DNA of 44,047 bases, taken from a virus. Lineage: Duplodnaviria; Caudoviricetes. Positions 1-44,047 of the stretch are shown one piece after another. Position 1 is the first letter of the stretch; every line of letters starts with the position of its first letter. The position numbers and the translations under genes are program-made. The DNA lies in the IMG/VR virus record IMGVR_UViG_3300048857_000003, positions 1 through 44,047 of that record. The stretch is one strand, 5' to 3'. Below the pieces are notes generated by a model. The model was not told the origin of the DNA. It saw nothing but the letters and a program-made list of their open reading frames with translations, and ran no database searches.

Positions 1-88
1 CTAGTAGCTCCGCAGTGCTATCTGCGAACATATGGCACATCTTCATCCGGCCATATGTAGCGTTCATATCGTCGACATAGACGCTCAT
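1..88 (-). CDS. DUF4031-like phage protein, N-terminal fragment running off the window edge
   Basis: ATG at 88 overlaps the stop of the upstream ORF; MSVYVDDMNATYGRMKMCHMFADSTAELL resembles the DUF4031 N-terminus; not in the ORF track. Confidence 0.6.
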   Translation of the reverse strand, partial: MSVYVDDMNATYGRMKMCHMFADSTAELL

Positions 89-423
89 CGCTTCCCCTCC
101 AGCCAGCTCATAAGCCGCTCTACGTCCTGGCAGCGGAAGTGGTGGTAGCCCTCCGTGCCCTTTACATCTGCGGGGTCGCCTTCCTGCGCTACAGCAGTAG
201 CTCGGTCGTAGCCTTCAATCCATGCGCGCTCTAAAGCCTCAGCCTTTACATCTACCGACAGGCTGGACTTGGCTGCCTGCCAAGCCTTGAATGCCAAGTG
301 AGCTGGGTAGTCAGCAAAGCAGTTGCGCTCTTCTTGCCACTCAGAGGCAAGCCAGTGGACTTCACGCAGCCATGCCTCAAACTCTTTTCTGAGCTGTTCT
401 GTGGTTAGGGTGTGGATGGTCAT
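85..423 (-). CDS. hypothetical phage protein
   Basis: 112-aa ORF in a chain of ATGA-overlapping genes downstream of P. Confidence 0.7.
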   Translation of the reverse strand: MTIHTLTTEQLRKEFEAWLREVHWLASEWQEERNCFADYPAHLAFKAWQAAKSSLSVDVKAEALERAWIEGYDRATAVAQEGDPADVKGTEGYHHFRCQDVERLMSWLEGKR

Positions 424-665
424 GCAGGGACCTCCCGAGTCTTTTGCTTCTCAGGAGCAAGATCCCCTTCCAGAGGCATCAGGAGTGTCTCACCAATAGT
501 CCAGCGTCGACCGTCAATGTGCGTTGTCCAGAACGCTTGGATTGGCGCGCCTGGATACTCTGCTATGCCTTCGTATGCGCCCAGCTTGATGACCCGGCCA
601 ATCAGCGCAGGAAGAGTCGAGCATTTGACAATTAGTGCCAGATCGCCCGGCTTGAAGTTGCTCAT
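420..665 (-). CDS. hypothetical phage protein
   Basis: 81 aa, starts MSNFKPGDLALIV; overlaps both neighbours. Confidence 0.7.
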   Translation of the reverse strand: MSNFKPGDLALIVKCSTLPALIGRVIKLGAYEGIAEYPGAPIQAFWTTHIDGRRWTIGETLLMPLEGDLAPEKQKTREVPA

Positions 666-865
666 GCTGCCTTCTCCGCTGGACCCATGATCTGAAGGTG
701 ACGCTCGCAGCGCTCCTTAGCCTCTTTCACCGTGTCGCAGGGGTGGCCGATAGCCTCTGAACCTAGCCATGCCTGATAGCGGGCTTCATTAGCGATCATG
801 TACTTGGCGACCTGATAGCCAGATTCACCACGTAGCACGTATTTGCCGTCTGGTTTCCAGTTCAT
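662..865 (-). CDS. hypothetical phage protein
   Basis: 67 aa, coupled to the P stop. Confidence 0.7.
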   Translation of the reverse strand: MNWKPDGKYVLRGESGYQVAKYMIANEARYQAWLGSEAIGHPCDTVKEAKERCERHLQIMGPAEKAA

Positions 866-1527
866 GCCCGGCCTCCTTTCAGCATGGCGCGCATCTTTGC
901 CAGCTCACTGCGTACGGTCTCAGGCTTTGCTGGAATGCTTACCTCGGACGGCAGCGCCTTCGGGATTTCCTTCAGCGGCTCGCCCTTGGCTACCATGCGG
1001 CAGGCAATGTCGTAGTTCCGGTCAAACAGCTTGCGGCTCTCTTCTTCCTTGAGCGTGTTCAGGTTGTGGTAGCCAGTCTCTTTGGCTGCGTGCATGACAG
1101 CGGCATGTGTCCACTTGCGATCAGCAGAGGGATGGGCGTTGTTGCAGGCTTCGGTGTAAGCCTTTTCAGGCGTTGGAAGACCCAACATCTCGGGGGTGGG
1201 CTGGCACATCTTGATGAACTTGCCAACGCTGGGAGCGAAGTCCTGGCCTAGGTCCCGGCAGGCCTCAATGCCATACCGGATCTGATCCAATGAATTGATG
1301 CCAGCCTTCGCAAAGGCTTTGATCCAAGTAGCCTTCGCTGCTTTCAGAGCTGCATCATTGGGCCAAGCCTGCTTCCAGGCCGGGAAGATCGAGCACAGCT
1401 CTTTGAACAGCGCATTCACGACGCGCGCACTACCCTCATCCAGTTGTTGAATAGTAGAAATAACCGTCAGGTCTGGCGTGCTCGGCAAAGTCTGCAAGCC
1501 TTTGGCAATATCGATAGCTGCTTTCAT
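862..1527 (-). CDS. replication protein P (lambda P-like helicase loader)
   Basis: LFKELCSIFPAWKQAW...PSVGKFIKMC...LGLP motif pattern; ATG at 1527 overlaps the O stop (TGATG). Confidence 0.85.
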   Translation of the reverse strand: MKAAIDIAKGLQTLPSTPDLTVISTIQQLDEGSARVVNALFKELCSIFPAWKQAWPNDAALKAAKATWIKAFAKAGINSLDQIRYGIEACRDLGQDFAPSVGKFIKMCQPTPEMLGLPTPEKAYTEACNNAHPSADRKWTHAAVMHAAKETGYHNLNTLKEEESRKLFDRNYDIACRMVAKGEPLKEIPKALPSEVSIPAKPETVRSELAKMRAMLKGGRA

Positions 1528-2333
1528 CAGAACGGCCCCAAGTCTTGTGCCCAAGAGATGTCGTCAAAGTCAGGCCCGCTTGATTTCTGAACTGGCTTGC
1601 CATTGCGACGAATACGGTTCATTACCCAATCAACCTCGAACCCCTGCCAGCCAGCCTCAAGCGCTACGGTCATGGCGTCGTCACCGGATACACCCATACC
1701 TTCAAGAATGGTCAGCTTGTCATTCAGGCTATTCCAGACGGTTTCAGAGATAGGAGCGCGCTTGGACTTACGCAGGGAGAGGTAATCAATAAGGATCTGG
1801 TCGGATAGCCCGTGCGGGTTGTTAGCCATTAGGTAATCAATACCGAAGGCTGACGTCTTGGCTTTCCGCTTAACTTTAGGTTTGGCCTGAACAGGCACAG
1901 GTGTGTTTACTAACTCTATAGAGTTAGTAGTTTCTTTATTGTCTTTATAGTGTGCAGACGTATGCTCACTGAGCGAGACTATTTTTGCTGACTGAGCATA
2001 CGTAGGCTCACTGAGCGCTTTCTGAATTTTCCACTCAGAAATTGCACAAAGACCAAGCTTCCCACGGCTTCCACCAACGCGGTAAACCACTCGCTGCTCT
2101 ATCAAAGAACACACTGCTTTGGATGCCTGGGTGCGATCCATGTTTGCCATCGTGGCAATAACGCTTGCAGCAATACGAGCCTCTGCGACGTTGTAACCTG
2201 TGGTCAGGCGATGAATGACTAAAGCTGCCTTCATATCTCTACGAGAGAGATCGGCTCCAATGAGAGCCTCGTACAAGCTGTTGTCCATTCGGGTGAACCC
2301 CCTGGACTTGTCTAACGGGACGATATTTGTCAT
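1527..2333 (-). CDS. replication initiator protein O-like
   Basis: N-terminal GFTRMDNSLYEAL...IHRLTTGYN pattern; internal iteron-like repeats; lies upstream of P. Confidence 0.85.
   Translation of the reverse strand: MTNIVPLDKSRGFTRMDNSLYEALIGADLSRRDMKAALVIHRLTTGYNVAEARIAASVIATMANMDRTQASKAVCSLIEQRVVYRVGGSRGKLGLCAISEWKIQKALSEPTYAQSAKIVSLSEHTSAHYKDNKETTNSIELVNTPVPVQAKPKVKRKAKTSAFGIDYLMANNPHGLSDQILIDYLSLRKSKRAPISETVWNSLNDKLTILEGMGVSGDDAMTVALEAGWQGFEVDWVMNRIRRNGKPVQKSSGPDFDDISWAQDLGPF
1908..2017. repeat. putative replication origin: three GCT(C/G)ACTGAGC iterons plus a 22-bp palindrome in an AT-rich tract
   Basis: Iterons at 1964-1974, 1987-1997 and 2006-2016; perfect palindrome TACTAACTCTATAGAGTTAGTA at 1908-1929; inside O, as in lambda ori. 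Confidence 0.7.
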
Positions 2334-2363
2334 GATTCGTATCGCTTGAAATGTTGTTAAAGG

Positions 2364-2390
2364 AGCCGGTCTAGCCACCGGCTTTTTTAT
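2364..2390 (+). terminator. intrinsic terminator antisense to the replication operon (oop/t0-like)
   Basis: AGCCGGT-ctagcc-ACCGGCT followed by a T run on the + strand. Confidence 0.6.
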
Positions 2391-2423
2391 TGCCTATCGG
2401 GGCGAATTAGCCCTTTTTTGTCC

Positions 2424-2624
2424 CTAATTGGTCCCACACTTTTTAGGCGGGCCCAGTATCTGGGTCACCTTTGCTTTGGGGCGGCCTGCCAAGGTCAAAC
2501 CGCCCATTGCAATTGAGTGAATAACTACCTCTTCCATAGCCTCATTGAGGCTGAGCCCTCTCACCTCCATCAAACGCTCAATCTTTGCTCTTGATTCGGG
2601 CTTCAGGTCTTCAAAGCGCAGCAT
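2424..2624 (-). CDS. small hypothetical protein, possibly DNA-binding
   Basis: 66-aa ORF between cro and O. Confidence 0.6.
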   Translation of the reverse strand: MLRFEDLKPESRAKIERLMEVRGLSLNEAMEEVVIHSIAMGGLTLAGRPKAKVTQILGPPKKCGTN

Positions 2625-2643
2625 TTGGCCCCCTTTTGGCCCA

Positions 2644-2859
2644 TCAGGCCACGCTAGAATCTTCGCTGCTCAAAAGATCGCTATTCAGTAATTCCTCTAC
2701 CGCACCGTTCTCTATTGCCCACTCAATGAGTTCTTTCAGAAAAGTGGCGTTTTGCTTGCGAGCCCTAGCTGCCGACTTGACGATGATTCGATTAATCGTG
2801 CTGTTGAGGCTCACCTTGTGGCGGTTATCTCGCCGGTGTGCTGGGTTTGCGTAGCTCAT
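2644..2859 (-). CDS. small regulatory protein in the CII position (possible ribbon-helix-helix)
   Basis: 71 aa; AGGAG SD upstream; immediately after cro. Confidence 0.55.
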   Translation of the reverse strand: MSYANPAHRRDNRHKVSLNSTINRIIVKSAARARKQNATFLKELIEWAIENGAVEELLNSDLLSSEDSSVA

Positions 2860-2884
2860 GCTGTTACTGCTCCTGTACTACTGG

Positions 2885-3130
2885 TTAAGCTGCTTGTGTT
2901 GATGTTTCCGAGATAACAAATCTCTCGGGATAAATGATCTGGATCTCATTGAGGTAGCCATCGAAGACCTTAGCCAGACCTTCTGCTACCTCGTAGGTCG
3001 GCCTTTGTAGCTGGCGCTCGATACGGGAGAGGTTCCCGTTCCCGCAGCTAACTCCAAAGGCCTTAAGCCGGGCGCAGACGTCATCTAGCGTCCAGCCTCT
3101 GGCTTTGCGTGCTTTCTTTAAAGGAGTCAT
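2885..3130 (-). CDS. cro: Cro-like XRE helix-turn-helix repressor
   Basis: LKKARKARGWTLDDV...NLSRIER HTH; divergent from cI. Confidence 0.8.
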   Translation of the reverse strand: MTPLKKARKARGWTLDDVCARLKAFGVSCGNGNLSRIERQLQRPTYEVAEGLAKVFDGYLNEIQIIYPERFVISETSTQAA

Positions 3131-3160
3131 TGGGGGACCTCATGGAGATATACAGTTCGG

Positions 3161-3189
3161 ATTCTGTTGATTGCGCAGAATTATGTCAA
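3161..3189 (-). promoter_or_regulatory. PR-type sigma70 promoter
   Basis: TTGACA (3189-3184), 17-nt spacer, CAGAAT (3166-3161); overlaps an operator-like site. Confidence 0.7.
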
Positions 3190-3232
3190 CAAAAATCTGC
3201 GCAGCGAACTTTGATTTTTGAGGATCACGCAG
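3164..3232. promoter_or_regulatory. OR operator sites, consensus CTGCG-N5-CGCAG
   Basis: CTGTTGATTGCGCAG 3164-3178, CTGCGCAG 3197-3204, TTGAGGATCACGCAG 3218-3232; the same motif recurs at PL. Confidence 0.6.
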
Positions 3233-3246
3233 TCACGATTCGCCCC

Positions 3247-3879
3247 ATGGACATTGGTGCTGCTATTCGTTCTGCTCGGAAGAGCAAAAAATGGACTCTC
3301 GAAGAGTTATCGAACCGGGTCGGAACTGACACCGGAAACTTGTCACGCCTGGAAAGAAATAAGCAGGGGGCAAGTCGCGAGCTTTTGGCTAAGATATTTA
3401 GCGAGCTAGGAATTTCGCTTGAGCCTGTAGCTGCAGATGCGATACAAACGAATGTAGCTTTAGGCAATACCAATGTTTTCGCTGGAGGTTGGCCGATTTT
3501 GTCTTGGGTATCCGCAGGACAACTATGCGCTATGTCAGAGGTAGTACCTCCGCAAGCCGCTGAGTACGCACCTGGCCCGCCTCGGCCAGAGGGTGGCTTT
3601 GCGCTAAAGGTAGAAGGCGACAGTATGACGGCTCAGTATCCTGGCGCTCGCTCATACCCTCATGGCAGCGTCATCCTTGTTGATCCCAATAAGGAAGTGA
3701 CGAACGGATGCCGCGTCATTGCTTGCATTCCCGAGTCTGAAGAAGCCGTATTCAAGACCTATGTACTAGACTCCGGCCGGGCATTCCTTAAGCCTATCAA
3801 TCCTCAATATCCTACCTACGAGATCCATCCAGGTGTGCATATCCTTGGCGTGGTTGTAGGTATGTTTATTCCTGAATGA
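3247..3879 (+). CDS. cI: CI-like repressor (XRE HTH plus S24 autopeptidase)
   Basis: N-terminal HTH, VSAG cleavage site, VEGDSM catalytic Ser, VFK catalytic Lys; probable start ATG 3247. Confidence 0.92.
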   Translation: MDIGAAIRSARKSKKWTLEELSNRVGTDTGNLSRLERNKQGASRELLAKIFSELGISLEPVAADAIQTNVALGNTNVFAGGWPILSWVSAGQLCAMSEVVPPQAAEYAPGPPRPEGGFALKVEGDSMTAQYPGARSYPHGSVILVDPNKEVTNGCRVIACIPESEEAVFKTYVLDSGRAFLKPINPQYPTYEIHPGVHILGVVVGMFIPE

Positions 3880-4175
3880 AGGATGCCGTATTCTTTACGG
3901 CAATCATCCTATGCTTCGGTATGGCCTCTGGCGGAATAGCTAAACTGTTTCCTAAAGAGGCTATTCCCTATATCTGGATAGCCGTATTCATCCCCAGCGT
4001 ATTCCTAGCCATCACGCTTACCATGCGGCTTGATGAGAAAAGGCTGCGCACCCTCTCTGATATCAGCAAGGCATTCAAAGACGGCTCCGATCTGTTCCTG
4101 AACTGGGTAGGCTGCTCTCTACTTGTTGTGCTGGTAATAGGCCTGATCGGATTTATCTTCGGCACCCTCCAGTAA
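3876..4175 (+). CDS. membrane protein co-transcribed with cI (candidate exclusion/defence gene)
   Basis: 99 aa with three hydrophobic segments; ATGA overlap with the cI stop; terminator follows. Confidence 0.7.
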   Translation: MKDAVFFTAIILCFGMASGGIAKLFPKEAIPYIWIAVFIPSVFLAITLTMRLDEKRLRTLSDISKAFKDGSDLFLNWVGCSLLVVLVIGLIGFIFGTLQ

Positions 4176-4191
4176 GTTCACTCGTTCACAG

Positions 4192-4216
4192 AACCCGCAA
4201 ATAGCGGGTTTTTTTT
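4192..4216 (+). terminator. intrinsic terminator of the cI operon
   Basis: AACCCGC-aaata-GCGGGTT followed by a T run. Confidence 0.85.
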
Positions 4217-4248
4217 GCGCCTAAAAAAAATCCCCTAAATCTGCAATT

Positions 4249-4309
4249 CTGCGCTTGACGCAAATTTTATTCTGCGCATAATACAAACCATGAACTGCGC
4301 AACACGCAG
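4249..4309 (+). promoter_or_regulatory. PL-type promoter with three OL operators
   Basis: TTGACG (4255-4260), 16 nt, CATAAT (4277-4282); operators CTGCGCTTGACGCAA 4249-4263, CTGCGCATAATACAA 4272-4286, CTGCGCAACACGCAG 4295-4309. Confidence 0.75.
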
Positions 4310-4331
4310 ATTAAGGGGCTAAATGGTCCCA

Positions 4332-4343
4332 CGCTCTTTACAC
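4332..4343 (+). promoter_or_regulatory. boxA antitermination element (nutL-like)
   Basis: CGCTCTTTACAC about 45 nt after the predicted PL start; matches lambdoid/rrn boxA CGCTCTTTA. Confidence 0.7.
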
Positions 4344-4590
4344 AATTCAGAATCCCTCCGCAGTCCCGGCATGCCGACGAGGTTAAACAGACTGCCCTAC
4401 GGTGTGATGGTCAACGCACCCATACAGGCCCATGCGCTGTATGCGATCAAGCGTCAGTCACTCTGCCCTGCCAGTAGCAGCACAGAGGAATGGGTACGAA
4501 CCCGGACATGGAAGACGTGAGAGAGACAGTGAATTCAAGGTAGCCAGCTCGTGAAGTTGGCTATCACTTGTATCCACTGGAGATGACGAG

Positions 4591-4716
4591 ATGAACGACA
4601 AGCATCTGCAAGGATTTGAGATCCCGAAGAGAGATAAGCGTGCAGCGAAGCTGAGTCGCAAGAAGGAGAAGAAGATAAAGCTAATGCGCCTACAGGCTAG
4701 AGCGTTTGCCGCTTAA
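4591..4716 (+). CDS. 41-aa Lys/Arg-rich peptide, first well-supported PL gene
   Basis: GGAG SD; MNDKHLQGFEIPKRDKRAAKLSRKKEKKIKLMRLQARAFAA; below the ORF-track size cutoff. Confidence 0.55.
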   Translation: MNDKHLQGFEIPKRDKRAAKLSRKKEKKIKLMRLQARAFAA

Positions 4717-4753
4717 TCAACCTATGGCATCCCTATGCAATGGAGATGATGAG

Positions 4754-4945
4754 ATGAGAGAACAGAGCAAACTTACGCAGGATGAGCACGAAGAGCTCGT
4801 GCAGGTGCCTGTAAAACTAATGGAGAAAGCAGCTCGTCATGTAGGCGATCTGGCTTGCATTGTTATGGCAAATAACGGCGGTATGCCTAACACCATATTT
4901 GATGTTGAAGATGAGCTACGTGCGCTGATTAACACAGCAAGATAG
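4754..4945 (+). CDS. hypothetical 63-aa early protein
   Basis: GGAG SD with nearly the same initiation region as the 4591 ORF. Confidence 0.65.
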   Translation: MREQSKLTQDEHEELVQVPVKLMEKAARHVGDLACIVMANNGGMPNTIFDVEDELRALINTAR

Positions 4946-5013
4946 TAACCGCACCACCTGCCCCGCTTAAGCGGTAAGCAGTTCCCTGCCCCTCTACGGA
5001 GGGGTATGGCTTC

Positions 5014-5178
5014 AGGTTGTAGTGGTGTATGCGGTCGCAGGGCGCATTTTTAGGTGGCGTCAGTCATTGCAGGGGTTGCTCCTGAATAGGGCTGGCGGTG
5101 AACGCCTGATCAACGTTTCGATAAGTCCGCTTATAGGTCGAGGTTCAATTCCTCGGGCCGCATACACCAGTACAGCTT
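5014..5178 (+). ncRNA. tRNA-like structured RNA (cassette 1)
   Basis: ~23-bp closing stem 5014-5036/5156-5178; T-arm CGAGG-TTCAATT-CCTCG 5139-5155 next to 7-bp TGCGGTC/GGCCGCA; ACCA at 5166-5169; no normal anticodon arm. Confidence 0.7.
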
Positions 5179-5352
5179 GTGCACGTCAAGCCCACCGTGA
5201 CGAATAACGGAGGCAGCTAGAGCGTCATGCTCCTTCTGTTGCAACTGCATGAACACGGATATGTGGGTTCATCATGGGAGGGAAAGCCTGTGTATCTCGT
5301 CCGATTGCAGTACGTGATCTAGCCGACTTGCCGCCGTAAGCGGCTCCCCTTC

Positions 5353-5533
5353 TAGGTTGTAGTGGGTTGATCCGAATGCCCGGGCTGACGGGCAAAGAGA
5401 GCCCCGTGGTGATGTGGGCGGAAGTTGACCCAAACACGCTTTGCTGAGGCGGCCGAACGATTTGGGAGGCCAACGAAAAGACACACCAGCATGCCGGGAT
5501 CAGCTCCGGCCGGATCAACACCAGTACAACCTA
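5353..5533 (+). ncRNA. C4 antisense RNA-like element (cassette 2)
   Basis: GAATGCCCGGGCTGACGGGC and ATGCCGGGATCAGCTCCGGC hairpins with complementary loops (GCTGA/TCAGC) match the recalled C4 family pattern; closing stem 5353-5374/5511-5533. Confidence 0.75.
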
Positions 5534-5549
5534 TCCCACCTGAATACCC

Positions 5550-5696
5550 ATGACAACCCAACAAGTTTTAGCCGATGCCCAGCGCATACGGCAGCAGGCG
5601 GCTGCGCATGATTCTTTCGTCGCAGCGATGTTAATCGAGCGAGCGCAAAGGCTGGAGCAGCGTGCCCAGCAAGGACGTAGAGATGGTAGTCGTTGA
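5550..5696 (+). CDS. 48-aa ORF directly after the C4-like RNA (icd-like position)
   Basis: MTTQQVLADAQRIRQQAAAHDSFVAAMLIERAQRLEQRAQQGRRDGSR; overlaps the next start; weak SD. Confidence 0.45.
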   Translation: MTTQQVLADAQRIRQQAAAHDSFVAAMLIERAQRLEQRAQQGRRDGSR

Positions 5697-6114
5697 GATA
5701 GACCTTAGCGAGTACGACGAGAAAAGAAGCCGTATCAGCCTGATCCTATGGACGCTCAATAAGCTTGAAGATGGCGGCATCAAGGCCAGAGCTTGGTTCG
5801 GCGGCACTCATACATACGGAAATTTCTACCCTATCGAGCCTGGCACTCTGGCCCGTCAATTCCTCACTGACCGGCTAGTGCGCTTCACCTTCGCTGCCGC
5901 CGAGACAAAGGGCGTCAAGCCGCTCGAGTTTGAACCCGAAACTGCGCCTAAACGCCCTGTAGCAGTGCCGGACGAAGCCAAGCGTGAAGCAACCGTGCAA
6001 GCACTGGCTACCTACTTAGCACAGAGCGAGGCCCGCAAATACAGGCTAAGCCCAGAACAAACCCAGCAGGCGTATCAACGCCACCTTGACCACATGCAAC
6101 GGAGAGCAAGCTGA
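5683..6114 (+). CDS. hypothetical early protein
   Basis: ORF in the operon chain; start at 5662 or 5683. Confidence 0.7.
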   Translation: MVVVEIDLSEYDEKRSRISLILWTLNKLEDGGIKARAWFGGTHTYGNFYPIEPGTLARQFLTDRLVRFTFAAAETKGVKPLEFEPETAPKRPVAVPDEAKREATVQALATYLAQSEARKYRLSPEQTQQAYQRHLDHMQRRAS

Positions 6115-6356
6115 TGGACCCACTAGCTGCATTAGCTGAATGCAAGAAAGCATTTGAAAGCCTGGATCAGAAACTTCTGGAAGCCAGAGAGTACGAGGCT
6201 TGCAAGATTCTGGACAGGCTATTTCTCAAGACGACTTACGTAGCCCGACAGAACGCCGCTAATGCGCTCCTGTTTGCATTCAAGAAGGGCGACATCAGCG
6301 AGCGTGTGTTTGATCGGTACTGGACTCAGTTGAATGGGTATGAGGTGGCTGCATGA
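6114..6356 (+). CDS. hypothetical early protein
   Basis: 80 aa; GGAG SD; TGATG overlap. Confidence 0.7.
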   Translation: MDPLAALAECKKAFESLDQKLLEAREYEACKILDRLFLKTTYVARQNAANALLFAFKKGDISERVFDRYWTQLNGYEVAA

Positions 6357-6751
6357 GCAACATTAAAAGCTATGTAGTTAGACAAACATGGGGTGATTAC
6401 GAAGTCCATCTCGAGGTCGACTTTGACATTCTCACCCCCGAGCATGCCAAGAATCATATTGATTTCTGGTCTGGCGCAAACGAGTTCAGAGAAGCAGAGT
6501 CAGGCTCGGATGAAATGGCTCTGATACGCCTGTTCGGTTCTCGCATGATCCATCTAATGCTGAGTGAAGGTGGATCATCCTTCCAGCATGGACATACAGT
6601 TGGAAGGCTATGGACTGAGCAACTTCAAAATGAAGAAGGCTGGGCAGGCTATGACGGAACACCTTTCGGCAGGGTTGGTATTCGCGTAGTTGCCGCATCA
6701 GTTGATGGCGTCGGATTTGATGACGTAGAACTTGAGGAATGCGCGGAATGA
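6353..6751 (+). CDS. DUF2528-like phage protein
   Basis: YEVHLEVDFDILT...IDFWSG...EEGW pattern. Confidence 0.6.
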   Translation: MSNIKSYVVRQTWGDYEVHLEVDFDILTPEHAKNHIDFWSGANEFREAESGSDEMALIRLFGSRMIHLMLSEGGSSFQHGHTVGRLWTEQLQNEEGWAGYDGTPFGRVGIRVVAASVDGVGFDDVELEECAE

Positions 6752-6864
6752 CCTCACGACAGCATCTCCGCAGACGCCTGCTATGGCGCTCAGCCGCATC
6801 CGCTATCGGTATGTACGTATTCATTATCGGCAGTCTGGCTATTGCCGATGCTGTGACTCAGTAA
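6748..6864 (+). CDS. 38-aa membrane peptide
   Basis: MTSRQHLRRRLLWRSAASAIGMYVFIIGSLAIADAVTQ; ATGA overlap. Confidence 0.55.
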   Translation: MTSRQHLRRRLLWRSAASAIGMYVFIIGSLAIADAVTQ

Positions 6865-6897
6865 CTCCCCTCTTCTCAGCATTCTGCTGGAGACATC

Positions 6898-7509
6898 ATG
6901 ATCAAATCTGAATCCATAGCCGCACTGGCTAAGGCGCTCGCGGCTGCGCAAAACGAAATCGAGAACGCCAAGAAAGACAGCACCAACCCCCATTTCCGCT
7001 CTTCGTACAGCTCACTAGCAGAGATCCTAGACACTTGCCGGCCAGTGCTCAGCAAGAACGGTCTGTCCATTACCCAGATGCCAGGGTTTGAAGACGGCAA
7101 GGTCAGCGTAGAAACGATGATCATGCATGAATCTGGAGAGTGGATCAGTAGCACCCTCACTGTTCCAGTAGGTAAGCAGGACGCCCAAGGCGTAGGCAGC
7201 GCGACAAGCTACGCCAGGCGGTATGCCTTGGCCGCAGTGGTCGGTATAGCTCAAGCAGACGATGACGCCGAGGCTGCGGTTCAGCAGATCCCGCGTCAGA
7301 CCCAGCCAGCTCATAAGCCAGCCCCGCCGGTAAAGCTGGTTGGCGAAGGTGAGGTCTCTCAACTACGTCAAGCGCTAACAGTTGCAGGGATGACGGAAGA
7401 AGCCTTCTGCGGTGTATCCAAAATTGGATCGATCGAACAGCTACCGCTAGCCAAATTTGCTGGGGCGATCGACTACATCAAGAAACAAGCTCAAGGCGAC
7501 GCCGCCTGA
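6898..7509 (+). CDS. erf: ERF-family single-strand annealing recombinase
   Basis: KKDSTNPHF.S.Y, HESGEW, QGVGSATSYARRYALAAVVGIAQADDDA. Confidence 0.93.
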   Translation: MIKSESIAALAKALAAAQNEIENAKKDSTNPHFRSSYSSLAEILDTCRPVLSKNGLSITQMPGFEDGKVSVETMIMHESGEWISSTLTVPVGKQDAQGVGSATSYARRYALAAVVGIAQADDDAEAAVQQIPRQTQPAHKPAPPVKLVGEGEVSQLRQALTVAGMTEEAFCGVSKIGSIEQLPLAKFAGAIDYIKKQAQGDAA

Positions 7510-7510
7510 T

Positions 7511-7879
7511 ATGAGCAGCTGCGTGATCGTATGCGGAGGCCGCAATTACCAAGACCGCAAGTTTCTATTCGAGCAGCTTGATCGGGCTCATAAGAAGTCT
7601 CCTTTCGGCTTTATCGTCCAAGGCGGCGCCGATGGGGCTGACTTCCTGGCATACGAATGGGCTCGCTCTAGAGAGATATCGTGCCTCTGCATTCCGGCGA
7701 AGTGGAGCAGAAAAGGCAAGGCTGCTGGGCCTTCGAGAAATAGAGCAATGCTCATGCTTGAGCCTAAAGCAGTGATTGCATTCGAAGGTGGTCGAGGTAC
7801 TGCGGACATGATCCGCCAAGCACTAGACGCAGGTATCCCCGTATGGGAGCCATGCAAAACCAAAACTGAAGAGAATTGA
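7511..7879 (+). CDS. SLOG-superfamily DUF2493 (YspA-like) protein
   Basis: [39 protein letters not shown]. Confidence 0.85.
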
Positions 7880-7880
7880 T

Positions 7881-8357
7881 ATGGCATCTCGTGGCGTTAA
7901 CAAAGTGATTCTAGTTGGCAACTGTGGCAGTGACCCTGAAGTGCGGTATGCACCCAGCGGCAGCGCTTTTGCCAACGTGACCTTGGCTACCAGTGAGAGC
8001 TGGAAGGACAAGCAGACAGGCCAGCTTCAAGAGCGAACAGAATGGCACCGCGTGGTCTTTAGCGGAAAGCTTGCTGAGATCGTTGGCGAATACGTTCGTA
8101 AAGGCTCGCAAATCTACGTTGAAGGCCAGCTACGAACGCGCAAATGGCAGAACCAGCAAGGTCAGGATCAGTATACGACTGAGATTGTCGTAGGCATAGG
8201 CGGCACAATGCAGCTTCTAGGTGGCGCACCAAGTGAAGGTGGCCAGCAGCAACGTCATCCAAGAGCTCAAGCACCGCAGCAGCGTCCTCAGCAGCAGGCA
8301 CAACAACCTCAGCCTGCGCCTGACTACGACAGCTTCGATGATGATATCCCCTTCTGA
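7881..8357 (+). CDS. ssb: single-stranded DNA-binding protein
   Basis: [14 protein letters not shown]...TEWHRVV...acidic DDDIPF tail. Confidence 0.97.
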
Positions 8358-8374
8358 TCTCACGACTTAACGAT

Positions 8375-8396
8375 AAGGCGCTACGGCGCCTTTTTT
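8375..8396 (+). terminator. intrinsic terminator after ssb
   Basis: AAGGCGC-tacg-GCGCCTT followed by a T run. Confidence 0.85.
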
Positions 8397-8419
8397 ATCG
8401 CCCGCAGTTGGAGGCGACC

Positions 8420-8758
8420 ATGACTCCTTCATTTACTCCTGAACTGATAGCTAAGGCCTACCGCATGAAAATCATGGAAGGCTTGGAATACAAGGTCATT
8501 GCTCGAAAGCTTGGTGTTGATCACGAAAAGCTGCGCAGGTCGGTACACAACTCAGCGCAATACGGAACGCTCGATCGGTACAAGCTGGGCGATACCAGAC
8601 GATACGCGCCGATCCTTGGTAAAGCTGAGCTCGTCCTGGCTTATGAGCTCCACCAAAACGGCTGTGAGTGGAAGCACATAGCCGCCGGGCTTGGAGTCTC
8701 CACCTCCACGATCAAGCAAGCAGTAGGAAGAGTGATGCGTGAGGGCTTGCCGTCATGA
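8420..8758 (+). CDS. protein with two tandem HTH motifs
   Basis: GLEYKVIARKLGVDHEKLRRSV and GCEWKHIAAGLGVSTSTIKQAV; GGAGG SD. Confidence 0.7.
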   Translation: MTPSFTPELIAKAYRMKIMEGLEYKVIARKLGVDHEKLRRSVHNSAQYGTLDRYKLGDTRRYAPILGKAELVLAYELHQNGCEWKHIAAGLGVSTSTIKQAVGRVMREGLPS

Positions 8759-8910
8759 CCTGCGAACACGCCTGGATCTTCACCAGCCCCTGCACGATCC
8801 GCTGCACTCAATGCCAGACCGTAGCAAGACGACAGTTCTCCCGGCAAGAGCGGCGCGAACACCACGAAGGCCGCTGGATACGCCTTATCTCTACGGCTAA
8901 AGCCGCCTAG
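8755..8910 (+). CDS. 51-aa putative zinc-binding peptide
   Basis: MTCEH...CTIRCTQC; ATGA overlap. Confidence 0.45.
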   Translation: MTCEHAWIFTSPCTIRCTQCQTVARRQFSRQERREHHEGRWIRLISTAKAA

Positions 8911-8919
8911 GACACCCCC

Positions 8920-9114
8920 ATGACCACTCTCCACGAATCGGCCCAAGCCGTGGCCGAGGCATACCCGTACGTTGAGCTAAGCACCGGCAAGCATTGGCGC
9001 GTTCTGTTCAAGGCTAACGGTGTGTACGTGCTTGAGGACGTCTCAGGCCACCGCAGAAAGCCTGTTAAACGCGAGATGTTAAACAACCCCAGCATATGGC
9101 AGAGGCAGATATGA
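8920..9114 (+). CDS. hypothetical protein
   Basis: 64-aa ORF in the operon chain. Confidence 0.6.
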   Translation: MTTLHESAQAVAEAYPYVELSTGKHWRVLFKANGVYVLEDVSGHRRKPVKREMLNNPSIWQRQI

Positions 9115-9296
9115 ACACCATTGACACACTAGAAGAAGAGATCGCAACCCGTGAAGCTGAGCGGGATGTGGCCCACGATCAGATCAAGGACCTTAAGGTT
9201 GCAATCCAGAACGCGCTTGACGCCCTGGAGCATGGCGAAACCAAGACGGCTATCGACCAGCTAGAGGAAGCGCTTAGCCCGGAGGATGAGGCATGA
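9111..9296 (+). CDS. acidic coiled-coil hypothetical protein
   Basis: 61 aa; ATGA overlaps on both sides. Confidence 0.65.
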   Translation: MNTIDTLEEEIATREAERDVAHDQIKDLKVAIQNALDALEHGETKTAIDQLEEALSPEDEA

Positions 9297-9910
9297 GCAT
9301 CCAAGCAACGCCAGAAATGATTGCTGCATTCAACGAGGCGTTCCGCGCCGTTCGAAACGACAGCGTAACTTATGAAGACGCACTGAAGTTAGGTATCGAG
9401 GCCGCGCTATCCGCCGTACCCCAGCCGGTGGATGAGCTTGAGATATGGCATTGTCCCGTGTGCCGAATTGAAAAGGCAATCAGTGGTGACTGTGATCTAT
9501 GCGCAATGCCTATGCGAAAGGGGGAAATGGTTCCATTAACGGATACGACCAGTGCCTCCCAGATCAAAGCGCTCCAGCAGGACTACATAGACCTGCACAA
9601 CAAGCATGAAGCGCTGAAGGCTGAGATGGGCGCCCGTACCGCACCGGCTGAATGTATCGCAATTGGCAGCTTAAGTCGCGAGGCCGGCAGCGAGCGTATA
9701 GTGCTTGACCCCATCGGAGACCCGCATATCAAAGATGGGATGATCGTATACACCGCACCCGGCGCACTCATGGCTGAGGTAGAGCGGCTGAAGGCAGATC
9801 TTGGGGTCGCTAACGAACAGCTGCGACAAGTTTCGGTGCAGCCATTCATAAATTCAAAGCTAGCTAAACGCATTGATGAGTTCCTCGCCACGCAGGAGCA
9901 GCAGCCATGA
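9293..9910 (+). CDS. hypothetical protein with zinc ribbon and coiled coil (ead/Ea22-like region)
   Basis: CPVC...CDLC; LMAEVERLK. Confidence 0.7.
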   Translation: MSIQATPEMIAAFNEAFRAVRNDSVTYEDALKLGIEAALSAVPQPVDELEIWHCPVCRIEKAISGDCDLCAMPMRKGEMVPLTDTTSASQIKALQQDYIDLHNKHEALKAEMGARTAPAECIAIGSLSREAGSERIVLDPIGDPHIKDGMIVYTAPGALMAEVERLKADLGVANEQLRQVSVQPFINSKLAKRIDEFLATQEQQP

Positions 9911-10146
9911 GTACTAAAAGCGACAAGTACCGCGCCGAACTATACGACGAGGTCTGGCAGAGGGCGCGAGACATGGGTTATGGCAACGTCACTGACGCGC
10001 TGGCTGAGGTTGAGCGGCTGAAGGACAGGCTAGATATAGCGCAGACGTTCATTGAGCAGCTAACTAAGGTGGTGACAGTTAATGGAAGCAGCCTTTCACA
10101 GCGGGCCAATGAAATCCTGATAGCCATGCAGGACCCACAGCTATGA
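9907..10146 (+). CDS. hypothetical coiled-coil protein
   Basis: 79 aa; LAEVERLK. Confidence 0.65.
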   Translation: MSTKSDKYRAELYDEVWQRARDMGYGNVTDALAEVERLKDRLDIAQTFIEQLTKVVTVNGSSLSQRANEILIAMQDPQL

Positions 10147-10268
10147 CCCTCATCATCGCCGCCCTGACTGGATCGGTTGCCTACCTAGCGCTCTACCAGT
10201 CGCCGGTCTGGGCGTTCCTTCTGCCGTTTGTGATGTTTACCTGGGAGACCAGTTATGAGCATGCGTGA
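10143..10268 (+). CDS. 41-aa hydrophobic peptide
   Basis: MTLIIAALTGSVAYLALYQSPVWAFLLPFVMFTW...; fills the gap between coupled genes. Confidence 0.45.
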   Translation: MTLIIAALTGSVAYLALYQSPVWAFLLPFVMFTWETSYEHA

Positions 10269-10518
10269 AGAGTTTGAGTCGTGGTTCTACGCAAGCAAAT
10301 ACGCTCAAGTGGCTCCGCCGACAAAGGCGGCTGAACAGGCTGCTTGGGATGGCTGGCAAGCCTCCCGAGCGGAACTGGTTGTTAAGATGCCCCGACAAAA
10401 ACGAATTGACCCCCATTGCTATGACCAAGGGAAAAACCTCAAATCAGAAGGCTTTAATGAAGCATTAGCATGCTGCCGCCTATCCATTGAAGACGCTGGC
10501 ATACAGGTGAAGCCATGA
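10255..10518 (+). CDS. hypothetical phage protein
   Basis: MREEFESW...AWDGWQASRA pattern common in Pseudomonas prophages. Confidence 0.7.
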   Translation: MSMREEFESWFYASKYAQVAPPTKAAEQAAWDGWQASRAELVVKMPRQKRIDPHCYDQGKNLKSEGFNEALACCRLSIEDAGIQVKP

Positions 10519-10613
10519 CTGACGACATCAAATGCCTACTGTCATGGCTGTTTATTGTGTGCTTCGGGTATGTGGTGTGGTGGGCTTATGCGGGAGCTGT
10601 GCAATGGCAGTAA
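10515..10613 (+). CDS. 32-aa membrane peptide
   Basis: MTDDIKCLLSWLFIVCFGYVVWWAYAGAVQWQ; ATGA overlap. Confidence 0.45.
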   Translation: MTDDIKCLLSWLFIVCFGYVVWWAYAGAVQWQ

Positions 10614-10771
10614 CGACCAAGCAGTGCCCGGTGTGTGGTAATCGGGATCTGGTCCGCCTCAGCACGCATAACATCAAGATCTGCCCCGACTGCCGTATAG
10701 ACATCCCTTGGCATAGAGAAGAAGGCGAACCTCCCTTCTATCCCTCACAGCCTGTTAAGACTTCCAACTAA
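10604..10771 (+). CDS. small zinc-ribbon protein
   Basis: CPVCG...CPDC; GGAG SD before ATG 10604. Confidence 0.6.
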   Translation: MAVTTKQCPVCGNRDLVRLSTHNIKICPDCRIDIPWHREEGEPPFYPSQPVKTSN

Positions 10772-10816
10772 TCCCTTCCTTTGTATACCTGCCAGCATGG
10801 CGGGATGGAGATAGTC

Positions 10817-11368
10817 ATGCCTGAAGAAAGCCTAGTTTACGGCCAGCTAACACCCGAAACATGGAACGACTTCGTTAAGCGTCTTCGCCACGATTGTGTA
10901 GGCGCTGGGGTAAAAGAGCACTACACAGCCGATGCGATCTTTAAAGTTGAAGCCAAGCGGACTACCTACGGCATAGATCTAGACTACGGCTGCACTCGTG
11001 TTGTCCTCTGGGAAGACAGCGAGTGGTTTAGTCCTCAAGAGTATTGGAATGACGCTGAAGAGGACATGCAGGAGAACCTTGACCATATCGCTATGGAAGA
11101 AGGTGAATGTAAGTTCCTTGAGTTAAGTGAGCGCGATCAGTGGGAGATACTGGCAGAGCTAGAAGATCACACGGTCACCGGCTGTAATGATCATTGGGAG
11201 TATGTGAACTCGCACTTCACTAAGGATGCTGCTGAAGCATTCATTCAGAGGAAAAAGCATGATTATCCAAAAGGGCTGCGCGTATACGTTGACGCCCAAT
11301 CTTACTGCTGGGAATACAACGCTATCAAGGAAGCGATACTGAGCGGAAAGCTTCAGTACGTCGCTTAA
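10817..11368 (+). CDS. acidic hypothetical phage protein
   Basis: 183 aa; TADAIF...AEAFIQRKKHDY; GGAG SD. Confidence 0.75.
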   Translation: MPEESLVYGQLTPETWNDFVKRLRHDCVGAGVKEHYTADAIFKVEAKRTTYGIDLDYGCTRVVLWEDSEWFSPQEYWNDAEEDMQENLDHIAMEEGECKFLELSERDQWEILAELEDHTVTGCNDHWEYVNSHFTKDAAEAFIQRKKHDYPKGLRVYVDAQSYCWEYNAIKEAILSGKLQYVA

Positions 11369-11415
11369 CCCCTACCCCTTCCTTTATATACACCTGCCCT
11401 GCAGGAGGCATTGCT

Positions 11416-11802
11416 ATGGGCCAACCAGCCTATCCCCCGCGATTTATCCGAGCCGGTGACGCGCCGGGCTACCTCGGCATGTGCCGGGATGAGTTCAACA
11501 AGACCGTTAGGCCCCATGTCCGGGAATTTCCCATAGGAATGCGGGGCGTCGGATTCGACCGAGAAGAGTTGGATGCCTGGGCAGATGCATACGTTGAGCG
11601 GGCAGCGATTGAAAAGAAAGGCGCTACGGGGCAACAATCCGCCCGCAGCGAGCGCCGGACAGGAGTTAAGCCATGGCGCGAAAAACGATCACAGGTCTCT
11701 CGCAAAGAAACGGGATCTGGCATATCGACAAAAAGGTCGACGGAGTACGACTTTATGAAAGCACTGGAGTCAGTGACCGGCAAGAAGCCGAACGTTATCT
11801 GA
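11416..11802 (+). CDS. excisionase/AlpA-like protein overlapping int
   Basis: PRFIRAGDAPGYLGMCR...FDREELDAWADAY winged-helix pattern; directly upstream of int. Confidence 0.7.
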   Translation: MGQPAYPPRFIRAGDAPGYLGMCRDEFNKTVRPHVREFPIGMRGVGFDREELDAWADAYVERAAIEKKGATGQQSARSERRTGVKPWREKRSQVSRKETGSGISTKRSTEYDFMKALESVTGKKPNVI

Positions 11803-12839
11803 TCCACCGCCTGGAACAGCTGAGGCAGCAAAAGGTATATGGGATCAGACAAGTAAGGCTGTGGGAGGAAGCCGCAGCGAGGTTTATCAAGGAGTTCAAG
11901 GATCAGCCGTCTATTCAGTTGACCGTGCAATACCTGAAGCAGCTACACCCCTTCATTGGCTCGATACCCCTCACCCACATCGACGACGAAGCGCTTGAGC
12001 CTTTTATCAGGCACAAGCTGGAAGCGGATGGCGTATCAGCCAGGACGGTGAATATCGCACTGGAACGAGTGATCAGGATCTTGAACCTGTGTGCACGGAA
12101 GTGGCGGGATGAAGAGAAGCGGCCTTGGCTGGATGCCGTGCCCATGATCAAGAAGCTGGATGAGGCGAAGGCAGCACGTAAGCCCTACCCGCTTTCATGG
12201 GAGGAGCAGTCGATTCTCTTTGCTGAGTTACCCGATCATCTGCGGCGCATGGCCTTATACAAGGTCAACACTGGATGCAGGGAGCAGGAAGTGTGCAAGC
12301 TGAGATGGGAATGGGAGATCAAGGTGCCAGAGATTGGAACCAGTGTATTTCTGATTCCAGCAGGCTTTGGCGGGCGACATGATAAGTCGGGCGTTAAGAA
12401 TGGAGACGAACGCTTGGTCGTCCTGAATACCGTAGCGATGTCGGTCATTGATGGTCAGCGTGGTTTGCATCCGATATGGGTATTCCCTTACGGGGTATCA
12501 GATGAAAAGGGTCCAACAGCAGTACACAGGATGAATGACAGCGCATGGAAGAAGGCCAGGGTCAGAGCAGCTGACAAGTGGGAGCAAATACACAAGACCA
12601 GTGCTCACCCTGGGTTTCGGTCAATTCGCGTGCATGATTTAAAACACAGCTTTGGAAGAAGGCTTAAAGCGGCAGGGGTATCTGAAGAGGACCGGAAAGC
12701 ATTACTTGGCCACAAGAACGGTAGCATTACAAGCCACTATTCGGGCGCAGAGCTAGGTCAGTTAATAGAAGCCTCAAACAGAATATCAGTAACCGACTCT
12801 CGTGGCCCGACGCTTACGATCCTAAAAAGGAGAGCGTAA
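11673..12839 (+). CDS. int: tyrosine integrase
   Basis: TGCREQE, HDLKHSFG, LLGH and SHY catalytic motifs; adjacent attP. Confidence 0.95.
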   Translation: MARKTITGLSQRNGIWHIDKKVDGVRLYESTGVSDRQEAERYLIHRLEQLRQQKVYGIRQVRLWEEAAARFIKEFKDQPSIQLTVQYLKQLHPFIGSIPLTHIDDEALEPFIRHKLEADGVSARTVNIALERVIRILNLCARKWRDEEKRPWLDAVPMIKKLDEAKAARKPYPLSWEEQSILFAELPDHLRRMALYKVNTGCREQEVCKLRWEWEIKVPEIGTSVFLIPAGFGGRHDKSGVKNGDERLVVLNTVAMSVIDGQRGLHPIWVFPYGVSDEKGPTAVHRMNDSAWKKARVRAADKWEQIHKTSAHPGFRSIRVHDLKHSFGRRLKAAGVSEEDRKALLGHKNGSITSHYSGAELGQLIEASNRISVTDSRGPTLTILKRRA

Positions 12840-13342
12840 TGGATAAAAGCTATGTTGAGATAGATGTGTCAACCAAGATGTATCCCGGAATGAAGTGCAA
12901 AGTCGACCCAGAGGATGTGGCAATGCTGGCTGGATACAAATGGGGAGTAACATATATGGGCGAGGGAAACTCAAAACTCCCATATGCACGTATTCGAAAA
13001 GAAGAAAACGGAGTCTTCCGATACATACGAATGCATCGCCTGATTATGAATGCGCCTGCCGGGGTAGAGGTTGATCACATAAACGGCGATACGCTAGATA
13101 ACCGTAAATCTAACTTAAGGTTTGCGACTAGATTAGAGCAATCACGAAACACAGGGATGCGGAAGAACAATACGACTGGCTTCAAAGGCGTCAGTCAGAT
13201 CAAAACGAGCAAACGGTTCAGAGCCTACATAGTAGTAAACCGCAAGCAAATCAACCTTGGAGTATATCTCTGCGCTGAAGAAGCATCGGCAGCATATCAA
13301 GAAGCGGCCAAAAAGCTATTTGGTGATTTCATGAGGGCATGA
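12839..13342 (+). CDS. HNH endonuclease with AP2-like domain
   Basis: MHRLIM...VDHINGDTLDNRKSNLR...TTGFKGVS...INLGVY. Confidence 0.9.
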   Translation: MDKSYVEIDVSTKMYPGMKCKVDPEDVAMLAGYKWGVTYMGEGNSKLPYARIRKEENGVFRYIRMHRLIMNAPAGVEVDHINGDTLDNRKSNLRFATRLEQSRNTGMRKNNTTGFKGVSQIKTSKRFRAYIVVNRKQINLGVYLCAEEASAAYQEAAKKLFGDFMRA

Positions 13343-13353
13343 AATCATGAGAA

Positions 13354-13372
13354 GTCACGCAAAAGTCACGCA
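13354..13372 (+). repeat. integrase arm-type site (left)
   Basis: GTCACGCAAAAGTCACGCA, identical to 13561-13579. Confidence 0.75.
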
Positions 13373-13375
13373 CAC

Positions 13376-13404
13376 AAAAAAGGCCGGGTATCGATAACCG
13401 GCCT
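13376..13404 (-). terminator. intrinsic terminator downstream of the attP tRNA 3' end
   Basis: Minus strand AGGCCGG-ttatcgatac-CCGGCCT followed by a T run. Confidence 0.7.
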
Positions 13405-13421
13405 CTAATGCTGATGTTCAT

Positions 13422-13469
13422 TGGTCGGGACGGAGTGATTCGAACACTCGACCCCTTGCACCCCATGCA
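13422..13469 (-). mobile_element. attP core, equal to the 3' portion of tRNA-Pro(GGG)
   Basis: Minus strand TGCATGGGGTGCAAGGGGTCGAGTGTTCGAATCACTCCGTCCCGACCA gives anticodon arm, T arm and CCA with no 5' half; arm repeats flank it. Confidence 0.9.
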
Positions 13470-13560
13470 CGCAGGGGCATACCAAACCTAGCCAAACCGC
13501 AGTATCTACGGGCGCTCGCTGCAACCTGATGCCTATAGATGCCGACAAGTGCGTGAGAAT

Positions 13561-13579
13561 GTCACGCAAAAGTCACGCA
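13561..13579 (+). repeat. integrase arm-type site (right)
   Basis: 19-bp direct repeat of 13354-13372. Confidence 0.75.
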
Positions 13580-13705
13580 GCACATGTGCGGCATTGCTGG
13601 AGTATGGCTCATGCTCCGCAGAGGGGATTCCAGCGCAGACGGGCACCCCGCATAACCCCTCAAATCCCCTCCTAGTGGTACAGAATTTGGTACAAGCTAT
13701 TGTCT

Positions 13706-14131
13706 CTACCCAGACGAAGAAAACCCCGAGCTTGTCGGGGTCTTGTAATGACTTTGGCCGCCTAGCCTCACTCCTATATAGAAGAGGATCGCCCTCCATC
13801 GCGCTACGCCCTCAGCCCTGAGCGCCCGGTAAAGGACCGCGTCGCACTCTTTACGGTTAAGGCTGCTGCCTTCGTACAGGTAGTCATGGATAGTGCAGGC
13901 TGCATTCCCATAACCGGACAACGTAGCGTATATGGGATTAGCGATTAGCCTAAGACTGCGGATAGAGGCGAAGTTAGTCACGAACCCAGTAGGCACGGTG
14001 ATCGTATCGTACTTGGGGTCTCTATATATAAGAGGGGACGTTAGCTGCCACGTCCAGCGGCCGTACTGCTCAGCAGTCAGGTTGGTAGCGAAATGGCCCC
14101 GCTCGGTTACTGCCGGCTCGATCCACCTCAT
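13706..14131 (-). CDS. DUF1353 family protein
   Basis: VPTGFVTNFASI, IHDYLY, KECDAV...YIGVRLGG. Confidence 0.85.
   Translation of the reverse strand: MRWIEPAVTERGHFATNLTAEQYGRWTWQLTSPLIYRDPKYDTITVPTGFVTNFASIRSLRLIANPIYATLSGYGNAACTIHDYLYEGSSLNRKECDAVLYRALRAEGVARWRAILFYIGVRLGGQSHYKTPTSSGFSSSG
13718..13744 (-). terminator. terminator at the end of the late operon
   Basis: Minus strand GACCCCGA-caagc-TCGGGGTT followed by TTCTT. Confidence 0.6.
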
Positions 14132-14589
14132 GCTGCCACCGGCCTGACAAATACATCGAACTCAATATTGGCTGCCGCCACGTACTGAGGAAGAAGGCCA
14201 ACAACAGAGGTTTGCATCCTCGCCTGAATGGTCACCTTTGATAACGTAGGTGAGCCCACCATATTCACGAAGACAGGGCTGTCAGTTGCCTTCGCGAGAC
14301 GCGGCACAAAGCTAATCCGTGGAGCTACCTTGAGCCCTAACGATGCATAGTCAATGACAATCAACCCATCGGTTCCTGTCTTGCCGGTATAGGTTGTGAC
14401 CTGCCCCGCTGCCAAGGTCTGTGTTGTTTGAGCAAGCTTTGTGGTTGTATCGGTGAGCTGTTGATTGGTCAGGGCTAGCTGACTCTGCGCTTGAGCAAGC
14501 TTGCTTTGTGCGTCTGAGAGCGCACTGGTCCTATCTCGTAGCGATGTAAACAGTGAGCCTAATGCCGTAAAGAATTTCGTATTGAACAT
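14128..14589 (-). CDS. hypothetical tail-region protein (coiled coil plus beta domain)
   Basis: Q/T/L heptad-like repeats followed by a beta-rich C-terminus; TAATG overlap. Confidence 0.7.
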   Translation of the reverse strand: MFNTKFFTALGSLFTSLRDRTSALSDAQSKLAQAQSQLALTNQQLTDTTTKLAQTTQTLAAGQVTTYTGKTGTDGLIVIDYASLGLKVAPRISFVPRLAKATDSPVFVNMVGSPTLSKVTIQARMQTSVVGLLPQYVAAANIEFDVFVRPVAA

Positions 14590-15164
14590 TAAGGCCACCA
14601 CTTATCATCTGCATAGTCAACTGGAACCGGCGTTTGGTTTTTTAGTTCGCGAGCTGCATAGATGAGCTGCGTCTTACGTGCTGCAGCGGCCTTTCCAAAC
14701 TCAACAACCGTCTGCGCATCCATAGGAGTCAGTGTGTTATCCATTGCAATCCAGACGTAATCATTGTCAGGGTCAGCCCAACGCAAATCCCCTGCCTCTG
14801 CTCCTCCCACTATCGCCATGAATGCTATCTGGGAAGCACCAGCGATGTTCTCTCGATCAGTCTGCCGTGTTTGGTACAACTTCCCCTTGAATGTGAAACC
14901 GGCATCGATCCGTCGATCTCTTTCCGCGTCGACTAAAGCCGCCATAGTTTCCTGGGTCTTGATTGGCTCAGCATAAGGCTCGACCTTACCAAATTCGCCG
15001 GCCAGCGCCCTTCGATACAGCTCATGAGCATACTCAGGCTCACCCTCAGCCATCGAGGCGGTAAATGGAACCCGCCCTAAACCTTCAAAGGTCACATCCA
15101 TATTGATCAGGGAGCCGTCAGCTGTCGCGTAACGGACGTTAGATACTTGGGTGTAATTCATCAT
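14589..15164 (-). CDS. tail fibre assembly protein, DUF4376-like
   Basis: VPFTAS...GEFGKVEPY; ERDRRIDAGF...WIAMDNT. Confidence 0.75.
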   Translation of the reverse strand: MMNYTQVSNVRYATADGSLINMDVTFEGLGRVPFTASMAEGEPEYAHELYRRALAGEFGKVEPYAEPIKTQETMAALVDAERDRRIDAGFTFKGKLYQTRQTDRENIAGASQIAFMAIVGGAEAGDLRWADPDNDYVWIAMDNTLTPMDAQTVVEFGKAAAARKTQLIYAARELKNQTPVPVDYADDKWWP

Positions 15165-15643
15165 GCGACCCTTTGAAATAGGCTGACTGAGTTGGCGTTG
15201 TTAGCGGCCATATAGCCGTGGCATCGCCAAGTGCCGGTGGGGCGACCAACAACATTGCCGAGGGAATCCGAGTAGGCCATGGTCGAGCCGTTAACGTTTT
15301 GCCCAACAGTAATAGCAGCTGGATTGTCGATATTGCGAAGGAAGGCATAGCTGCCGACAGCACCGAAAGTGATAGCACTGGCGAAATAGCCTGCTGTAAG
15401 GACTGCGCCAAAGTTAGTGGAATCAACCACTACCGTAACGAAAGTGCCATTCCAGCCAATCTTGATGGCATTGCTTAGCTGGCCGCTTCCTGTCCCCTGC
15501 TGAACGGGTGTAAATCCAAGCACTCCAGGAACGTTATATAGCTCCTGTGTCATGCTGTTTATTTTGGTAAAGGCAGCAATAGCTGACTCACCTTTTTTCC
15601 CGTTCGACTGAACGGTAGTTAGGTCGATTACTTGTCTTGGCAT
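15161..15643 (-). CDS. short tail fibre protein
   Basis: GESAIAAFTKIN anchor, FTPVQQG, GAVGSYAFL and GTWRCHG fibre motifs. Confidence 0.75.
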   Translation of the reverse strand: MPRQVIDLTTVQSNGKKGESAIAAFTKINSMTQELYNVPGVLGFTPVQQGTGSGQLSNAIKIGWNGTFVTVVVDSTNFGAVLTAGYFASAITFGAVGSYAFLRNIDNPAAITVGQNVNGSTMAYSDSLGNVVGRPTGTWRCHGYMAANNANSVSLFQRVA

Positions 15644-15654
15644 GGGGGTTTTGC

Positions 15655-16362
15655 CTACAGCTCGTGGGAAGGAATGGCGTAAATGAAGGGCCAGTTGAAG
15701 TTGGGGTTGTTGCCGGAAACGTCGCCATACATGTCGTAATTCTGAATGTATTGCGCCTGGTTAGCCGTAGCCCGGTAATAACCAAAGCTTGCTACGTTGC
15801 CGGTTCCCGCCCCATCAAAGAGATACCCTGTAAAGTTGGAAATCAGCACATAGCTGTTGGGGCTGACCGAGTAGCTGGTGTTAGTCGTCCAAGTCCACGT
15901 TCGGTTGTAGCCAGTTTGATTGCTAGGGCCAGTGCGGGTATAGCTTCGGGTAGCAAACTGGAAAACCATGGTGGAATAGCCGCTATCCAAGATGAGCTGA
16001 CCTGTAGCATCGAACAGCTGCACTCCGTAAGTCTGGGAACTCCTGGGCGGCATGAAGACCGCTACGCAGTAGGTATAGGTCTGGGTAGTTCCTACGATAT
16101 CCGGGTTAATAGTCATGCCTGTCCAGTTACCGGCCGAACCGACATACCGAAAGTTGCCACAACCATATGCACCGGCCTGAAGTTTCTGAAACACCAGTGG
16201 CGGCAGCTGTGTCGTAATCGCTTGAGGCCAAGCAATCGTAACCGCTCGCGTCGTATTGGGGCCTATGGTGTACTGAGCGGTAAATACCCAGTGCAATAGC
16301 GAGTTATCGCTGTCAATTAGTAGCTGGCTGGCATCATTGAAAATCTGGATTCCGTAGCTCAT
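15655..16362 (-). CDS. tail tip accessory protein
   Basis: Duplicated YGIQIFNDASQLLIDS / YGVQLFDATGQLILDS motif; follows the J-like gene. Confidence 0.7.
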   Translation of the reverse strand: MSYGIQIFNDASQLLIDSDNSLLHWVFTAQYTIGPNTTRAVTIAWPQAITTQLPPLVFQKLQAGAYGCGNFRYVGSAGNWTGMTINPDIVGTTQTYTYCVAVFMPPRSSQTYGVQLFDATGQLILDSGYSTMVFQFATRSYTRTGPSNQTGYNRTWTWTTNTSYSVSPNSYVLISNFTGYLFDGAGTGNVASFGYYRATANQAQYIQNYDMYGDVSGNNPNFNWPFIYAIPSHEL

Positions 16363-16646
16363 CCGAACGACACCGCCATTACCCATACCCTCTGGCTTCC
16401 AATCATGTTCATCGTGACCCGGTTACCACTTACTGTGTACGGCGGAATCGTGCTTGTACTGTCATATGCCTGTACCCAGATCATGGAATTACTCCCGAGG
16501 TTGCCCGGTACGTCATAAATCATCCCGTATACAAAGTTGGGGCTTGTATTGGTCACGATGGCCCGATGGATGACCCGCACAGAAAAGCGGGAGCCATCAA
16601 GGATGCGTCGCCCCTGCGGATCGTTAATTACGAAGTCATAAGCCAT
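16359..16646 (-). CDS. tail tip accessory protein
   Basis: 95 aa, coupled to the J-like gene. Confidence 0.65.
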   Translation of the reverse strand: MAYDFVINDPQGRRILDGSRFSVRVIHRAIVTNTSPNFVYGMIYDVPGNLGSNSMIWVQAYDSTSTIPPYTVSGNRVTMNMIGSQRVWVMAVSFG

Positions 16647-19585
16647 CAGCCTAACCATCCCATCCGCATGCGCAGGATGTTGTTAGCGTCAAAGAGAGAG
16701 ATGTTTTGCGAGTTGATGACCATGCGTCCTTGGCCAGCGACCATGCCATTGATCTCGAACGTGCCGTCTTTATTAATTCGCCAGCCAGTTTGCCCAGCCA
16801 CGTAATTGTTTGACTGGATGAAATCTCCAATCATGGCGTTGGTGATACGACCAGTCCCGATGTATGCAGAGTTGATCACCGTCTGCCCGTTCTCAATCAC
16901 AAACGGAAGCGTTGTATTGCTGCCATCGTTATTGAGCACTGCAAATCGATTAGCCATAACCAGGAACTGATTGGTGACCGTACCGCCTGAGTAATCGACA
17001 CCCAGCGCAAAACCAGCTGCATAGCGCTGCCCATTGGCTGTGATCTCGGTTTTAACGGTGTACGACGACGAGACTTTGCCATCGAGTGTTGCTATAGCTT
17101 GCTGGCTTGTCTGGATGGCGGCTGCGTTGCTACCTACACCCGCTTCAACAGTATCAACCCGCTGGGCTACAGCCCTGGTCGCATCAGCCGCTACTGATTG
17201 AACCGTGACAGTACCGGCATAGACGGTTTCTTCACCTACATACCAATCCGGATCACCCGTAAGATCTGGCGTGATCTGGGCATATAGGGATTCTGTTCTG
17301 CTCGACTGTGCAGTGAGTTTGTTGTTTACCGTTGAGATATCGGTTGTGTTCTGTGTTACTTGGGCAGCTAAAGCCCCGGCTTGAGTAACGACCTGACCAA
17401 TATCTTGCCAGTAGGTATCGTTAGGCGGCGCATTCTTCCCATCAGCCGAGGCCGGGACTGCTTTCCTCGCCTGAAACAGTCGCCTGCCTTGCCTTACAAC
17501 ATCATTCTGGGCGTACGCCACAGCAGGATCATAAGCCAGCGCATCGCTCAGGTTCTGAACCTGCTTCTGAATGCTATCGATTTTGTCGACTTCGGACAGC
17601 AGCCCCTGACCTAACTGGCTTCGGGTAATCTTGCCTTCCAGCATCTTTAAGTACTGGCCTACATCTGCCGAGGTGCGCGCCGGTACGTATAAAAACCCGC
17701 TACGACCATATGCATTAACTGAGCGGACGTAGTAGTGATATGGAGTATCGAAAGAAAGCCCGTTATGCGTCAGGCTCAAACCTTGGCCAATGTACGTGGC
17801 CTGCTCCGCTGGAACGCTAGCCGTTAGCGCAACGTAATATTCATACGTCCCGCCGTTAAGGCTCTTGGCCGTGTTTCGCGGAACCAGCGTGATCGCATCA
17901 ACAGTTGAATAAACCGCGCAGCTTTCAGGAACTGGAGGGCCGTCGATATTGACCGTGATTGTCGCTTCACCGGAACGTGCCAGCGGACCCTGAGCCGATA
18001 CGCTCATGGTGTAGCTACCAGATACCAGCCCGTTAATATTGCACTGCGTCGCGCTTGCAGGAACTTGAATGGCTTGAACAGCTTTACCAGCCTGCCGCAC
18101 CACGACGTTGTAGTAGCTCACTACTGAGGCTGGAGCCGTCCAAGACAATACGCCTTGGGTAACCTCCGCCAGGGTCTCTATCGACCAAGTCAGATTGGAA
18201 GGCGAGCCAACAGATCCCGCAGGAAGGCTAATGAAGCCGATGGGGTTATAGGGCTGCCCTACCGCATCATCAAAGATGGCCGGCTCGTACTGCGATACCG
18301 TAACCGTACAGCCATCCAGTGCGCCCATAGTCCAATCGGTAACGATGAACTCGCCGCTTATGTTGAGCGACGGCAGGTTCACCCGCACGACACGACCGGG
18401 GCGGCAGTTATACCCGTTAAAGTTCAGAGGAATGCTGAGCGATCCACCTGCCCTGCGCCGCCGCAGCTCAATGTTAGCCAGTCGCTGCGCCTGATAGGAA
18501 TCGGTCACGTAGGAGAAAGACAGCGTTTCGGAGGACTCCCCGCCATCTGCCTGCACCCACTCATCTACCCTTACTTCCGGATAGTCCGTTTCTGCCCAGG
18601 ACTGGCTGGGATCAATAAATGTACCGGTAATGACGTTTACAGCAGAGTCGTTATCCACCTCGCTGCTGCCAGAGACAGTGCCGATCACCATGTCTTCGGT
18701 GATCTCGAAGTCAGCAGGACCATAATAAGCACCGGCCTGCAGCATCCACTTGCCACCGACACGGATCAGCCGACCAGCACAGGACTGCTCAAGCTTTTGC
18801 AGGACCTGGGTGCGCGGCTCATCAGCGCCGATGACGCAGCCAGTGTGGTATCGGTTGCTGCTAGAGCCGTCCGCATTGCCTACCAACTCATCGCAAACGT
18901 TGGCCGCACTCAGAAATGTCTCAAAAATGATCTCATCGTCTGGAATACCGCAACGATTACGCAGATACCAGAGGATGTGCAGCGCTGTGTTTTGACTGAA
19001 CACATTGCCGCCAAGGCGCGGATCGTAAATGTCGTTTCGACCCCGCACGACAAAGCGCACGTCCGGAATGCCGGACGGGTACTTCTCGGCGCTGTAGCGA
19101 AGCGACAGACGAACGTAAGACAGGCCACGGCCAATCTGGGAGTCTTTCCAGTCTGGGCAGTTGGCTTTGAGGAAGGCGTTCACGCCTGTGGGATTGATGA
19201 CCACCTCATAGCTAGCGTAATCGCCGTACGAAGCAATGGCTTCCTCGTTCAGGTAGATCTCGGATACGCCATCAATAGCGCCCTCAGCCAGTACATAGAC
19301 CAAGTGCAACCATTCGCCGTCACCCTGGGCACCGCCCTCTTCCTGCGCCCATACCAAAACGCCACCGGTACTAGCCTGCCCAAGAATGAACCGGGCCGGT
19401 GCTTTGGATGAGCGCACCGTCTGCGCAGCAGGCTCGCTGGAGCTACCTTTGACCTTTGCTGACTTCTGGCTGGAGGCATACAGCGCCGCCGCCCCACCCA
19501 CCAAAGCACCTTTCCATCCGCCTGTGGCATAGCCAATAGCTGCGCCGACTGCCACCTGAGCAACTGACTTGACTGCCTTACCCAT
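16646..19585 (-). CDS. tail tip / host-specificity protein (J-like) with Fn3, CBM-like and DUF1983-like segments
   Basis: 979 aa; C-terminal AGFALG...QFLVMANRFAV...IQSNNYVAGQTGWRINKDG. Confidence 0.9.
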   Translation of the reverse strand: MGKAVKSVAQVAVGAAIGYATGGWKGALVGGAAALYASSQKSAKVKGSSSEPAAQTVRSSKAPARFILGQASTGGVLVWAQEEGGAQGDGEWLHLVYVLAEGAIDGVSEIYLNEEAIASYGDYASYEVVINPTGVNAFLKANCPDWKDSQIGRGLSYVRLSLRYSAEKYPSGIPDVRFVVRGRNDIYDPRLGGNVFSQNTALHILWYLRNRCGIPDDEIIFETFLSAANVCDELVGNADGSSSNRYHTGCVIGADEPRTQVLQKLEQSCAGRLIRVGGKWMLQAGAYYGPADFEITEDMVIGTVSGSSEVDNDSAVNVITGTFIDPSQSWAETDYPEVRVDEWVQADGGESSETLSFSYVTDSYQAQRLANIELRRRRAGGSLSIPLNFNGYNCRPGRVVRVNLPSLNISGEFIVTDWTMGALDGCTVTVSQYEPAIFDDAVGQPYNPIGFISLPAGSVGSPSNLTWSIETLAEVTQGVLSWTAPASVVSYYNVVVRQAGKAVQAIQVPASATQCNINGLVSGSYTMSVSAQGPLARSGEATITVNIDGPPVPESCAVYSTVDAITLVPRNTAKSLNGGTYEYYVALTASVPAEQATYIGQGLSLTHNGLSFDTPYHYYVRSVNAYGRSGFLYVPARTSADVGQYLKMLEGKITRSQLGQGLLSEVDKIDSIQKQVQNLSDALAYDPAVAYAQNDVVRQGRRLFQARKAVPASADGKNAPPNDTYWQDIGQVVTQAGALAAQVTQNTTDISTVNNKLTAQSSRTESLYAQITPDLTGDPDWYVGEETVYAGTVTVQSVAADATRAVAQRVDTVEAGVGSNAAAIQTSQQAIATLDGKVSSSYTVKTEITANGQRYAAGFALGVDYSGGTVTNQFLVMANRFAVLNNDGSNTTLPFVIENGQTVINSAYIGTGRITNAMIGDFIQSNNYVAGQTGWRINKDGTFEINGMVAGQGRMVINSQNISLFDANNILRMRMGWLG

Positions 19586-19983
19586 TATTCAACTCTCCAG
19601 ACCACCAGCGGAGTGCAGTCGATACGACTAACCCCATCTTCTGCCGTTGACCAACAGTCACCAGCCCAGTACACCGCCACGCTTCGTCCATTTACCCCTT
19701 CGTACAGCACAACGTCGCCCCGCTGCATAAAGGCCGGGTTGACTCGCTCGAAGCAGGCATCCCACGCGCCCTCAAGGCTGCCGTGATTCTTGGCCAGGGC
19801 ACGCTTGGCGCCGGTCTCGGTCTTGTACTTGCCACGGTATTTCTCGGCTGGATCAACACCGCATATGGCTTTGGCGCAGTCAGCCGCAAACAGGCAGCAG
19901 TCAAATTCGCCCCATGAAAAAGGCCGCTCAGTGGCGGCCTTGATCGTGTCGTACAAACGGGTTGTCCAGTCTCGATAGCGCAT
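19585..19983 (-). CDS. NlpC/P60-like tail assembly protein
   Basis: FSWGEFDCCLFAAD...QRGDVV. Confidence 0.75.
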   Translation of the reverse strand: MRYRDWTTRLYDTIKAATERPFSWGEFDCCLFAADCAKAICGVDPAEKYRGKYKTETGAKRALAKNHGSLEGAWDACFERVNPAFMQRGDVVLYEGVNGRSVAVYWAGDCWSTAEDGVSRIDCTPLVVWRVE

Positions 19984-19986
19984 GCG

Positions 19987-20586
19987 TTACTCGTATTTGA
20001 ATGATGGAGCGTCCTTGGAACTGCCCCAGTAGATCGGTGCTTCGCTCAACTGAGCTACGGCGTAGAAGAAGCGATCGTCTTGATGTCTGGCTCGATGATT
20101 CTCATCCGTCCAGCGCTCGGTGCCGGTACGGCTCCACTCAGCCATGCGGTCAATGATGGGTACGGATATCGTGTTGCCATCGCTACCATTGCCACCAAAA
20201 GAGAACTGAGCCGCGTCCATACGCCCGCTGAACAGAATGTCAGCTGCGTAGTTGCCCACCTGGTCGAACACGACAAACATCAGTTTGCCCGAGCGACCTC
20301 GGCAGCCTCTTAGGTTCGTCTCTGACAAGATGTAGGCATCCAGGCCGGTTAGGGTCAGTTCAACAGTCATAGGCGACTGCGAGTTGTCGCTTTCCTGCGA
20401 CTGCCCCACTTCACCAAACGTACCCACCCCGTCATAGGTGATGCCGTCGATTACGATCTGTCCGGTGCCCGTGTGGGCGTATACCGTGCCGTCTGCGAAG
20501 TCCAGCTGGCAGGCATACACCGCCATGAAGTTGCCTTGCGCGATGATGTCCACCACGCTCTGACTGAAAGGAAACGAAGCTGGCAT
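19987..20586 (-). CDS. minor tail / hub protein
   Basis: 199 aa; GITYDGVG; lies between Dit and J. Confidence 0.7.
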   Translation of the reverse strand: MPASFPFSQSVVDIIAQGNFMAVYACQLDFADGTVYAHTGTGQIVIDGITYDGVGTFGEVGQSQESDNSQSPMTVELTLTGLDAYILSETNLRGCRGRSGKLMFVVFDQVGNYAADILFSGRMDAAQFSFGGNGSDGNTISVPIIDRMAEWSRTGTERWTDENHRARHQDDRFFYAVAQLSEAPIYWGSSKDAPSFKYE

Positions 20587-21170
20587 CAGAAAGCCTCCCT
20601 GAACTGGAAGCTACCACTGGATACCACCCGTTGGATGTTCAGTTGGTTGGTGTCATCCATGCGGCGCATCTCGGAATAAGGGTTGCGGTACTCGACCGCT
20701 GTCCCTGCTGGCACAGCCTTACGGATGCGCTTGTTTAGGTTGAGCTGAACACGGCCACCTGACGTAGAGGCAGCATCATCAACCACCTCGAACATTTCCC
20801 CGTTTATAGTGATGTAATCGCCCATGCTGAAGACCTTGCGGCTAGCCGTTACGCCCTGCAGCAGTATGGTCGTAGCCTGCGCATTAGCAGTCACCACTAC
20901 CGGCGCGCCGATATTGTCACCCCTTCGCCTCGTAAAGGCTGGGAGGTATACCGTTCCATACATACCCTGTAGCCGACCCAGAAACGCCGTCAGCTCGCGC
21001 TCCATCTGCCTTGTCATCACGCCAAAGGTCAGCGTGCATTGCCAATAGGCGCCGGGATATCCCACTACCTGTTGGGCATTGGATAGCGTTGAGGTGAAGG
21101 CGCGGTTGTTATAAACGATGCCCCAGGTCATTTCGCTGGGGCGAATGGATACCGGCCACTGAATAGCCAT
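20586..21170 (-). CDS. distal tail protein (Dit-like)
   Basis: 194 aa; immediately after the tape measure gene. Confidence 0.65.
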   Translation of the reverse strand: MAIQWPVSIRPSEMTWGIVYNNRAFTSTLSNAQQVVGYPGAYWQCTLTFGVMTRQMERELTAFLGRLQGMYGTVYLPAFTRRRGDNIGAPVVVTANAQATTILLQGVTASRKVFSMGDYITINGEMFEVVDDAASTSGGRVQLNLNKRIRKAVPAGTAVEYRNPYSEMRRMDDTNQLNIQRVVSSGSFQFREAF

Positions 21171-21188
21171 CTAATTCTCCTGAACTAC

Positions 21189-24011
21189 TTAGCGGCTAAG
21201 CGACTGACGCAAAGGCCCGTTTTGTCTGAAATCCCTATGGACCATTTGCAGCGCCTCTGTAGCGGCTTGCTTTGATGACTGCCGTATCATTGCGATCGTC
21301 TCTGGGCTGACATCACCGTTTACGTGGAAGGTCTGGTGGACCGCCATTCCTGTTGATGAAGATTCCGCGCTGCTGCTTCTCGCTTGAGCAGAAAGCCTGC
21401 CCGTGTCGGCTATTGGAGTGACGTACCCACCCTGAGCCCCGCTCATTAGGTAGGTTTTGCCTCCCTGGCTGAACAGCTCAGGTCCCTTCTCGTTAACTTC
21501 GTAAAACTTGTCTGGATCTACCGATCCGCCTACAGCTCGGCCACCGCCGAAAGTCATACCAGATGTCGTGCCGGATGAGGTCGCAAAGGTTTGAGCTGCT
21601 GAACCGCCACCAAACAAGGAGCTGCCACCGCTGAAGGCAGAGCTAAGCAGGCCAGCTGCCGCTTGCCGTACTTGGATGCGAATGAGGTCTTCAACAAGCG
21701 AGTTTGCAAAGTCCTTAAAGGACAACTTTCCAGTCTTTACGAAGTTAACAATGCCGTCTTCCATGTTTCTGAAGGCATTGGAGAACATGTCACGAGTCTG
21801 GCCTGCAACGTTACGAGCACTGTCTAGATAATCATTGAAGGCATCGCTAGCCCCTACTGACCAGTCCTCGTTCTGCTTGTCCAAAGCATTGTAATAGTCT
21901 CGGTTTGCCTGCAAGGCTGTGTTCAGGCTGTCCTGAATACTTTGAGAGGCTCTCTTATATTCCTCAGATCCCAAGGCATCTTTAGGCGTAGCTTTGTCGA
22001 GCTGCTCCTGATAGCGCTGGAACTCCCTATAGATAGAGCGCTGAGCCTCAATACGCTCTCTAGCCTGACTGCCTAGCCCTGCGCCTTGTAGCTGCCTGTC
22101 GTACTGCTCTTGCCTGGAAGCTAACGAAGAGGCCATAGACTGTTCTAGCTGTAAGGCCCTTTCAGAAAGCTTTAAGAGTAGGCTGCGCTTACTTAACTCA
22201 TTATCTAGGGCAACATTTTTTTCAAGCTGGGCTTTAATTTGATCTTGGTTGGCAAGTAAGCTTTTTTGATCGGCAGTTAAAGTCCCTTTGTTCTTTAAAT
22301 CAGCAATGATCTGCTCGAACTTGGCTAGCTCGCGCTGAGAGGCGGTAAGCTTAGTGGTCGTACTTAACTGCTCTTGGAGTGCCGCCTGTTGACTGCGTAA
22401 GCTTTGAAGCATACGTACGGCAGCATCATCTTGATAAATCTTTGTTTTAGGTGCCGACTTACTGTAGTCCTCTTCAATCTTTTTACGAGCTACCTCGTAC
22501 TCACGATTGATTTGAGCTATATCTACATTTTTACCGCCTAGTGCTTCGGCACGCGCACGATCTATCTTCTCAAGCTCTAGTTTCTTCTTTGCTTCCCTGT
22601 CTAGCCCTGCAAGATATCTTGAATGCAGCTCATTGCTGCCAATTATAGACTGCTGCTCTGCACGGACTGACTTACCATTAGCTTCTGCGGCTGATTGCTG
22701 AACATCGCGCTCTTGCTGAAGAAGTCGCAACCTTGTCTGCATTGCAGCAATTTGAGCAGGCGGTGTATAAGCGCCTTGTCCAGCTGCTTGGTCTTTGTAG
22801 CTCTTTGCGCGTGAGTTCTGGGCTGCTTCTATATCCTTTTGGAGAGAAGATATCTTTTCATCAAGTGTCTGCTCGCGCCCCACATCAAGCATGGCGTCAT
22901 AAGCAGCCTTGGCTTTCGATTTAATCGAATCCCATGCTGACTCTATATAACCAAGGTTTTGCTTGATGCTCTCCGAGCGAACCTTGAGTGCGTTAGCGTA
23001 AGTCTCTTCAGCTAGATTAGCTGCGCCGACCTTATCCCCTTGCTCTTCAAGGGCGCGTATCTGTTCGTAAACAGAAGCAGTTAAATAATGATATTGCTCA
23101 TTCAAGGCCGCGGATGCCTTAGCAGGATCATCAGCAAGCCTCTTAAATTGCGCTACGGTATCCTCTACTGCCTGGCCAGTTGCGCTTTCAAACGCTACAG
23201 CTGCTATTGCTATATTCTTAAACTGATCGCTGGCAAGGCTTCCAGTCGAAACAATCTTAGCTAGGGCATCCGCCGCCGCCCCAGTCGTGCCCGTTACAGC
23301 ACTAACTTGCTTGGCAAGTGAAGCCAAGCCCTCGGCAGTTTGGCCTGATTGGTTTCCCGTTAAAACTAAGGCTTTCTGAAAAGCAGTACCTTCGTCACTG
23401 CCCTGCTTATAGGCAAATGCAAGAGCTGCTGCTGCCGCAGCGGCAACAGTAAAAGGGTTTATTAGTCCAAGGACATAGCCACCCAAAGCGCGAGCGGCAG
23501 GCCCAATGCCTCCGAACATGTCCTTAAGCTGTCCACCTTGCTGCAGGAAGACCGTTAAAGGCTGCTGACCACCTTGAAGCGATACGACAATATCGGTGAA
23601 CTGGGCTGGCACACCGCGCAAAGCATTCGCTGTCTGCTTGGCTGTATTGCCCGTACGGGTAAGACTATCGTTAGCGCGAGCTAGGGCATCCCGACCTTCG
23701 TCGATCTTTTTTCGATACTGACTGTACGTATCAAGATCGAGCTTGTTAGAGGCGCGAAGCTGGTAGAGTTTTCGCTCCTGCTGGTCAAGACGCTCGAAAG
23801 CCCTGGTAGTTGGGTCAATCTGTCCAAGCAGGCGAGCAATCTCGTCTTTCTCAGACTTGATTGATTCTTTTGCCTTTTCAGTTGACTCCTCAAACTTTCG
23901 TGACGCCTTTTCTGCTTTTTCGCCTGACCGAGCAAGTTTATCTAAGGCCTCTGAGCCGCGCTCAACCTCGCTGGAATCAACGCGCAGGCCAAGAGTTGCG
24001 ATATCTGCCAT
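21189..24011 (-). CDS. tail tape measure protein (lambda family)
   Basis: 940 aa; PAQFTDIVVSLQGGQ.PLTVFLQQGGQLKDMFGG; long helical body; EVNEKGPELF. Confidence 0.95.
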   Translation of the reverse strand: MADIATLGLRVDSSEVERGSEALDKLARSGEKAEKASRKFEESTEKAKESIKSEKDEIARLLGQIDPTTRAFERLDQQERKLYQLRASNKLDLDTYSQYRKKIDEGRDALARANDSLTRTGNTAKQTANALRGVPAQFTDIVVSLQGGQQPLTVFLQQGGQLKDMFGGIGPAARALGGYVLGLINPFTVAAAAAAALAFAYKQGSDEGTAFQKALVLTGNQSGQTAEGLASLAKQVSAVTGTTGAAADALAKIVSTGSLASDQFKNIAIAAVAFESATGQAVEDTVAQFKRLADDPAKASAALNEQYHYLTASVYEQIRALEEQGDKVGAANLAEETYANALKVRSESIKQNLGYIESAWDSIKSKAKAAYDAMLDVGREQTLDEKISSLQKDIEAAQNSRAKSYKDQAAGQGAYTPPAQIAAMQTRLRLLQQERDVQQSAAEANGKSVRAEQQSIIGSNELHSRYLAGLDREAKKKLELEKIDRARAEALGGKNVDIAQINREYEVARKKIEEDYSKSAPKTKIYQDDAAVRMLQSLRSQQAALQEQLSTTTKLTASQRELAKFEQIIADLKNKGTLTADQKSLLANQDQIKAQLEKNVALDNELSKRSLLLKLSERALQLEQSMASSLASRQEQYDRQLQGAGLGSQARERIEAQRSIYREFQRYQEQLDKATPKDALGSEEYKRASQSIQDSLNTALQANRDYYNALDKQNEDWSVGASDAFNDYLDSARNVAGQTRDMFSNAFRNMEDGIVNFVKTGKLSFKDFANSLVEDLIRIQVRQAAAGLLSSAFSGGSSLFGGGSAAQTFATSSGTTSGMTFGGGRAVGGSVDPDKFYEVNEKGPELFSQGGKTYLMSGAQGGYVTPIADTGRLSAQARSSSAESSSTGMAVHQTFHVNGDVSPETIAMIRQSSKQAATEALQMVHRDFRQNGPLRQSLSR

Positions 24012-24027
24012 GGTTTCTCCGGGCAAT

Positions 24028-24048
24028 AAAAAACCCGCCGAAGCGGGT
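24028..24048 (-). terminator. moron terminator
   Basis: ACCCGC-ttcg-GCGGGT followed by a T run on the minus strand. Confidence 0.85.
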
Positions 24049-24066
24049 CTTGTTATAAAAATTCCT

Positions 24067-24477
24067 CTATTTCTCTAGCTCAACTAATTCCCAGGCTTCA
24101 TTTATCTTTTGCTGAAAATCTGTTTTGGTAGCCTCAATAGTATTTTTCGGCTGACGCTGCAGGCTATCAAGCGACTGCATAGAAGAAGACCACTTTACGT
24201 AATAGTTCTTCAGGGAGTCCTTCAGTGCCTGCTTTTTGGTCGAGCTAACCGCGGCTTTATAAAGCGGCAGCGCCTTTTCTTTATCGTTCGAAACACAGGA
24301 AACAGTTTTGTCAAAGTATTCAAGGGAGCCGAATACCGTTCCAGCAATTACCGCTGAATATGAACAGCTGCTCCATGACTTACTAGTAACCTCTCGCAGC
24401 TCCGACAGGCTATCCGCAGCCATTGCTTTACCAGTAATGAGCAACGACATAGCAAGAGCTAGAACTTTGTACTTCAT
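24067..24477 (-). CDS. exported/periplasmic moron protein
   Basis: Signal peptide MKYKVLALAMSLLITGKAMA; two Cys; GGAGG SD; own terminator. Confidence 0.75.
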   Translation of the reverse strand: MKYKVLALAMSLLITGKAMAADSLSELREVTSKSWSSCSYSAVIAGTVFGSLEYFDKTVSCVSNDKEKALPLYKAAVSSTKKQALKDSLKNYYVKWSSSMQSLDSLQRQPKNTIEATKTDFQQKINEAWELVELEK

Positions 24478-24562
24478 ACGACCTCCCGAGAAAATGAGAA
24501 CCATATCTCAGGAAAGCGCGAAAACCCAGCCTAAACCGGGTTTATTGTCGAGATGGGAGGCA

Positions 24563-24590
24563 TAAAAAAGCCCAGTCAGGCGCTGGGCTT
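24563..24590 (-). terminator. terminator of the YafO-like operon
   Basis: Minus strand AAGCCCAG...CTGGGCTT followed by a T run. Confidence 0.8.
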
Positions 24591-25065
24591 ATAGATTCTT
24601 TGGTGGACACATTAACGGGTGATTACCTTCCGGATCTGCCGAAAAATGGTCTTTTTCTTCGACATACTGCTCTGCTAGGACCGCCAGAACCTCTATATCT
24701 TCCATTTTCGCATGGCCGTTAGGGTTCAAGATTGCGATTAGGATATAGGGGCTATAGCGTACGTCCCAGGCTTGGCCGTACACAAGAATCTTGTCCGAAG
24801 TATAGTTATCCTGAGTAAACCCGCGATTCTGGTAATTCTCAGAGAGGTAGTCCCAAGTCTTTACGACAGCGTCTTCTTCAAGATGCACATGCCAAAGCTC
24901 CTGTTCAACTACCTCTTGCGGCCAGGAGAATGGTTTATCTCTGCCAAATGTCCCGCCAAAACTAACCATACCTAGCTTGTACTGCTGGAATTCTTCAGCC
25001 AATTCAAGACTGGCCTCTACTCCTAAGTCGTGCAGCAGATCTCTGCCCAGAAGGACATAAACCAT
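24589..25065 (-). CDS. yafO: YafO-family mRNA interferase toxin
   Basis: FGRDKPF..P....ELWHVHL, W, TSDKILVY, LIAILNPNGH match YafO family motifs as recalled. Confidence 0.75.
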   Translation of the reverse strand: MVYVLLGRDLLHDLGVEASLELAEEFQQYKLGMVSFGGTFGRDKPFSWPQEVVEQELWHVHLEEDAVVKTWDYLSENYQNRGFTQDNYTSDKILVYGQAWDVRYSPYILIAILNPNGHAKMEDIEVLAVLAEQYVEEKDHFSADPEGNHPLMCPPKNL

Positions 25066-25226
25066 CAACCGCGCTTCTTATCAATTCGGCTAAGAATCCG
25101 CTGCTCTGCTCTTTCGGCAGCCCGGCTCAAGACTTCATCAGTTAGATAAGTAGGTCTTACTCGATCTTTTCGAGATACAGGGCTCGGATCCACACGATCT
25201 TGTGCTCTGATAGCTATCATTGTCAT
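25065..25226 (-). CDS. 53-aa putative antitoxin coupled to the YafO-like gene
   Basis: AGGAGG SD; MTMIAIRAQDRVDPSPVSRKDRVRPTYLTDEVLSRAAERAEQRILSRIDKKRG; TGATG overlap with the toxin start; missing from the ORF track. Confidence 0.65.
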   Translation of the reverse strand: MTMIAIRAQDRVDPSPVSRKDRVRPTYLTDEVLSRAAERAEQRILSRIDKKRG

Positions 25227-25344
25227 AACATCCTCCTAGAGGATCGATAACTAAAGGGGATATGTTATAACCCCCAAAGACAACAAAACCACAGCCATGC
25301 CGTGGTTTTTCTAAGGCCGAACATCACGGCCTGTGATATCAGTA

Positions 25345-25373
25345 AGACTAATACAGAGCGTAATTTGTTTCAA
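25345..25373 (-). promoter_or_regulatory. putative sigma70 promoter of the TA-like operon
   Basis: TTGAAA, 17 nt, TAGTCT on the minus strand. Confidence 0.5.
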
Positions 25374-25437
25374 CTCATGGTTGTAATATCAACCTTTTGT
25401 TGAATCCTTACTGGTATCGGCTCAGATAAAGGAGTCT

Positions 25438-25641
25438 TTAGCGCTTAGGCTGTTTCCAGGCGCGCTCATCTGGGTTGTTGTGACCTTTTGTAAGGTCGCA
25501 ATCTTTCTCAGGCTCAACCTCAGTTACTGGCTTTATCTCAACGGCATACTGACGAAGCGTAATCTTGCCTTTACGCTGAGCCTTCATCTCGTCCATGCCG
25601 CTCATCATTTCAGTAAACAGGTTGCGTTTCTCTATTTTCAT
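25438..25641 (-). CDS. truncated HigA2-like antitoxin (N-terminal toxin-binding segment only)
   Basis: KRNLFTEMMSGMDEMKAQRKGKITLR resembles the recalled HigA2 N-terminus (RDLFAEL...EGKLTLK); no HTH follows. Confidence 0.6.
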   Translation of the reverse strand: MKIEKRNLFTEMMSGMDEMKAQRKGKITLRQYAVEIKPVTEVEPEKDCDLTKGHNNPDERAWKQPKR

Positions 25642-25722
25642 ACTCTTTCTTGCGATAACGTCGCCAGTTAGCTATCAAAACTTACGCAAGATGCCTCCAC
25701 TTCTCACGAAAAGGAATAGCCG

Positions 25723-25986
25723 GTGAGTGACAAAAACCTACCAAACATCCATCCGGGAGAAATCCTTCGTGAAGAGTTCATGGTGCCTTTAGGCTTATCG
25801 GCTCCCCTCATGGCAGCCTCTACGAATTTGCCGCTAGAGACCATAGAAGGCCTTTGCCAAGAGCATCAGAATATAACCCCTGCTATAGCTACATCTTTGT
25901 CTAAACACTTCGGAACGTCTGTTGAGTTCTGGCTCAACCTGCAAACCCTATTTGATGAATGCGAGCGCGAGCGGGGTAAGCGCTGA
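25723..25986 (+). CDS. higA: orphan HigA (VapI)-family antitoxin
   Basis: IHPGEILREEFMVPLGLS...IT...A..LSKHFGTSVEFWLNLQ; AGGA SD; no higB adjacent. Confidence 0.88.
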   Translation: MSDKNLPNIHPGEILREEFMVPLGLSAPLMAASTNLPLETIEGLCQEHQNITPAIATSLSKHFGTSVEFWLNLQTLFDECERERGKR

Positions 25987-26042
25987 AACTAGCTGAGCGA
26001 AGGCCCATATACCTGCGATAAATATTAAAGCCCATGAAAGCC

Positions 26043-26369
26043 TCATTCCGCAGCCCTCTGCTCAGCCATAACCCTTAGCGCCTCCGCTTCCATAACCCTG
26101 ATGTCATAGAAGATATCAGGGTGTCGTTTCTTCTTCACGCTGCATAGGCGCATCACTTCAGGCAGAACGCCGTAGTCCAGGCCAGTCGCTCCGCAACCAC
26201 CGGTGCGCCATTGGGTACCCATAGCCTCAAATACGGTGAACGAATCCCAATTATCCGGCCAGACCAGAACATCATCGCTGTCCAGGTCGGAGAGGAAAAG
26301 GCCCATAGCCGCAAGCCCCTCCTCGTCACTACGCTCATAAAGCGCCCGGGCAGCGTCCCTTAGTTTCCC
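26043..26369 (-). CDS. tail assembly chaperone, frameshifted C-terminal part (gpT-like)
   Basis: The -1 frame is open from the slippery site into VWPDNW...TQWR..G..GLDY. Confidence 0.8.
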   Translation of the reverse strand, partial: GKLRDAARALYERSDEEGLAAMGLFLSDLDSDDVLVWPDNWDSFTVFEAMGTQWRTGGCGATGLDYGVLPEVMRLCSVKKKRHPDIFYDIRVMEAEALRVMAEQRAAE

Positions 26370-26674
26370 ATTCGTGCCTGACGGATCTCATCCAGATAGG
26401 TAGAGATGATTGCCTTCCCGGCGCCCTGGTAGTTCTGGATCAAGCGAAGGATATTTTCATCGTTGAATTCATCCTCCAGCTCCCATCCCACCGTTACCGC
26501 TTTGATCGACTCCACTTCAGTCATGTCCTTGGCGCTGGCAGATACTTCTGCCAGCTCGTCCTTGGTCATGTGCTTGAAGGTGAAGCGGACGCTTTCCGTG
26601 CCTTTACCGTGTACCGGAACCTGCACAGCGGCATCAAAGGTCGGGTTAGGGTCTAGCTTGAACTTCTTACTCAT
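26360..26674 (-). CDS. tail assembly chaperone (gpG-like)
   Basis: FKLDPNPTF...GWELEDEF; ends ATG GGA AAC TAA. Confidence 0.85.
   Translation of the reverse strand: MSKKFKLDPNPTFDAAVQVPVHGKGTESVRFTFKHMTKDELAEVSASAKDMTEVESIKAVTVGWELEDEFNDENILRLIQNYQGAGKAIISTYLDEIRQARMGN
26363..26369 (-). promoter_or_regulatory. programmed -1 frameshift site GGGAAAC
   Basis: X XXY YYZ heptamer in frame just before the gpG stop. Confidence 0.85.
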
Positions 26675-26682
26675 GGATCACC

Positions 26683-27330
26683 TTATGCGGCGTAGCGGAC
26701 GGGACGGCCAGCCAATGACAGGGTTACAGTGCGCGTCATCAGGTTATTACGGCCCAAGGTCGGCGTGGCACTCATGGATGTGTAGGCGTTGTAAAGAATC
26801 CGCGAGCGGTTAGGCAGATTGAGACGCCATGCGCGAGGCTCACGATCTTCATCAGCAGCCTCTACTACCGGCACATAGGGCTGGGTTGGGTCATCAGCTA
26901 CGGTAAGCGTCATGCTGATTGCTGATTTGGTTGTAGGTAGCTGACGGTCCTCATCCTCAGCAAGGAAGCCGAAAGTGGCAAATTGCTGCTCACCGCCTGA
27001 CGTCGCTACATCGGTGATTTGGGTGACTTCAACCCATGTCAAAACCTGACGCACAGAGCCAGCGCCGCCGCCTGCTGTGTAAACCGCAGTGTTAGCGGTA
27101 TCAACTGACTCAAGCTCGAATGTATCCGCAGTCGGATTTGCTACACGGAATGGACGGTCGTTAAGTCTGGTCCAACTGCTTGTGAATACGATGATGTCGC
27201 CTTCATCCAAGCTATGACCAGCAGCAGTGACAACGGCAGGGTTGGCATTCGTTACAGCGGTTACGGCCACAGCGGTGCCGTAGGTCGCACCAACTTCCAT
27301 CGTTGAGCCGTTAGGGAGGCGATAAGCCAT
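26683..27330 (-). CDS. major tail tube protein
   Basis: MAYRLPNGST...TNANPAV...SGGEQQF; GAGGA SD before ATG 27330. Confidence 0.88.
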   Translation of the reverse strand: MAYRLPNGSTMEVGATYGTAVAVTAVTNANPAVVTAAGHSLDEGDIIVFTSSWTRLNDRPFRVANPTADTFELESVDTANTAVYTAGGGAGSVRQVLTWVEVTQITDVATSGGEQQFATFGFLAEDEDRQLPTTKSAISMTLTVADDPTQPYVPVVEAADEDREPRAWRLNLPNRSRILYNAYTSMSATPTLGRNNLMTRTVTLSLAGRPVRYAA

Positions 27331-27354
27331 TGCGTTTTCCTCATTGCAGAAATG

Positions 27355-27378
27355 AAAAAACCCGCTCAATGGCGGGTC
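27355..27378 (-). terminator. intrinsic terminator upstream of the tail tube gene
   Basis: ACCCGC-cattga-GCGGGT followed by a T run on the minus strand. Confidence 0.7.
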
Positions 27379-27401
27379 TTGGTGTTGCCCCAACGGGCGG
27401 A

Positions 27402-27815
27402 TTAGGCTTCGGTGTCAGCGCGATAGGTGAAGGACGCTGGCACTGTGAAGGTCGTGTCTTGCGGGATGGCCCTAGCCACAGCTACAGGCGTGATGATCTG
27501 GACGACAAACGCCCCCTTGCTAAGGCGGTCATTCAGCGGATAAAGAGCGGATAGCTCATCCGCCAGGGCTTCCCCTGCCCCGGCACCCTTCCCTGCCGGA
27601 GTCACTACACTGACCTGGAATATGCCGGTGTACTCTCTGTGGTCGCCGGACAGTGTGAGCGAATCAGTCAGCGCCGGAAGCAGAGTGGCGGTCAGGTATG
27701 TTTCACCGGAGTTCGGTTGGAAATTAACGTTCTGATACGCAACTCGCAGGCCTTTAGTCTTTGCCCATCCAGCGAGGCGTGATTCAAAGAGTTCTCGGCA
27801 AAGTCTATGGCTCAT
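27402..27815 (-). CDS. tail terminator-like protein (DUF4128-like)
   Basis: VAYQNVNF.P, YTGIFQVSVVTPAGKG. Confidence 0.75.
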   Translation of the reverse strand: MSHRLCRELFESRLAGWAKTKGLRVAYQNVNFQPNSGETYLTATLLPALTDSLTLSGDHREYTGIFQVSVVTPAGKGAGAGEALADELSALYPLNDRLSKGAFVVQIITPVAVARAIPQDTTFTVPASFTYRADTEA

Positions 27816-28258
27816 ACTTTATGCTCCGCCGCTGCATCCCTGACTATCTTCTGAAATCTGGCCTGTGTGATCCGAACGAAGCCTTCTGGAGCTTTGCGAC
27901 TAAACCCTTGATCTGTAACGAGATCGGTAGGCCCGTTGTAGCCGCCATATTCCAGGAGAGGACCGTAGGGGAGATTATTAATAATGTACGCCACTTGCCC
28001 AGCGTTGAATGTATTCGCCTCGGCCACAAGCTTTTGAATGGTTTCTCTGCCGTCTTGATCTTGCACCTCAAGAACCCCGGCAGGAGGGGTTTCAATGCTG
28101 AACTGCCAGTTACCACGAAATCGGCCACTTTCGACCGGTGACATACGAATCAACGAAGAACCAGCGTCGATAATTATCGATCGACAAACATCGTCCAAGG
28201 CACCACCAACCTTCTCTGCCCATTCACGAATAGCAAGAGAGAATGTATTGCTACTCAT
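27812..28258 (-). CDS. HK97 gp10-like neck protein
   Basis: SPVESGRFRGNW, NNLPYGPLLEYG, KAPEGFVR. Confidence 0.8.
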   Translation of the reverse strand: MSSNTFSLAIREWAEKVGGALDDVCRSIIIDAGSSLIRMSPVESGRFRGNWQFSIETPPAGVLEVQDQDGRETIQKLVAEANTFNAGQVAYIINNLPYGPLLEYGGYNGPTDLVTDQGFSRKAPEGFVRITQARFQKIVRDAAAEHKV

Positions 28259-28623
28259 GCCCTCACCTGCAATGTGTAGATCAGCGGAGTCCCGGCTGGA
28301 TTGGTTTCTCCAGCGTTAATGACGCTGTAAGTTCGACCTTGAACGACAGCCTTGTTTGCTAGCTGTGGCGGCCATTCAAGGTCTTTGGCCGCAATCTTTA
28401 GCTTCTTGTCTCCGGTCTGAATCAGGCTTGAGGCCTCAAACTCTTGGCCGGTGTATTCCAGTAGGATGCCTTGTGCTGGCTGCTCCTGGGCCACGCCGTC
28501 GCCAATGGTGCCAGTCTCAGGATCGTATTCACCGGGTTCTGTACGCTGCAAGGCGACTGTCTGCCCGAACTCGGTGATCAATTCGAGCGCTACGTCTGCC
28601 ATCTCATCATAGAAGTCAGACAT
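28255..28623 (-). CDS. head closure / head-tail connector
   Basis: FYDEMA...EFGQ...YDPETG...LQVR. Confidence 0.75.
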   Translation of the reverse strand: MSDFYDEMADVALELITEFGQTVALQRTEPGEYDPETGTIGDGVAQEQPAQGILLEYTGQEFEASSLIQTGDKKLKIAAKDLEWPPQLANKAVVQGRTYSVINAGETNPAGTPLIYTLQVRA

Positions 28624-28625
28624 AG

Positions 28626-29129
28626 CTAAGCCCTCACAGCAAAGAGGCCGCGGCGGTCTAAGTAGTCGGCAAATTGCGTCTGGCTTGGACGGTTAGGCGC
28701 CGCCGGGAGCAGTCTGCCAGTGGTATTGGTGATCTGCGCGTACTCAACCTCTACGGCACCCTCTACACGCTTACGGATCACGGCACCCTGCCTTGTTTCA
28801 GGAGGCGCTAGGTCATCAGCATGAATCTCAGTAGCTAGTGCCAGCTGCCCGTAGAAGATTTCTCGGGGGATGTAGTTCGAGCGCTTATAGGCGCCGTCTA
28901 CCTGGACACCCTCACGAGGCCAAGCCAAAGACTGTTCCTCGTGAGCGCGCCGTCCCTTCCATTTCATGCCGTTCATCACCAGAGCAGCACGACGAAGCAA
29001 GGCTTCCTGAGCCGCTTCCTCGGTAGGAATGGTCGCGCCGAACTTATCGGCATACGCGACCAACTCCGCTGCGGTAGCGTAGCTCTCTGCGTCCGGCTCG
29101 CCCGCGCCGCTTTCGATGATGAGCGTCAT
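28626..29129 (-). CDS. head-tail adaptor (DnaT-like annotated family)
   Basis: DAESYAT...WKG...QSLAWPR. Confidence 0.75.
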   Translation of the reverse strand: MTLIIESGAGEPDAESYATAAELVAYADKFGATIPTEEAAQEALLRRAALVMNGMKWKGRRAHEEQSLAWPREGVQVDGAYKRSNYIPREIFYGQLALATEIHADDLAPPETRQGAVIRKRVEGAVEVEYAQITNTTGRLLPAAPNRPSQTQFADYLDRRGLFAVRA

Positions 29130-29132
29130 GTC

Positions 29133-29447
29133 TTACTCCTGGTTCAGCAGTTCAAGCAGTTCGGCTTTGGTAGCGGTGGCACTGTACTCAATACCTTTGG
29201 CGTCAAGCTGAGCTTTGATCTGATCTTTGGTCAGGTTGTCGCTTGAGAATTGGGTGGTAGCAGTGGATGCGTCAGCCCCGCCACCGTTGTTGCGCGCAGC
29301 TGTCTCGTTTACAGGAGTGCGAGCCGTCTCTACACCGCCGGTCTCACCCACAGTCTGAGGACCTACGGTGATGTTTTCAGCCGTACCGCCAAAACCCCAA
29401 CGGGCCTTGTTATTCGGGTCAATGTACTTGTCTTTTTCGATGGTCAT
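29133..29447 (-). CDS. HeH/LEM-domain protein
   Basis: LTKDQIKAQLDAKGIEYSATATKAELLELL. Confidence 0.75.
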   Translation of the reverse strand: MTIEKDKYIDPNNKARWGFGGTAENITVGPQTVGETGGVETARTPVNETAARNNGGGADASTATTQFSSDNLTKDQIKAQLDAKGIEYSATATKAELLELLNQE

Positions 29448-29495
29448 GCGATTTCTCCTTTAGATCAGCCAGCCCCCGAAGGGGCTAGCATGCGA

Positions 29496-30515
29496 TCAGG
29501 CCGATACAGTAGAAGTAACGAAAGCCAGCGGGACTTCCTTACGGTTGAATTTGCGCGCCCAGTTTGTGGGGTCGGCAAGGTCAGCCCAGTTAGCCGAAAC
29601 AGGACGGCTTGTTCCAGGCGTTCCGGTGATCTTGGCGCCGGTAAAGCTGTAGCCCAACGGATGGATGACGAAGTTACGGCGAGTCCACAGGGTCTCAGTG
29701 CCGCCACCATTGCCACGATCTGGAGCGCGCTCGTACTCAAGGCCATCTTCACCCGCTGGCTGCTGCTCTTCGTAACCGATAGCACCCGGGCCAAAGATAA
29801 CGGACAGGTAACGAGCCTCAGCACCGGTGCCGATTACTGGCATGCTGTCATCAACCACAACGCGCATACCCTGGAAGCGGCCAAACTCTGGGATTTGGTC
29901 AGCAAGCGGAGTGAAGTCAATCAGGTTCAGGATCTGCAGCTCGGTCTGAACGGCAGAGTGCATAGCGATGACACTCAGGCCGCCCAGCTGACCGGTGTAG
30001 TCGCCCATAGTGGCCTTGGCACGGATGACAGAAGCTGCATCGATAATGCCAGGAGCGGCTACAACCATGTCGCCACCGTTATTGGTGACGTTGGCGTTAT
30101 AGATCCCGATAGTGCTTGCGATAGTGCGGCGCTGAGCCACGCGCTGCCAGTAGCTGGTCAGGCGGCCTGCGACGAACTCAAGCGGGTCCTGCTTGGTGAT
30201 GTTCTTCACCAGATTCATGCAGTTCCAACCTTCGTTCAAGTACGCAGCGCGGGCCTGCATGCTTGCACTGGTCACAGACAGCGGCACTGCGATGTCCGTG
30301 TACACGTCGTTCGAGTAGTTCGACTCGATAGATGCGTCCAGATCCACCCACCATGGAATGGTGAAGGTGTTGGACGGGCTGGCCAGCAGCTGAGCCATGT
30401 CGTTGTTCTGAACCAGGATGCCTGACTGGAAGAACGCAGTACGCTCAGAGGTGTTTACGTTGATGTAATCGCGGAGTTCGTCGCGGAAGACCACATCAGA
30501 AAGAATGGTAGGCAT
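29496..30515 (-). CDS. major capsid protein
   Basis: 339 aa after the scaffold gene; AFFQSGI, IAMHSAV, GMRVVVDD, HPLGYSF. Confidence 0.88.
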   Translation of the reverse strand: MPTILSDVVFRDELRDYINVNTSERTAFFQSGILVQNNDMAQLLASPSNTFTIPWWVDLDASIESNYSNDVYTDIAVPLSVTSASMQARAAYLNEGWNCMNLVKNITKQDPLEFVAGRLTSYWQRVAQRRTIASTIGIYNANVTNNGGDMVVAAPGIIDAASVIRAKATMGDYTGQLGGLSVIAMHSAVQTELQILNLIDFTPLADQIPEFGRFQGMRVVVDDSMPVIGTGAEARYLSVIFGPGAIGYEEQQPAGEDGLEYERAPDRGNGGGTETLWTRRNFVIHPLGYSFTGAKITGTPGTSRPVSANWADLADPTNWARKFNRKEVPLAFVTSTVSA

Positions 30516-30526
30516 TGCTTATTTCC

Positions 30527-31249
30527 TTAATGAGCTGCCGACTGCGCTTTCAGGCGCTCGTATTCGGCGGGATTGTTACGGCGGAGCTCTACTCGCTCCA
30601 TGCCACTTAGTTGGTTAAAGCTCTTTGCGGCCCCGCCGCTCTTGCTACCACCAGCCCCGCCGCCGGTAGCTCTCGACCCTGCAATCAGCGGAGCCAATGC
30701 CGGATCGTTCATAACTTCAGTTCGGTACTCAGCCACCGTCAGTGCAGTGGGACGGCCTTCGTGGTCGAGCACCACAACCGATGGCTTGCCGTCTCGGATC
30801 TCCATGCTCAGACGTGGAGCAATAAGCCGCTCCAGAACGCCTGCACTGCCCTGTACGGCGAGTTCGCCCGCAAGGGATGCGGCAGTAGCGCCTACGGTCA
30901 GCTTTTGAATCTGAGCCTGTAGAGAAGCAAGCGTCTGCTCCTTGTCGGTCAGGGCTTTGGTGTACTTCTCTTCCCAGGACTTCTGAAGAGCATCGACATC
31001 GCCTGTCTTACGGGCATGTTCTTCTGCAACACGCTTGGCTTCTTCTTCAGCTATACGGCGTTTTTCAGCCTCAGCCTTCTTCTCAGCCAGCAACTCCTGG
31101 AGCTTGGCCTTCAGCCCGGTCACGTCTTCTGATTGCTGGGGTTGAGGAATGCCCTCGACCTGCAGATAGAACTTGCCGTCTTTTTCGGCGTACATAGCAG
31201 CCTGAGCCGGTTCCAGCCCTTCAAGGCTGTCCAGTACAAATTTGAGCAT
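30527..31249 (-). CDS. capsid scaffolding protein
   Basis: Coiled coil, Gly-rich SRATGGGAGG, upstream of the capsid gene. Confidence 0.8.
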   Translation of the reverse strand: MLKFVLDSLEGLEPAQAAMYAEKDGKFYLQVEGIPQPQQSEDVTGLKAKLQELLAEKKAEAEKRRIAEEEAKRVAEEHARKTGDVDALQKSWEEKYTKALTDKEQTLASLQAQIQKLTVGATAASLAGELAVQGSAGVLERLIAPRLSMEIRDGKPSVVVLDHEGRPTALTVAEYRTEVMNDPALAPLIAGSRATGGGAGGSKSGGAAKSFNQLSGMERVELRRNNPAEYERLKAQSAAH

Positions 31250-31295
31250 TGGAGATGTCTCCCAGAGACGATGTGTAGGCCCTGCCTACGGATAT

Positions 31296-31321
31296 AAAAA
31301 AGCCCCGGAGGTCCGAGGCTT
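31296..31321 (-). terminator. terminator after the SGNH gene
   Basis: AAGCCTCGGA-cc-TCCGGGGCTT followed by a T run on the minus strand. Confidence 0.7.
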
Positions 31322-31325
31322 GGAT

Positions 31326-32633
31326 TTATTGCATGTGGTCTAAGGCCATCCGGATATACGGCTTGACGACCTCTTTAAGCGCGTCATGACCTGAGTCGTT
31401 CGGATGTACGTTGTCAATGGTAAGCCCGACTTTGATCTGATCCTGTCCGGCTGCGTCTCGCGTGCCCGTAATGGCGGCGGCATAGCCTTTCATGACGATC
31501 CCGTTCACTACCCCAGGCAGAAACTTGGCGTTGTAGTCACGGCGAATCTGATCATTTGCACCGACATTGCGGTAACTCGTATTCACCGGCGTTGCTTCCG
31601 GGAAAAAGATCAGCGGCTTCATGTTGCGCTGCTGTAATGCTGCGTATACCCGACCTAGTGAGGCCTTGTATCGGCGCTGGGCGGCAACTGTCATGCCTGT
31701 ATTGGCTGCTACATCGTTACCCGACCAAGGCGCATATGTCAGGATCGTGGGTTTAACCTTGTCGATGTGGTCTTCAATCATCCGGCTGTATACGTCAGGT
31801 GCCTGAGCATGTAGCCCAGCGTTGAAGTATTCGATTGGCTTTTCAGGCGTGCTCAGCTCATAGCAGGCTCTCTGGATAGCGCCGTAATCTCGTACTTGGC
31901 CGCCTAAGCCTTCCTGAATACTGTCGCCCATGATCATGACCTGATGACCGCGCTTAGTCGTCATGTACTGGATCGCTGGAACGACTGCTTTCGTATCGCC
32001 ACCAGAGGTCACGATATTATTCTGGGTAAAGGCCGTCTTGGTCGTAACGCCTAGAACCTCCTGGTTCGTGCTGCGGTAGATCCGTGGTGCCGATGAGCCA
32101 CGCCAGAAGTAGAGGTCGTTGTATGGCGTCGTCAGAGTGGAACCTGCTGGATACTCGATGCGGACCATAACCAGAGGCCGACCAGATGCTGAATCAGTTC
32201 TGGGCATACTGGGCAGGTAGATCATGTCCGAGTAGGTCAGGCTGTATCGTTCCTCAGCAATCCGTGCCGGTAAGTCAATTGATGCGGCACCGTTATTCCA
32301 GGTGACATCGATCCATTCACTGGCTTCAGGACTGGTAAAGACTTGATAGTCAGCAGCCGGGACAGCTCCAGCTACGCCTACGCAAGCTTTAACGCCCGTC
32401 ACGGCAGCAGTATGGATGTTCGGGATTCCGATACGAAAGCCCAGAAACTCAGCTTCAAGCTCAATCACCATATTGAATGTGATCGCATTAGCTGCGGCTT
32501 GAGGCTTCATCCGGCCAAACAGGTGCTTTGTAAATACGCTTGTTCCAGTAGTCAGGAACGATTCCAACTGATTGCGCTTATCCTGCTCCTCGTAATAAGC
32601 AGCCATAGCGTGTGGGAATGGCTTTCTTGCCAT
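31326..32633 (-). CDS. SGNH/GDSL hydrolase (esterase) with a large N-terminal beta-rich domain
   Basis: All four blocks present: GDS (VMIMGDSIQEG), G (NAG), N (SGND), DxxH (DNVHP). Confidence 0.85.
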   Translation of the reverse strand: MARKPFPHAMAAYYEEQDKRNQLESFLTTGTSVFTKHLFGRMKPQAAANAITFNMVIELEAEFLGFRIGIPNIHTAAVTGVKACVGVAGAVPAADYQVFTSPEASEWIDVTWNNGAASIDLPARIAEERYSLTYSDMIYLPSMPRTDSASGRPLVMVRIEYPAGSTLTTPYNDLYFWRGSSAPRIYRSTNQEVLGVTTKTAFTQNNIVTSGGDTKAVVPAIQYMTTKRGHQVMIMGDSIQEGLGGQVRDYGAIQRACYELSTPEKPIEYFNAGLHAQAPDVYSRMIEDHIDKVKPTILTYAPWSGNDVAANTGMTVAAQRRYKASLGRVYAALQQRNMKPLIFFPEATPVNTSYRNVGANDQIRRDYNAKFLPGVVNGIVMKGYAAAITGTRDAAGQDQIKVGLTIDNVHPNDSGHDALKEVVKPYIRMALDHMQ

Positions 32634-32661
32634 GTTTTTCTTCCGTTGTGGGTGGTCGTTC

Positions 32662-33768
32662 CTATATCCCGGCTCGCTCGAAGGCTAGCGGCTCTAGCCG
32701 TCTAATCTCTTCAAGCGTCATTGGTGAGAAATTCCTGTCCAGCTGCAGCTGAGAGAAGCGCTCGGCACTCAATCCGCCGTCAATAAACAGCTTTGCTCGT
32801 GACTTGCCTAAAGCCTGCTCAATAAACTCTCTTGGCTGTTTTTTAAGCCATGAATAGTATGTTTCGCTGGCACTGACCTGCTTTCCACCGTCAGAGCCTT
32901 TAGAGGACCTTGTAGCGCCTTGACTGAACAGCTTGGAAAACTTAGTGATCGGTACGATGGTTGACCGGCAATTGACATGAATCGGAGGCCTTGGCCCTGC
33001 ATCGACCGGGAACCGTTGGCCGTCCAGCGTCTTGCATTGCGGTGTAGTGCGGCTGTCCAGGGTTGACACCCACTCAACCTCAGTCACCACATCGCTATTA
33101 GCCTTGAGCGTTTCGTTCCTTGCCTGACTGGCTACGTGCTGAACCGCTGTCCTAACCACTGCCGAAGCGTTGCGGTCGGTGATAGCCAGAATGCCGTCTT
33201 TGTACTGCTGAGCCTTTGTGCCTCGGATAGCCTGGATGATCTGCGTATTGGTCTGGCCTTCGAAGAAGCCCTGCCGTACTGCGCCTACCACACGTTGTCG
33301 CTCTGTCTGCGTCCAGCCATCAATGAAGCTGGCTAGTAGCTTGCCGCCATCTGTACCACGCACCGATAAAGGGTTGGTCGTGATGGCTGCCTTGATCGCC
33401 GCTGCGCCTGGTAGCACCGCCTCAAACGTCACAGCCGCCTCTACGCTTGCCGTAGCCACTGCCGCCGCGTTGTTCAGGCTGGATGCCTCGAACTGGGCTT
33501 CGTAGACGGCAAGGTCAACCAGATCAAGCTGAAGTTGGTCAGTGAAGCGGGAGAAGATAGCCAGCAACAGACTGTCTATCTGGTCTAGCAGCTTCTCCTG
33601 CCGCTTACGGCTGTACTCGGTGATGTCTGGGTCGCTCAGCTTCTCCCTGATCTTGCGGTCAAGCTCCTTCAGGAATGGGGCAAACTTGGCGACCTCGTTG
33701 GACTTCAGCTTTTCGAGCAGGACAGCGTGACGAACCGTGGCATCAAACAGCGCTGGATTCGCCGCCAT
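32662..33768 (-). CDS. minor head protein (SPP1 gp7 / Mu F family)
   Basis: WVSTLDSRTTPQCKTLDG...PPIHVNCRS. Confidence 0.92.
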   Translation of the reverse strand: MAANPALFDATVRHAVLLEKLKSNEVAKFAPFLKELDRKIREKLSDPDITEYSRKRQEKLLDQIDSLLLAIFSRFTDQLQLDLVDLAVYEAQFEASSLNNAAAVATASVEAAVTFEAVLPGAAAIKAAITTNPLSVRGTDGGKLLASFIDGWTQTERQRVVGAVRQGFFEGQTNTQIIQAIRGTKAQQYKDGILAITDRNASAVVRTAVQHVASQARNETLKANSDVVTEVEWVSTLDSRTTPQCKTLDGQRFPVDAGPRPPIHVNCRSTIVPITKFSKLFSQGATRSSKGSDGGKQVSASETYYSWLKKQPREFIEQALGKSRAKLFIDGGLSAERFSQLQLDRNFSPMTLEEIRRLEPLAFERAGI

Positions 33769-35191
33769 TGTCGTCTACCTCATCAAGTGCTGGGCCGGGA
33801 CTTGCTGTCTCCAGCTCATCCCGTATCGTGTCGTCTTTCTTCTCGGGATCAATCAGCTGGTAATCCCTGAGTTGACGCCAGAAGTCGGACTGAGGAATCA
33901 ATCCCGCCTGGACACCCTTGATCAGGTTCGCCAGCAGGTTCGAATCAATCTGGACGCGGACGAAGTTCTGATTGAGTGTGTACTCAGGCTTTCCAGTGGC
34001 ATTCATGAACTGGCCTACCCACTGAAGGACCCGCGTATAGGCTTCTGATACGTTGCTGACGACCAAGGACAGAACCGAATGCTCAGCAGCGTTCTCGTTC
34101 TGCTCCTGTGTGGCGGTCTTGGCGCCGCTACCCTGCTCGATCAGACGGGCACCCAAGGCCACCATCTGCCGCTCTTTGGAATCCATCGCCTCTTTAGCCA
34201 GCGTATTGGGCTGAGCCTGAAGGATGCCAGCTGAACCACCTTGCGGAATCAGAAATGGGGTACGGGCGCCGATGTAGAGACCACTCTCTTGTATCCAGTC
34301 ACGCCACTGCTCATCCAGACCGGCAATCCAGATCATTGGCTGCCCCACCAGATAGGCGCTGTCTTCGTAGTCAGCACTATTCCTGTAGTGGGCAATGTTG
34401 AGTTCAGCCATGTCGTACAGCGGAGCATCATCAACACTGGCGTCGTTATTCTCTGAGCCGAGGAAAGTGAAAGGAATCTCCTTCCAAGGCTTCCCGCTGC
34501 CATCAGTAGGCATGCGCGGATCTTCAGCTAGCGTCCATCCACCGTTCTCACGGTAAAGCTCGACGATGTAGTTGCCGGCATCATCCAGGCGCAGGACTCG
34601 ATATTGGTCCTTGGTCTCGATGCCGAAGCCGTCATCAGTCTCTTCCTCGTACTGCTCTTTGAGTACGACTAGAGACAGGACGTGCTGACCACCAACCAGA
34701 CGAGTACGCCAGTTGATGATCGACTCAGCCTCATAACTCGTCACTGTGGCGCGAACCCGCCCAGCCCGTAGGTCGGCCAGGGATGCATTGCCTTCGATGG
34801 CTGGATAGTCCACCAGAAGCCCATGACGACCCGTCTCAAGCAGATGACCGATTACCGATTGGCTCTGCTGGTAGATACTTACCCCTGATCCGTCGATGTC
34901 CTCATTGACGTAATCAAGTAACGCAGGAACCTTGAGTGTCGGCCAGGTTGTGAAGACTGCACCCACCAGACCATTCTTTGTCCGGCCTGTGGCGTTGTAG
35001 AACACTGCGCGAGCAAGGTAGGACTTGAACCGCTCTTCGTTGGCCTCGCTCTTGTCATGGGGATTGGGTTTAGGCAGGTAGTGAAAGCTCCCCGCCTTGA
35101 TCTTCTCTGAGCCTTTGCAGACGTCCCGCACGAGCCGCCAACGGCTTAGCGCGGCGGTCAGCTCGGGCCTGTGGTATGTGACGTCTGGCAT
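33743..35191 (-). CDS. portal protein (DUF4055-type)
   Basis: YLARAVFYNAT, GLLVDYP, IINWR, NIAHYRNSADYE; follows terL. Confidence 0.88.
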   Translation of the reverse strand: MPDVTYHRPELTAALSRWRLVRDVCKGSEKIKAGSFHYLPKPNPHDKSEANEERFKSYLARAVFYNATGRTKNGLVGAVFTTWPTLKVPALLDYVNEDIDGSGVSIYQQSQSVIGHLLETGRHGLLVDYPAIEGNASLADLRAGRVRATVTSYEAESIINWRTRLVGGQHVLSLVVLKEQYEEETDDGFGIETKDQYRVLRLDDAGNYIVELYRENGGWTLAEDPRMPTDGSGKPWKEIPFTFLGSENNDASVDDAPLYDMAELNIAHYRNSADYEDSAYLVGQPMIWIAGLDEQWRDWIQESGLYIGARTPFLIPQGGSAGILQAQPNTLAKEAMDSKERQMVALGARLIEQGSGAKTATQEQNENAAEHSVLSLVVSNVSEAYTRVLQWVGQFMNATGKPEYTLNQNFVRVQIDSNLLANLIKGVQAGLIPQSDFWRQLRDYQLIDPEKKDDTIRDELETASPGPALDEVDDNGGESSAV

Positions 35192-36498
35192 TAGCGTGCA
35201 AATCCCATATTGATTGAAGTGACCGGCTTAACGATTGGATAGTCCTTGTGGATGAAGTACCCACCGGCATCGTTTGTATGGTCATTGCCTTGTGTCTTGT
35301 CTGGCTCGCCGTTAGAGCCCCACACCTGCTGCTCTAGTGAGTCGGCATAGGTCGGGCACTTGTCGGCATTTACCCTGTATCTGCGCTCCCCTTGGGCATT
35401 GCAGAACATCGCATTCATGGCGTTGATGCGATCCTTCACCGGAGGGTTGGAGTTTGGTGCGATTACGGCAAAGCCTGCTTGCTTGAGCTGGGCAATGTCC
35501 GTTGTACTGGCATTCACCGACTTTCGTGAATCACCAGAGGCGTCAGGGTAGATCCTGATCTGCCTTGTATTCCGATAGTCACCATCGGCATATAACCAAT
35601 AGCGCTCTTTGATCTTTCGGATCATGTCTGGCGTGTCATAGCCATTGATGATCTCTTCCACCGCATGAGGCATGCCATTGCGCTTGACGTGGACAATGGC
35701 CGACATCTTGCCAACGTTAAAGTCCATACCAATGAACAACGGCTCGCCCGGCTGGATGGTCTCGCTTGAGGCATTCAGCTTGCGGTTGTACGTGTGATAC
35801 ACAGAGCCAGAGGTCAGGTTGACGAACTGGCCTTGCAGGTAGGCATTGATCAGCTGCTCAGGATAAGACTCGAACAGCGAGGGAATGTAGTCATCAGGCA
35901 GGTTCAGTTCGTTGTCATAGGTGCTGGCCTGGATTAGCCCGTACCGCTCACCCATGGCAGGCTTCTCTCGAACCTGCTTGGCGAACTGCTGATAAACGAA
36001 CTTGAATCCTTCTGGCGTCGTGGTTACATCAACACCGTTCTTTAACCCGTCCACCTTATAGCGCATACGGGCAATGATCTTTCGCCAAGCCTCTTGGGCC
36101 TTATTGGCGTTCATCACGTCCAGCTCATCGACCAGCCCATGACCGATCTTGAAGCCCACGATGGTTTGGGGCTTCTCCATCGACCTGCAGATGATCGTGC
36201 CTCTGTATGCCCGACCGCTGTAGACGTGGACCTCATGGTTGCCCTGATTGACTAGAACCTTCAGGCCCCATTCATGAGCAACCTCTTCCATCGTTGGATA
36301 GAAGATGTCCCTGATCTGGCTATAGGTAGGAGCAAAGTACCCCGCGTTGATACGAGGCCATTCCCACATATGCTTGGACAGGCCACAACAGCCTACCCAT
36401 GTCTTGCCTGACCCAAACCCAGCTACGAAAGCCTTGAACTTGTGCGGCAGTGCCAGGAACTGCGATTGAGGGACATTAAGCGTCGGGTTTACGGGCAT
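35191..36498 (-). CDS. terL: terminase large subunit
   Basis: Walker A AGFGSGKT, Walker B LVDE, TTTPEG, GMDFN, DHTNDA. Confidence 0.95.
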   Translation of the reverse strand: MPVNPTLNVPQSQFLALPHKFKAFVAGFGSGKTWVGCCGLSKHMWEWPRINAGYFAPTYSQIRDIFYPTMEEVAHEWGLKVLVNQGNHEVHVYSGRAYRGTIICRSMEKPQTIVGFKIGHGLVDELDVMNANKAQEAWRKIIARMRYKVDGLKNGVDVTTTPEGFKFVYQQFAKQVREKPAMGERYGLIQASTYDNELNLPDDYIPSLFESYPEQLINAYLQGQFVNLTSGSVYHTYNRKLNASSETIQPGEPLFIGMDFNVGKMSAIVHVKRNGMPHAVEEIINGYDTPDMIRKIKERYWLYADGDYRNTRQIRIYPDASGDSRKSVNASTTDIAQLKQAGFAVIAPNSNPPVKDRINAMNAMFCNAQGERRYRVNADKCPTYADSLEQQVWGSNGEPDKTQGNDHTNDAGGYFIHKDYPIVKPVTSINMGFAR

Positions 36499-36961
36499 CT
36501 TTGACTGTGACCTCAACGCGCATCGGCACTACATCATCTGGATCAGACTCGACAGGCTTTTCTCTCCATTTGGCCGGCTGTCTGTTCTTCAGCCAGAAGA
36601 TTGCAGCAGTAGTATCGGGTGGATAGTGCTTGATGATCTGCGTCTGGACGATCTCGCCATTCACAACGCGGATATCAGTGTCTTGGTGTTCGTACCCAGT
36701 GGCACGATGGAATAACTTCGAGGCGACTTCAGCGTCAGCAAATGACTTGCCTTTTTTCAGGGCTAAAGAAAACTCCACATGAGCCTTCTTCCAGTTGTTG
36801 ATCGTCTGCTCTGAAACGTCAAAGGCGTCCGCTATTTCAACGTCCGTCGCCCCAAGCTTGGCTAGCTTCTCAGCCCATTCGACGTATTCCGGCTTAAATG
36901 AAGAGGCTCTCCCGCCGCCCTTATTGCCAGCGGCATTCTTGTTACCTTTAGGAGCTGCCAT
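36476..36961 (-). CDS. terS: terminase small subunit
   Basis: APKGNKNA, HTH GATDVEIADAFDVSEQTINNW, PPDTTAAIFWLKNRQP. Confidence 0.9.
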   Translation of the reverse strand: MAAPKGNKNAAGNKGGGRASSFKPEYVEWAEKLAKLGATDVEIADAFDVSEQTINNWKKAHVEFSLALKKGKSFADAEVASKLFHRATGYEHQDTDIRVVNGEIVQTQIIKHYPPDTTAAIFWLKNRQPAKWREKPVESDPDDVVPMRVEVTVKDARKPDA

Positions 36962-36973
36962 AATTCATTGCCG

Positions 36974-37195
36974 TTATACCTTTTCAGGCTTCTCGTTAAC
37001 TTGGGTCCAGCCCATGATTTTGTATTTAAGGAAATCCCCAATCCTTGCCATTGCTGAGCAGTGGGCCTTGGTCGCTCCGTAAGTGGTCATATGCTCACCT
37101 CCGGAGTCACCAACCTTCCTGGCATAGATCATCACTTGGTCGTAGCCATATTCTTCAGCTATTCGCTTAGCGCAGGTGATGGGGATTCTCTTCAT
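36974..37195 (-). CDS. hypothetical protein
   Basis: 73-aa ORF in the late operon. Confidence 0.6.
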   Translation of the reverse strand: MKRIPITCAKRIAEEYGYDQVMIYARKVGDSGGEHMTTYGATKAHCSAMARIGDFLKYKIMGWTQVNEKPEKV

Positions 37196-37197
37196 GG

Positions 37198-37353
37198 CTA
37201 CTCTATAACCCTCTCAACGAACACAGCCCTTGGGATCTCCTTAACAAGCTCGGCACCCACATAGAAGCGGGCGCTCTGCTCGTCTTGGACATAGGTCTGC
37301 GCCTCTACTAGGAAGGCACGACCTTCTGCGTCTATTACCTTCCACTGTGTCAT
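37198..37353 (-). CDS. 51-aa hypothetical protein
   Basis: MTQWKVIDAEGRAFLVEAQ...; AGGTG SD; fills the gap after the GH5 gene. Confidence 0.5.
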   Translation of the reverse strand: MTQWKVIDAEGRAFLVEAQTYVQDEQSARFYVGAELVKEIPRAVFVERVIE

Positions 37354-37362
37354 GGCCTTCAC

Positions 37363-38847
37363 CTATTTGAAGACTTCGCGGAATGCATCCAGAGCGGGCT
37401 TATTACGATCAGCCTCAAGGCTCATGATGTTTTCCTTGGCCGTCTCGGTTGCCCACCATGCATAGCAGTCTGAGCCGTTGTCTCTGGCGTAGATCAGGGC
37501 GTTCTTGAGTGCTTTCAGCGCGTTTGGCATATAGCCAGGAGCACCCACTTCGCCAAGGCAATGCTTGAAGCCTGCCTTCTTGCAGAGGTCTATACACTCC
37601 TTCATTCGATTAACGCCGACTTGAGGGTCGATGTTGTCGTGCCCGTAACCACCACCAGCGTTCGCATCCATGTACAGATGCGTATGGATTTCGATGCGGT
37701 TAGCTGGGTCTTTCAGGGTGAATAGTTTCTCGTTGCCCATCGCCTTGAAGCGTGCCGTGGTAGCCCAATCAAAGGACTCAACAGCAATGGCGCACTGCAT
37801 ATCAATCTTGCGGATCTCATCGATACACAGCTGGGCTTCTTTCACCCAGACATCTACTGAGGGGATATCTACAGGCTCGTTACACAGGTCGATACCGTAG
37901 AAGGCTGCATATGCTTCTGGATCTGACTTGATCAGAGCGACAATCTTGGCGTCTACGTCAGCCAGCGCACCATGTGGTACTGCTGCTGTTCCGATCTTCT
38001 GGCGGTTGGCCGCAGTGTTAGTAGTTGAATAGCCCACATAGTTATGGACATCCACTAGAACCTTGAGCCCCGCCTTGCCGTGGAGCTTGATGTTATCCAG
38101 TAGCTCTTTGCTGTATCCAGGATCAAGTGGGCCAAATAGCTTGCGCTGAATACGCTCCCAAGCAATGCCGACACGAGCTTTCTTGGCGCCGAATCCTGCC
38201 CAGCGCGTGATCTGTGCTGCACTGGCCCAGAAGTAGTTTCGACCAGCCACCCCAGGTAGAACTGTATCGCCACCACCGGCCTGACCGATGTTGACGCAGA
38301 ACAGCCCTTTCGGTGTCAGGTTTGGATTCGCTCCAGTTACGGGAGCAGGATCATTAGCCGGTACGCTTGGAGTCACCGGGGCGGGTGACCCCTCAGACTT
38401 TGGGACGGTGAATACCACCGGCTTACCAGCCACTTTGCTCGGGTCCAGCTTGTTACCGTCAAAGGTCACTGAAGTCTTTTCGTTGAAGACCTCGACGTTA
38501 ATGACCTTGCGGTTCGTACCGTCAGGCAATGCTGCTGTCTGCCCTTTAGCCAATGTTGCGTTACTGGCTACAGAGATACGGGCAACGTTATCTGCCACCC
38601 ATACGCCATCGATCCAATCGCCACCTGTTACCTGAGCATTAGGCACAAGGCTTAGGGTTGTCGTTTCGATTGGCGCTGTAGGCGTCTCTACGGGCTTCTG
38701 TGGCGTCTCTACCGGTGTAGCCTGTGTGCCTGCATTGATCTTGGCGATTGCAGCCGATAACGGCGCTATAGCCTTCGTAACACTGCTATCGATGAGCGCA
38801 GTGAGCTCGTCGTTTGTAATAACGACTATTTTGGGCATTTCGGCCAT
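37363..38847 (-). CDS. glycoside hydrolase family 5 (cellulase-like) with N-terminal extension and Pro/Thr linkers
   Basis: RVGIAWERIQ, VDVHNY, acid/base CNEP, HTHLYMD, nucleophile GEVG; AGGAG SD before ATG 38847. Confidence 0.88.
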   Translation of the reverse strand: MAEMPKIVVITNDELTALIDSSVTKAIAPLSAAIAKINAGTQATPVETPQKPVETPTAPIETTTLSLVPNAQVTGGDWIDGVWVADNVARISVASNATLAKGQTAALPDGTNRKVINVEVFNEKTSVTFDGNKLDPSKVAGKPVVFTVPKSEGSPAPVTPSVPANDPAPVTGANPNLTPKGLFCVNIGQAGGGDTVLPGVAGRNYFWASAAQITRWAGFGAKKARVGIAWERIQRKLFGPLDPGYSKELLDNIKLHGKAGLKVLVDVHNYVGYSTTNTAANRQKIGTAAVPHGALADVDAKIVALIKSDPEAYAAFYGIDLCNEPVDIPSVDVWVKEAQLCIDEIRKIDMQCAIAVESFDWATTARFKAMGNEKLFTLKDPANRIEIHTHLYMDANAGGGYGHDNIDPQVGVNRMKECIDLCKKAGFKHCLGEVGAPGYMPNALKALKNALIYARDNGSDCYAWWATETAKENIMSLEADRNKPALDAFREVFK

Positions 38848-38913
38848 GTGACTGGTCTCCTGGGTTGCCGCGCCGGACAACTGAGCTCGGTCACTGGCCT
38901 TATGGGTTATTGG

Positions 38914-39201
38914 TTAAACAGGTTCGTATGTGGCTTTGAAGATTTCATCTTTGCATGGGTAAAACTCACCCTTTACACCCTTGATGATCCAGTCGCCTGG
39001 CATTGCGGACATCGCTCCTTCAAGCGTGTAGATCTTCAGCCCATCACGCTTGACTAAGTCGGTGTACTCTTCCCACTTCATGCCAGCATGGTTGCCTTTG
39101 ATATCCGGCTTTCCATCTGTGAAAGTGATGACCTCAAACAGGTTTTCACCCGTCCATTGAATCGCATCAATAACGACTGGCTTCTTTCTGAACTGGGTCA
39201 T
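38914..39201 (-). CDS. conserved phage protein (PGDWII motif)
   Basis: FRKKPVVIDAIQWTG...TLEG...PGDWIIKGVKGEFYPCK..IF..TYE. Confidence 0.8.
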   Translation of the reverse strand: MTQFRKKPVVIDAIQWTGENLFEVITFTDGKPDIKGNHAGMKWEEYTDLVKRDGLKIYTLEGAMSAMPGDWIIKGVKGEFYPCKDEIFKATYEPV

Positions 39202-39487
39202 TGGTTGTTCCTGATGGCGTCGTAAGCGGACTGACAGGCACTGCCGGCAATCCTTGATCGGTCATAAGCTTCAGCCAGCTCTCTTGCTCGTGCATCCATC
39301 CGGCTGAGCACGTCGGATAACACCACTGCGGGGCCGGCGGCTGTCTGGCTTCCACTGGCAGCGCCGGTATCGCCGGGGCAGCTACGGACGGACTTGGCGA
39401 GACGGTCGGCTTGTTTGCGCAGCCGGTCGCTAGCAGCGTCAGCATCACGAGCATCAGCCTGAGCGTCTTTGATTTGCTGCTGGGCAT
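39167..39487 (-). CDS. Rz1: outer-membrane spanin lipoprotein (Rz1-like), overlapping Rz in another frame
   Basis: Lipobox LATGC followed by a Pro-rich tract. Confidence 0.75.
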   Translation of the reverse strand: MPSSKSKTLRLMLVMLTLLATGCANKPTVSPSPSVAAPAIPALPVEARQPPAPQWCYPTCSAGWMHEQESWLKLMTDQGLPAVPVSPLTTPSGTTNDPVQKEASRY

Positions 39488-39704
39488 CGGCTCGGATCTC
39501 GTCTATTCGATTCTGGTTGGCCTGCTCCTTGGCTCGCGCCGCTCTCTCTTCCTCCGCCCTGAGCGTTGCTTGTGCGGCTTGTGCGTCACTCTCGCGCTTT
39601 TCCCACTTGGCATCGGTTACGTTCACTCCATGCCGATAGGCTCCAAACAGGCAGCCGAGGACGATAGCGGCGGCAATGCCCCACTTCAGAAGAATGGCGT
39701 TCAA
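39198..39704 (-). CDS. Rz: inner-membrane spanin (Rz-like, DUF2514-type)
   Basis: N-terminal TM, long coiled coil, AGSACQSAYD end. Confidence 0.85.
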   Translation of the reverse strand: MNAILLKWGIAAAIVLGCLFGAYRHGVNVTDAKWEKRESDAQAAQATLRAEEERAARAKEQANQNRIDEIRADAQQQIKDAQADARDADAASDRLRKQADRLAKSVRSCPGDTGAASGSQTAAGPAVVLSDVLSRMDARARELAEAYDRSRIAGSACQSAYDAIRNNQ

Positions 39705-40192
39705 AGGTCGTCAGCCAAATATTCCAAGTTGTCCATATTGCGATTCGTCCAGCCGGTGCCGAAGTCATCCCAATTGTTCAGTTTGGTTTGGAACTTGCCA
39801 CGAGCAGCGATATAGCGAGCACACACTGCAACTGGGTTGGCTTTCTGAAGCGCGCTCAGTGTTACAGGCCCGATCTTTCCATCATCAGCCACATCTAGGG
39901 CGCGTTGGAGCCAGCGAGCTGATTGGCCTATACCTGAGTTGTAACCGCCGTCGAATACCTGAAAAGCCACCATGAAAGGCATCTGGTCGCACTTGAGCGG
40001 GTCCCAGTATGCTTTCTTGGCTATCTCTTTGGCCTTCTCGCGGGGAAGACTCTTCATCTCGCCCTGGTAGCCGTTAGCTCGGGCGACTGCCTCAGTGATG
40101 CCCCACATCGTTTTTCCACCCTTGTCTCTTGGATGGTCAGCGTAGGAACCTTCAGCACCCATGAGGCGGGAGAATGCAACGTCAAAGCTCAT
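39701..40192 (-). CDS. endolysin, glycoside hydrolase family 108 with PG-binding domain
   Basis: EGSYADHPRDKGGKTMWGIT; DDGKIGPVTL; FGTGWTNR. Confidence 0.92.
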   Translation of the reverse strand: MSFDVAFSRLMGAEGSYADHPRDKGGKTMWGITEAVARANGYQGEMKSLPREKAKEIAKKAYWDPLKCDQMPFMVAFQVFDGGYNSGIGQSARWLQRALDVADDGKIGPVTLSALQKANPVAVCARYIAARGKFQTKLNNWDDFGTGWTNRNMDNLEYLADDL

Positions 40193-40398
40193 CCCTTCAC
40201 CTCATGATCAACAATAATCTCGATGTTTGCCTTGATCTTGGGTGTCGTCAGGATTTCGCACTTAACATGTACACCCTCCTGACTGACATCCAGGCCAGCC
40301 TCACGAGCAACTGCGCTCATCAAGGCCCACTCAAATGTGGCACCCTCAAGGGAAGCAAAGTAGTTCGTGGTATTGATCCTCTTGATGTCGATTTTCAT
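40189..40398 (-). CDS. hypothetical protein in the lysis cassette
   Basis: 69 aa; ATGA overlaps. Confidence 0.55.
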   Translation of the reverse strand: MKIDIKRINTTNYFASLEGATFEWALMSAVAREAGLDVSQEGVHVKCEILTTPKIKANIEIIVDHEVKG

Positions 40399-40523
40399 CG
40401 CTTAACCATCAGCACCGTGTTCGGCGCGAACTTAGGGATCATTGTCTGGCTCAGAAACTGGCCACTAAGGAACACGATAAGCCCTAGAAGGCTCCACGCG
40501 ACTACATCCTTGGCTTTGTTCAT
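40395..40523 (-). CDS. 42-aa single-TM peptide
   Basis: MNKAKDVVAWSLLGLIVFLSGQFLSQ...; ATGA overlaps on both sides. Confidence 0.5.
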   Translation of the reverse strand: MNKAKDVVAWSLLGLIVFLSGQFLSQTMIPKFAPNTVLMVKR

Positions 40524-40849
40524 GAATGCGCTCTTCGTTCCCGGCGCTCTCTTATCTGCCTCCGGTCACGTCCATCAATCAGCGATCCGATCCGGTGGAA
40601 AATATATGCGCCCATAAATATGGAATGTCCGACGATAATTGAGCTCGCCAGACTGTTGTGAATCATCTTCCATGGCTCCATCAACCAGAGTGCGATATGA
40701 CCCAGCAGCAGAATCACCGCTGAGGCCATGAGGAAGGCGACCTCCGTTCGGTCATCCTCTCTAAACCGTCCGCCGTTCATGCAGAACCAGACAGAACGAG
40801 CGATCACCATGGAATACATGAGAAATGCGAGTATGGAGATGGTAAGCAT
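40520..40849 (-). CDS. multi-TM protein (holin/antiholin candidate)
   Basis: Three hydrophobic segments and a highly basic C-terminus. Confidence 0.65.
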   Translation of the reverse strand: MLTISILAFLMYSMVIARSVWFCMNGGRFREDDRTEVAFLMASAVILLLGHIALWLMEPWKMIHNSLASSIIVGHSIFMGAYIFHRIGSLIDGRDRRQIRERRERRAHS

Positions 40850-41139
40850 CAGCTTGCTCCCGGATTAAACCTCTCGATCCAATCCTTGACCTTAACCTCC
40901 ACCACTCCTAGTACCGGATATGCGAAAAATCCTAACAGCATGATGATGCCGGCACGGTATTGGTTATCTAATGGGATGAACTCGCCGGCCACCTTGCCAA
41001 CGAAGAAGGCTACAACCAATTTCGAGACGAACATTTTCCAGGTGAACCGCATGGCGGTCGCTCCTGGATAGAAAAGGCTGGCAAGACCTCCAAGCATCCC
41101 GAGCAATCCCACAAGGCACCAGTCCAGCAATTTGTCCAC
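40849..41139 (-). CDS. holin
   Basis: Three TM segments; GLLGMLGGLA; AGGAG SD before GTG 41139; first late gene. Confidence 0.7.
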   Translation of the reverse strand: MDKLLDWCLVGLLGMLGGLASLFYPGATAMRFTWKMFVSKLVVAFFVGKVAGEFIPLDNQYRAGIIMLLGFFAYPVLGVVEVKVKDWIERFNPGAS

Positions 41140-41327
41140 TGGCGGTCTCCTGCGTGTAATAAAAGCCCGCTGCACGCACGTAGCGGGAATGCCAAGGCGC
41201 TTGGCTTAAAAGGGTGACAGGCGACTGGTATCTACCAATCCAGACCTGTCGATCAGTCCGCATGGTGCTGTCATCCACAAAGGAACACGCATGCATCGGG
41301 ACTAAATAGGGCCTTATTTCAGGCAAT

Positions 41328-41353
41328 AAAAAACCCGACACTTGGCCGGGTTT
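41328..41353 (-). terminator. tR'-like late terminator
   Basis: AAACCCGG-ccaagtg-TCGGGTTT followed by a T run. Confidence 0.75.
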
Positions 41354-41414
41354 AGTAAGTAGTCATATTCGCGAACGCAGCGATGACATCATGGGAAAAT
41401 ATTCGCTCAAACGC

Positions 41415-41942
41415 TTACGGGCTGTCAAGGCTTTCTTGAATATATTTATGAACTCCGTGATTCGCATACTCGCCGTGTAATTTTTCGCGCTCCACTTTGA
41501 TGGCTATTTCGGCCTCTTCCTTAGTGCGAAAATTCTTATTGAAAGCCTTCTTACCATTGACGGTGATAACAGCTCGCCATGACTTAGCAGCCTTATCGTA
41601 GGTTATGCCCTTGACTCCTGATGTATTTCGCTTGGTTCTGGCTGAGTTCCAGGAATTCTGATGCGGCTTAACCTCTCTGAGGTTTTCGAAAAGATTGTTG
41701 GTCTTATCTCCGTCCTTGTGATCAATCTGGTTTTCGGGCCATGAACCTGTCATGTAAAGCCATACCAAGTGGTGCGCAGGATATTGCTTACCATCAATGC
41801 CGATCATTATGTATCCACGATCCTTAATCGAAACTCCTGCCATCTGACCAGGATTCATTCGAGTGCCTCGCTTTCGCCACTCGAAGACCCCTACCACTTT
41901 GTTATAGTAAAGAACTTCTTTAAGACGCTTCTGGGTAAGCAT
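41415..41942 (-). CDS. HNH homing endonuclease
   Basis: AHHLVWLYMTGSWPENQIDHKDGDKTNNLFENLRE...NTSGVKGI. Confidence 0.92.
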   Translation of the reverse strand: MLTQKRLKEVLYYNKVVGVFEWRKRGTRMNPGQMAGVSIKDRGYIMIGIDGKQYPAHHLVWLYMTGSWPENQIDHKDGDKTNNLFENLREVKPHQNSWNSARTKRNTSGVKGITYDKAAKSWRAVITVNGKKAFNKNFRTKEEAEIAIKVEREKLHGEYANHGVHKYIQESLDSP

Positions 41943-41952
41943 TCCTTTGCCC

Positions 41953-42648
41953 TCAAGCTACTTGACCAAATATTTCTTGTTGATCGAAGATTTCGGTTAC
42001 ATGGATCAGTGCAGCCTCTTCGATTGCGTCCAGACTACGGTAAACCTGATTTCTCCAGCGACGGCGGGTTGACTCAGGGCGAGCCTCGCTATCCCAAGTA
42101 TTCATGTCGTAGAACTCTGGCTTGAGAACGATCATGTCAGTGGAGCGCTTGATGTATTTTTCACGGTCCACCTCTTTCGACATCCCCTTGATGCCCTTCT
42201 TTTTGAAGCTAGCCATCAGCGCCTTGTGCTCTGCATATTGACGCTCAGCACGGCTTACAACCTCCAGCCCTGTACTTGCTTGAGCTTGCAGGCCCTTCAT
42301 CTTAGGAATGAACCATGCTGTTGTGGCCTTGAACTTGAATAGCTCGGAGGCAAACGATTCCACGTGAGGCGCAACCTTGCCGATTGCTGCGACCTTATTG
42401 CCCTTGTGGGTCGAATACTTCCCAACCAAGAGATTCCAGTGCAGCGGCTTCAACTCCCTGTGTAGCAAGGCATACAGCGCGCAGTCATAGTCAAACTTCT
42501 CTCGGGCTGAGATACAGGAACGAAACGTGCTATCTGCTGGCATGGAGTCAATCAGATTCTGCCAATGCTGCTTTGTCGTATTGTCGATGTTATCGGCAGC
42601 CAGTACCCGTACCAGCGTGCTCATTACGTCGCGATAAATTGCGGTCAT
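41953..42648 (-). CDS. late-gene antiterminator Q-like protein
   Basis: Lies between ninG and the lysis genes; LVGKYST, FYDMNTWD...ESTRRRWR. Confidence 0.65.
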   Translation of the reverse strand: MTAIYRDVMSTLVRVLAADNIDNTTKQHWQNLIDSMPADSTFRSCISAREKFDYDCALYALLHRELKPLHWNLLVGKYSTHKGNKVAAIGKVAPHVESFASELFKFKATTAWFIPKMKGLQAQASTGLEVVSRAERQYAEHKALMASFKKKGIKGMSKEVDREKYIKRSTDMIVLKPEFYDMNTWDSEARPESTRRRWRNQVYRSLDAIEEAALIHVTEIFDQQEIFGQVA

Positions 42649-43259
42649 ACTGCTGCCCTCTTCAATTCTCTGGTCAATGCTCGGTAATGGGCCTTGATGG
42701 CCTGAAGATCGTCGATGGTGTAACGCTTGGCCTCATGCGGTCCTTCCAGCCAATCAACCTTGTCGGCACCGATCCGGCGCACAAGGTTGATGCGGTAGTT
42801 CACGATGTCGCCTGACTTGTGGTTGTTGCATGGCTGACACTGCTTCCAACAGTTGAGCGGCTCGAAGCGTAGTTCCGGGCTGCTAGATACCGTCCGATAA
42901 TGACCAGCGTGCCATTGGCCCTCATGGAAGCGTCCGCAGCTAATGCATGGCTGATCGGCATCACGCATTCGGATCCACTCATTGAAAACTTGCTGGGTCT
43001 CTTTCATGTAATCGGAGCGGGACTTGAGCTTCTTCTTGGCCTCCCTAGCCTCTACGCGCTCCTTCCTGGCGTTTTCTTGGCTTGCCTTGAGCTTCTTAGC
43101 CTCAGCCATAGAAATCGCGCAGGAAACGCTACAAGCGACTTGTAGCGGACGGGACGGAACGAACTCAGCCCGACATGCAGGGTTACGGCACTTCTTTTTC
43201 CGCAGCTTCCTGGGGGACTGAGGGATGCCAGATGGCTTCTTCTGGATGACTGTGCTCAT
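42645..43259 (-). CDS. ninG: NinG/Rap-family endonuclease
   Basis: FNEWIRMRD.DQPCISCG...AGHYR...QCQPCN. Confidence 0.92.
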   Translation of the reverse strand: MSTVIQKKPSGIPQSPRKLRKKKCRNPACRAEFVPSRPLQVACSVSCAISMAEAKKLKASQENARKERVEAREAKKKLKSRSDYMKETQQVFNEWIRMRDADQPCISCGRFHEGQWHAGHYRTVSSSPELRFEPLNCWKQCQPCNNHKSGDIVNYRINLVRRIGADKVDWLEGPHEAKRYTIDDLQAIKAHYRALTRELKRAAV

Positions 43260-43531
43260 ACGCGCCTCCATCTCATCAGCATCACGCCGGCTTCTAACGG
43301 CCAAAGCAGAACAGCAATGCCGTGGATCAGGCACAAGCGGGCAAAGGAGTTCTGCTGCATTGATCGCGTATGGAACTGGCGAAACCGACTCTTGCGAGTA
43401 AGGTTTACCGCGTAAATAGTGAAATGAGCGGCAACCGAAACCGATAACCATGCCGCGGCATAAGTCCTAATGAACTCATCTAGAGCGTGAAGCCAGCCAA
43501 CATTCACCTGGATAATGAGGACATCGTTCAT
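43256..43531 (-). CDS. membrane hypothetical protein
   Basis: Two hydrophobic segments; ATGA overlaps. Confidence 0.6.
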   Translation of the reverse strand: MNDVLIIQVNVGWLHALDEFIRTYAAAWLSVSVAAHFTIYAVNLTRKSRFRQFHTRSMQQNSFARLCLIHGIAVLLWPLEAGVMLMRWRRV

Positions 43532-43791
43532 TGCCCAGCCTCCAGCAAGTTGTACTCGCGCAGCCAGTCAGCACCTACGCCGTCATAAACCATTCCGTTC
43601 TGGCCTACTGCATCGATGTGAGATTCATCGAAAAGGTCCTGCTGGTCGTTCGGCCATACAGGGAAGCGCTTCTCTCGCACCGTATCGGCGTACTCGCAAG
43701 CCGCGCCGAAGGTGGAGAACGTTACTGTCATGCCGTCATGCTCGACTGTTACGGCGCTTGGGTTGCCATTGTTGATCAAGAGTCCTTTCAT
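43528..43791 (-). CDS. hypothetical protein
   Basis: 87 aa from ATG 43791; IDAVGQNG. Confidence 0.6.
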   Translation of the reverse strand: MKGLLINNGNPSAVTVEHDGMTVTFSTFGAACEYADTVREKRFPVWPNDQQDLFDESHIDAVGQNGMVYDGVGADWLREYNLLEAGQ

Positions 43792-44047
43792 GCTGCTTGC
43801 CTCCATTCGCCTGCCAGCAAGGGCCATCCCTGCTCTGCCGCGTACTGCTCAATCTGGATCATGTATTCGCCGAACTCATCGACGCTTAGCTTGGTAGTGC
43901 TGATGCCGCGTAGCTCGGTAGTGCCATCGGGCATAGCCAGTTCTTCGCAGCCAATGAAGGTGCGCTTGAAGAACTCATGCCACGTCTGGTCGCTGAACTG
44001 CTTGCCATCGATCCAGGCCATACCGGACAGCTCGCGCAGCAAGAGCC
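43788..44047 (-). CDS. ninB: NinB-family protein, C-terminal part (start lies outside the window)
   Basis: WHEFFKRTF...STTKLSVDEFGEYMIQIEQYAAEQG. Confidence 0.8.
   Translation of the reverse strand, partial: LLLRELSGMAWIDGKQFSDQTWHEFFKRTFIGCEELAMPDGTTELRGISTTKLSVDEFGEYMIQIEQYAAEQGWPLLAGEWRQAA

Follow-up and report, generated by a model that had tools for sequence, protein, structure and literature searches.

The species 1 and 2 RNAs of phage T4 (RNA C and RNA D), the small stable RNAs of T5 and the M3 RNA of phi80 are similar to the RNA described below in size, in their tRNA-like ends and in being processed by the host. The T4 and T5 RNAs are encoded within the tRNA clusters of lytic phages. 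The C4 RNA of phages P1 and P7 is a small phage RNA encoded near the immunity region, closed by a long stem and acting as antisense RNA on its own operon; its Rfam model describes a three-way junction without a T-loop. We take the CI RNA of P4 to belong with C4 as a near known system. A tRNA-like domain without an anticodon is also found in tmRNA, which measures ~350 nt and carries a G3.U70 pair and a tag reading frame.

Both C4 and the M3 RNA of phi80 are substrates of RNase P, an enzyme that measures 12 bp from the T-loop (PMC11143913). DicF of prophage Qin is released by RNase III/E from the early operon of the prophage and acts in trans; this antisense RNA measures 53 nt, depends on Hfq and has no tRNA features (PMC12197685). 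The bacterial Y RNAs YrlA and YrlB are host-processed and tRNA-like (PMC4201824); they are marked by a Ro60-binding motif close to the 5' end and by a Ro60 gene next to them. Finally, in the engineered tRNA scaffold a cargo is placed in the anticodon arm for the sake of stability (PMC3753655).

The RNA presented here, cassette 1, is a real variant of the phage tRNA-like RNAs in a modular slot, and its function is predicted. It shares with tRNA the acceptor, the T-arm and, at the level of sequence, a D-arm-like hairpin in the usual order, with an insert (the payload) at the place of the anticodon arm. In contrast to tRNA, it has neither an anticodon loop nor an in-register CCA, and 14 further pairs enclose it. 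The position of the insert is that of the cargo in the engineered scaffold, which is laboratory-made (PMC3753655), whereas cassette 1 is natural and exchangeable. The T4 and T5 RNAs, to which it is likened by description, lie in lytic tRNA clusters; cassette 1 lies in a temperate early leader, in a swappable frame. The preliminary description of this DNA overlooked that the leader of the pL-type transcript has a fixed frame, for which cassette 1 is just one of several exchangeable payloads.

Cassette 1 lies in IMG/VR record IMGVR_UViG_3300048857_000003, positions 1 to 44,047 of which form the stretch considered here (the window). The genes of the window are those of a lambdoid temperate phage of the Pseudomonas type. 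After the CI repressor, the plus strand carries Erf, ssb, an xis-like gene and an integrase; the replication genes O and P, the cro-like gene and the head, tail and lysis genes are on the minus strand (PHROG gene calls). The host is probably a pseudomonad, since the frame is contained in a Pseudomonas duriflava genome and pieces neighbouring the cassette match Pseudomonas phages. Some other parts of the window may be mentioned. A YspA-related SLOG protein (7457-7879, +) is encoded with Erf on one side and ssb on the other. A tRNA-Pro-like 3' half (13421-13469, -) after the integrase and HNH genes is likely attP; at 13421 and 13469, loose contig ends are seen in run X5. A YafO-family toxin gene of the bacterial toxin-antitoxin type (24589-25068, -; Pfam E 9e-15) is found amid the tail genes, and a protein of 505 aa that contains a domain of glycoside hydrolase family 5 (37363-38880, -) is encoded between the lysis and terminase genes.

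The sigma-70-like site that follows cI (Table 1) is predicted to drive an early operon of the cassettes, Erf, ssb, the xis-like gene and the integrase. It is one of two sigma-70-like matches within 2800-6200, a count that does not exceed chance expectation. Along the predicted pL transcript, cassette 1 is reached after ~740 bases; it is flanked by small ORFs without family matches. An ORF over the cassette itself (5022-5207) was rejected as protein-coding: it has no PHROG or Pfam match and is lost when the cassette contents change. An assembled contig of the RNA run X3 spans 4724-5497 (depth 23.6); contigs of this run also cover 29 of the 30 bins into which 1-20000 was divided, even over tail genes. 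DNA carry-over is therefore possible, and the contigs cannot rank genes by expression.

Table 1. Features of the immunity region and early leader, in positions of the window
Feature	Position	Strand	Basis or remark
cro-like gene	2885-3130	-	with the CI-type repressor gene marks the immunity region
CI-type repressor gene (HTH + S24)	3109..3879	+	PHROG repressor E 5e-31; Pfam S24, HTH_3
Sigma-70-like promoter, predicted pL equivalent	4255..4282	+	10/12 consensus positions; site after cI, gene order
Two hairpins preceding the first cassette in relatives	4958..5008	+	98-99% identity in L004, L005
Closing frame stem, 5' strand (7 bp on either side of a G.G mismatch), predicted to be of the RNase III type	5015..5029	+	fold; outer frame nearly invariant in 18 cassettes
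Acceptor-like stem, 5' strand (U1-A72, G2-C71, C3-G70; no G3.U70)	5030..5036	+	sequence; pair probability 0.96-1.0
D-arm-like hairpin, 5 bp, 11-nt loop, GG at 5053-5054	5041..5061	+	sequence; formation uncertain
Payload replacing the anticodon arm, includes hairpin 5070-5084	5062..5120	+	pairs with the D-arm region in the rival fold
5-bp tetraloop hairpin, 4 nt ahead of the T-arm, resembling a long variable arm	5121..5134	+	probability ~0.5
Canonical T-arm, 5 bp, loop UUCAAUU	5139..5155	+	sequence; probability 0.94-0.97
Acceptor 3' strand (5156-5162) and frame-stem 3' strand (5163-5177)	5156..5177	+	sequence, fold
Second cassette, shared frame: 7-bp acceptor-like stem, GCUGA and UCAGC loops, different payload	5355..5531	+	not Rfam C4

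According to the folding model, cassette 1 has a genuine tRNA top half, with the T-arm stacked on the acceptor-like helix in exact tRNA register. Both the helix (5030-5036/5156-5162) and the T-arm are part of the minimum-energy fold of 5015-5177 and, as in tRNA, a 7-bp acceptor sits on a 5-bp T-stem with a canonical T-loop. The preliminary description had named both elements correctly. It understated the length of the helix, which continues for 14 further pairs around a G.G mismatch. The complete closing stem comprises 21 bp: the acceptor (7), 5023-5029/5163-5169 (7) and 5015-5021/5171-5177 (7), the mismatch (5022/5170) separating the two outer helices. No CCA is present at tRNA positions 74-76, and the bases past the acceptor are U, A, C and A; the CCA that does occur in cassette 1 is paired and out of register. 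The fold of 5023-5173 (-63.6 kcal/mol, z -3.9) was reached by 0/200 shuffles. In dinucleotide shuffles of the whole window, a perfect T-arm alone arises in 87/1000 and one on a closing helix of at least 12 bp in 0/1000; with a 7-bp closing helix, it arises in 19/1000 whole-window shuffles.

The lower half is less certain. The D-arm-like hairpin of the preliminary description stands as a sequence feature, and a similar hairpin appears at the equivalent place in 467 of 20000 interior shuffles. In the folding model it is ~1% populated, the tRNA-like fold lying +2.6 kcal/mol above a rival long irregular arm. This low population is weak evidence against the D-arm, because the model, which contains no tertiary contacts, also underscores the D-stem in two of three real tRNAs (just 0-0.47 and 0.26). 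A14 is present; the 4-nt connector lacks U8 and the purine-pyrimidine 15-48 pair is absent, so that neither U8 nor 15-48 is canonical. The D-loop may dock on the T-loop via G5053-U5145 and G5054-C5146. Three short hairpins had further been described in place of the anticodon and variable arms. The first (5070-5084) is predicted at 0.90-0.98, the last (5121-5134) is borderline, and the middle one (5094-5106) is not predicted (0.03).

None of the RNA families tested accounts for this structure. A search of 4900-5600 against Rfam at E 10 gave chance-level matches only, the best of which (mascRNA, E 1.3) falls on the T-arm, and the tRNA model (RF00005) had no match at E 10. Cassette 1 is thus a tRNA-top-half mimic outside known Rfam families, as had been proposed. 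At its default threshold, ARAGORN reports no tRNA or tmRNA gene. An intron-containing tRNA was rejected, as the intron mode is silent here at the default and yields no intron form on the plus strand at 90%. A tmRNA was rejected as well: pair 3-70 is C-G and not G.U, no tag frame is present in the ~135 nt, and ARAGORN gives no such gene even at 90% of its threshold. Likewise, the Ro60-binding motif of the Y RNAs is absent from cassette 1, the RNA ends of which close the acceptor; RF02565 (YrlB) has no match, and no Ro60 gene is found among the 57 ORFs scanned with PHROGs and the 21 scanned with Pfam. What cassette 1 has in common with YrlA/YrlB (PMC4201824) is the tRNA-like form and the proposed processing by the host. 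DicF (PMC12197685) differs in form from cassette 1, which is tRNA-shaped and has no Rfam match. In the literature covered, which excludes older and subscription works, no description of the cassette class or of the kissing-loop scaffold (see below) was found.

The models for C4 (RF01695) and c4-2 (RF02944) have no match at E 10 in the genome, although the C4 model scores 74.4 bits on the positive control L068. This bears on the proposal that cassette 1 is an antisense immunity RNA like C4 of P1 or the CI RNA of P4, which would pair with phage early mRNA. Its small size, its compatibility with RNase P, its place near the immunity region and the true C4 in the related locus L068 are all in line with such a role. 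However, cassette 1 has a T-loop where C4 has none, and perfect complements elsewhere in the phage reach at most 10 nt, are scattered, and within 4200-7000 measure 8-9 nt; no antisense target was found among them. An antisense role is therefore considered highly improbable.

Cassette 1 belongs to a recurring class of stem-closed T-arm cassettes; by the models used, the likeness is one of architecture, insert homology not being seen. In a search for the kissing-loop motif, 119 viral loci were recovered; 39 are short. Scanned strictly for a T-arm with a closing helix, these loci gave 8 rows. Ordinary tRNAs account for 4 of the rows and chance for 1; the other 3 are cassettes (L079, L091 and L178) with helices of 17-18 bp and interiors of 66-94 nt. 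All three cassettes bear D-arm-like hairpins, though they were chosen on T-arm and helix only. A relaxed scan found 10 distinct sequences with a T-loop on a long closing helix in the 119 loci and 12 in 140 loci, where L232 and L308 were added. The former stems from a D-arm and T-arm scan, in which the acceptor is closed in 71 of 123 matches and L232 is the only long closure among the matches listed, the others appearing to be of other types. The latter stems from a pattern search of 401 genomes, the 12 matches of which comprise this one cassette, 3 tRNA genes and 8 chance matches.

A covariance model (R1) was trained on L178, L232 and L079, with the window excluded; it holds three sequences, and its calibration is rough. 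Its best match in the window is 5021-5171 (+) with 21.9 bits (E 0.0014), followed by a match of 10.4 bits, while the opposite strand reaches 5.0, and it also finds the L308 family. That R1, built without cassette 1, ranks it first supports its membership of the class. A T-arm on a helix of at least 14 bp, a D-like hairpin, a multi-hairpin insert and a hairpin before the T-arm are all found in cassette 1. The position of this last hairpin (5121-5134) is also occupied in L079, L178 and L232, with all 5 pairs differing on both sides among these three. Pair counts in the alignment of the three relatives (A3) are circular for the closing helix and the T-arm, both of which served as selection criteria. 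Applied to 151 genomes, a set holding no positive control, R1 gave no match at E 1e-4.

The T-loop is invariant among six sequences of the L308 family. Four cultured Pseudomonas phages contain cassettes of this type without any annotation; that of Orimi01 lies just past a divergent repressor-like gene. A co-oriented S24 repressor was found in 4 of 13 class loci (42 ORFs scanned), and L097 precedes a terminase. Minimal, nearly payload-free forms also exist (L022, L025, L072 and L141). After the D-arm, a stub with a CGU or UGU loop is seen in L178 (62-75), L232 and L308, perhaps the remnant of a threonine anticodon. Many viral tRNA-like genes (L214, L240, L222, L215, L190, L245 and others) contain a hairpin and an ACAGCAA-type insert between the D-arm and the anticodon arm, and a separate group (L191, L272 and L297) resembles intron-bearing tRNA-Tyr. 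In L232:1-2505, a long array of stem-closed RNA cassettes is interspersed with real tRNA genes.

The class is tied to tRNA ancestry, because L178 scores 40.9 bits as a tRNA (with a 41-nt insert). Cassette 1 itself might be a decaying, functionless tRNA gene caught in the frame. At 97% of the ARAGORN threshold, a pseudo-tRNA-Ile(GAU) is indeed called at 5075-5162, and the earlier statement that there is no anticodon arm thus holds at default thresholds only. Furthermore, T-arm and acceptor share 23 of 24 bases with a viral tRNA(CAU) gene (L007), and real tRNAs adjoin such cassettes. However, the call is within shuffle range: its level at the 95% threshold is attained by 63/1000 interior shuffles, or 117/1000 if the last hairpin is kept. 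The GAU hairpin is ~1% populated and carries C at position 37, without the 7-nt loop with U33 and a purine at 37. L007 was selected by that same T-arm and acceptor pattern, the closure of 21 bp is whole and sits exactly in the register of a tRNA, and the design of the class recurs with unrelated stem sequences. A mere relic is therefore very unlikely.

Homologues of the payload were not found. The IMG/VR pattern search by frame and T-arm returned none, and further IMG/VR patterns gave one chance match and one ordinary tRNA. BLAST of cassette 1 against 50,697 phage records produced no match covering 80% and none to the T4 or T5 RNAs. In 401 Pseudomonadaceae genomes 99 weak matches were obtained (best E 0.001), the 8 inspected being short and scattered. 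The payload was likewise absent from 17 genomes of the genus, from the metagenome scan and from the genome scan.

The frame around the payload, on the other hand, recurs. Searches with the upstream frame and the neighbouring genes led to 13 viral loci and, beyond these, to a genome, a metagenome contig and a further viral locus. The metagenome scan and the genome scan each contributed one frame locus of the kissing type, the latter in P. duriflava. Together with the window, the frame holds 18 distinct complete cassettes (the cut-off L024 was left out of this count): 9 with kissing loops, 3 with a canonical T-arm and 6 others. The outer frame is nearly invariant across all 18, so it shows no covariation and may persist as a DNA recombination repeat. 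Both hairpins upstream of it (4958..5008) are kept in 12 of 13 frame loci, L027 having the first one replaced. In L022 and L025, the frame contains minimal mimics consisting of D-arm, stub and T-arm. Other folded payloads without T-arm or kissing loops occupy the same frame in L016, L018, L020 and L028, in L019, in L024 and in L321; those of L016 and L019 have no Rfam match. Phage IME307 (L001:3800-4010) has a stem-closed cassette that lacks a T-arm and carries a D-arm-like hairpin close to its 3' end.

The 12-base frame repeat at 5014-5025 occurs again at 5354-5365. Contigs of three runs (two of RNA and one of DNA, X1, from which the window may stem) join 5013 to 5354 over this repeat, and close relatives thus lack exactly cassette 1 and its spacer, between two frame repeats. 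The X5 contig with this join also differs at other bases, which identifies it as a relative without the cassette. Gain and loss of cassettes by recombination between frame repeats would be the simplest reading of these joins. The spacer itself (5180-5350, +), which is missing along with cassette 1 in the relatives, has a 3' end (5313-5347) 94% identical to the pL leader of IME307, with a hairpin at its end.

The second cassette of the window represents a sister scaffold, in which the GCUGA and UCAGC loops are predicted to kiss where the D/T elbow would sit. Among the 119 loci, 81 distinct elements combine an acceptor-like stem of 7 bp with two hairpins, one of 5 bp with GCUGA in its loop and one resembling a T-arm with UCAGC in its loop. 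The search pattern itself prescribed the two loop sequences, and their pairing is a prediction. The helix ends at exactly 7 pairs in 42/81 and A is found at position 73 in 53/81, and the inserts (37-173 nt) form 42 payload clusters. The preliminary description had spoken of a C4 loop pair in this neighbouring cassette. That label is not supported, as Rfam has no match to the sister scaffold elements and yet finds the true C4 elsewhere in L068. The widespread kissing-loop scaffold (5355-5531, loci L067-L185) is possibly more interesting than cassette 1 itself.

The tRNA shape is regarded as a carrier chiefly because one frame accommodates many payloads and both types of elbow. It is tentatively proposed, as the favoured reading, quite possible but short of probable, that the tRNA half is a scaffold for folding and stability, that the cassette is released from the pL leader by RNase III and that the payload acts in trans. 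This proposal builds on the observed anatomy and position of cassette 1, on a fixed frame whose contents are exchanged and on the recurrence of the design. Several points speak against it: the missing payload homologues, the unfavoured D-arm, the small training set of R1 and its lack of matches in the 151 genomes, the invariance of the frame and the mixed gene context of the class loci. Cassette 1 would be transcribed from the pL-type promoter after infection or induction, and host RNase III would then cut the 21-bp closing stem. The release of DicF and, in lambda, the cut in the N leader are precedents for this step. Optionally, RNase P might trim the RNA to 5030. The 12 bp from the T-loop to 5030 suit this enzyme. 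However, pairing extends over 7 more bases of the would-be leader and position 73 is not followed by CCA, so that a cut of the RNase III type probably precedes the trimming or is enough by itself. A stable RNA of ~135-150 nt would be released, the tRNA half protecting the insert much like the cargo of the engineered scaffold, and the payload may act early in infection on a target of the host or of a rival phage. A role in anti-defence or competition is a guess from context.

Excision could also matter in cis. The cassette would then serve the pL leader as a signal for processing or antitermination, setting the ends and the stability of the downstream early mRNA, with the RNA as a by-product. 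The position between promoter and early genes and the invariant frame agree with this, and precedents exist in lambda (RNase III sites of the N leader) and in HK022 (put RNA). Still, a bare stem would suffice for such a role, yet many different and highly folded contents are kept, and relatives drop the cassette while keeping one frame. A cis role is thus distinctly unlikely.

Alternatively, elbow and acceptor may be the active part, the insert being secondary. The released RNA would be a decoy for host proteins that bind these elements, such as tRNA-end-modifying toxins or sensors of damaged tRNA. The payload-free mimics in the same frame (L022 and L025) and on other stems (L072 and L141) point in this direction: that minimal, payload-poor forms fill such slots favours the elbow over the scaffold as the active part. 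The invariant T-loop of the L308 family agrees. Against this, 15 of the 18 frame contents have no canonical T-arm, and the CCA of cassette 1 is paired and shifted from its register. An elbow decoy is accordingly rated unlikely, although less so than a signal in cis. Anticodon nucleases, the targets suggested originally, are an improbable quarry for any decoy of this form. PrrC, RloC and AriB of PARIS cut the anticodon loop, which cassette 1 does not have; without a 7-nt loop bearing U33 and purine 37, it would not mimic their substrate.

Returning to the scaffold reading, it can be asked how far it extends. Temperate phages of the Proteobacteria might run a natural tRNA-scaffold display, in which fixed frames of early operons set free tRNA-shaped RNAs with a canonical or a kissing-loop elbow, inserts recombine as a library of RNA effectors against defences or rivals and of which cassette 1 would be a member; this wider proposal is speculative and rather doubtful. 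The variable region of the early operon, usually seen as an array of small-protein genes, holds exchangeable structured RNAs that annotation misses. If the decoy reading is true, such cassettes would make it possible to examine directly whether non-decoding mimics are a phage answer to tRNA-directed defences. If the scaffold reading is true, they would be nature's version of a laboratory device and would provide dozens of candidate RNA effectors.
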